Assembly (NCBI GenBank): GCA_016934415.1
Contig: JAFGSW010000052.1
Coordinates: 1-24,641 of the forward strand
Length of the DNA stretch: 24,641 bases
Direction: 5' to 3'
Source: Spirochaetales bacterium
GTDB taxonomy: Bacteria > Spirochaetota > Spirochaetia > SZUA-6 > RPPD01
Part shown: piece after piece, positions 1 through 24,641 of the stretch
Layout: each line of letters opens with the position of its first letter
Position numbering within the stretch: the first letter of the stretch is position 1
Notes under the pieces: generated by a model
What the model saw: the letters and a program-made list of their open reading frames with translations, nothing else
Databases searched by the model: none
What the model was told of the DNA's origin: nothing
Program-made: the position numbers and the translations under genes

Positions 1-1
1 G

Positions 2-772
2 GCGGAGAACCAGGCCACCAACACGGCCGTGTACCAGAACGGCGGCTGCGGCGGGTCCAACAGCGAAATGATGCACTGCAACGGCTATATCGATTTCGGG
101 ACCATGTCCGGCGGCAGCTCGTCCTCGAGCTCGTCGAGCAGCTCATCCAGCAGTTCTTCAAGCAGCTCTTCGAGCAGTTCATCCTCCAGCTCTTCAAGCA
201 GCGGCGGCGGAACGAAATACATCACCTCGACGATCGAAGTGAACGGCGGTACGTATGACGGCGGCGGCCAGAGAATCATCGCCCAGGGGATGGGCGACGG
301 CAGCCAGGACGAAGACCAAAAGCCGATCTTCAAGGTCACGAACGGCACGGTCAAAAACGTCCGCATCGCCGCCCCGGGCTGCGACGGCATTCACGTGTAC
401 GGCAACTGCCGGATTGAAAACGTCGTCTGGGAAGACGTCGGCGAAGACGCCCTCACCGTGAAGGGCTCGGGAACCACCACCGTCTCCGGAGGCTCGGCGA
501 GCAGTGCCTCGGACAAAATCTTCCAACTCAACCAACAGTGCACCTTCACGGTGGAGAATTTCACGGCTTCCACGTTCGGCTGCTTCGTGCGGCAGAACGG
601 CGGGACGGACTTCGCCTGCACGATCTACGTGAACAACGTCACCCTGAACAATGGAAGTTACGGGGTCAGGACCGATTCCTCATCGACGAGAATCTATTAC
701 CGCAATGTGAACGCGTCCAATGTCAGCACATTGTGGAAAGTCCCGAACAGCTCACAGGTTCAGCCATACTAG
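2..772 (+). CDS. 5'-partial secreted pectate lyase, family PL3, with N-terminal carbohydrate-binding module and poly-Ser linker
   Basis: The frame is open from the window edge. The N-terminus (AENQATNTAVYQNGGCGGSNSEMMHCNGYIDFG) is about 93% identical at the DNA level to the CBM copy at 4357–4470. A 25-residue Ser run follows, then a parallel beta-helix region with PL3-like motifs (KPIFKV, GTVKNV, GCDGIHVYG, WEDVGEDALTVKG). Stop is TAG at 770–772. Confidence 0.7.
   Translation, partial: AENQATNTAVYQNGGCGGSNSEMMHCNGYIDFGTMSGGSSSSSSSSSSSSSSSSSSSSSSSSSSSSSGGGTKYITSTIEVNGGTYDGGGQRIIAQGMGDGSQDEDQKPIFKVTNGTVKNVRIAAPGCDGIHVYGNCRIENVVWEDVGEDALTVKGSGTTTVSGGSASSASDKIFQLNQQCTFTVENFTASTFGCFVRQNGGTDFACTIYVNNVTLNNGSYGVRTDSSSTRIYYRNVNASNVSTLWKVPNSSQVQPY
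112..200. repeat. Low-complexity poly-Ser linker coding repeat (mixed TCG/AGC/TCC/AGT codons)
   Basis: The linker SSSSSSSSSSSSSSSSSSSSSSSSS sits between the CBM and the catalytic domain. Its antisense reading gives the spurious ELLEELLDELL ORF at 85..390. Confidence 0.8.
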
Positions 773-980
773 AATACGGAGGCCCGGGGAGAGTGATGGG
801 ATAGTACTACATCTGAAGCGCATGTTCTCAAACGGGCATGCGCTTCCTTTTCTTTCGCCATTCCGAATGGAAATTTCCCGCCGCGGGAACCGCTCCCGGC
901 CTCGGATTCGCCGGCCGGAAGTGTGGATCCCTACAATTCGTCCTTTTGCCGGACAGTGCCCAGGGAAAGGAAGCCGGCGC

Positions 981-2498
981 ATGACCGCTCAAAAAATACC
1001 GATGCTTATAATAATTCTTATTTTTTGCCTCATCGCCTCCTTCGATTGCGAGAGGCGTTTTTCGGCGAATACACAAACCGAAAAGGTAATTCTAGCCCGC
1101 TTCGATCCGGCGGCCTGGCTTCCCGAGACGGTGAAGGTCGACCGCCAATGCCGGCGGATAGCCTTTCTGACGCGATCAGGCGAGAAAAAACGGGTCGTGA
1201 TCGACGGCAGGGCCGGTCGAGATTACAATCAGATCTTGGACGGCACGCCCGTCTTCAGCCCGGACGGAAAACACGCGGCCTTTGCGGTTCTCACTAACGG
1301 CTCATGGCGTATGGTGTATGACTGGATCGAGCGGCGGCCGTATCGGGGAATCGGGTACGGTTCCCCCGTCTTCAGCCCGGACGGACGACACATCGCCTAT
1401 AACGCCGTTCGAGACGGCCGCTGGCGGGTCGTGCTTGACGCTACGGAGCTGGAAACGTTCGACTCCATTCCAAACGTCCCCGTCTTCAGTCCCGACGGCG
1501 GGCGTCTCGCCTACCTTGGGGAAAACGGTAAAAAAACATACGCCGTCGTCGACGGTGTTCGATACGGCCCCTATGACGGGCTCGATCCGGCGACCCGCTT
1601 CTTCGCCCCGGCGGGCGAATCGTTCGCCTTCGCCGCCGTGCGGGACGGCGTCTCATTCGTGGTATGGAACGGCGAGGAAGGGAAAAAGTATTCCGGCGTC
1701 ATGAAAGGGACTCCCCTCTTCAGCCCGGACGGGAAGCGATTGGCGTATGCGGCCAAAACCGGCGAAAAAACCGTCATCGTGGTCGATCGCGAAGAAGGCG
1801 CCCCGTACGACGGCATCGGCGTGGGGACGATATCATTCAGTCCGGACAGCCGGCACCTGGCCTACCTGGCTTTCACAAAATTCGGCGAAGCGCGGAGTTG
1901 GCGGCTGGTGATCGACGGCGGCGAGCAGCCGGCCTTCGACGCGGTCTCGTATTACGCCTTCAGCCCTGTCGGCGACCGAATCGCATACGCCGCCCGTTCC
2001 GGCGGCACGTGGTCGGTCATGGTCGACGGATCGAAGCGGGGAGCATACGACGATATCTTCACGGTGGCGTTCGGCCCGAAAGGCACACACGCCGTCTGGG
2101 GAGCACGTTCGGGCGGGAAATATTTCTACGTCGTCGACGGAAAACCGGGGGAGAAGTTCGACAGCCTTCACCCCGGGGGAATTATTTTCAATCCCGACGG
2201 CGACCGTTTCGCCTACGCGGCGGCGGACTCGAACGGCGCCGTCGCGGTCCTGGACGGCCGTCGGCAGGAGCCCTATCACGACGTGCGGTCGCTCCTCTTC
2301 AGCTCTGACGGCGTCCACCTCGCCTATATCGCCGGACGCGGCGAAAAGTGGTGTGTGGTGACGGACGGCATGCCGGGCGATTGGTACGACGGGATTCTCA
2401 CGGGTCCGGGGGGATTGTATTTTGATGGGAAAAGCACACTGCAATATTCTGCCATTGAAGGCGAAAAGATTGTGCACGTACGGGAAGTCTTGCGATAA
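981..2498 (+). CDS. Secreted PD40/TolB-like WD40-like beta-propeller repeat protein
   Basis: ATG at 981 has AAGGAAG 8 nt upstream. The N-terminus is hydrophobic (MLIIILIFCLIASF). At least 8 repeats of the [VI]FSPDG[KR](H/R)(L/I)AY motif are spaced about 45 aa apart (VFSPDGKHAAFA, VFSPDGRHIAYN, VFSPDGGRLAYL, LFSPDGKRLAYA and others). The ORF-track start at 720 overlaps the upstream gene and is rejected. Stop is TAA. Confidence 0.6.
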   Translation: MTAQKIPMLIIILIFCLIASFDCERRFSANTQTEKVILARFDPAAWLPETVKVDRQCRRIAFLTRSGEKKRVVIDGRAGRDYNQILDGTPVFSPDGKHAAFAVLTNGSWRMVYDWIERRPYRGIGYGSPVFSPDGRHIAYNAVRDGRWRVVLDATELETFDSIPNVPVFSPDGGRLAYLGENGKKTYAVVDGVRYGPYDGLDPATRFFAPAGESFAFAAVRDGVSFVVWNGEEGKKYSGVMKGTPLFSPDGKRLAYAAKTGEKTVIVVDREEGAPYDGIGVGTISFSPDSRHLAYLAFTKFGEARSWRLVIDGGEQPAFDAVSYYAFSPVGDRIAYAARSGGTWSVMVDGSKRGAYDDIFTVAFGPKGTHAVWGARSGGKYFYVVDGKPGEKFDSLHPGGIIFNPDGDRFAYAAADSNGAVAVLDGRRQEPYHDVRSLLFSSDGVHLAYIAGRGEKWCVVTDGMPGDWYDGILTGPGGLYFDGKSTLQYSAIEGEKIVHVREVLR

Positions 2499-2714
2499 CT
2501 AAATCTGAAAGCGGAGATCTCACTCGAAAACGATCGATCACCCGAAAAGACTTCACGTTGACGTTAACGCCACAGCCGACACACAAGCCGATCGGGAACA
2601 TCAACCCGGCATTGGCTTCCGCCCAATGATGGAATTACATTTCACTTTCATCGCGCGCAATACCGGTTTACTTGATGAAAAAAGATTTTTTGACTCAATA
2701 ATGGTATATAAAGG

Positions 2715-2743
2715 TTGACAATCCTCGACCTAATAATAAAATC
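2715..2743 (+). promoter_or_regulatory. Possible sigma70-like promoter (TTGACA-16-TAAAAT) in AT-rich intergenic region
   Basis: TTGACA lies at 2715–2720 and TAAAAT at 2737–2742. The next start codon is about 300 nt downstream, which implies a long leader. Confidence 0.2.
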
Positions 2744-3045
2744 AATCACGTACTCGATCTTGCATTTAGTTATAAAAGCGGTATAAAAATCGTAAAAGCC
2801 TTACGCACCTTATTGCTGCAAGGAGCGTCACTCCTTCGCGGTTAGTGAGGAACTGATGAGTAAAGACCGAATCATGTTATCCGCCTCAATTTTCGTTTCC
2901 CTAAATGAAAAGCCATGGAACCAAGTCAAAAACATGATGTCGATACAAAAAGAGTTCATCATCGGTTTTGTAGAAGACCGAAAAGTGAAAGCCTAAAGGC
3001 GGAAACATAGACGGGAACGGCTTTAGGCGAAAAAGGGGGAAATCG

Positions 3046-4218
3046 ATGTTTAAAAAATTCCTAATTCTCCTGGCGCTCACCACTCTGGCGGTATTTGCAT
3101 GTCTACCGCCGAGCGTCAGCAACAATGACAATGGCGGCAGCAGGGCGACCAGCACGATCGTCGTGCGCGCCACAGGCGTCTCCGGCAGCGAGCAGATTCG
3201 GCTGACAGTCGGCGGCTCCACCGTCCAGACGTGGACGCTCACCACCGGCATGGCCAACTACACGGCCACCACCGACAACATCGGCGCGGTCCGCGTCGAG
3301 TTCTTCAACGACGGAAGCGGCCGGGACGTACAGGTGGACTACATCACCATGAACGGGACCACGCTGCAGGCCGAGGACCAGGCCGCCAACACCGGCTCCT
3401 GGAACTCGAGCGCGAACTCCTGCGGCGGCGTGAAATCCGAAATGTTGTACTGCAACGGCTCTATCGATTTCGGCAATGTATCCGGCGGCAGCTCTTCCAG
3501 CAGTTCCTCGAGCAGTTCGTCCTCAAGCTCATCAACCGGCAGCTCATCGAGCAGTTCCTCAGGCGGCACCTCAGTCTCCATCGCATGCGGCGGCAATTCG
3601 GCCGTGGGGAGTTTCCAAGCCGACCAGTACTACTCCGGCGGCAATACCTACCGCAACAGTAATACGATCAACGTCTCGCAAATCACCAGCAATCCGCCTC
3701 CGGCCGCACTCTTCAACAATGAGCGTTACGGCTCGACGACCTACACGATCCCCGGCTTCAGCGCGGGAAGCTCGTGTAGCGTGACGCTGTACTTCGCCGA
3801 GACCTATCACTCCTCGTCGGGGCAGCGGTCTTTCAATGTGTCCATCAATGGCAACCAAGTTCTCTCGAACTTCGACATCTACTCGGCCGCCGGCGGCCAA
3901 AACAAGGCCATCGCCCGGTCGTTCACGACCTCGGCCAACTCAAGCGGCCAAGTTGTGATCCAGTTAACAACCGTCAATGAGAATGCGAAGATCAACGGCA
4001 TCGCCGTACAGTCCGGCGGTGGCTCATCCTCCAGTTCTTCGAGCAGCTCGTCCAGCAGTTCGTCCAGCAGCTCATCCAGTACTTCGTCCAGCAGTTCGTC
4101 GACCGGTTCATCGAGTAGCTCGTCCGGCGGTGCCAACACCATCGTCGTCCGGGCCAAAGGCACGGCGGGCACGGAGTCCGTCAGCCTGAAAGTCGACTCG
4201 ACGACCGTCGGCACCTAG
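3046..4218 (+). CDS. Lipoprotein with CBM-X, poly-Ser linker, malectin/CBM57-like domain, poly-Ser linker and the first third of a second CBM-X (N-terminal portion of the interrupted CE15 gene)
   Basis: ATG at 3046 has AAGGGGG 7 nt upstream. The signal peptide carries a lipobox-like LAVFAC. The malectin-like segment is IACGGNSAVGSFQADQYY...YTIPGF...VTLYFAETYHSSSGQRSFNVSINGNQVLSNFDIYSAAGG...INGIAVQ. It ends at TAG. Confidence 0.6.
   Translation: MFKKFLILLALTTLAVFACLPPSVSNNDNGGSRATSTIVVRATGVSGSEQIRLTVGGSTVQTWTLTTGMANYTATTDNIGAVRVEFFNDGSGRDVQVDYITMNGTTLQAEDQAANTGSWNSSANSCGGVKSEMLYCNGSIDFGNVSGGSSSSSSSSSSSSSSSTGSSSSSSSGGTSVSIACGGNSAVGSFQADQYYSGGNTYRNSNTINVSQITSNPPPAALFNNERYGSTTYTIPGFSAGSSCSVTLYFAETYHSSSGQRSFNVSINGNQVLSNFDIYSAAGGQNKAIARSFTTSANSSGQVVIQLTTVNENAKINGIAVQSGGGSSSSSSSSSSSSSSSSSSSTSSSSSSTGSSSSSSGGANTIVVRAKGTAGTESVSLKVDSTTVGT
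3487..3570. repeat. Poly-Ser linker low-complexity repeat
   Basis: Region SSSSSSSSSSSSSSSSTGSSSSSSSGG, with an antisense spurious ELLEELL ORF. Confidence 0.8.
4021..4125. repeat. Poly-Ser linker low-complexity repeat
   Basis: About 35 consecutive Ser/Thr residues encoded with mixed Ser codons. Confidence 0.8.
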
Positions 4219-4233
4219 ACGCTCTCCACCTCC

Positions 4234-5685
4234 ATGACCAACTACACCTACTCGACCAATGCCAGTTCCGGCAACATCACCTTCAACTTCACGAATGACG
4301 CGTCCGGCCGCGACGTGCAGTGCGATTACATCACGGTGAACGGATCGACCCGCCAGGCCGAGAACCAAGCCACCAACACGGCCGTCTATCAGAACGGCGG
4401 CTGCGGCGGGTCCAATAGCGAAATGATGCACTGTAACGGCTACATCGATTTCGGAACCATTTCCGGCGGCGGCAGCTCGTCCTCAAGCTCATCAAGCAGC
4501 TCATCGAGTAGCTCGTCCAGCAGTTCATCCAGCAGCTCCTCCTCCAGCAGCAGCGGTTCGTGTAATATACCGTCAATGCCTTCGTATTCGTCTCTGCCGT
4601 CCAATTCCTATCTCCCCGATCCCTTTACGTTCATGAACGGCTCGCGCATGACCAGCAAAAGTCAATGGAGTTGTCGTCGCGCGGAGATAGCCGCGTTGGC
4701 CCAGGAATTTGAATTCGGCCAGAAACCGGCGGCACCTTCCAATGTCACGGGTTCCTACAGCAACAACAACATCACGGTCAATGTCACCGAAAACGGCAAA
4801 TCGATTTCATTCTCGTGTTCGATCACCTATCCTAGTTCAGGGACCAAGCCTTATCCCGCCATCATCGGGGTCGGAGGCGATTCGTTGAACACTTCGGCTA
4901 TCACGCAGATGGGAGTCGCCCTCATTAATTTCCCCAACAACGACATTGCGGCCCAGAACGATAGCGGTTCCCGTGGCCAGGGCAAGTTCTACACAATTTA
5001 CGGCAGCAACCACTCGGCCGGCGCGTTGATCGCCTGGGCATGGGGCGTCGACTGCTTGATCACCGCCCTTGAAAAGACCTCGGCGGCCAACATCAATCCG
5101 GCCAAACTCGGCGTCACCGGGTGCTCCCGCAACGGGAAAGGCGCTTTGGCCGTCGGCGCTTTCTGCGAACGAATCGCACTCACCATACCCCAGGAATCGG
5201 GAGCCGGCGGCGCGGCCAGCTGGCGCGTTTCCGATTGGCAAAAATCCCAGGGTCAGAACGTCCAGACGCTTTCGCAGATCGTGACGGAGAACTGCTGGTT
5301 CAGATCGAATTTCTCTCAGTTCGGCGGCACGGCCAACAAACTCCCGTTCGATCATCACATGATCGCAGCGCTCTGCGCACCGCGAGCCCTGCTCTTCATA
5401 GAAAACACACAAATGGAGTGGCTGGGAAACGTGAGCACGTGGACGACCGGCAATGCGGCCCATTACGTATGGGAAGCGCTCGGCGTGCCGGACAAGATGG
5501 GTTTCTCACAAGCCGGCCATTCCGACCATTGCGGTTTCCCTTCTTCCCAGCAGCCTGAGGTGACCGCGTACATCCAGAAATTCCTGCTCGGCGGCAGCGG
5601 CAACACGACCGTTATGAAAACGGACGGGAATCTGAATTTCGACAAGGCCAAATGGGTCAATTGGTCGGTTCTGTCCTTGAATTAA
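4234..5685 (+). CDS. CE15 glucuronoyl esterase catalytic domain preceded by the remainder of CBM-X and a poly-Ser linker (C-terminal portion of the interrupted gene)
   Basis: Carries the CE15 consensus GVTGCSRNGKGAL (G-C-S-R-x-G, nucleophile Ser), followed by PRALLFIEN and GHSDHCGF. There is no signal peptide after the ATG at 4234. Stop is TAA. Confidence 0.65.
   Translation: MTNYTYSTNASSGNITFNFTNDASGRDVQCDYITVNGSTRQAENQATNTAVYQNGGCGGSNSEMMHCNGYIDFGTISGGGSSSSSSSSSSSSSSSSSSSSSSSSSSSGSCNIPSMPSYSSLPSNSYLPDPFTFMNGSRMTSKSQWSCRRAEIAALAQEFEFGQKPAAPSNVTGSYSNNNITVNVTENGKSISFSCSITYPSSGTKPYPAIIGVGGDSLNTSAITQMGVALINFPNNDIAAQNDSGSRGQGKFYTIYGSNHSAGALIAWAWGVDCLITALEKTSAANINPAKLGVTGCSRNGKGALAVGAFCERIALTIPQESGAGGAASWRVSDWQKSQGQNVQTLSQIVTENCWFRSNFSQFGGTANKLPFDHHMIAALCAPRALLFIENTQMEWLGNVSTWTTGNAAHYVWEALGVPDKMGFSQAGHSDHCGFPSSQQPEVTAYIQKFLLGGSGNTTVMKTDGNLNFDKAKWVNWSVLSLN
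4474..4557. repeat. Poly-Ser linker low-complexity repeat
   Basis: A run of about 27 Ser residues before the CE15 domain. Confidence 0.8.
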
Positions 5686-5705
5686 AAAAATTTTTGCGAA
5701 TGATT

Positions 5706-5769
5706 TCGCCGGGGATGGGAAGAACAGCGGCGGCGACACCGCGTTCGAATATCCCCGGCGCTTTTTTAT
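5706..5769. terminator. Candidate bidirectional terminator between convergent genes
   Basis: Inverted repeat gccggggat ... atccccggc with T-runs on both sides (cgcttttttat on + and aaaaaaattttt on the other side). Confidence 0.35.
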
Positions 5770-5782
5770 CGAACCGATAATT

Positions 5783-7567
5783 TCAGCGAAATGATAGTTT
5801 CCATACACCCGTGCCATTCGTTCCGGCAAAGATATTCGTGCCGCTTATAGCGAGCGAATAGACGTCGGTCTGCTGCATTCCGGAAGCGGCCTCAGCCCAG
5901 CTTGCGCCATTGTCGGTTGAAAAGAAAACGCCCCCGCCGTATGTTCCGGCGAAGACTGTCGTACCGCCCGACGCGAGTGAATTGATTTGAGTGTACGTCA
6001 GACCTGTGTTCACCGGACGCCAGCTTGCGCCATTGTCGGTTGAAAGAAAAACGCCCCCGCCGGGAGTCGCGGCGAAAATATCGGCGCCGCTTACGGAGAG
6101 AGAAAAAATCTGGGTGTTTGTCAAACCCGAATTGACCGGAGCCCAGCTGACGCCGTTGTCTGTGGACAGGAAAACACCGCCGCCGAACGTGCCCGCGAAG
6201 ACATTCCCGCCGCTTGAGGCGAGACACCCGACATTAAGGTTTGTCAACCCGGAATTAGCCGCTCTCCAGCTTGAACCGTTATCGGTGGTCAGAAACACGC
6301 CGCCGCCGAACGTGCCCGCGAAGACATTCCCGCCGCTTGAGGCGAGAGAATAGACCTGAGGAGTGGAGAGGCCCGAATTGACCGCTCTCCAGCTCGCGCC
6401 ATTATCAGCGGAGCGAAAAACACCCCCGCCGTTGGTTCCGGCGAAGATATTCGTTCCACTGGCGGCCAGACAAAAGACATTCGGGTTGGTCAAACCGGAA
6501 TTCATTTCTTTCCAGTTATCGCCGCTGTCGTCGAAAAGAAATACACCCGCGCCGTGGGTTCCGGCAAAAAGGTTCGTCCCATTTCTGACAATAGTTCCGA
6601 CAAAAGTATTCTTCAAACCCGAATTGACGCCCTTCCAGCTTTTGCCATTGTCGGTCGAAAGAAATACTCCTCCGCCGTCGGTTCCGGCGAGAACGTTTCC
6701 ACCGCTTACCACGAGTGAGTAGACGAACCGATTCGTCAATCCCGAATCCATCGGGCGCCAGCTCCGCCCCCCATCGGCGGAATAAAAAACACCGCCGGCC
6801 GTTCCGGCGAAAATATCCGAGCCGTCGGCCGCGAGCGAGTAGACATTCATATTCATCACGCCTGAATTGGCCGCTTTCCAGCTTGTCCCATTGTTCCTGG
6901 ATTCAAAAATCCCGCCGCCGAACGTTCCGGCGAAAACCACCGCGCCGCCGGCGGCGAGTGAAATGACGTGCGTATTTGTCAGGCTTGAATTCACCGGACG
7001 CCAGCTGACACCGTTATCGGAAGAATGAAAAACGCCGCTGTTCTCGCTGCCGGCATAAACGTTCGTTCCGCTGACGGCGAGAGAGGAAACATCAATGCCC
7101 AAGCCTGAATCGACGACACTCAACCCCGATCCAGTGTCGGTAATAACAAACACCCCACCGCTGGTGCCTGCGAATACCTTCGTTCCATTGACTGCCAGGG
7201 CGAAGCAGAAAGAATCTTTCGGGATGGCGTCGATCAATTCCCAGCTTCCGCCGTTATCAGTTGAAACGAAAACACCGCCATTGGTTCCGGCGAAGATATT
7301 CGGGCCGCCGACGGCAAGGGAATAAATATTACTTCTGGTCAGTCCCGAATTGACGGCATTCCAGCTACTGCCATTGTCGGTGGAATGGTAAACGCCGCCG
7401 CCTTCAGTTCCGGCGAAAATATTCTTGCCCTTGACCGCAAAGCAATGGATATACCCGCCATAAGGTCCGTTGGTTTGAACCCATCGCGGGGAAAGTTGAT
7501 TGGTGCGTGGACAACTCGGGGTAGACAACAGGGCGCCGAGCAAGAGAAGTTGAACTATCTTTTTCAT
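5783..7567 (-). CDS. Secreted BNR/Asp-box (Ycf48/sortilin-like) beta-propeller repeat protein
   Basis: ATG (revcomp) at 7567 has GGAG upstream. The signal peptide is MKKIVQLLLLGALLSTPS. About fourteen 41-aa repeats each contain FAGTxGGGVFxSTDNGxSWxxVNSGLTN. Stop is TGA. The plus-strand ORFs in this span are antisense artefacts of the repeats. Confidence 0.75.
   Translation of the reverse strand: MKKIVQLLLLGALLSTPSCPRTNQLSPRWVQTNGPYGGYIHCFAVKGKNIFAGTEGGGVYHSTDNGSSWNAVNSGLTRSNIYSLAVGGPNIFAGTNGGVFVSTDNGGSWELIDAIPKDSFCFALAVNGTKVFAGTSGGVFVITDTGSGLSVVDSGLGIDVSSLAVSGTNVYAGSENSGVFHSSDNGVSWRPVNSSLTNTHVISLAAGGAVVFAGTFGGGIFESRNNGTSWKAANSGVMNMNVYSLAADGSDIFAGTAGGVFYSADGGRSWRPMDSGLTNRFVYSLVVSGGNVLAGTDGGGVFLSTDNGKSWKGVNSGLKNTFVGTIVRNGTNLFAGTHGAGVFLFDDSGDNWKEMNSGLTNPNVFCLAASGTNIFAGTNGGGVFRSADNGASWRAVNSGLSTPQVYSLASSGGNVFAGTFGGGVFLTTDNGSSWRAANSGLTNLNVGCLASSGGNVFAGTFGGGVFLSTDNGVSWAPVNSGLTNTQIFSLSVSGADIFAATPGGGVFLSTDNGASWRPVNTGLTYTQINSLASGGTTVFAGTYGGGVFFSTDNGASWAEAASGMQQTDVYSLAISGTNIFAGTNGTGVWKLSFR
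5900..7450. repeat. Tandem ~123-bp coding repeats (about 14 copies) with near-perfect 50-bp identical stretches
   Basis: The stretch ccgccgccgaacgtgcccgcgaagacattcccgccgcttgaggcgaga occurs identically near 6177 and 6297. Periodic GGGVF/STDNG codon blocks run throughout. Confidence 0.65.
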
Positions 7568-7817
7568 GTTGCTCTCCTTAATGCGGCGTCAGAGTACGCG
7601 AAAACGATGCCCGCGGAAAAATCAATACTTCCTCAAGGCTCTCTTTTTAAAATATTCCACTTTCGGATGATAGCTAATGTGATCATTCGATGCAAGGTTC
7701 ATAAAATACAAATATAGACTCTATGGAATAATTCGTTTTCCATTACAAAAGCCGGATGAGCTCAAGGCCCCCCGCTTTTCCCTTCCATCACCGCCGCCGG
7801 GGCGTACATCGCCTTCG

Positions 7818-7847
7818 TTGACCATTACGCTCCATCGTGGTAATAAT
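7818..7847 (+). promoter_or_regulatory. Candidate sigma70-like promoter TTGACC-17/18-TAATAA(T) for the ECF sigma gene
   Basis: TTGACC lies at 7818–7823 and TAATAA/AATAAT at 7841–7847. The TTG used as ORF-track start at 7818 lies in the -35 box, which favours the ATG at 7857 as the start. Confidence 0.25.
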
Positions 7848-7856
7848 CTTTTCAGC

Positions 7857-8396
7857 ATGCCTTCCGTAAAAAACGTCCAGGATTTCATGAGCCTCTATCA
7901 CTCGTACTATCCGAAAATTTACGGCTTCTTTTATCGCGACTGCCTGCACCGCGAGACGGCGGAGGACCTCGCCGCCACCACCTTTACGAAAGCCCTCCAA
8001 TTCATCCAGCTCAAAAAAAAGGAAATCATCAATTTCAATGCCTGGATTTATCGAATTGCAACAAATGAGCTGTATTCGTATCTTAAACAATTGAGGAGAA
8101 GGCGGGCACGTATCGTCGAAAACACCGAAAAGCACCTCATCGACGGACTGCCGGACGAGACGCAGCGGCCGGACGAGTGCGCGGACTTTTGGCCGGTAAG
8201 GGATGCAGTCGCGCAGCTTCCTCCGGAAAAGCGGGTGCTGATCGAGATGCACTTTTTCGAAAAGATGGATTACAGCGAGATGGCGGAAGCGCTTAAATGC
8301 AAGGAAGCCACCCTGCGCTCGAAAATCCACCGAACTCTCAAATTACTGCGGACGTTCTTGAACAAGGGGGATCGCGAACGGGAGAACGGGCCATGA
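7857..8396 (+). CDS. ECF (sigma-70 family, group 4) RNA polymerase sigma factor
   Basis: Region-2-like segment is YYPKIYGFFYRDCLHRETAEDLAATTFTKAL and region-4-like segment is LPPEKRVLIEMHFFEKMDYSEMAEALKCKEATLRSKIHRTL. The TGA stop overlaps the next start (ATGA at 8393–8396). The start could instead be the TTG at 7818. Confidence 0.8.
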   Translation: MPSVKNVQDFMSLYHSYYPKIYGFFYRDCLHRETAEDLAATTFTKALQFIQLKKKEIINFNAWIYRIATNELYSYLKQLRRRRARIVENTEKHLIDGLPDETQRPDECADFWPVRDAVAQLPPEKRVLIEMHFFEKMDYSEMAEALKCKEATLRSKIHRTLKLLRTFLNKGDRERENGP

Positions 8397-10048
8397 AAAA
8401 GAACGAGAACGACAGACTCTACGAGCGGCTGAAAAACCTCATGGTGCCCGAAATCGCCAACCCGGAGCACGAACGCGCCTTGCGTGAACGATTGGAAAAG
8501 ATGATCGCCGAACAGGAGAGGCCCAGACCCGCCATCCGTCCTTTTTCCGTGGTCGCCGGCGCTTTGGCGGCCGCGGCCGCCGCGGCGGTCGCTCTTGTCC
8601 TCGTTCTCCGCCCGCCGGGCGGCGCGGCCGTCGACCTGGCGGCCGACGAGAGGAGCGCGGTCGCCGCCCCGGCGGTACTGAGTTTGAGCGGCGGCGATGT
8701 GACCGCGCAGTCGGGCGGCGTCACCGAGCGGCTCGCGCTCGGAAGCGCGCTCAAACCCGGCGATACGGTCTCCGTTTCCGGACACGCGCCCTGCGAGTTC
8801 CAGATCGACGAAAGAGTATTTCTCCGCCTCGATCCTTCTTCTGCATTTGTGTTCCGGGGTGCTTGGTCCGCCGCGGATGGCACTCATGTTTCCGTGGAGT
8901 TGCGATCGGGCACCGCCGTTGTGCATGACCTGAATACAGACGGTTATCTGACTGTGTATACGCCCTTCGCGGTTTTTCAGACCGTGGGTACGGCGTTTCT
9001 GGTGAGGGTGGAACACGGCCGGTCCGCCGCTTTGGCGGTCGGTGAAGGCCGCGTGCGAGTCCTTTCCCTTCCCCCGCGAACCGCAATCCTCAGAGAGGGT
9101 GTTGGAGCGGGCCGGTCGGTATCGGTGGATTCAAGCGGCGCCCTCACGGACCGGGGCGCCGTTTCCGAGGAGGATGGGCTGAAGATCGACGAGATTCGAA
9201 AAATCGCTTTTCTTCCCGATCCGTCACGGAGACGTTCGGTGCGCGTCACGGTGGTAAGTGAACCGGCTGACGCCACCATCGCCGTCGACGGCGTTCCGCG
9301 CGGGCGGGGGACGCTCTTTTTCCTGGCCGCACCGGGTGTCCGTTATACGGTGACGGCCTCCGGTCCGGGCCGTGAAACTCAAAGCCGGACCGAATCCTTT
9401 CAGGAAGATAAAACGATCGCCTTCCGGCTCAAGCGAACGATCGGCCCGCCGAAAACGCCCGAGCGAACTTCCGTTCCCGAAACACGCCGTGAGATCGAAG
9501 CGAGTCCCGTTCCCGGCCGGGACGGAGGAGCGGTCGTTCTGCCGACGGCCTCACCGGAACTCACCGGCCGCGTCTCCGATTGGCACGGCCTGGCTCCGGT
9601 GATTGCGGATCCTTCAGGCGACATGAACGCCTCCGACGCGGGCACGGACATTTCCGACGTTTTCCTGGCGCACGACGAAACGTTCCTCTTCTTCGGGATC
9701 AAGTTCGAGAACGGAACCCTCGATCCAGGCGTCCAGCCCGAGATCGCACTCTCCCTCGCTCCCGCTTCCGGTCGGCGGGTGGAGCTCTCGGGCCGGACCG
9801 CAGACAAGAAATGGCTGGCCGAAGTTAAAATCTTCAAAGACGGCGCACTTGCGTCCACTTCCGACGCGGCAGGTAAAATCGTCGTCGGCGACGGTTTCCT
9901 GGAAATGAAACTCCCTCTTGAGGCCGTCCTCTCGGCCGGCACGCCGGGCGAGATTTACAAAGCCAAAGCCACCCTTACGATCCAGAAATACGGCCGACTC
10001 CGGGTTATCGCCGATGAGACGGAAGCGCGGACGGTTCTCTTTTACTAG
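8393..10048 (+). CDS. Membrane-spanning anti-sigma factor with periplasmic FecR-like region, PEGA domain and C-terminal domain of unknown function
   Basis: Translationally coupled to the sigma gene. A single TM helix (FSVVAGALAAAAAAAVALVLVL) follows about 60 cytoplasmic residues. PEGA-like segment is RVTVVSEPADATIAVDGVPRGRGTLFFLAAPGVRYTVTASGPG. About 170 C-terminal residues are unassigned. Stop is TAG. Confidence 0.7.
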   Translation: MKKNENDRLYERLKNLMVPEIANPEHERALRERLEKMIAEQERPRPAIRPFSVVAGALAAAAAAAVALVLVLRPPGGAAVDLAADERSAVAAPAVLSLSGGDVTAQSGGVTERLALGSALKPGDTVSVSGHAPCEFQIDERVFLRLDPSSAFVFRGAWSAADGTHVSVELRSGTAVVHDLNTDGYLTVYTPFAVFQTVGTAFLVRVEHGRSAALAVGEGRVRVLSLPPRTAILREGVGAGRSVSVDSSGALTDRGAVSEEDGLKIDEIRKIAFLPDPSRRRSVRVTVVSEPADATIAVDGVPRGRGTLFFLAAPGVRYTVTASGPGRETQSRTESFQEDKTIAFRLKRTIGPPKTPERTSVPETRREIEASPVPGRDGGAVVLPTASPELTGRVSDWHGLAPVIADPSGDMNASDAGTDISDVFLAHDETFLFFGIKFENGTLDPGVQPEIALSLAPASGRRVELSGRTADKKWLAEVKIFKDGALASTSDAAGKIVVGDGFLEMKLPLEAVLSAGTPGEIYKAKATLTIQKYGRLRVIADETEARTVLFY

Positions 10049-10055
10049 GAAAAAC

Positions 10056-10760
10056 ATGATGGGCGACTGGACCTCACAAGCCTCTCGATTTCTTCGTTAC
10101 CTGGCGGCGTCTCTGACCGCCGGAACGATACTCACTTTTTCCGGGTGCTTCACGCCGGAAATCTTGACGCTTCAATCGCTCGAGCGGGGCAAACTTTACA
10201 TCGTCTCCCGCATATGTTTCGAGAATTTCCAGATCGAACCGAAATCCCAGACGGGCGTCAAGCGCGACTGCTTCGTCATTTTCTCCGCCCGTCGGGGCGA
10301 TTACCGTGGCGTGGGCTTCGGCAAGACCGCGAGTCTGGTCCGCACCTCCTGGGGCAAATACTTCGTCCACGCCCTGCCGAAATCCGGCGGCGACCGGCCG
10401 GCAAGTTATTTCATCGAAAGCGTTTACCTGGCGCTCGAGGACCAGCCCCTTCCCGTACTCTGGCTCGAAGAGGACCAATTCGAGCTGCTTTTCGATCTGC
10501 GGCTGGATTACCGGAAAGACTCGGTGTGCGTTTACATAGGGGACATCACCTTCTCGCTCAAGGGCAACGACCTCTTCGTCGCGGTCGTCGACCATTACGA
10601 CGAGGCGCAGGCCGCTTTCGCCTCGCTCTGGAAGAATGAAAAGGAAAAACCGCCCGTTCTCGAGAAACGGCTGCTCACCGGTTCGGATTTCGTCGAAATC
10701 CGCAAGACCTCGAAAAAGCATGGCAAGGTGAACCACAAAGAGTTCGTGCCGACGTTCTAG
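10056..10760 (+). CDS. Hypothetical lipoprotein
   Basis: ATG lies 8 nt after the anti-sigma stop. The signal peptide has a lipobox-like LTFSGC. No recognisable catalytic motifs. The long minus-strand ORF 10074..11153 is antisense and is rejected. Confidence 0.55.
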   Translation: MMGDWTSQASRFLRYLAASLTAGTILTFSGCFTPEILTLQSLERGKLYIVSRICFENFQIEPKSQTGVKRDCFVIFSARRGDYRGVGFGKTASLVRTSWGKYFVHALPKSGGDRPASYFIESVYLALEDQPLPVLWLEEDQFELLFDLRLDYRKDSVCVYIGDITFSLKGNDLFVAVVDHYDEAQAAFASLWKNEKEKPPVLEKRLLTGSDFVEIRKTSKKHGKVNHKEFVPTF

Positions 10761-10779
10761 CCGGCGCGCAGGGGGCGAA

Positions 10780-11457
10780 ATGAAGGTTCGGGGTATTTTG
10801 TTGATACTCGCGGCGGCCGCCGCTTTATCGGCGGTCTCGTGTATCACGGAGGGCGCCTGGCCGGAGTTGAGGCAGGACCTGCACGCGACGGCGCTCAATG
10901 GCACGCTCGCGGTGGTGGCGGGACAGCGCACCCGCCATTGCGCACGCCTGGCGGAGCTCATCACCTCCGCCCTGGCGAAATCGCCCGCTTCCGGCGGGCT
11001 GACGCTGCTTTCACAGGATGAGGTCGCGCGCCGCATGGGAGTGTATCCATCCAATGTAGACGACGACGCCCTCCTTTCTGAACAAAATTTGGACGGCTCG
11101 GATTTTTCGGCCGCCCATCTGGCCGCCTGCGCCGGTATGCAAAAAAAGCTCAAGGCCGATTACCTTCTCCTCGTATGGTTTCAAGCGTTTGAGTTTTTCC
11201 GCACCGAAACGGACCCGATGCCGGGCAAAGGCGGCACCACGAACGATCATTTCGTCTTTGTCGTCTGCGGCCGACTCATCAAATACCCGGAGAACGCCGT
11301 CGTCGGATACTTCCGCTTCGATTACAACCGCATGATAAATCCCTTTTTCGTGAACCTTTCAATGACGGATTTTCTTGAAAAAACATTGGAAGAAACGGCT
11401 GGATACGTCAGCGCGCCGATCATGAAGTCGAATGAACCCGAACCCGGGAAAATGTAA
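10780..11457 (+). CDS. Hypothetical lipoprotein
   Basis: AGGGGG RBS is followed by ATG at 10780. Signal peptide is MKVRGILLILAAAAALSAVSC. Stop is TAA. Confidence 0.55.
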   Translation: MKVRGILLILAAAAALSAVSCITEGAWPELRQDLHATALNGTLAVVAGQRTRHCARLAELITSALAKSPASGGLTLLSQDEVARRMGVYPSNVDDDALLSEQNLDGSDFSAAHLAACAGMQKKLKADYLLLVWFQAFEFFRTETDPMPGKGGTTNDHFVFVVCGRLIKYPENAVVGYFRFDYNRMINPFFVNLSMTDFLEKTLEETAGYVSAPIMKSNEPEPGKM

Positions 11458-11533
11458 GAACGAACCCAGGGGCGATACACTCCTTGAACATCTCATTGAT
11501 AGAGCGGCATAAAATACCGGTCCGGCCGCTTCA

Positions 11534-11562
11534 TTGACGATGCGCCCCTGAGGACGTATGCT
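11534..11562 (+). promoter_or_regulatory. Candidate sigma70-like promoter TTGACG-17-TATGCT
   Basis: TTGACG lies at 11534–11539 and TATGCT at 11557–11562, about 30 nt upstream of the ATG at 11594. The same hexamers and spacing recur at 12534–12562. Confidence 0.3.
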
Positions 11563-11593
11563 GAGGCTCTAGTCCGCACGAAGGAGGAAGGCG

Positions 11594-11956
11594 ATGGCGA
11601 AACAATATCCCTGCGTCGGCTGCCTGGTCCAGGACGAGCTTCCCATGCAAAAGATCCGCTGCGGTCCGAATCTCGAAATCGACCGCTGTCTACGCTGCGG
11701 CGGTATCTGGCTCGACTGCGGGGAGTTCGAGAAACTCATCGAGCTCGGCTCGTTCTACATCAACAACCTCGAAGCCCCGGCCGAGTCCGAACCCGAAATC
11801 AATCCGGAGCGCCAGTGCCCCAAGTGCCGGGTGCGGCTCAAGGTGATGCGCTACGACAAGATGCCCGGGATCGAGGTCGACGTCTGCCCGAAATGCGGCG
11901 GGCTCTGGTGCGACGCGGGCGAGCTCAAGGCCATCAGCGAAAAGCATCGATCATGA
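11594..11956 (+). CDS. Duplicated zinc-ribbon protein (zf-TFIIB-like, two CxxC...CxxCGGxWxDxGE modules)
   Basis: AAGGAGGAAGG RBS precedes the ATG. Module 1 is CVGC...CLRCGGIWLDCGEFEKL and module 2 is CPKC...CPKCGGLWCDAGELKAI. Confidence 0.6.
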   Translation: MAKQYPCVGCLVQDELPMQKIRCGPNLEIDRCLRCGGIWLDCGEFEKLIELGSFYINNLEAPAESEPEINPERQCPKCRVRLKVMRYDKMPGIEVDVCPKCGGLWCDAGELKAISEKHRS

Positions 11957-12033
11957 GGGCAATGGGCAGGAGATGAAAATCGAACCTGAAAAAGCCATAC
12001 ACTGAGTCGTGAAAAAAATGAGGAGAAGGAACA

Positions 12034-12510
12034 ATGAAAAAAGAAGCGCTCATCCGGCAACTCGCGAACGGACCGGCCGTGCTCGAGGATCTCATCTCCG
12101 CGATCCCGCCGGAACGCCTCGATCGTGAGTTCGGACCGGGAGTCTGGACCGTACACGAACATGTCCACCACCTCGCGATGACCCAGGTCACCATGCAGAA
12201 ACGCATCCAGCTCTTTTTCAAGAAAGAGCGGCCGGAGATCGTTCCGTTTTCCCCGGACCGCCAAGCCGAGAAGCCCGTCCTGAAGCCGATCGCGGAGCTT
12301 CTCGCGGCGTATGCGGAATGGCGCGCGCGCCAGGTCGAGTCGGTCAAGAAAGCGGATGACTCTATCTGGAGCAAGCAGGCGATCCACCCTGAATACGAGC
12401 ACTACGATTTTCCGATCGCCGTCCTCCACATTCTGACCCACGACGGGTTCCATTTTTACAGGATCGAAGAATTGGGATTGCTGAAGGCGGAAAACGTCAA
12501 GCCGATATAA
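12034..12510 (+). CDS. DinB/YfiT-like (DinB_2 superfamily) four-helix-bundle metal-binding protein
   Basis: GAGGAGAAGGA RBS precedes the ATG. His-rich helices are present (VHEHVHHLAMTQ and HILTHDGFHFYRIEEL). Assigned by general resemblance only. Confidence 0.5.
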   Translation: MKKEALIRQLANGPAVLEDLISAIPPERLDREFGPGVWTVHEHVHHLAMTQVTMQKRIQLFFKKERPEIVPFSPDRQAEKPVLKPIAELLAAYAEWRARQVESVKKADDSIWSKQAIHPEYEHYDFPIAVLHILTHDGFHFYRIEELGLLKAENVKPI

Positions 12511-12533
12511 AACGAACGGCCTCCCGCTCTCAT

Positions 12534-12562
12534 TGACGCCTCAGGGTAAAAAAAAGTATGCT
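12534..12562 (+). promoter_or_regulatory. Candidate sigma70-like promoter TTGACG-17-TATGCT upstream of the homocysteine-synthesis cluster
   Basis: TTGACG lies at 12534–12539 and TATGCT at 12557–12562. ATG follows at 12590. Confidence 0.3.
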
Positions 12563-12589
12563 CATTCCTGAAGAAAAGGGACCGGGACG

Positions 12590-13786
12590 ATGAAAACCTA
12601 CGAAGAGATCAATGCCAAGATCGAAGCAAAGAAAGCGGTGGTTCTCACCGCCGAGGAGATCATCGACTATGTTGAAAAAAAGGGCCTGCGGGCCGCCGCC
12701 GAAGAGGTCGACGTGGTCACCACGGCCACCTTCGGGCCGATGTGCTCGTCGGGCTGTTTCCTCAACTTCGGGCACTCGAGCCCGCGCATCCGGATCTCCG
12801 AGGCCTGGCTCGACGACGTGCGCGCCTACTGCGGCATCGCGGCGGTGGACGTGTACCTCGGCGCCACCGAGCTCCGACAGGGAGACCCGGCCAATCTCTA
12901 CCATCCCGGCGAATTCCGATTCGGCGGCGCGCACGTCATCGAAAAGCTCGTGCGGGGCGAGAAGGTCCAGCTCTTCGGCCTGTCCTACGGCACCGACTGC
13001 TACCCCCGCCGCGAGATCCGCACCTGGTTCACGCTCAAGGACTTAAACCAGGCGATCATGACCAATCCCCGCAACTGCTACCAGAATTACAACGTGGCCG
13101 TCAATTCGTCCGATCGGACCATCTACACCTACCTGGGTCAGCTCAAGCCCGGCCTTAAAAACGCCACCTACTGTTCGGCGGGCCAGCTGTCGCCGCTCCT
13201 GAACGATCCGTTCTACGAAACGATCGGCGTGGGCACGCGGGTGTGGCTCGCCGGCGCGCAGGGGATCGTCTACGGCGAGGGAACCCAGCACGCGGGCGCC
13301 GTGGACCGCGGCGGGAACGGAGTGCCCGTGGAGGGCGGAGGCACACTCGCCCTCACCGCCGACATGAAGGAGATGGACCCGCGCTGGGTGCGCGCGGTGA
13401 GCCTGACCGGCTACGGAGTGTCCCTTTCCCTCGGCGTCGGCATTCCCATCCCCGTCCTCAACAAGGAGATTCTCAAGCGCGCCGCCGTCCGGGACCGTGA
13501 CATCCTGGCCACCGTCGTCGATTACGCGACCGACTACCCGAACCGGACGGGAAAAACTCTCGGGCGAGTGACGTACGAGGAGCTCCGTTCGGGCGAGATC
13601 AGCCTGGGTGGGAAAAAAGTGGAAGCGGGCTCCCTCTCCTCGTACAGGTACGCCCTGGAAATCGCCGAGCTCCTCAAGGCTGAAATCGAAGCCGGCCGCT
13701 TCACCGTTTCCCGGCCCGTGAGGCGGTTGCCGGTCGACCGGAGTTTCCGGCCGCTCGCCATCAAGGAAAGCGAACGCTATGGCTGA
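12590..13786 (+). CDS. Homocysteine biosynthesis protein, COG1900/DUF39 family (L-aspartate-semialdehyde sulfurtransferase-like)
   Basis: About 400 aa. Conserved Cys/Gly-rich blocks (TATFGPMCSSGCFLNFGHS, GTDCYPRREI, ATYCSAGQLSPLLNDPFYETIGVGTRVWLAGAQG) match the archaeal/anaerobe COG1900a proteins. The 8-bp overlap with the next gene links them to the NIL-ferredoxin. Confidence 0.75.
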   Translation: MKTYEEINAKIEAKKAVVLTAEEIIDYVEKKGLRAAAEEVDVVTTATFGPMCSSGCFLNFGHSSPRIRISEAWLDDVRAYCGIAAVDVYLGATELRQGDPANLYHPGEFRFGGAHVIEKLVRGEKVQLFGLSYGTDCYPRREIRTWFTLKDLNQAIMTNPRNCYQNYNVAVNSSDRTIYTYLGQLKPGLKNATYCSAGQLSPLLNDPFYETIGVGTRVWLAGAQGIVYGEGTQHAGAVDRGGNGVPVEGGGTLALTADMKEMDPRWVRAVSLTGYGVSLSLGVGIPIPVLNKEILKRAAVRDRDILATVVDYATDYPNRTGKTLGRVTYEELRSGEISLGGKKVEAGSLSSYRYALEIAELLKAEIEAGRFTVSRPVRRLPVDRSFRPLAIKESERYG

Positions 13787-14201
13787 AACCGCCTTCACCA
13801 AAAAATATTTCCTCTATTTTCCCAAGTGTGAAACGGAAAAACCGATCGTCTACCACCTCGTCAAGGATTACAACCTGATGGTGAATATTTTCCGCGCCAA
13901 GGTGACGCCCGAGGAGGAGGGCTATCTCGTCCTCGATCTCACCGGCACGGCGGGCGACATTGCGCGCGGGCTTGAGTTCGTCCGCACCTTCAACGTGACG
14001 GTGAACGAGCAGTCGATCGGGCTGCGCTGGGACGCCGAGCGCTGCACCCATTGCGGGAACTGCCTCCCCCACTGCCCGACCAGGGCGCTTGACTTTAAAG
14101 ACCGCACCACGAGGGAAGTCAGGTTCGACGCGGCAGCGTGCATCGAGTGCTTAAGCTGCGTCGCCAACTGCCCCTTTTCCGCCTGTGCCTCGGTCTTTTA
14201 G
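13779..14201 (+). CDS. NIL-domain 4Fe-4S ferredoxin partner of COG1900 (homocysteine biosynthesis)
   Basis: AAGGAAAG RBS precedes the ATG. The N-terminal NIL-like domain is followed by two ferredoxin cluster motifs (CTHCGNCLPHCP and CIECLSCVANCP). Stop is TAG. Confidence 0.8.
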   Translation: MAETAFTKKYFLYFPKCETEKPIVYHLVKDYNLMVNIFRAKVTPEEEGYLVLDLTGTAGDIARGLEFVRTFNVTVNEQSIGLRWDAERCTHCGNCLPHCPTRALDFKDRTTREVRFDAAACIECLSCVANCPFSACASVF

Positions 14202-14214
14202 CGGGCGTCGGGTC

Positions 14215-14967
14215 ATGCAACCGAGGCGCGCCTATCGGCGGTTCGACTATCGCGGCGCCCGCTACCGGATCTCCTCGTCCCACCACACTCTCATCACGGA
14301 TGAGCTCAAACGCCTGCGGACCCTGCTCGAGATATACCGCGAAACCGATCCGGCCTTCGCGCACTCGCTTGAGCCCGTGCGGGTGAAGCCGTATGCTCCC
14401 GAAATCGCGCGCCTCATGGCCGCTGCCGGGGAAGCGGCGGGTGTCGGGCCGATGGCGGCCGTGGCGGGCGCCTTCGCCGAGGCCGCGGCGCGCGCCGCGC
14501 TCGCGGCCGGCGCGCGGGAGGCCGTCGTCGAAAACGGCGGCGATATCTTCATCGCGTCGCCGGAGGAAGTGGTGGTGGGAATCTACGCGCGCGGCAATCC
14601 GCTTTCGCGCCGCCTCGCCTTCCGCGTCGCGGGCGCCGACACGCCCCTCGCCGTCTGCTCCTCGTCCGGAGTCATGGGCCATTCCTTGAGCCGGGGAACA
14701 TGCGACCTGGCCGTCGTCGTCGCCCGGGACGCCGCCTTGGCAGACGCGGCCGCCACCCGCGCCGCCAACCTGGTGAAAACCAAGGCCGACGTGGATAAGG
14801 CGCTGAAGGTGGTGGAGGAAATCAAAGGCGTGTCCGGCGCGTTCATCCTGATGGAAGACGCCGTCGGTATGACCGGCATGCTCCCCGAGATAGTCAAACA
14901 CGAGGATCCCCGGCTCCTTGAAAAAATCCCCGCCGATGAAAGCTGGGATGGATTGATTTCATATTGA
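14215..14967 (+). CDS. UPF0280/ApbE-like protein (COG2122-type), third component associated with sulfide-dependent Cys/Hcy biosynthesis
   Basis: About 250 aa with a Gly/Ala-rich GPMAAVAGAFAEAAARAA core. Assigned by size, composition and the conserved gene neighbourhood with COG1900 and NIL-Fd. A GTG at 14185 would be an alternative start overlapping the upstream gene. Stop is TGA. Confidence 0.55.
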   Translation: MQPRRAYRRFDYRGARYRISSSHHTLITDELKRLRTLLEIYRETDPAFAHSLEPVRVKPYAPEIARLMAAAGEAAGVGPMAAVAGAFAEAAARAALAAGAREAVVENGGDIFIASPEEVVVGIYARGNPLSRRLAFRVAGADTPLAVCSSSGVMGHSLSRGTCDLAVVVARDAALADAAATRAANLVKTKADVDKALKVVEEIKGVSGAFILMEDAVGMTGMLPEIVKHEDPRLLEKIPADESWDGLISY

Positions 14968-14982
14968 TTCACGGATAAAGAA

Positions 14983-15007
14983 GAGGCTGTCCCAAAAGGA
15001 CAGCCTC
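14983..15007. terminator. Bidirectional rho-independent-like terminator (10-bp perfect stem GAGGCTGTCC/GGACAGCCTC, loop CAAAA)
   Basis: Sits between the convergent genes ending at 14967 (+) and 15054 (-). Confidence 0.5.
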
Positions 15008-15053
15008 TCGGTCAATTTCTGAAAATTCTCGTACTCTTTACTCCCGGATTATT

Positions 15054-16082
15054 TTATTCGACTGAAAGTGAGCTTCCGAATACCCAGCCCTCCAATTCGC
15101 CGGACTTGATTTTAAACCAGCGCGCGAAGTCATCCCCGAACGCATACGAGTCGACCGTCTGTCCGATCACGTTGACCTTGGTTCCGTCGGTGAGATTGCC
15201 GATGATACTCCCCGCTTTTTCGTCCGGCTCGGTATACACCGCGACATTGTCGCCGCTCACCGTCGCCTTGCCTTTGATCACCTCTGTCGCCCGGGCCGCT
15301 AAGCCGCCCGCCTGGCCGATCATGGCCTTGGCGTCGGCCAGAAAGATCGAGTCGCCGTACGCCCTCTCGAGTTCCGCGGCGATCGTGCCCCATTGCTCCT
15401 TGGGTTTCTTCTCCATTTTGGTTATCTCTTGCGCCATCTTCACGTCATTCACCGACGTGCTCACGTCCCCCGGATTGATATAGAACGGAGACCAGGACCC
15501 GGCTTTCAGAAGCGAGTCGTCGGGCTGGGGAACGTTATAGGCGATGAAACGCTGTCGGCCGAGTGGATTCTCGTTGTTGTCGATGGGTGCCACCGCAACG
15601 ATGGTGCGCCGGGGCAGGATTTTCCCCGTCACATTGGTCGGATCCAGGCCATTGAATACCGTCGCCCCATTGGCGGCGGTAATGGCGCCGGCTCGCTGCC
15701 CGGGGACGATGTAATAACTGGACACGTACACGTCCTTGTTGACGTCCTTCTCATTCCGCTCGCTCGAGACGATGCGCGCCGGCCCGATCATGTCCTCCGT
15801 CTGCGCGTCCTTGGCGTTCAGCACCTTTACGACCTTCACTTCCCCGGGCATAACGCGAACGGTGTCGCCGGGCTGCAGCCAGTTCCCGTATTTATAGACG
15901 ATGTTTCCGTCATCGTCTTTCGATTCGAAATAGTAATTGGCGCCGACGACGAGGTCGACCGCGTTCGCGTCACCGCCGCCGGCGGCGGAGGAGGCGGCCG
16001 CGGAACCGGCGCCCGATTTATTCCCGCAGGCTGTGAGAAACGCGATTACGACAACGGCACACAACAATAGATATCTTTTCAT
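15054..16082 (-). CDS. Lipoprotein with C-terminal bacterial SH3 (SH3b) domain
   Basis: ATG (revcomp) at 16082 has AAGGGGG upstream. The lipobox is AFLTAC-G. The C-terminus (ATVSGDNVAVYTEPDEKAGSIIGNLTDGTKVNVIGQTV...WFKIKSGELEGWVFGSSL) is SH3b-like. The ORF-track start at 16142 is rejected. Stop is TAA. Confidence 0.7.
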   Translation of the reverse strand: MKRYLLLCAVVVIAFLTACGNKSGAGSAAASSAAGGGDANAVDLVVGANYYFESKDDDGNIVYKYGNWLQPGDTVRVMPGEVKVVKVLNAKDAQTEDMIGPARIVSSERNEKDVNKDVYVSSYYIVPGQRAGAITAANGATVFNGLDPTNVTGKILPRRTIVAVAPIDNNENPLGRQRFIAYNVPQPDDSLLKAGSWSPFYINPGDVSTSVNDVKMAQEITKMEKKPKEQWGTIAAELERAYGDSIFLADAKAMIGQAGGLAARATEVIKGKATVSGDNVAVYTEPDEKAGSIIGNLTDGTKVNVIGQTVDSYAFGDDFARWFKIKSGELEGWVFGSSLSVE

Positions 16083-16146
16083 GATTATCCCCCTTATATT
16101 ATAGATAGAAAAAAGAATAAGCGAATCGATTTGACTTGTCAATCAA

Positions 16147-16551
16147 TTGCCGACGCACATGCGAGCGTTGAACACTTCGGCTTTTCCGGCTGCATCGACC
16201 CATGCCGAAAGACTCGCGAGGCGTGGTTTTCCGCCGGATGGGTTTCCGCGCAGCCTCCCGCGGGCGACGGCGCCGGATGAAATCCTCGCGTCCCTCGGCA
16301 TGCCCATTGAATGCATCGTCAACGTGGCCGTTCCGGACGAGAAGATCCGCGTTCGTCTCGACCGCCGAACGAAAATAGAGGGGCGCAAGAACGCCAGTGA
16401 TCAGGCGGTCATTCAGAATCGGATCGACGCCTATACATCGAAGAGTGAGCCGTGCCTGGCCTATTGCCAAAAAACCGGCCTGGTACGGAACATCAGCGGG
16501 CTCGGTACAATCGAGGATGTCTTCTTCCGCATCCAGTCCGAGCACGCCTGA
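16147..16551 (+). pseudogene. adk: Truncated adenylate kinase (C-terminal CORE half only; P-loop and NMP-binding region absent)
   Basis: The segment DGFPRSLPRATAPDEILASLGMPIECIVNVAVPDEKIRVRLDRR...DQAVIQNRIDAYTSKSEPCLAYCQKTGLVRNISGLGTIEDVF matches the adenylate kinase pattern DGFPRT..QA..L.....I..VI.LDVPDE.L..R...R..DD.EE.I..RL..Y...T.PL..YY...G.L..IDG...I..VF (short-LID type). There is no GxPGxGKGT. Only 64 bp separate it from the divergent lipoprotein gene, so no N-terminal exon can exist. Start is a TTG, or the ATG at 16159. Confidence 0.6.
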
Positions 16552-16604
16552 AGGCCGTTGCTTGACAGAAATCCATGATCGGCGTTATTAATCTATCTCC
16601 TACC

Positions 16605-16678
16605 GGGCCCATAGCTCAGTCGGTTAGAGCGGCTGACTCATAATCAGTAGGTCCCTGGTTCAAGTCCAGGTGGGCCCA
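16605..16678 (+). tRNA. tRNA-Met (anticodon CAT), elongator type (or tRNA-Ile2 if lysidinylated); CCA not encoded
   Basis: Hand-folded cloverleaf: acceptor GGGCCCA/TGGGCCC, D-arm GCTC-AGTCGGTTA-GAGC, anticodon stem GCTGA/TCAGT with loop CTCATAA, T-arm CCTGG-TTCAAGT-CCAGG, discriminator A. The G1:C72 pair argues against an initiator. Confidence 0.85.
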
Positions 16679-16708
16679 AAAATCCTGCCGTTTTCGGCAG
16701 GATTTTTT
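16679..16708 (+). terminator. Rho-independent terminator immediately after the tRNA
   Basis: Hairpin AAAATCCTGCCG-tttt-CGGCAGGAT followed by TTTTTT. Confidence 0.6.
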
Positions 16709-16830
16709 ACATTGGTGGGACTTGAACCGAGCGAGCGCCGACCGAAGGGAGGAGGAGCGCGCATGGATGCGCGCGGAAGCGAGTGAGGCGGCCTTTTAGC
16801 CGGCTCCAGGATGGAGACGGCTAAAAGGCA

Positions 16831-16906
16831 AGTCCAGGTGGGCCCAAAAAATCCTGCCGAGAAGAGGCGGGATTTTTTTTATTTTGGGGGGACTTGAAGC
16901 CGAGCG
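16831..16906 (+). repeat. Direct repeat of the tRNA 3' end plus terminator unit (second, decayed copy)
   Basis: caagtccaggtgggcccaaaaaatcctgcc...ggcgggattttttttt...ggggggacttgaagccgagcg parallels 16661–16736 (caagtccaggtgggcccaaaaatcctgccg...cggcaggatttttt...ggtgggacttgaaccgagcg). Confidence 0.55.
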
Positions 16907-16913
16907 TGCTCTG

Positions 16914-16950
16914 AAAAAAAGAGGCCGCCCGTTCAGGACAGCCTCTTTTA
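16914..16950 (-). terminator. Rho-independent terminator for hsp20 (minus strand)
   Basis: On the minus strand: GAGGCUGUCC-ugaac-GGGCGGCCUC followed by UUUUUUUU. It shares the GGACAGCCTC arm with the terminator at 14983–15007. Confidence 0.55.
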
Positions 16951-16967
16951 CATCGTGTGTCCGGTCT

Positions 16968-17399
16968 TTAAGCTCCTTTGATTTCGATCTTTTTCGGTTG
17001 GGCTTCCGGTTTCTTGGCGAGGGTGAGGATGAGCACGCCGTTTTTAAACTGAGCGTCAATATGCTCCCTATTCACGTCCTCGGGAAGCGCAAAGCTCCTT
17101 GCGAACGAATAATCCCGCCGCTCACGCACCAGATAACCATTCTTTTTTTCCTCTTTCTCTTCCTTTCTGGCTGAGGAAATGGTTAAAAGATTGTGCTCGA
17201 TACGTACTTCGATATCTTTCTCGGACAACCCTGGGAGATCGGCTTCAAGCACGTAGCCGTCCTTCTCCTCACGCACGTCAACCTTGGGATAATTTCTCTC
17301 AAAGCCCCAAAAAGTGCCATCCGGCAGGTCATCGAATAGTCTGTCGATTTCCATGTCCAGGAGACCGGTTGTCAACGGCTGATATTTTACCAGGTTCAT
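16968..17399 (-). CDS. Small heat-shock protein, Hsp20/alpha-crystallin family
   Basis: ATG (revcomp) at 17399 has GGAGG 8 nt upstream. The alpha-crystallin domain is PKVDVREEKDGYVLEADLPGLSEKDIEVRIEHNLLTISSAR...FALPEDVNREHIDAQFKNGVLILTLAK. The ORF-track start at 17552 is rejected. Stop is TAA. Confidence 0.85.
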   Translation of the reverse strand: MNLVKYQPLTTGLLDMEIDRLFDDLPDGTFWGFERNYPKVDVREEKDGYVLEADLPGLSEKDIEVRIEHNLLTISSARKEEKEEKKNGYLVRERRDYSFARSFALPEDVNREHIDAQFKNGVLILTLAKKPEAQPKKIEIKGA

Positions 17400-17440
17400 A
17401 CTCTTACCTCCTTCGGTAAATTGTTTTACATACATATAAT

Positions 17441-17456
17441 TGCAATAGCTGTGCCA
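17441..17456 (-). promoter_or_regulatory. Sigma-54 (RpoN) -24/-12 promoter TGGCAC-N5-TTGCA upstream of hsp20
   Basis: The minus strand reads TTGGCACAGCTATTGCAATT, a perfect match to TGGCAC-N5-TTGCA. It lies about 45 nt upstream of the hsp20 ATG. An AT-rich region further upstream could hold enhancer sites. Confidence 0.55.
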
Positions 17457-17817
17457 AAAAGAAACTGGATTTGACCTAAATAATTCTTTATACAATAAAA
17501 AAATATTTTTTTCCAGATATATTAAGAATATTCTGCTTAGTGAAATTGTCATTATGATACACTGTGTAAAAATAGTTATATTATTGTATCATTAATATAC
17601 ATAGAAGTGGCTGTTTTATTTTAACGCGGGTCAATACACCAAAGATGATCAATAGATAGCCATCAGGAGCTCATGTATTCAGCTAATTCATGAAAGGGAA
17701 ATGTGTTAATTTGTTAGTTAGTATAGGAAAAAGTATTTACAGATCGCTATAGAAGCAATTTCGCAGCAATCTTGGGGGCAATGAGATAAATTTTTCTTCA
17801 AAAGAAAAATAATCTAC

Positions 17818-17846
17818 TTGACAAAAAAAAGAAATTATCTTAAATT
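17818..17846 (+). promoter_or_regulatory. Candidate sigma70-like promoter TTGACA-17-TAAATT for the gntR-led operon
   Basis: TTGACA lies at 17818–17823 and TAAATT at 17841–17846. The RBS GGAG and ATG at 17885 follow. Confidence 0.35.
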
Positions 17847-17884
17847 ATTAGTGTATTATTACATTAGTACAATTGGAGTGCCTA

Positions 17885-18301
17885 ATGTATGATATGTTGG
17901 AATTTACGCTTGATCCGAAAAGCGGAGTTCCGTTTTATAAGCAAATAATTCTTCAAATAGAAATGGCCATTGCCGACGGGCGCTTAAAGACCGGCGACCA
18001 GTTGCCGACCGTTCGTGGCCTGGCGGTCGATCTCTCGCTCAACCCTAATACAGTGGCCCGGGCCTACAGCGAACTCGAAATTCGCGGGATAGTGACCACG
18101 CAGCAGGGAAGCGGGACCTATATAAGCGACAAGCGTATCGAAATGTCGGACGTCGAACGGGAGAAGGTCCTGGCCGAAATGGTCCGCACGTTCGTCTCCA
18201 ATGCCTCGTCGTACGGTTTTTCCATAAAAGAGATAATCGAATATTTCAAAGAGATAGAGCGAACCCCGACGGCGGCGCTCAAGGAGGAGAGATCGCAATG
18301 A
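17885..18301 (+). CDS. GntR-family transcriptional regulator, YtrA-like short subfamily
   Basis: wHTH segment is YKQIILQIEMAIADGRLKTGDQLPTVRGLAVDLSLNPNTVARAYSELEIRGIVTTQQGSGTYI. The C-terminal domain is short (about 50 aa). The stop overlaps the next start (ATGA). A TTG at 17873 is an alternative start. Confidence 0.75.
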   Translation: MYDMLEFTLDPKSGVPFYKQIILQIEMAIADGRLKTGDQLPTVRGLAVDLSLNPNTVARAYSELEIRGIVTTQQGSGTYISDKRIEMSDVEREKVLAEMVRTFVSNASSYGFSIKEIIEYFKEIERTPTAALKEERSQ

Positions 18302-19401
18302 AAATCACCGAACAGGCGAAGAAATTCATTCATAATCTCCCTTCATTCCGATTCATCATCGACTTTAAATCGAATCCGCTTACTCTTTTTCTCAATGTCC
18401 TCTTTTTCATTGGTGGAGTCCTTGTAGAAATCGCCATATATCCGAAGGTTCCGATCTTTTACCTTCTCTGCATCGGTTTGGGCGCTCTCGTCGCCGCCGG
18501 CGCCATCGCCGTCCTACCCAAATGGACGACCTCCATCAAGGTGCTGGCCCTGGGGTGGCTCGCCGCTTACTTCCTGCTCGACACCACCTACGTCCCCGTA
18601 CTCGCCGTCACCTCCTTCGGCCTCCTCTTCTCAGCGTGCTTCCAGCTCGCAGACCATTGGGAACGAGCCATCATCCTCCGCTTCGGGAAGTTCTCGCGAA
18701 TCAAGGGCCCGGGATTTTTCCTCATCTGGCCCGTCATGGAGCGGATCGCCGATTACGTCGACACCCGCATCCGGTCCACCGATTTCTCCGCGGAAACCAC
18801 CCTCACCCACGATACCGTGCCGGTCAATGTCGACGCCATCGCCTTCTGGATGATCTGGGACTCGAAAAAGGCGATCCTCGAGCTCGAGAACTTTCTCGAC
18901 GCGGTCATCCTCTCCGCCCAGACCGCGCTCCGCGACGCGATCGGCAAGCACGACCTGGCCACGCTCCTTTCCGAGCGCGACCGCCTGGGACGCGAAATTC
19001 AGGAGATCCTCGAGGCCAAGACATCGCCCTGGGGCATCACCATCCTCTCCATCGAGATCCGGGAGATCATCATCCCCAAGGAGCTCGAGGACGCGATGAG
19101 CAAGCGCGCCCAGGCCGAGCGCGAACGCCAGTCGCGCGTCATTCTCGGCACCGCCGAGGCGGAAATCGCGGAGAAATTCGCGCAGGCCGCGGAACGCTAC
19201 AAGAACAACCCCACCGCGCTTCATTTGCGCGCCATGAACATGATCTATGAAGGACTGAAAAAGAACGGCTCCATCATGCTCGTTCCCTCGTCCGCATTGG
19301 AAACGATGTCGCTGGGGACCGTGCTGGGCGCGACCGCCCTGGAAAAAGCCGAAAAGGCCGAAACCGGCAAAGAAAAGGAGAATTCCGATGGTCAAGGTTA
19401 A
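18298..19401 (+). CDS. SPFH/band-7 (stomatin/prohibitin-like) protein with about 110-aa N-terminal polytopic membrane domain
   Basis: AAGGAGGAG RBS precedes the ATG. Four predicted TM helices come before the SPFH core (RAIILRFGKFSRIKGPGFFLIWPVMERIADYVDTRIRS...). A coiled-coil Ala/Glu-rich tail follows (AQAERERQSRVILGTAEAEIAEKFAQAAERYK). Confidence 0.8.
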   Translation: MKITEQAKKFIHNLPSFRFIIDFKSNPLTLFLNVLFFIGGVLVEIAIYPKVPIFYLLCIGLGALVAAGAIAVLPKWTTSIKVLALGWLAAYFLLDTTYVPVLAVTSFGLLFSACFQLADHWERAIILRFGKFSRIKGPGFFLIWPVMERIADYVDTRIRSTDFSAETTLTHDTVPVNVDAIAFWMIWDSKKAILELENFLDAVILSAQTALRDAIGKHDLATLLSERDRLGREIQEILEAKTSPWGITILSIEIREIIIPKELEDAMSKRAQAERERQSRVILGTAEAEIAEKFAQAAERYKNNPTALHLRAMNMIYEGLKKNGSIMLVPSSALETMSLGTVLGATALEKAEKAETGKEKENSDGQG

Positions 19402-20068
19402 TCACGTCGTCAAGAATTACACGATCGGCAAGCTCGAGGTGCACGCCCTGCGCGGGGTGGATCTCGAAATCAAGGACGGCGAGTTCATGTCGATCGCCGG
19501 CCCCTCCGGGTCGGGGAAAACCACGCTCTTGAATCTCATCGGCTGCCTCGACGCCTGCACGGGGGGGGACATCCTCATCGACGGCGAGTCAATCGGGGGC
19601 AAGAAGCGCGACGAGCGCGCCCTCCTGCGGCGGCGGAAGATCGGTTTCGTCTTCCAATCGTTCAACCTCATTCCGGTGCTCACCGCCTACGAGAACGTCG
19701 CCTTCGCCCTTTCCCTTTTGAAGACGGGGCCGGGCGAAACCAGGGAGCGGACGATGAAGATCCTCGAGGAGGTGGGGCTCACGGGGCTGGAGAAACGCTT
19801 TCCCAACGAGCTCTCGGGCGGGCAGCAGCAGCGGGTGGCCGTGGCCCGCGCCCTGGTGAAAAAGCCGACGCTCGTGCTGGCCGACGAGCCGACCGCCAAC
19901 CTCGATTCGGACACCGGCCGGGAGATCCTCAAGCTCATGGAAGACCTGAACCGGACGCACGGCACCACCTTCGTGTTCTCCACCCACGATCCCATGGTCA
20001 TGGACTTCGCTCACCGGCTCGTGTTGCTTCACGACGGGGCGATCGTGTCGGACAAGGCGAAAAAGTAA
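19388..20068 (+). CDS. ABC transporter ATP-binding protein, LolD/MacB/FtsE-like
   Basis: Walker A is GPSGSGKTT, the signature is LSGGQQQRVAVARAL, Walker B is LVLADEPTANLD, and the H-loop is STHD. It overlaps the upstream gene by 14 bp. Confidence 0.9.
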   Translation: MVKVNHVVKNYTIGKLEVHALRGVDLEIKDGEFMSIAGPSGSGKTTLLNLIGCLDACTGGDILIDGESIGGKKRDERALLRRRKIGFVFQSFNLIPVLTAYENVAFALSLLKTGPGETRERTMKILEEVGLTGLEKRFPNELSGGQQQRVAVARALVKKPTLVLADEPTANLDSDTGREILKLMEDLNRTHGTTFVFSTHDPMVMDFAHRLVLLHDGAIVSDKAKK

Positions 20069-20080
20069 AGGAGGCGAAGA

Positions 20081-21340
20081 ATGGGTTTCATCATCACCCT
20101 GGCGTTCAAGAACCTGTTCCGGTACCGCCGGCGGACGATCATCACCGCGATCGCCATCGCTACCGGGGTATCGATGTATATCTTCATCGACGGCTGGCTG
20201 CAGGGCGCCCAAGCCGAATCGGTCCGGAACCTTGTAAAATTCGAGACCGGCTCGGCGCGCGTCGTGAACACCACGTATTGGGAGCAGAAGGATTTCCTCC
20301 TGCCGAAATATGACATTCCCGACCCGGCGCCGGCCGAAGCCGCGCTCGAGAAGGCGGGCTATACCGTGGCGCCGCGCGTCACGATCTTCGCCGAGGCGTC
20401 CAAGACCGGCGGCGCGGGCGAGGCGTTCACGCTGCAGATCGCGGGCATCGACCCGGCGCGCGATGGGAAAATCTTCGACTTCGCCAACGCGCTGACGCCG
20501 AAAGGCGCCGTCTACCTCACCGCCGGCCGCTCGGAGATCATGCTCGGGAGCAATGCGGCCGACCGGCTCGGCGTCGTGCTCGACGACTCGGTGCGGCTCA
20601 CCACCCGCACCAGGGACGGCGTCTGGACGAGCCTCGAGACGCGCGTCGTCGCGATTCTCTCGACGCCCGATCCGATCGTCAACAACATCATGGGGTTCGT
20701 GCCGCTCGATGTGCTCCAAAACGCCCTGCAGATGGGGAATGGGGTCACCGACATCGTCATCGGCTTTCCCGAGTGGCTCGACCCGGACAAGGAAACGGCC
20801 GCCATCAACGCTCTCCTCGCCCCGCTGCCCGGCAGCTCCGACTACGTCGCCAAGAGCTTCAACGATCTCGCCCCCGAATTCGGCCAGATCGCCCAGTCGA
20901 AGAGCGGCGGCACGAAGATTATCCTTTTCCTCATCTTCATCATCGCCGCCATCGGCATCTCCAACACGGTGCTCATGGCGGTGTACGAGCGCGTCCGCGA
21001 AATCGGCATGATGCGCGCCTTGGGCATGAAGAACGGCGCGGTCATGTGGTGCTTCATCGTCGAGGCGTTCGGCATCGGCCTCGTCGGCGCGCTGTTCGGC
21101 GTCATACTCGGCGTGTTCGCCGAACTCTACATGGTGAACATCGGCATCGACCTCACCCCCATGCTCGAGAACATGGGCAATATCGGCTATCGGATTCTTG
21201 GGGTGTCAAAATCCCTATGGAATCCGGATACGATCGTTACCGCGGCGATCGTCAGCATCATTTTTTCCGGCATTATGGCCATTCTGCCCGCGCGCCGCGC
21301 CCTGAAAAAAGAAATCACCGAGTGCCTGCGCGTCAAATGA
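20081..21340 (+). CDS. ABC transporter permease, FtsX/LolC-E/MacB-type (4 TM with large periplasmic loop)
   Basis: AAAGGAGG RBS. TM1 is TIITAIAIATGVSMYIFI. A roughly 230-aa periplasmic domain is followed by three C-terminal TM helices with the conserved VYERVREIGMMRALGM motif. Confidence 0.85.
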   Translation: MGFIITLAFKNLFRYRRRTIITAIAIATGVSMYIFIDGWLQGAQAESVRNLVKFETGSARVVNTTYWEQKDFLLPKYDIPDPAPAEAALEKAGYTVAPRVTIFAEASKTGGAGEAFTLQIAGIDPARDGKIFDFANALTPKGAVYLTAGRSEIMLGSNAADRLGVVLDDSVRLTTRTRDGVWTSLETRVVAILSTPDPIVNNIMGFVPLDVLQNALQMGNGVTDIVIGFPEWLDPDKETAAINALLAPLPGSSDYVAKSFNDLAPEFGQIAQSKSGGTKIILFLIFIIAAIGISNTVLMAVYERVREIGMMRALGMKNGAVMWCFIVEAFGIGLVGALFGVILGVFAELYMVNIGIDLTPMLENMGNIGYRILGVSKSLWNPDTIVTAAIVSIIFSGIMAILPARRALKKEITECLRVK

Positions 21341-21374
21341 CGCGGGGATCGGGTGAAAGAAAAGGAGAGGACCG

Positions 21375-22637
21375 ATGAAAATCGCGAGTATCGCGTTACG
21401 CAATATTTTCAGGAACAAGTGGCGGAGTTTCCTCAGCCTGTCGGCCATCGCGCTGGTCACTTTCACCATCGTCTTCCTGTTCGCCATCATGGAGGGCATG
21501 AAACTCGACCAGCGGACCACGATGGCGAAATTCGCCACGGGCGACGCCCGGATCAGAAACGCGGGGTTTGAGAAATACCAGTTCATCGCCCCCGAGGAAT
21601 TCATGATTCCGGATTACGACAAGGCCATTGCCGCGCTCCGCGCCGATCCGGCGGTCGAGACGGCCGTAGGACGCTTTCAGTTCCCCGCCCAGGTGGCCGT
21701 GAAGTGGGAGGTGATTTTTGGGATGAATTGGCCCGGCGAGACGAACAGCACCCTGGCGACCGGCCTTGATTTCAGCGACGAAAAGAGTTTCTTTTCACTG
21801 GCGTCCTACCTCGTTCCCGGCGGCCGGCTTCCCGGCCAAGGAGAAATCCTCGTTTCCGGCGGCTTTGCCAAGAAATTCAACCTCAAGCCAGGCGATTCGT
21901 TGATATTATATTCGGGCGGCACCTGGGGGCAACAAGACGCAGTACTAAAGATTTCAGGCATCGTCGCTCTCCCGCTCGCCCAACTCAATGTAAATTCGAT
22001 ATACATGGCGCTGTCGGCGGCCCAGAACCTGCTCCTGCGCCAAGGCCAGGCCGAGGAAATTCTCATACGCTTCAAACCGGGCGTCGCGGTCGGCGATGCC
22101 GTGGCCGCCGTACGGACCGCGCTCGCGCGAAACGGATTCAAAGATCTGGACGTGAAGCCCTGGAACGAGATCGGCAATGCCGGCACCTTCATAGATCTTG
22201 CGTCGAAAATTTACTATTTCATGGCATTTTTCTTCTTCATCCTCGGCACGACGGTTATCATCAACACCACCATGATGGTGATCTACGAGCGCATGCGCGA
22301 GATCGGAACGCTGCGGGCCATGGGCATGACCGGCCCGGAGATGATCCGATTGTTTTTTATGGAAGCCTTTTTCATCGGCGCGGCCGCGGCCTTCGTCGGC
22401 GTCATTCTCGGTTCGGCGCTGATACTCCCCTTGAGCGTTTCCGGCGTCGACTTCGGGAAATTAATCGACCTGGGGAAAACCAATCTCGACATCTCCGACG
22501 TCATCTACCCGCAGCTCAATCTGGTGTCTACCCTATTCGTCTTCTTCTATTCGACGGCCGTGTCGTCGCTCATCTCCTTTATACCGACGCGCCGGGCGGC
22601 CAAGATCGAGCCGGTTGAGGCGCTTCGGTCGATATAA
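21375..22637 (+). CDS. ABC transporter permease, FtsX/LolC-E-type, second paralogue
   Basis: AAAGGAGAGG RBS. Same topology as the first permease, with the IYERMREIGTLRAMGM motif. The pair of distinct permeases resembles a LolC/LolE heterodimer. Confidence 0.85.
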   Translation: MKIASIALRNIFRNKWRSFLSLSAIALVTFTIVFLFAIMEGMKLDQRTTMAKFATGDARIRNAGFEKYQFIAPEEFMIPDYDKAIAALRADPAVETAVGRFQFPAQVAVKWEVIFGMNWPGETNSTLATGLDFSDEKSFFSLASYLVPGGRLPGQGEILVSGGFAKKFNLKPGDSLILYSGGTWGQQDAVLKISGIVALPLAQLNVNSIYMALSAAQNLLLRQGQAEEILIRFKPGVAVGDAVAAVRTALARNGFKDLDVKPWNEIGNAGTFIDLASKIYYFMAFFFFILGTTVIINTTMMVIYERMREIGTLRAMGMTGPEMIRLFFMEAFFIGAAAAFVGVILGSALILPLSVSGVDFGKLIDLGKTNLDISDVIYPQLNLVSTLFVFFYSTAVSSLISFIPTRRAAKIEPVEALRSI

Positions 22638-22661
22638 ATCGATTTTATTATGGAGGAATAT

Positions 22662-23405
22662 ATGACGATAAAAAGATCGATCTGGCTGGCGCTTCTCGTG
22701 GTATTGCCTGCGACGGTTTTCGCCCAAATGACGGCGGAGGAAGTCGTGCGGCGGTTGGAAAAAAACGAGGTGTACACGAGCTCCAAGAGCTCGGGAAAGC
22801 TTCTCATCACCAACCAATTCGGGACCAAGACGAAAACCTTTACCGCGGCCTCTCAGGGCGCCGAAAAGCTTCTCCTGGAGTTCACCAACAAGGAGGAACG
22901 GGGCCAGAAGATCCTGCGCCTGAACGACCAGATCTTCGTCTATTACCCGCGTTCCAACAGCGTGGTCAGCATGCAGGGCGGGGCGCTCAAGGACAGCATC
23001 TTCGGTTCGGACTTCACCTATGAGGACCTCACGGGCGAGAAGAGCATCCTCAACCTGTACAAGGTCGAATTCGCCCAACCGTCCACGGAAACGGTCGACG
23101 GCGTTCAGTGCTACCATTTAAGGCTCACGGGCATCACTTCCGTCGCCTATCCCTTCCAGGAGCTCTGGGTGGAGACCGCGCGTTTGGTCCGGCGCAAGGC
23201 CGTATTTTTCTCGCTCACCCGCGAGCCGCTCAAGGAAATGGAAGTAAAGGAGACGAAGGAAGTTTCCGGGAAGATCTTCCCCTCCCGTTTCGTCATCACC
23301 GATCTCATCAAGAAAAATTCCTCGACCGAGTTCGCGCTGGACTCGATCCAGATCAACCCGCGCCTCGACGCCCGCCAGTTTTCCCTGGAGAGGTTGAAAT
23401 TTTGA
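22662..23405 (+). CDS. Periplasmic LolA-like (outer-membrane lipoprotein-sorting/carrier-like) protein
   Basis: GGAGG RBS lies 6 nt before the ATG at 22662 (an alternative ATG is at 22650). Signal peptide is MTIKRSIWLALLVVLPATVFAQ. About 225 mature residues are predicted to be beta-rich. The family call is tentative and rests on size, the signal peptide and placement next to a Lol-like ABC. Confidence 0.45.
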   Translation: MTIKRSIWLALLVVLPATVFAQMTAEEVVRRLEKNEVYTSSKSSGKLLITNQFGTKTKTFTAASQGAEKLLLEFTNKEERGQKILRLNDQIFVYYPRSNSVVSMQGGALKDSIFGSDFTYEDLTGEKSILNLYKVEFAQPSTETVDGVQCYHLRLTGITSVAYPFQELWVETARLVRRKAVFFSLTREPLKEMEVKETKEVSGKIFPSRFVITDLIKKNSSTEFALDSIQINPRLDARQFSLERLKF

Positions 23406-24502
23406 AGCGAATTGTCTGCTGTATGATACTCGTCCTCGCCGCCGCCGCTCTCCTGAACGCAGACCTGGAGACTTCCGTGGAGATCATGGGCCTGACGACG
23501 GCCACCAGGGACGACGCCGGCAACCTCGTTTTCGGCCTGCTGGCCAAGGGCGATCTCACCTTCACGGCGATCGCCAACTCGAACGTGAAAGCCGTCACGG
23601 AGATCCTCGGTTATTGGTCGGGGAGCCTGTTTACAAACCCGGCGGACCTGCTCAAGCGCCTGTACGTCAAGGTGGATTTCGGCGGCCTCACGGCCCTCGT
23701 CGGGAAGGCGCGCGTCACCTGGGGGGAAGGCTTCGTGTTCAACGCCGGGGACGTCGTGTTCGGCAGCCTGACGCCGCTCACCAATCTCACCCAGTCGCAG
23801 CTCCGCGACCAGACCGACTGGCTCGCCGATCTCACTCTGTACCTGGGCTCCATGACCTATGTCGAGGGCATATTTTTACCCTATTCGCCGCTCTCTCCCG
23901 CGGGCCTGCCGTACACCGACGTCTATCACCTCCGGGGCGGCGGGCGGTTCGTGACCGACCTGGGAGGCCTGAAAATCGAGACCGGCTATTTATTCAAGGC
24001 CGATGAGGCGATTCACCACCCCTATCTGAGTCTGCACGGCAGCCTTTTTTTCGACTTCGACCTGTCAGCCGCCCTCAAGATTCCCGCCGTCGATTATACG
24101 GACGACAAGCTGAAACGGGGATTGGAGCTTTCCGCGGGCCTTTTTCGCATGTTTCAGTTCGATGACGGCGGCGTGCTCACGATACGGCTGGAAGCGGCCG
24201 TCAGGCCTTTCGGGCTGTGGGAAAAAGCCGCGGTCCCTTCCGATCCCGCCCTTTACGGTCTGCTCCTCTATCCCGAAATAACGTATTCGCCGGGTTCGGA
24301 CGTCTCCATCCAGCTGCGGGCCATGATCAACCCCATTGACGGCTCCGGCATGGCGTCCGCCGGCCTTTCCTTCGGAATTTACCAGGGATTCACCCTGGTT
24401 TGCTTTGCTTCGGGCATGTGGGGCGACGGCAGTGACACAGTTTTCTCTTTCGACCGGCCGGGCGACCTCGCTTTTTCAGCGGGTCTCGATTTTATTTACT
24501 GA
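23402..24502 (+). CDS. Putative outer-membrane beta-barrel protein
   Basis: A TTG at 23402 overlaps the upstream stop by 4 bp, giving the signal peptide MKRIVCCMILVLAAAALLNA. An alternative ATG is at 23423. The sequence has alternating hydrophobic beta-strand patterns and a C-terminal aromatic LDFIY. The upstream part of ORF 23108.. is an out-of-frame overlap with the LolA-like gene and is rejected. Confidence 0.5.
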   Translation: MKRIVCCMILVLAAAALLNADLETSVEIMGLTTATRDDAGNLVFGLLAKGDLTFTAIANSNVKAVTEILGYWSGSLFTNPADLLKRLYVKVDFGGLTALVGKARVTWGEGFVFNAGDVVFGSLTPLTNLTQSQLRDQTDWLADLTLYLGSMTYVEGIFLPYSPLSPAGLPYTDVYHLRGGGRFVTDLGGLKIETGYLFKADEAIHHPYLSLHGSLFFDFDLSAALKIPAVDYTDDKLKRGLELSAGLFRMFQFDDGGVLTIRLEAAVRPFGLWEKAAVPSDPALYGLLLYPEITYSPGSDVSIQLRAMINPIDGSGMASAGLSFGIYQGFTLVCFASGMWGDGSDTVFSFDRPGDLAFSAGLDFIY

Positions 24503-24641
24503 TTTTTAGGGAACGGTTTAGCTCGTTTTTCGAATTCTTCCTCTCCCAACCAACCTAGTACTCAGTCAACATAATTCATGACAGTAGCATAATGGCGATT
24601 CAATTTGATGCGAGCGCTTTCTTTGGTAAAACGCCACTGAA

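Follow-up and report, generated by a model that had tools for sequence, protein, structure and literature searches.

The gene at positions 3046..5685 on the forward strand of the window (the whole stretch of 24,641 nucleotides analysed here) is interrupted by a single in-frame TAG, and we consider it likely, with a probability of roughly 0.7, that this stop is a real and very recent TGG>TAG nonsense allele at Trp391 of a lipid-anchored, multi-modular glucuronoyl esterase gene. The ancestral gene would have encoded a secreted, lipid-anchored esterase with the module order CBM60-malectin/CBM57-CBM60-CE15, in which one TGG>TAG transition arose in the second CBM60, and the TAG would either mark the gene as a nascent pseudogene or be a loss-of-function variant that segregates within the population sampled. 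Recent mutation ranks as the most likely of the three explanations that the initial annotation had left open, an error in the sequence ranks second and readthrough is the least likely. The lesion, an amber codon in place of a Trp codon, is of a textbook kind and involves no new reading of the code; the protein sequence is new, but its families are known [CE15 (Cip2 type), CBM60 and malectin/CBM57].

The two open reading frames at 3046..4218 and 4234..5685 (ORF2) were claimed to share one frame, and they do, because their starts are separated by 1188 nucleotides (4234-3046), or 396 codons. When 3046-5685 is translated as a whole it gives 880 codons, of which codon 391 (TAG, 4216-4218 on the forward strand) is the sole internal stop, and with this codon read as Trp the disrupted gene has 879 sense codons. 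The TAG stands in place of a conserved Trp TGG in the sequence context CCTGG>CCTAG and lies inside the second copy of a repeated module, as had been proposed, where the first copy reads acgTGGacg (TVQTWTLTT) and the second reads accTAGacg (TVGT*TLST). Trp is encoded by TGG alone, and TAG is therefore only one G>A transition away. A tryptic peptide across the codon 391 site would read TVGT-X-TLSTSMTNYTYSTNASSGNITFNFTNDASGR. Two antisense ORFs on the minus strand cover the region of the site (3879-4214 and 4108-4431), and neither gave a significant family match.

To place the stop within the CBM60 family, we aligned 149 CBM60 modules drawn from the 120 best homologues, and the column aligned with the TAG holds W in 143 modules, F in 3, R in 1, I in 1 and a gap in 1, in agreement with the description of the lesion as a single G>A change at a near-invariant Trp codon. 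The solved vCBM60, a calcium-dependent xylan/galactan-binding module of family CBM60, was aligned as well (2xfd/2xhh; E 1.7e-38, residues 2-112 of 112), and there the TAG falls on the W of TVQTWTLTT. Both window modules align with vCBM60 from end to end, Cys pair and TWTLT strand included, but copy 2 differs from it in carrying TAG for the strand Trp, and also in having Tyr where vCBM60 shows the Trp of GVWANN. Copy 1 is accordingly a complete CBM60 with the conserved core Trp, whereas copy 2, with its TAG, is not. Judged by this conservation, Trp391 is probably important for the structure of the module. On the evidence of the sequence a chance pattern can be dismissed, since the single stop falls within a domain whose two halves each match the family profile.

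With Trp placed at codon 391, Pfam matches and sequence reading give the order signal/lipobox, CBM60, malectin (CBM57), CBM60 and CE15, and the linkers between the modules are poly-Ser stretches encoded by 12-nt-periodic repeats. All of these features are on the forward strand. The signal peptide and lipobox (aa 1-19, 3046..3102; MFKKFLILLALTTLAVFA followed by C, Cys19) were recognized by reading the sequence MFKKFLILLALTTLAVFAC, which has the basic n-region, hydrophobic h-region and Cys-terminated lipobox of a lipoprotein, and we take the lipobox to fit the PROSITE PS51257-type pattern. The host also carries a LolA-like / MacB-type lipoprotein-sorting gene set. CBM60 module 1 (aa 34-146, 3145..3483) is intact, with the TGG codon of Trp62 at 3229-3231, and is followed by the malectin / CBM57-type module (aa 177-322, 3574..4011; PF11721, E 2.9e-21), by CBM60 module 2, which carries the stop (aa 362-474, 4129..4467; placed by PF16841 and the vCBM60 alignment), and by the CE15 glucuronoyl esterase domain (aa 506-879, 4561..5682; PF22244). 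The CBM60 profile (PF16841) matches in two stretches (E 4.9e-20, 72.2 bits against a cut-off of 28.2); the modules are about 113 aa long, and copies 1 and 2 are identical at 61 of 111 residues.

The signals that flank the gene frame it as one unit. A GGGGG Shine-Dalgarno-like motif is found 6 nt upstream of the ATG at 3046, and a promoter-like site (TTGACA-16-TAAAAT, recognized by its 11/12 match to the consensus only) lies further upstream at 2715..2742 on the forward strand. No promoter-like site was found in the interior of 3046-5685, and the sole terminator-like hairpin of the whole unit, which is followed by U6 (5707..5766, forward strand; -35.5 kcal/mol, z -4.49), comes after the final TAA of the gene. 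The promoter-like site upstream, the lack of an internal one and the single hairpin after the TAA together indicate a single transcription unit. The first ATG past the stop, which starts ORF2 (4234..4236, forward strand), is preceded by CCTAGACGCTCTCCACCTCC, and there is no Shine-Dalgarno sequence upstream of it, while AAGGAGG-like sites are present at most genes of the window. ORF2 was said to have no secretion signal of its own, and indeed it starts MTNYTYSTNASSG... with no hydrophobic signal; its product would begin within a beta-sandwich module.

The reading that the two ORFs are genes in their own right, one for a binding lipoprotein and one for an esterase, or else that TAG has been reassigned to Trp or pyrrolysine throughout the lineage, deserves next to no credence, and nothing beyond the existence of two ORFs speaks for it. 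As two genes, the pair would be divided at a boundary that splits a CBM60 fold, and the second gene would be left with neither a Shine-Dalgarno sequence nor a signal peptide nor an internal promoter-like site. The claim that the ancestral product was one lipoprotein of about 880 aa is upheld by the shared frame, the signal/lipobox and the homologues that are single ORFs, among them P0009 and P0010, each a single protein composed of a signal peptide, a CBM60 (with the Trp) and a CE15 domain.

The CE15 domain, located past the stop codon as encoded, is a predicted glucuronoyl esterase and shows no decay. It matches PF22244 over the full length of the profile (positions 1-231/231, E 2.6e-98, 328.9 bits against a cut-off of 27), and it matches Trichoderma reesei Cip2 (3pic) with 54% identity (E 3.5e-128). 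Like the Cip2-type CE15 enzymes (3pic; also 8b48 and 4g4g), it gives a full-length PF22244 match and keeps the G-C-S-R-N-G, Q-E-S-G and H-C motifs. In the window these are GCSRNG (aa 692, 5119-5136), PQESG (aa 715, 5188-5202) and DHCGFP (aa 827, 5524-5541), all on the forward strand and aligned with the Cip2 motifs, and they are presumably the motifs of the catalytic triad (Ser, acidic residue, His). Unlike Cip2, the window CE15 is bacterial, lipoprotein-anchored and, as written, untranslated, and CBM60, malectin and CBM60 stand ahead of it where Cip2 has a fungal CBM1.

We assessed decay by a conserved-column test and by a comparison of CBM60 paralogues in place of a CE15 dN/dS against homologues, because the closest homologue has 80% protein identity and synonymous sites would be saturated. 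In the conserved-column test, a leave-one-out comparison over 31 CE15 domains, 30 of them from intact homologues, the window CE15 departs from the conserved residue at 3 of the 93 columns with >=90% conservation, which places it mid-range among the intact homologues (0-22). Of 50 conserved CBM60 columns, the second module differs at 5 and the intact copy 1 at 6. No second stop was found in the 488 codons past the TAG, which limits neutral divergence since inactivation to less than about 5-6%. These results are in accord with the claim that the domain downstream of the stop is undecayed.

A closer comparator is provided by the C-terminal half of a third CBM60, which is cut by the window edge (2..115, forward strand) and is joined to a pectate lyase through poly-Ser. 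This segment and the post-stop half of the second CBM60 (4357-4470) are paralogues with 92% identity, and of their 9 differences 8 are synonymous and 1 is non-synonymous (dS 0.45, dN 0.011, dN/dS 0.025). The probability of finding at most one non-synonymous change under neutrality is 2.5e-5. The dN/dS value indicates that the segment past the TAG was translated and under selection for essentially all of the time since the two copies diverged.

That TAG is a genuine stop elsewhere in the window was another claim of the initial annotation, and we find that it terminates the ORFs ending at 772, 10048, 10760 and 14201. In total TAG ends 4 of the 21 plausible genes of the window and 5 of 23 genes in related contigs, and no other gene of the window contains an internal stop, which sustains the argument made earlier against genome-wide amber recoding. 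The NIL-ferredoxin gene provides a direct comparison, because it and its orthologue in the nearest genome (L017) share their last residue (...SVF), after which the orthologue has TGA and the window gene TAG, indicating that TAG is a true terminator here and arguing against its reassignment. Reassignment is further opposed by the use of TGG for Trp about 90 times in the window. Neither a tRNA with a CUA anticodon nor pyrrolysine machinery turned up in the window or among 10 related loci; the only tRNA of the window is a tRNA-Met, which is also the only match in an Rfam scan of the window.

The same observations bear on functional low-level readthrough or amber suppression, in which the gene would yield mostly a CBM-only lipoprotein and some full esterase. 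We judge this to be very improbable. No positive evidence supports it, and the most that can be said is that the uninterrupted frame past the stop and the A after the TAG would allow it. Against it, the 116 nt past the stop fold no better than shuffled sequences (z -0.08), no Rfam element is present at the site, and the tRNA(CUA) that suppression could employ was absent from the window and the related loci. The stop also lies within a folded module at a near-invariant Trp, where near-cognate decoding of UAG inserts Gln, Tyr or Lys and not Trp, and the homologues encode W at this site, so that the TAG is not conserved. More improbable still is the specific version of a leaky amber in a regulated two-product gene, where a suppressor tRNA or a weak UAG-A context would produce the full-length esterase as a minor fraction.

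A sequencing, consensus or assembly error, with TGG in the real genome and an intact gene, is a more serious competitor, and we regard it as unlikely. The lesion is a single base in a gene that is otherwise undamaged, and a complete lack of decay is what an error would also produce. The gene lies amid repeated CBM60 modules and 12-nt-periodic poly-Ser linkers, and the window itself starts inside a near-identical CBM60 copy, suggesting that the assembly broke in repeats and that reads may be mapped, or the consensus polished, less reliably in this area. On the other hand, the TAG lies in a sequence that is merely 72-75% identical to copy 1 and is unique at the k-mer level. The sole close paralogue that we observed codes for the same protein but for one residue, which means that a mis-join or mis-mapped Trp-coding reads would not make a TAG. 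The approximately 20 other genes of the window are without a stop or an evident frameshift, and the consensus error rate therefore appears to be low. A random substitution creates a stop in only about 4% of cases, and for the gene at 3046..5685 we computed a share of 3.5-3.8%, while, counted per gene, true nonsense alleles greatly outnumber the substitution errors left in a polished consensus. From the undamaged state of the rest of the window, the uniqueness of the sequence around the TAG and the much higher frequency per gene of nonsense alleles than of stop-creating substitution errors, we infer that the TAG is in the DNA rather than in the consensus alone.

The fate of the products under a recent nonsense mutation can be inferred from the standard code and from the start of ORF2. 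Translation would halt at codon 391 and the esterase domain would not be produced, leaving a 390-aa lipoprotein precursor in which CBM60 and malectin are followed by only 29 residues of the second CBM60. Any reinitiation at the ATG 16 nt downstream of the stop, which no Shine-Dalgarno sequence precedes, would yield a cytoplasmic product, since ORF2 has no signal peptide. There, away from the lignin-carbohydrate substrate, an enzyme for lignin-carbohydrate esters would probably serve no purpose. For annotation, this means that the locus should be recorded as a single interrupted gene, either a pseudogene or an internal-stop allele, for a lipoprotein with the order CBM60-malectin-CBM60-CE15 and not as two proteins, and that CE15 activity should not be credited to the predicted metabolism of the organism until base 4217 is verified.

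The recent nonsense allele that we favour has the properties of bacterial nonsense pseudogenes, in which an in-frame stop falls in a conserved domain while homologous coding sequence continues in the same frame, in an organism where TAG serves as a stop. As in other cases of amber codons at Trp positions, it consists of one transition in an otherwise intact, formerly selected gene, and under the standard code the catalytic domain past the stop is lost; we see no difference in kind. It is commonplace for an accessory CAZyme gene to be hit by one nonsense substitution; the phenomenon is ordinary, and its importance beyond annotation is small. The change CCTGG>CCTAG corresponds to the classic hot-spot context for deamination at Dcm (CCWGG) sites, via the bottom strand. 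We looked for signs of such a 5-methylcytosine hot spot and found no support: in the window and its relatives there is neither a shortage of CCWGG nor a surplus of CTWGG/CCWAG (ratios 0.9-1.2), and a Dcm deamination origin of this TAG is speculative.

Relatives of the gene were sought at several levels. Exact-protein look-ups of four window genes in a collection of 15 billion proteins gave no match, and scans of genome and metagenome contigs gave no self match, no strain-level relative and no synteny. In a protein search the best matches to the CE15 part had 72-80% identity. The nearest genome (L017, HcyBio 95% identical) is represented by a 4.8-kb contig without the esterase gene. A JGI metagenome protein of 749 aa (P0003) is an intact single ORF with a signal, malectin and CE15, and its signal MLKKFLVLFALSALAVFSC is near-identical to that of the window lipoprotein. 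The two proteins share 70% identity in the malectin module and 76% in the CE15 domain, the HcyBio gene of the P0003 genome is 90% identical to that of the window, and the window's BNR-repeat, Zn-ribbon, DinB and HcyBio genes are all found nearby. P0003 is an intact positional homologue of the disrupted gene. Unlike the window gene, however, it has two BACON modules for the two CBM60 modules and contains no counterpart of codon 391. If the TAG is real, the disrupted gene shows one moment in the loss of a gene from a modular, fast-shuffling family of plant-cell-wall enzymes. The genome that encodes P0003 also shows BACON-for-CBM60 domain swaps and a gene remnant.

The gene disrupted by the internal TAG (3046-5685) and its positional homologue in a related genome (L018 10001-12250) correspond in signal peptide, malectin module and CE15 domain, but the inserted modules differ, with two CBM60 modules in the window gene and two BACON modules in the homologue. 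These different inserts indicate that modules have been swapped at the Ser/Thr-rich linkers. The surrounding gene order is also rearranged between the two loci. A 186-aa 'Malectin' ORF in the related genome (L018 14356-14916, also found at L014 343-903) shows 76% identity to the malectin module of the window gene. Its first residues, MLAVFSC, are the end of a signal peptide of the type carried by P0003 (the intact 749-aa positional homologue), and its C-terminus is an unrelated basic stretch. This ORF looks like the leftover of a paralogous malectin-CE15 gene. The L018 locus also holds a Y1-transposase fragment of 50 aa (4799-4951).

A third CBM60 module, which is partial because the first base of the window falls inside it (2-115), is fused through a poly-Ser linker with a pectate lyase (PF03211) within positions 1-772. 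It shares 92% DNA identity with the post-stop half of the second CBM60 module of the disrupted gene (4357-4470), and the differences are nearly all synonymous. The left end of the window, lying within a repeated module, resembles an assembly break.

The bacterial CE15 domain (4561-5682) is a member of PF22244, a glucuronyl esterase family that Pfam labels 'fungal'. With 54% identity to Trichoderma reesei Cip2 (3pic), it is nearer to this enzyme than to most of the bacterial CE15 enzymes with characterised structures, OtCE15A-type enzymes matching only at E 1e-17.

Next to the CAZyme genes, an ECF-type sigma factor is encoded at 7818-8396 and a FecR-like anti-sigma protein at 8297-10048; the two may work as a pair in regulating polysaccharide utilisation. 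These ORFs as listed overlap by about 100 nt, and therefore the real FecR start is probably further downstream than 8297. The homocysteine-biosynthesis pair (HcyBio/DUF39 and NIL-4Fe4S ferredoxin, 12590-14201) keeps its order in relatives, whose best named matches are Spirochaetaceae, Bacteroidales and Phycisphaerae MAGs (74-77%). The presence of a LolA-like/MacB-type gene set (19388-23405) suggests that the host is diderm.

Across the whole window of 24.6 kb, CTAG occurs 8 times, about half of the maximal-order Markov expectation and about one tenth of that from base composition. At half of these sites (4/8) the CTAG overlaps with a TAG that serves as a stop codon, and the internal TAG accounts for one of the four.

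Follow-up and report, generated by a model that had tools for sequence, protein, structure and literature searches.

The gene starting at position 3046 very probably (about 90%) encodes a membrane-anchored, multi-modular glucuronoyl esterase of known type, interrupted by an in-frame stop codon; this estimate concerns which domains are present and that the frame is interrupted, as read from the sequence, and not the origin of the stop. From the ATG at 3046, translation and Pfam matches give in frame the order lipoprotein signal, CBM60, poly-Ser linker, malectin, poly-Ser linker, CBM60, poly-Ser linker and CE15 (Table 1). The earlier note had described this domain order, which is real (PF16841, PF11721 and PF22244 along the frame), as that of one open reading frame spanning 3046-5685. 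Its reader missed a TAG codon, which splits the frame into two.

Gene layout, export signal and neighbouring genes

All features lie in the window, the whole stretch of 24,641 nucleotides that was analysed. A Shine-Dalgarno-like sequence precedes the start codon, and a terminator-like hairpin followed by a U-run lies downstream of the CE15 domain. The sigma-70-like promoter candidate is a consensus match only, its count not above that in shuffled sequences (two found vs 1.5 expected). It lies about 300 nt ahead of the start codon. An Rfam scan of the window matched only a tRNA-Met gene and nothing in the 550-nt upstream region. The small ORFs in that region are unremarkable.

Table 1. Positions of the features in the window
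Feature	Position	Strand	Basis or remark
Upstream partial gene: CBM60 tail (2-100), poly-Ser, PL3 pectate lyase ending in TAG	2..772	+	Pfam and similarity
Sigma-70-like promoter candidate, TTGACA, 16-nt spacer, TAAAAT	2715..2742	+	11/12 consensus matches
Shine-Dalgarno-like AAGGGGG	3033..3039	+	read from sequence; 6 nt before ATG 3046; kept in the L016 5′ cassette
Lipoprotein signal peptide MFKKFLILLALTTLAVFAC	3046..3102	+	lipobox Cys19 codon at 3100-3102
ORF1, lipoprotein with CBM60 and malectin, 390 aa	3046..4218	+	translation
CBM60 module 1, intact, aa 34-148	3145..3489	+	PF16841, E 1.6e-11, 44.9 bits
Poly-Ser linker 1	3490..3564	+	translation; Ser-codon repeat family, 12-nt start-to-start spacing
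Malectin domain (CAZy family CBM57), aa 177-318	3574..3999	+	PF11721, E 2.9e-21
Poly-Ser linker 2	4014..4134	+	translation; repeat family D1
CBM60 module 2, holding the stop codon	4138..4461	+	PF16841, E 4e-11, 43.7 bits, stop read as W
In-frame TAG in place of TGG, the conserved Trp codon of CBM60 (vCBM60 chain position 30)	4216..4218	+	sequence and alignment
ORF2, 483 aa: C-terminal three quarters of CBM60-2, poly-Ser linker 3, CE15	4234..5685	+	translation
CE15 glucuronoyl esterase catalytic domain, fungal-like type	4543..5676	+	PF22244, E 1.2e-98
Pfam core of CE15	4777..5484	+	PF22244
Nucleophile Ser codon (codon 694) within GCSRNGKG	5125..5127	+
Terminator-like hairpin, then U-run	5707..5767	+	-37.9 kcal/mol, z-score -3.5, 0/200 shuffles fold as well

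The N-terminus carries the lipobox LALTTLAVFAC with Cys19, together with Lys3 and Lys4, and matches as a regular expression a PROSITE-type lipobox pattern (PS51257). Basic residues near the N-terminus and a hydrophobic stretch are present, the lipobox Cys falls within the expected range of positions 15-35, and the lipoprotein signal proposed earlier is upheld by the match at Cys19. A diderm host is supported by genes for a LolA-like protein, an FtsX-type permease and an ABC ATPase in the same window. The intact protein would be exported, lipidated at Cys19 and held at the diderm cell envelope. It may be exposed at the surface rather than anchored on the periplasmic side.

The partial gene upstream ends in a PL3 pectate lyase domain (PF03211, E 1.7e-46, 158.8 bits vs a cut-off of 25). 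At the DNA level, its CBM60 tail and that of module 2 are 92% identical. The fusion of one module type to both the CE15 esterase and the PL3 pectate lyase, reported in the earlier note, is thus seen in both genes, and the functional reading as a shared targeting module for plant cell walls holds at the level of predicted domains. Recurrence of the module three times in the window was claimed as well. Two of these copies are complete, while the third consists of the last ~35 residues only, since the window starts inside it. For one neighbouring gene, the best named relatives are Spirochaetaceae and Bacteroidales MAGs (76-77%). The CE15 locus is absent from L010-L013, the closest relative of the DUF39 gene, though the downstream genes are shared.

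CBM60, malectin and CE15 modules

The module of ~110 aa, which had been considered unplaceable in any named CBM family, is by profile and alignment a CBM60, a known xylan-binding family. The HMM search proposed in the earlier note assigns both full copies to this existing family, above the curated gathering cut-off of PF16841 (44-45 bits vs 28.2). The module matches vCBM60 (PDB 2xfd/2xhh) with an E-value of 1.5e-36 (query residues 3-113 vs chain residues 3-112). Over the full length, C-terminal motif included, module 1 is 61% and module 2 64% identical to vCBM60, and the two modules share 54% with each other (tblastn). The same module is found in over 100 database proteins that bear a PF16841 annotation. 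A new CBM family outside all named ones had been suggested on the sole basis that the module could not be placed by eye; it gained no support on testing, and its probability is negligible. Because the module is recognized as CBM60 by Pfam and by its match to vCBM60, a type of hit that the earlier note had itself held to speak against its proposal, there is no new family. The fold question is already answered, since a crystal structure matches at this identity over the full length.

vCBM60 (PDB 2XFD/2XFE/2XHH/2XHJ) is the founding CBM60 structure (Montanier et al., 2010, as cited in PMC9107766 and PMC4444583). It resembles the window modules in its length of ~110 aa, in its Cys pair, in the conserved Asp/Asn/Glu columns and in the C-terminal CGG..SE.(L/M).CNG.I.FG, and it is likewise appended to plant-cell-wall enzymes via Ser-rich linkers. 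The upstream RDVQ motif and the invariant C-terminal motif pointed out earlier are found in both full window modules, as RDVQ(V/C)DYIT and CGG..SEM(L/M)xCNGxIDFG. In an alignment of 151 modules, the columns that never vary (N55, D61, D65, E77, N82, S97, E98 and others) are present in both, as are the near-invariant D56, the Cys pair C91/C102, G104 and I106. The sole exception is W30 of module 2, the stop codon, which also sets this module apart from vCBM60. At chain position 86, vCBM60 and module 1 carry Trp, whereas modules 2 and 3 carry Tyr, the more frequent residue across the family (94/151 modules). W99 of vCBM60 is replaced by Met in the window modules. PMC9107766, citing Montanier et al. 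(2010), reports binding of CBM60 to xylans, galactans and cellulose. Ca2+-dependent docking of the intact protein to xylan or further beta-1,4 glycans would be the task of the two CBM60 modules.

The malectin domain scores 76.6 bits against PF11721 (cut-off 23), in agreement with the malectin/CBM57 domain named earlier. Pfam Malectin is equivalent to CAZy family CBM57 (PMC4444583). Solved malectins (2jwp/2k46) match over ~75 aa with an E-value of 3.5e-7. Malectin had been regarded as rare in bacterial CE15 enzymes, yet malectin and CE15 occur together in at least 11 distinct 90%-identity clusters among the database matches, a list biased by the query's own modules. In the intact protein, the malectin module would bind a glycan. 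In relatives, this malectin/CBM57 subfamily is attached to GH10, GH11, GH30, GH43, GH62, CE1-like and pectin methylesterase modules. The literature searched yielded no binding data on bacterial CBM57.

The C-terminal domain is a fungal-like CE15 glucuronoyl esterase by predicted function, with a PF22244 (GCE_fung) score of 330 bits vs a cut-off of 27. Matches to Trichoderma reesei Cip2 (3pic) and to StGE2 have E-values of 1.9e-128 and 4.5e-111, respectively. Cip2 (3PIC) is 54% identical to the window domain over 368 aligned positions. The GCSRNGKG nucleophile motif and the PQESGAGG and HC motifs are conserved with Cip2 and StGE2 (4G4G). The Ser of GCSRNGKG aligns with the sole residue that differs between StGE2 4g4g and the Ser-to-Ala mutant 4g4i. 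Assignment of Glu and His as members of the catalytic triad follows the literature (PMC6069808). Like the fungal enzymes, the window domain aligns without the large insertions that characterize most bacterial CE15. Groups of bacterial CE15 that lie near the fungal enzymes have been described (PMC5329029). In a scan of a genome collection, the best match to the core was 80% identical. TtCE15A (6hsw) represents a distant CE15 clade and reaches 58 bits against the window protein. Fungal CE15 enzymes carry CBM1 and are secreted free, whereas the window enzyme is bacterial, targeted by CBM60 and CBM57 and equipped with a predicted lipoprotein anchor. In an intact protein, the CE15 domain would act through a Ser-His-Glu triad and hydrolyse the ester bonds that link 4-O-methyl-glucuronic acid side chains of xylan to lignin alcohols.

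The in-frame stop codon

A G-to-A substitution at one base breaks the frame by turning TGG into TAG, where the second CBM60 has a nearly invariant core Trp. Trp occupies this column in 145 of 151 CBM60 modules, and TGG is found at the position in all four closest DNA homologues (window module 1, L014, L015 and L016). Translation as written ends after residue 390, yielding a lipoprotein with CBM60 and malectin only. The CE15 catalytic domain is not joined to its export signal by uninterrupted coding sequence. Downstream of the TAG, 1,467 nt are free of further stops and frameshifts. Module 2 is 91-94% identical to the modules in L014-L016, with a dN/dS of 0.08-0.15 against its relatives, so the interruption is recent or artefactual. 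The exact 28-nt pattern around the stop (TRG) had no match in a metagenome scan. The stop is either a very recent nonsense, i.e. inactivating, mutation or a base error of sequencing or assembly, and the balance leans towards a real mutation.

An error in the consensus is the main competitor and a real possibility, though the less probable of the two. The A at 4217 would then stem from sequencing, polishing or assembly, the gene would be intact in the organism, and the full 879-aa lipoprotein esterase would be made. The 483 downstream codons are fully open with all conserved CE15 motifs kept, and module 2 is under strong purifying selection relative to its relatives, both as expected of an intact gene. 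Such an error may have been favoured by many near-identical CBM60 copies in genome and community; CBM60 occurs here as a repeat in several copies, one of which the start of the contig cuts into. On the other hand, substitution errors are rare in consensus assemblies, and this assembly does not look error-prone, since no other gene of the 24.6-kb window has a frameshift or an internal stop. Local mis-mapping within the window is not evident either, because the sequence surrounding the stop shares only ~65% identity with module 1, and the only near-identical copy in the window, in the PL3 gene, is cut by the window edge before the stop region.

A real mutation remains the favoured origin of the stop. 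That the split is functional is very improbable. The TAG would then define a stand-alone surface glycan-binding lipoprotein, with CE15 made separately or as a second isoform by occasional read-through or re-initiation. ORF1 alone would be a plausible binding protein with signal, intact CBM60 and intact malectin, and an ATG follows 15 nt after the stop. Against this, the stop cuts a folded module at a core Trp that is conserved, so that ORF1 keeps 28 residues of CBM60 as a stub and ORF2 a truncated CBM60, and all relatives have TGG at its position. The ATG at 4234 is preceded by ctccacctcc, which is no Shine-Dalgarno sequence, and ORF2 has no signal peptide, so an esterase for an extracellular substrate would be stranded in the cytoplasm. 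A real TAG that is tolerated or exploited, with the 390-aa plant-glycan-binding lipoprotein and low-level read-through esterase as two products of one gene, is very improbable.

Routine read-through of a recoded or suppressed TAG was rejected as next to impossible: nothing specific favours it, TAG ends the adjacent PL3 gene ~13 residues past its Pfam domain match and the FecR-like gene 8297..10048 (TAG at 10046-10048), and the window's only tRNA gene, the tRNA-Met, is no suppressor. We know of no genetic code that reads TAG as Trp.

Related fusions and significance

The architecture had been called unusual. The domain order is real, but it reshuffles existing combinations such as CBM60-CE15 and GH11-malectin-CE15. 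Fusions of CE15 with CBM60 and of CE15 with malectin are both common in metagenomes. Metagenomic or genomic bacterial examples are CBM60x2-BACON-CE15 (P0001), malectin-BACONx2-CE15 (P0003, P0005), GH11-malectin-CE15 (P0004), CBM60-CE15 (P0009), CBM60-CBM10-CE15 (P0022) and CE15-malectin-dockerin (P0028), as well as CBM2-CBM60-CE15 (P0015) from Microbulbifer litoralis. Their fungal-like CE15 cores are 60-79% identical to that of the window in the best local alignment for those listed from P0001 to P0022, and 41% for P0028. The window gene lacks the BACON domain of P0001, P0003 and P0005. Among the 120 best database hits, the exact combination CBM60, malectin, CBM60 and CE15 was not seen, and none (0/120) carried CBM60 and malectin together on one CE15 protein.

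Teredinibacter turnerae E7_MBN_00239 combines GH11, CBM60, CBM5, CBM57 and two CE1 modules, and its closest homologue TERTU_3447 carries GH11 and CE15 (PMC12055684). Like the window gene, E7_MBN_00239 has CBM60 and CBM57 on one xylan-directed enzyme. The link to CE15 lies in the homologue of strain T7901, TERTU_3447, whose CBM content is not spelled out in PMC12055684. Unlike the window gene product, the Teredinibacter proteins are secreted multicatalytic enzymes with GH11.

The L016 gene (JGI Ga0315542_1027546) encodes a lipoprotein signal, two CBM60 modules and a SASA-type esterase. Its 5′ cassette (Shine-Dalgarno sequence, signal peptide and CBM60-1) shares 85% protein and ~90% DNA identity with the window gene, and the identity between its second CBM60 and module 2 is 91%. 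In contrast to the window gene, it lacks the malectin insert, carries SASA (PF03629) instead of CE15 as catalytic module, and has an unbroken frame with TGG where the window has its stop. The same related metagenome also has CBM60 fused to GH62 and GH11. The shared front end and these fusions point to CBM60 as the standard targeting module of the lineage for xylan-active enzymes.

Owing to the interruption, annotation pipelines would call two ORFs or a pseudogene here and would mis-annotate the CE15 half as a cytoplasmic enzyme. Beyond cataloguing, the locus matters little: it is an ordinary modular plant-cell-wall esterase gene. It adds a further example of bacteria shuffling CBM60 and CBM57/malectin onto hemicellulose- and pectin-active catalytic domains, and another case of a fungal-like CE15 core moving between distant phyla of bacteria. 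The one wider biological point on which it bears is what bacterial CBM57 modules bind; for this subfamily that may be a plant-wall ligand, which would be worth defining.

Domain composition of the CE15 gene

Translation from ATG 3046 and Pfam searches yield, in order, a lipobox signal, a module of ~110 aa, poly-Ser, malectin, poly-Ser, a second copy of the module, poly-Ser and a CE15 domain. This order, with poly-Ser linkers, agrees with the earlier note, and both full module copies carry the reported motifs RDVQxDYIT and CGG..SEM(L/M)xCNGxIDFG. The third reported copy (bases 2-100) comprises only the last ~35 residues, the rest lying outside the window. It is joined to a PL3 pectate lyase, as claimed. 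The CBM60 tail of this PL3 gene (1-118) matches that of the second module (4356-4473) at 92% DNA identity, and the contig probably broke at the repeated module.

The promoter-like element and the hairpin with U-run give the CE15 locus the appearance of a single transcription unit. Three antisense ORFs of 107-111 aa, two of which cross the Ser-codon runs of linkers 2 and 3, are taken as artefacts of the GC-rich gene. Both flanking beta-propeller proteins have lipoprotein-like N-termini. The ECF sigma factor and the FecR-domain protein are a possible sigma/anti-sigma pair adjoining the CAZyme genes. The ABC transporter group resembles a lipoprotein-sorting system, which suggests a diderm host with lipoprotein sorting.

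Features of the CE15 locus and its surroundings
Feature	Position	Strand	Basis or remark
Partial gene: CBM60 tail, poly-Ser, PL3 pectate lyase	2..772	+	PF03211, E 1.7e-46
Beta-propeller protein, PD40 repeats	981..2498	+	FSPDG motif at ~117-nt spacing; flanks CE15 gene
Promoter-like TTGACA-16-TAAAAT	2715-2742	+	consensus match
Shine-Dalgarno-like AAGGGGG	6 bases upstream of ATG 3046	+	sequence
N-terminal lipoprotein signal MFKKFLILLALTTLAVFAC	starts at ATG 3046; lipobox Cys19	+	regex match
CBM60 module 1	3145..3489	+	44.9 bits
CBM60 module 2	4138..4461	+	43.7 bits
Antisense ORF	3571..3900	-
Antisense ORF	3879..4214	-	crosses Ser-codon run
Antisense ORF	4108..4431	-	crosses Ser-codon run
In-frame TAG	4216-4218	+	within module 2
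Strong hairpin + U-run	5707-5767	+	3' of stop codon
Beta-propeller protein, BNR/Sortilin-Vps10 type	5783..7567	-	flanks CE15 gene
ECF-type sigma factor (regions 2 and 4), then FecR-domain protein	7818..10048	+
HcyBio/DUF39, NIL-ferredoxin, AbpE-like genes	12590..14967	+
ABC ATPase, two FtsX-type permeases, LolA-like protein	19388..23405	+	grouped

The repeated module had been regarded as unclassified and as a possible new family of cell-wall targeting modules on CE15 and PL3 enzymes. The targeting function fits the results. The novelty does not, since profile and PDB searches assign the module to CBM60. Both copies exceed the cut-off of the Pfam model PF16841 (28.2 bits), and the founding CBM60 structure, vCBM60 (2XFD/2XFE/2XHH/2XHJ), is matched with E 1.5e-36. 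This alignment spans residue 3 to the final residue of the crystallised module, including the C-terminal CGG..SE..CNG.I.FG segment, which the Pfam model covers only in part. Modules 1 and 2 share 61% and 64% identity with vCBM60, respectively, and 54% with each other. Both keep the invariant or near-invariant CBM60 residues N55, D56, D61, D65, E77, N82, S97, E98, G104 and I106 as well as the Cys pair C91/C102 (2xfd chain numbering). Position 86 is aromatic, with Trp in module 1 and Tyr in modules 2 and 3, and both residues are common among CBM60 modules (94 with Y, 53 with W). The reported ligands of CBM60 are xylans, galactans and cellulose (PMC9107766, citing Montanier et al. 2010), and the family is reported to employ Ca2+ when it binds sugars (Figure 1 legend of PMC4444583).

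The malectin domain (PF11721, 76.6 bits, cut-off 23) matches solved malectins with E 3.5e-7; the family corresponds to CAZy CBM57 (PMC4444583). The CE15 domain (PF22244 'GCE_fung', E 1.2e-98) has its nearest matches in two fungal enzymes, Cip2 (E 1.9e-128; 54% identity) and StGE2. Well-studied bacterial enzymes such as OtCE15A and TtCE15A are far more distant (58-66 bits). Bacterial CE15 groups near fungal ones have already been described (PMC5329029). The catalytic Ser is conserved: that of GCSRNGKG aligns with the sole residue differing between wild-type StGE2 (4g4g) and its Ser-to-Ala variant (4g4i). The Glu- and His-bearing motifs are kept.

The premature stop in module 2

The frame 3046-5685 is not one ORF, as the earlier note had it; the in-frame TAG in module 2 had been missed. 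It aligns with a TGG of module 1 ('GT*TLST' versus 'QTWTLTT'). Trp occupies this column in 145 of 151 CBM60 modules, comprising 148 from database matches, vCBM60 and the two window modules. A metagenome contig scan detected modules 91-94% identical to module 2 in one JGI metagenome, Ga0315542 (L014, L015, L016). All three, like module 1, read GGCACC-TGG-ACGCT, where module 2 reads GGCACC-TAG-ACGCT. These alignments trace the interruption to one G-to-A substitution in the codon of a conserved core Trp.

In the host organism, TAG appears to act as a normal stop; it also terminates the neighbouring PL3 gene, shortly past its domain, and the FecR-like gene. The window holds a single tRNA gene, for tRNA-Met. 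A restart at the first downstream ATG (4234) would follow the bases ctccacctcc, which hold no Shine-Dalgarno sequence, and this ORF begins mid-CBM60 fold without a signal peptide. The 483 codons of this ORF are free of additional stops and frameshifts and retain every CE15 motif, and dN/dS between module 2 and its closest relatives is 0.08-0.15. Accordingly, the interruption either arose very recently or reflects a base error. A real mutation is slightly favoured, because no other gene across the 24.6-kb window appears damaged. In the alignment with L014, L015 and L016, a small sample, ~9 substitutions are unique to module 2, four of them G-to-A including the stop-creating one; this may reflect damage, error or chance. 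Read literally, the gene would yield and export a product of no more than its first 390 residues, and it is possibly a pseudogene.

Related architectures and module exchange

A search of 5.8 billion proteins, with fusions confirmed by Pfam scans, recovered the same fungal-like CE15 core with CBM60 as CBM60x2-BACON-CE15, CBM60-CE15 and CBM60-CBM10-CE15, and CBM2-CBM60-CE15 occurs in cultured Microbulbifer litoralis. With malectin, the core forms malectin-BACONx2-CE15, GH11-malectin-CE15 and CE15-malectin-dockerin. At least 11 clusters pair CE15 with malectin, in a match list biased by the query's own modules that gives no frequency; the pairing is thus not rare, contrary to the earlier note. 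CBM60 and malectin were not found together on one CE15 protein among the 120 best matches, so the exact arrangement is new, if only trivially. Teredinibacter turnerae does have a GH11/esterase protein with both CBM60 and CBM57; CE15 is present on the T7901 homologue of this protein (PMC12055684). According to a CE15 review, CBM fusions are 'not uncommon', and in bacteria CBM2 is the most frequent partner (PMC10154605). GH10, GH11, GH30, GH43, GH62, CE1-like esterases and a pectin methylesterase carry malectin modules with 73-78% identity to the one in the window (P0020-P0042); several of these proteins share one 163,769-bp ENA contig. For CBM57 modules of bacteria, a literature search turned up no data on binding.

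CE15 cores 75-80% identical occur in Bacillota-labelled MAGs (L001; L003 with CBM3 and a Pro/Thr linker) and, without a CBM, in a Sedimentisphaerales-labelled MAG (L002). Cores 62-64% identical occur in a Bacillota MAG (L005) and two Spirochaetales MAGs (L004, L006). This pattern across phyla suggests that the core moved by lateral transfer, acquiring lineage-specific linkers and CBMs. The HcyBio/DUF39 region is syntenic with contigs from JGI metagenomes (L010-L013) at 90-95% identity; the upstream CAZyme region of L010 differs, with a malectin protein, a hybrid sensor kinase and CBM6-CE4.

In the intact protein, lipidation at Cys19 would retain the enzyme at the envelope and the long Ser linkers would provide reach. 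The CBM60 modules may use Ca2+ to attach to xylan or another beta-1,4 glycan, the malectin module may bind some glycan, and CE15 would cleave glucuronoyl-lignin esters.

Metagenome Ga0315542 also holds a 95%-identical copy of the neighbouring DUF39/HcyBio gene. Its CBM60 partners are GH62 (three CBM60 copies, L014), GH11 (GH11-x-CBM60, L015) and a SASA-type esterase (CBM60x2-SASA, L016, Ga0315542_1027546). The latter, from a related population, has the entire 5' cassette of Shine-Dalgarno sequence, lipoprotein signal and first CBM60 in common with the CE15 gene (window 3020-3490 versus L016 170-715; 85% protein, ~90% DNA identity). These partners and the shared cassette mark CBM60 as the routine targeting module of xylan- and pectin-active lipoprotein enzymes in the host lineage, where new enzymes arise when the accessory and catalytic modules that follow a shared front end are exchanged.

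Follow-up and report, generated by a model that had tools for sequence, protein, structure and literature searches.

The window analysed here, a stretch of 24,641 nucleotides, contains seven open reading frames (ORFs) between positions 17,885 and 24,502, all on the + strand. The stop of the gntR gene overlaps the start of the slipin gene in a 4-nt ATGA (18,298–18,301), the slipin and ATPase ORFs share 14 nt (19,388–19,401), and the ORFs of the LolA-like protein and the outer-membrane barrel share 4 nt (23,402–23,405). The remaining neighbours are separated by 12 nt (ATPase to permease 1), 34 nt (permease 1 to permease 2), and 12 nt (permease 2 to the LolA-like gene, or 24 nt with the NCBI start at 22,662). 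The overlaps may be taken as support for translational coupling. An earlier reading of this DNA from the sequence alone (hereafter, the sequence-only reading) had described seven genes on one strand with these overlaps and with gaps of no more than 34 nt, and both the coordinates and the junctions were confirmed by the ORF list. In addition, the profile matches agreed with its family assignments (GntR, SPFH, ABC ATPase, two FtsX permeases, and LolA-like).

The sequence-only reading had proposed conservation of the neighbourhood in related genomes as a test of the system. We found that the core order (ABC, FtsX, FtsX, LolA-like, and barrel) was kept in 29 of 29 genome loci, counting the loci with at least 4.3 kb of upstream DNA. 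On shorter contigs, the core order was likewise kept as far as each contig reaches. Furthermore, searches seeded with the slipin or with the LolA-like protein recovered the identical core order, and all named hosts of the core operon, among them the cultured Sphaerochaeta halotolerans and Alkalispirochaeta, belong to Spirochaetota. Since the order recurs in dozens of genomes, the gene arrangement is not due to chance, and the operon is real and conserved in free-living spirochaetes. However, the proposed system of seven genes stood only for its five-gene core. GntR and slipin were both present in 18 of the 29 loci and both absent in 9. Thus, the functional unit has five genes, and GntR and slipin are an optional accessory module. 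In some of the loci without the module, the regulator position is held by a TetR or an ArsR-type (HTH_5) protein, and other versions have no regulator nearby; therefore, the core is not inherently under YtrA-type control. Meanwhile, Ca. Marispirochaeta associata carries two paralogous copies of the operon in one genome. Among the genomes compared, neither lipid-biosynthesis genes nor catabolic genes were conserved beside the operon, and the flanks varied.

The first gene (17,885–18,301, + strand) encodes a short, YtrA-type repressor of the GntR family with 138 aa (PF00392, E = 5e-17). Its best PDB matches were GntR proteins of 121–134 aa (Lmo0741, Lmo2241, 6sbs, and 2du9), in line with the YtrA type that had been assigned from the sequence, and its top NCBIfam matches, the Rv1152 and PmtR families, were both under the cut-off. 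A GGAG lies 6 nt upstream of the gntR ATG at 17,885. The best sigma-70-like promoter site of the region, TTGACA-17 nt-TAAATT with 10 of 12 matches, is at 17,818–17,846 (+ strand), and TTGACA and a TAAATT-like −10 box recur in related loci at an equal distance from gntR. A 22-nt inverted repeat follows at 17,851–17,872 (no strand assigned), GTGTATTA-TTACAT-TAGTACAA, and its conservation across the GntR loci, together with a PWM scan, marks it as a putative GntR operator. The family consensus is TTGTAyTA-N6-TAGTACAA, and in the GntR loci the palindrome lies downstream of the −10 box and upstream of the ribosome-binding site. It occurs once in the window, with 0 occurrences expected by chance. 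The PWM scan found a single strong site (23 bits or more) just upstream of gntR in each of the 22 GntR loci scanned, including three (L021, L041, and L053) outside the training set, and found no operator site in the GntR-less loci. This pattern suggests that GntR binds the palindrome. The operon in the window would then be autorepressed, with the YtrA-type regulator bound to a palindrome that lies over the transcript start.

The second gene (18,298–19,401, + strand) encodes a slipin, a stomatin-type SPFH protein of 367 aa (Band_7 PF01145, E = 4e-37), and it is annotated as 'slipin family protein' by NCBI. PH stomatin, stomatin, and QmcA were its best PDB matches. Hydrophobicity indicated four hydrophobic segments, and AlphaFold2 (pLDDT about 90) predicted four TM helices bundled at the N-terminus (residues 27–47, 53–72, 76–93, and 96–112), whereas the SPFH domain was modelled poorly (pLDDT <50). 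The sequence-only reading had noted four extra TM helices in this protein. The unusual bundle was indeed found, but the helices are four in total, about three more than in an ordinary slipin. The positive-inside rule and the even number of helices alone would place the SPFH domain on the cytoplasmic side.

The third gene (19,388–20,068, + strand) encodes an ABC ATPase of the LolD/MacB/FtsE/YtrE type with 226 aa (ABC_tran, E = 1e-34). Its translation includes Walker A (GPSGSGKT), signature (LSGGQQQR), Walker B (LVLADEPT), and H-loop (STHD) motifs. The best PDB matches were MJ0796, YtrE, LolD, MacB, and BceA, and the top NCBIfam matches were DevA (222 bits), LolD (214 bits), and FtsE, with DevA and LolD under their cut-offs. 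The next two genes encode type VII ABC permeases with FtsX and MacB_PCD domains, permease 1 with 419 aa (20,081–21,340, + strand) and its paralogue permease 2 with 420 aa (21,375–22,637, + strand), which are 28% identical over the full length. In permease 1, which has four hydrophobic segments, a large loop separates TM1 from TM2. The best PDB matches of this protein were LolF, YtrF, LolE, LolC, and MacB. One ATPase with two different FtsX permeases is what the sequence-only reading had called a LolCDE-like transporter, and this description holds. By analogy with LolCE, it implies that the two permeases may form a heterodimer. In addition, the Pfam and NCBIfam profile searches found neither an HlyD-family membrane-fusion adaptor nor a TolC-type OMF in the operon.

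Type VII 'mechanotransmission' ABC transporters collect their substrate either in the periplasm or from the outer leaflet of the inner membrane. Some type VII systems (FtsEX and possibly YtrBCDEF) do mechanical work and not transport, which counts against reading the operon as an exporter. The operon could be compared with non-transport modules such as FtsEX, BceAB, and YtrBCDEF, with ATP spent on remodelling or sensing a target in the envelope when the cell wall or membrane is under stress, and the LolA-like protein and the barrel serving as effectors or a signalling relay instead of a conduit. YtrE for the ATPase and YtrF for the permeases rank among the nearest solved structures, and the regulator is of the YtrA type. 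Furthermore, lipid II cycle inhibitors induce the ytr operon of B. subtilis, which has no known substrate and alters cell-wall properties (PMC12772383, PMC8060467). However, ytr has no LolA-fold or barrel partners (ytrGABCDEF composition, PMC12772383), and a soluble carrier and a channel-like barrel in strict synteny with the transporter are most simply explained by the hand-over of cargo. The TetR or ArsR-type regulators of some loci also argue against such a module, and we consider it very unlikely.

The sixth gene (22,650–23,405, + strand) encodes a secreted LolA-like protein of 251 aa (247 aa from 22,662). The sequence-only reading had named it LolA-like, and the HMMs place it in PF17131 (LolA_like/TP_0789-like, E = 1.5e-37), not in LolA PF03548. 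It matched 3buu ('LolA superfamily protein NE2245') and 4z48 in the PDB. Because it has an SPase-I-type signal peptide without a lipobox, and the lipobox is absent in 113 of 115 full-length homologues, the carrier should be soluble.

The last gene (23,402–24,502, + strand) encodes a protein of 366 aa without a Pfam family, and its predicted fold is an 18-stranded outer-membrane beta-barrel. The barrel bears a signal peptide and ends in an aromatic residue in 135 of 148 members, and conservation is high in the long loop that joins strands 5 and 6. Weak matches to DUF1302 (best E = 3e-5) came from a few barrel-family members, and none came from the barrel of the window itself. In the loci read, the barrel gene overlaps or abuts the LolA-like gene; therefore, the barrel is a dedicated component and not a stray porin. 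This agrees with the sequence-only reading, which had made this protein the outer-membrane barrel of the system. Its nearest folds include AlgE, OprD/Occ, ChiP, maltoporin, and Wzi. By predicted fold alone, the barrel could serve uptake, since it resembles the substrate-specific diffusion channels (OprD, ChiP, and maltoporin) as much as the exporter AlgE. A hydrophobic nutrient would then be admitted by the barrel, carried across the periplasm by the LolA-like protein, and assisted into the inner membrane by the ABC complex. To our knowledge, there is no importer among type VII (MacB/Lol-type) ABC transporters, and catabolic neighbours are not conserved. Thus, we regard uptake as highly improbable, although Pseudomonas DUF1302/DUF1329 mutants show fitness defects (fatty esters, Tween 20; bioRxiv 10.1101/2020.07.04.188060).

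The sequence-only reading had also suggested a divergent Lol pathway, and the family tests did not bear this out. The permeases scored 90 and 78 bits against a LolCE cut-off of 362 bits, the ATPase scored 214 against a LolD cut-off of 308 bits, the carrier belongs to PF17131, and LolB is absent. Nor is the operon a canonical Lol system. As an alternative Lol-like route, the ABC complex might extract some of the acylated lipoproteins for the LolA-like protein to ferry, and the barrel might replace the missing LolB by outer-membrane insertion or surface flipping. This fits the LolCDE layout, the nearest solved permeases (LolF, LolE, and LolC), the place of LolD among the top ATPase matches, and a carrier of the LolA superfamily. 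However, the low scores and the PF17131 carrier also weigh against this route, and three local repressor families, a varying adjacent regulator, and occasional duplication are unusual for an essential sorting pathway. A barrel that is AlgE/OprD-like, with 18 strands and a conserved constriction loop, is not known to act as a lipoprotein insertase. An alternative Lol-like role was also suggested for Borrelia BBJ23-29 (PMC13078400), and according to the literature, a LolB homologue has not been found in Borrelia and the export mechanism there is unsettled, which counts for the route. However, no homologue of the LolA-like protein was detected in a plasmid collection that includes Borrelia plasmids. 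On balance, we think lipoprotein export unlikely.

We give an even chance to the proposal that the operon is a self-contained, repressor-controlled machine, independent of MFP and TolC, for the outward export of a molecule that is hydrophobic or amphiphilic, in which an ABC extractor feeds a soluble carrier and the carrier a dedicated barrel. The precedents that handle apolar compounds and the inducible TetR-MMPL-PF17131 operons, both described below, count in its favour. An ATPase dimer would drive a heterodimer of the two FtsX/MacB-type permeases in the LolCDE layout and would pass the substrate to the soluble PF17131 carrier in the periplasm, which would shield it and hand it to the barrel. 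The conserved, inward-folding loop of the barrel would be the probable passage or docking site. The co-expressed slipin would probably scaffold or gate the transporter, or link the state of the membrane with derepression. As the sequence-only reading suggested, the exporter might also be organised in a microdomain, and envelope stress might induce the operon. We consider the inducible extrusion of a hydrophobic, membrane-active compound (efflux or detoxification) the most likely role, ahead of a housekeeping part in envelope biogenesis, because the system looks accessory: the adjacent regulator varies, one genome has two copies, and local control is of the GntR, TetR, or ArsR type. The local repressor is suggestive of inducible efflux without being diagnostic. 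The interpretation of the sequence-only reading was thus partly supported overall.

Mla and Lpt share the logic of ABC transporter, carrier, and outer-membrane protein. A glycolipid, carotenoid, or hopanoid-like lipid might likewise be moved between the membranes for outer-membrane biogenesis or stress homeostasis, and the slipin suggests a tie to membrane organisation. In addition, PF17131 proteins pair with lipid-type MMPL/RND transporters in a Haliovirga locus and in Porphyromonas and Prevotella (PMC10434189), one adjoins T. pallidum TP0790 (PMC8407342; Pfam name TP_0789-like), and export of a cell-envelope component was suggested for the DUF1302/DUF1329 genes of Pseudomonas (bioRxiv 10.1101/2020.07.04.188060). 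However, lipid-biosynthesis neighbours are not conserved and the flanks vary, local repressors and a variable adjacent regulator oppose a housekeeping role, and none of the evidence points to a candidate lipid. We find such endogenous lipid trafficking also unlikely.

Compared with known systems, the operon shares with LolCDE-LolA-LolB one ATPase gene, two different FtsX-type permeases with periplasmic domains, and a soluble protein of the LolA superfamily. However, the outer-membrane partner is a beta-barrel and not the lipoprotein LolB, and the operon is under a local repressor, in a regulatory module that varies by locus. In MacAB-TolC and DevBCA-HgdD, too, a permease of the MacB superfamily that has a periplasmic domain is coupled with a cognate ATPase (our ATPase has DevA as its top NCBIfam match) and an outer-membrane exit, whereas here the HlyD-family adaptor and the TolC-type OMF are replaced by a LolA-like carrier, which is soluble, and by an 18-stranded barrel of the monomer type. 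The ytrGABCDEF operon of Bacillus subtilis is likewise headed by a short YtrA-type GntR autorepressor and contains a type VII ABC pair, but its host is monoderm, so it lacks a LolA-like protein and an outer-membrane barrel; it also lacks a slipin and has a second ABC pair (YtrBCD). In the TetR-MMPL-PF17131 operons (Bacteroidota, Fusobacteriota, and T. pallidum TP0789/TP0790), a PF17131 carrier lies beside an inner-membrane exporter with a local repressor. In Porphyromonas and Prevotella, such operons respond with strong induction (PMC10434189, PMC10470040); however, their pump is MMPL/RND and not ABC, no barrel homologue was shown beside them, and the signal that induces them, iron or haem limitation, is not known to act on our operon.

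The sequence-only reading had put the design forward as a candidate undescribed system, and two precedents come closest to it. In the DUF1302/DUF1329/BNR/RND clusters, including the monoterpene system AmeABCD of Castellaniella defragrans (PMC6394551) and Pseudomonas putida PP_0765/0766, an outer-membrane protein, a periplasmic LolA-superfamily protein, and an inner-membrane pump occur together, and they were linked to apolar compounds, monoterpenes (PMC6394551) and fatty esters (bioRxiv 10.1101/2020.07.04.188060). AmeB was grouped with PDB 4Z48, 3BK5, and 3BUU (PMC6394551), and 3BUU and 4Z48 are also the matches of the LolA-like protein in the window. However, these clusters are found in Proteobacteria, are energised by RND and not ABC, encode much larger DUF1302 and DUF1329 proteins (about 605 and 451 aa), and have no slipin or YtrA-type regulator. 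The other precedent is the lp38 cluster BBJ23-BBJ29 of Borrelia burgdorferi, a computational proposal in which a non-polar ligand is extracted from the inner membrane and delivered to the outer membrane (Nixon et al., Biosci Rep 2026, PMC13078400). Both are spirochaete systems known computationally, with an ABC ATPase, a MacB-like type VII permease, a dedicated outer-membrane beta-barrel, and an SPase-I-secreted LolA-like protein, which is annotated as 'outer membrane lipoprotein-sorting protein' in Borrelia. However, the Borrelia barrel is of the Omp85 type (BamA/TamA-like) and ours is AlgE/OprD/Wzi-like with 18 strands, the single Borrelia permease was modelled as a homodimer and ours are two paralogues, and the extra proteins are two TPR proteins and BBJ29 there but a GntR repressor and a slipin here. 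The design of a pump, a LolA-superfamily protein, and an outer-membrane barrel has thus already been proposed in other bacteria.

Seven ORFs were listed on the + strand of the window at 17885-24502, and their coordinates, overlaps, and gaps were the same as those from which the sequence-only reading had proposed an undescribed trans-envelope trafficking system. Three junctions are overlaps (ATGA at 18298-18301, 14 nt at 19388-19401, and 4 nt at 23402-23405), and the remaining gaps are 12, 34, and 12 nt. In Pfam and NCBIfam, the products matched GntR, Band_7/SPFH, ABC_tran, FtsX plus MacB_PCD (two proteins), and PF17131 LolA_like, and the seventh protein (366 aa) had no family match. The best sigma-70-like promoter of the region (TTGACA-17-TAAATT, 17818-17846, + strand) was found in the last part of an AT-rich spacer of 485 nt (17400-17884, GC about 0.38) that leads up to the first gene. 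No riboswitch or known RNA was found by Rfam in this leader; the only Rfam match in the window was a tRNA gene upstream of the neighboring HSP20 gene (16605-16678, + strand, RF00005, 75 bits). Terminator-like sites in the operon region were not more frequent than expected by chance, and the contig ends 139 nt past the last gene.

The HSP20 small heat-shock gene (16968-17399, - strand) is divergent from the operon. It was found beside the operon only in the closest relatives (L001, L003, L005, L007, and L044), and the position weight matrix (PWM) scan found no GntR operator near it. We therefore rejected HSP20 as a component of the system, and its adjacency is synteny within one clade. A partial direct repeat at 17579-17594 was also considered as an operator; it did not score as one. 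Elsewhere in the window (3046-5685 and 5783-7567), there are genes for a CBM60/malectin-domain protein, a glucuronyl esterase (GCE_fung, E = 5e-99), and a BNR/sortilin-repeat protein, which are unrelated to the operon and suggest that the host organism degrades plant polysaccharides.

To judge the conservation of the operon, genomes (one per GTDB species) were scanned with patterns from a 14-sequence alignment of the barrel, and we found 41 loci, all in Spirochaetota. It should be noted that such patterns are biased toward close relatives, and that a 93-sequence alignment was too diverse for patterns. The hosts include Spirochaetaceae and Spirochaetales MAGs, Ca. Marispirochaeta, Oceanispirochaeta, Salinispira, and Sphaerochaeta. 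Since the scan patterns came from close relatives, the names of ten distant barrel members from a profile search were also looked up, and every named host was a spirochaete, including cultured Alkalispirochaeta species. Using the seven window proteins as queries in tblastn, we found the order ABC, FtsX1, FtsX2, LolA-like, and barrel in 29 of the 29 loci whose DNA upstream of the barrel extends for 4.3 kb or more, and each shorter contig kept the same core order as far as its DNA extends. Thus, the co-occurrence of SPFH, Lol-like ABC, LolA_like, and OMP genes, which had been proposed as a check, pointed to a conserved neighborhood. Meanwhile, the genes flanking the operon vary from genome to genome. 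The operon is a well supported genetic module.

The two genes at the head of the operon were less constant. GntR and slipin genes were both present in 18 of the 29 loci and both absent in 9; in the remaining two, there was slipin alone (L031) or the contig was cut within the slipin gene. When the search began with homologues of the slipin, Sphaerochaeta halotolerans and another assembly yielded this seven-gene operon again. In three genomes lacking the GntR-slipin pair, a TetR regulator lies upstream of the core. In a Treponema sp. MAG (L052, 3712-10036), the head consists of a 225-aa protein without Pfam match and a 100-aa ArsR/HTH_5-type regulator, and the product of the last gene (435 aa) belongs to the barrel family (hmmsearch, E = 2e-35). 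The other loci without the pair showed no obvious regulator upstream. The operon is thus a five-gene core whose regulatory heads are exchangeable, and GntR and slipin move together as one head. Hence, the reading of the genes as one system stands, but the core is five genes rather than seven, and the GntR-slipin head is optional. At a single GntR-less locus (L022, 4724-5755), the ABC gene is immediately preceded by a same-strand ORF for a patatin-like phospholipase, which contains a GGGIRG motif. In addition, the cassette is present in two paralogous copies in Ca. Marispirochaeta associata JC231. GntR and slipin are part of L034 and are missing from L039, which suggests that the two copies diverged in substrate or regulation.

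Members of the YtrA subfamily have an N-terminal winged HTH and a C-terminal region of about 50 aa without a ligand-binding domain, and they head operons for ABC transporters or membrane proteins. In the window, an ABC operon begins with gntR. The gntR product has 138 aa, with the winged HTH at residues 18-80 and about 55 residues after it (Pfam), and its best PDB matches are all GntR proteins of 121-134 aa. The top NCBIfam matches are the Rv1152 and PmtR families, both under cut-off. Because of its length, its short tail, and these relatives, the regulator is a YtrA-type GntR protein that lacks a ligand-binding domain; the YtrA type had already been named in the sequence-only reading.

A putative GntR operator, a 22-nt inverted repeat, lies at 17851-17872 between the -10 box and the ribosome-binding site. 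Alignment of the DNA upstream of gntR across loci gave the family consensus TTGTAyTA-N6-TAGTACAA, and the copy in the window is unique there, with 0 matches expected by chance. Using a PWM trained on 19 sites, with at least 23 bits counted as a strong site, we found one strong site per GntR locus (22/22 scanned), each directly upstream of gntR. Among these loci are L021, L041, and L053, all of which had been left out of the training, and no site was found in the GntR-less loci. In some loci, a second, weaker copy is located between the -35 and -10 boxes. Since this conserved palindrome sits at the gntR promoter and only in GntR loci, autorepression of GntR through the putative operator is strongly suggested.

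The second protein, labeled "slipin family protein" by NCBI, has an SPFH domain (PF01145, 128.6 bits in Pfam), and its closest PDB relatives are Pyrococcus stomatin (PH stomatin, E = 3e-36), human stomatin (E = 3e-33), and E. coli QmcA. Ahead of this domain, AlphaFold2 placed four helices at residues 27-47, 53-72, 76-93, and 96-112 with pLDDT of ~90; the model was confident for this TM bundle alone and unusable for the SPFH part. Hydropathy gave four hydrophobic segments in agreement with the model, and the N-terminal region is kept in the full-length homologues, which are abundant. Positive charges are found in the N-terminal tail, the loop between helices 2 and 3, and the stretch past helix 4. 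This distribution suggests that both termini, and hence the SPFH domain, are cytoplasmic. The SPFH domain of QmcA is reportedly cytoplasmic too. The canonical operon partner of slipins is NfeD. No NfeD gene was found in the operon by Pfam and NCBIfam, and the four-TM region matched no Pfam family, NfeD included, so the idea of a slipin-NfeD fusion was dropped. Speculatively, the slipin may be a scaffold or cage of the transporter, a sensor of membrane state, or a partner of the repressor without ligand domain. At L031 (4925-5935; Spirochaetaceae bacterium bin59, CP070696.1), the slipin has 336 aa and is possibly N-terminally shortened; this was the sole locus in which a slipin gene was present without a detectable upstream GntR gene.

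The two permeases are paralogues with 28% identity. Four TM segments and one large periplasmic domain were recognized in each of them, along with PF02687 and PF12704 (Pfam, hydropathy). Their nearest solved relatives are LolF, YtrF, LolE, LolC, and MacB. The motifs of the ATPase are intact, and its nearest solved relatives are MJ0796, YtrE, LolD, MacB, and BceA. Type VII ABC transporters are defined by four TM helices, a periplasmic MacB_PCD between TM1 and TM2, a C-terminal FtsX domain, and a cognate NBD. By domain content, the transporter belongs to type VII (MacB superfamily), and it has the LolCDE layout. A module that transmits mechanical force and transports nothing is another conceivable reading of such proteins, here set beside a soluble carrier and a barrel, and we consider it very improbable. 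PADLOC matches were to generic ABC and FtsX alone, so a known defence system was rejected.

The carrier matched PF17131 with 129.5 bits, against a Pfam gathering score of 30 bits (E = 1.5e-37; 182/184 profile positions). In the PDB, it is related to 3buu ("LolA superfamily protein NE2245", E = 1e-7) and 4z48. It is thus assigned by profile to PF17131 LolA_like (TP_0789-like), with a predicted LolA-superfamily fold. It did not match PF03548, that is, LolA proper, in Pfam, and NCBIfam gave no match. An SPase-I signal peptide together with the lack of a lipobox marks it as a soluble periplasmic protein; the lipobox is also absent in 113 of the 115 full-length homologues.

A divergent Lol pathway had been one of the roles suggested for the operon. 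However, the permeases scored only 90.2 and 78.5 bits, far under the LolC/LolE equivalog cut-off (TIGR02212, 362 bits), and the ATPase scored 214.2 bits, far under that of LolD (TIGR02211, 307.75 bits). For the ATPase, DevA even outscored LolD (221.7 bits), likewise under its own cut-off. Furthermore, the carrier belongs to PF17131 and not to LolA, and no LolB-like gene was found in the operon by Pfam and NCBIfam, its outer-membrane component being an 18-stranded barrel. We therefore gave up this suggestion, and by these tests the operon is not a member of the Lol pathway. The same scores bear on whether it could be a lipoprotein route of another kind, for which the LolCDE layout and the LolA-superfamily fold have also to be counted; we regard such a route as unlikely.

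The seventh protein has a signal peptide and a C-terminus ending in ...FIY. AlphaFold2 with the 14-sequence alignment gave an 18-stranded barrel (pLDDT 76, pTM 0.67), and the closest barrel folds are 18-stranded monomeric barrels, not TolC. With this strand number, the signal peptide, and the aromatic C-terminus, the protein is an outer-membrane barrel of the 18-stranded AlgE/Wzi/OprD/DUF1302 class. The sequence-only reading had left room for the 251-aa and 366-aa proteins to fall into unrelated families; in the HMM and fold searches, the carrier went to PF17131, and the 366-aa protein had no named family and was modeled as this barrel. An exact-sequence look-up of the barrel gave no match, because gene callers chose a later start codon. 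A profile search against 1.84 billion representative proteins found 334 cluster representatives (197 at E <= 1e-30), so that the family is real although of modest size, and the C-terminal residue was Y or F in 135 of the 148 full-length members. The window barrel matched neither Wzi PF14052 nor DUF1302 PF06980; among 93 relatives, weak Pfam matches to Wzi were found in 24 (best E = 0.002) and to DUF1302 in 4 (best E = 3e-5), and one member is labeled "Alginate export domain-containing" in UniRef. The top conserved stretch is G101...D136 (WGEGFVFNAGDVVFG...LRD, window 23702-23809, + strand), with many invariant residues. It forms a long loop between strands 5 and 6 and is the lowest-confidence part of the AlphaFold2 model (pLDDT 32-34). 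In position, it corresponds to the porin constriction loop L3, and it is likely a functional constriction or docking loop.

Known type VII transporters take their substrate from the outer leaflet of the inner membrane or from the periplasm. In the model we propose, the ABC complex would remove a hydrophobic or amphiphilic molecule from either place and hand it to the LolA-like carrier. From the carrier, the molecule would reach the barrel and then be either inserted into the outer membrane or released to the outside. This relay is suggested since extractor, carrier, and barrel are strictly syntenic and translationally coupled. The same parts could be imagined to work in uptake, which we consider extremely improbable. 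The most likely role, with about an even chance of being right, is the inducible extrusion of a membrane-active compound, because there are three local repressor families, an exchangeable head, a duplication in one genome, and no conserved biosynthetic neighbors. Trafficking of an endogenous lipid, for which the same relay and the same neighborhood have to be considered, seems distinctly unlikely. A more specific joint reading goes beyond extrusion. The five-gene core would be a LolB-independent route, among named hosts in spirochaetes only, by which surface lipoproteins or glycolipids, as acylated cargo, leave the inner membrane and reach the surface via the 18-stranded barrel, and the four-TM slipin would form a cytoplasmic cage round the ABC extractor and report membrane state to the YtrA repressor. 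We hold this combination to be quite improbable; if true, the cage and its report would be a new coupling of an SPFH microdomain to transcription and envelope trafficking.

At present, two links of MacB-type ABC machines to the outer membrane are known, namely tunnels of MFP plus TolC and the LolA/LolB relay. If the relay model is right, there would be a third link in diderms, from a MacB-type ABC transporter over a soluble LolA-like shuttle to its own barrel. Likewise, the barrel family, which has about 330 sequence clusters and no Pfam model, would gain a function, as would PF17131, a widespread family whose automatic annotation ("outer membrane lipoprotein-sorting protein") may be misleading. 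In the literature, we found no experimental characterization of PF17131. In Borrelia, no LolB has been reported (PMC13078400), and the operon bears on how spirochaetes without a reported LolB bring hydrophobic cargo to the outer membrane. In addition, it links an SPFH protein genetically to one specific transporter and one specific repressor, which makes this case tractable. The hypothesis can be tested because cultured hosts exist (Sphaerochaeta halotolerans and Alkalispirochaeta spp.).

In MacAB-TolC and DevBCA, the substrate exits via MFP and TolC. These systems share the transporter class with the operon, but their MFP (HlyD) and OEP (TolC) families had no match among the seven operon proteins in Pfam and NCBIfam. 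The ytr operon of B. subtilis (PMC12772383) likewise has a YtrA-type repressor and a YtrEF-like transporter, whereas outer-membrane parts are present only in the spirochaete operon.

The closest published idea is Borrelia lp38 BBJ23-29, with a MacB-like ABC transporter, a LolA-like protein, an Omp85 barrel, and TPR proteins, which was proposed from structural predictions alone (PMC13078400). However, its barrel class and accessory genes are unlike those of the spirochaete operon, which has neither an Omp85 barrel of this type, nor two TPR proteins, nor a single permease gene. A search for Borrelia plasmid homology (BBJ28) in the plasmid collection gave no sequence match. The closest systems with some experimental support are the DUF1302/DUF1329/RND systems, for instance AmeABCD, the monoterpene system of Castellaniella (PMC6394551), and PP_0765/0766 of P. 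putida, which showed cofitness with an RND pump on fatty esters (bioRxiv 10.1101/2020.07.04.188060). As in the operon, an outer-membrane protein is paired with a LolA-superfamily protein; however, the pump is RND.

PF17131 also occurs with other partners. In Bacteroidota, it is found with TetR-controlled MMPL pumps that are strongly induced by iron/haem limitation (PMC10434189, PMC10470040), and its namesake TP_0789 adjoins TP0790 in T. pallidum (PMC8407342). On plasmid pHIC of Haliovirga abyssi (Fusobacteriota; L051, 3435-7726), we found an operon of TetR, MMPL transporter, and PF17131 without an adjoining barrel, and at the locus edge a second PF17131 gene that has an ABC gene as its neighbor. 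From this arrangement, PF17131 pairs with at least two pump classes. Plasmid pPP1 of Persicobacter psychrovividus (Bacteroidota; L050, 3075-8696) has an unannotated set of TetR, a 378-aa secreted beta-rich protein, ABC ATPase, two FtsX, and PF17131. Neither hhalign (E = 0.11) nor hmmsearch (no better than shuffled sequences) showed the 378-aa protein to be homologous to the spirochaete barrel; it may be an analogous outer-membrane barrel.

No description of the operon was found in the literature on TP0789, PF17131, or LolA-like plus FtsX. Thus, the claim of an undescribed system stands for the operon itself, but not for its design, which has precedents in other systems such as BBJ23-29 and AmeABCD. 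[quoted passage not shown]
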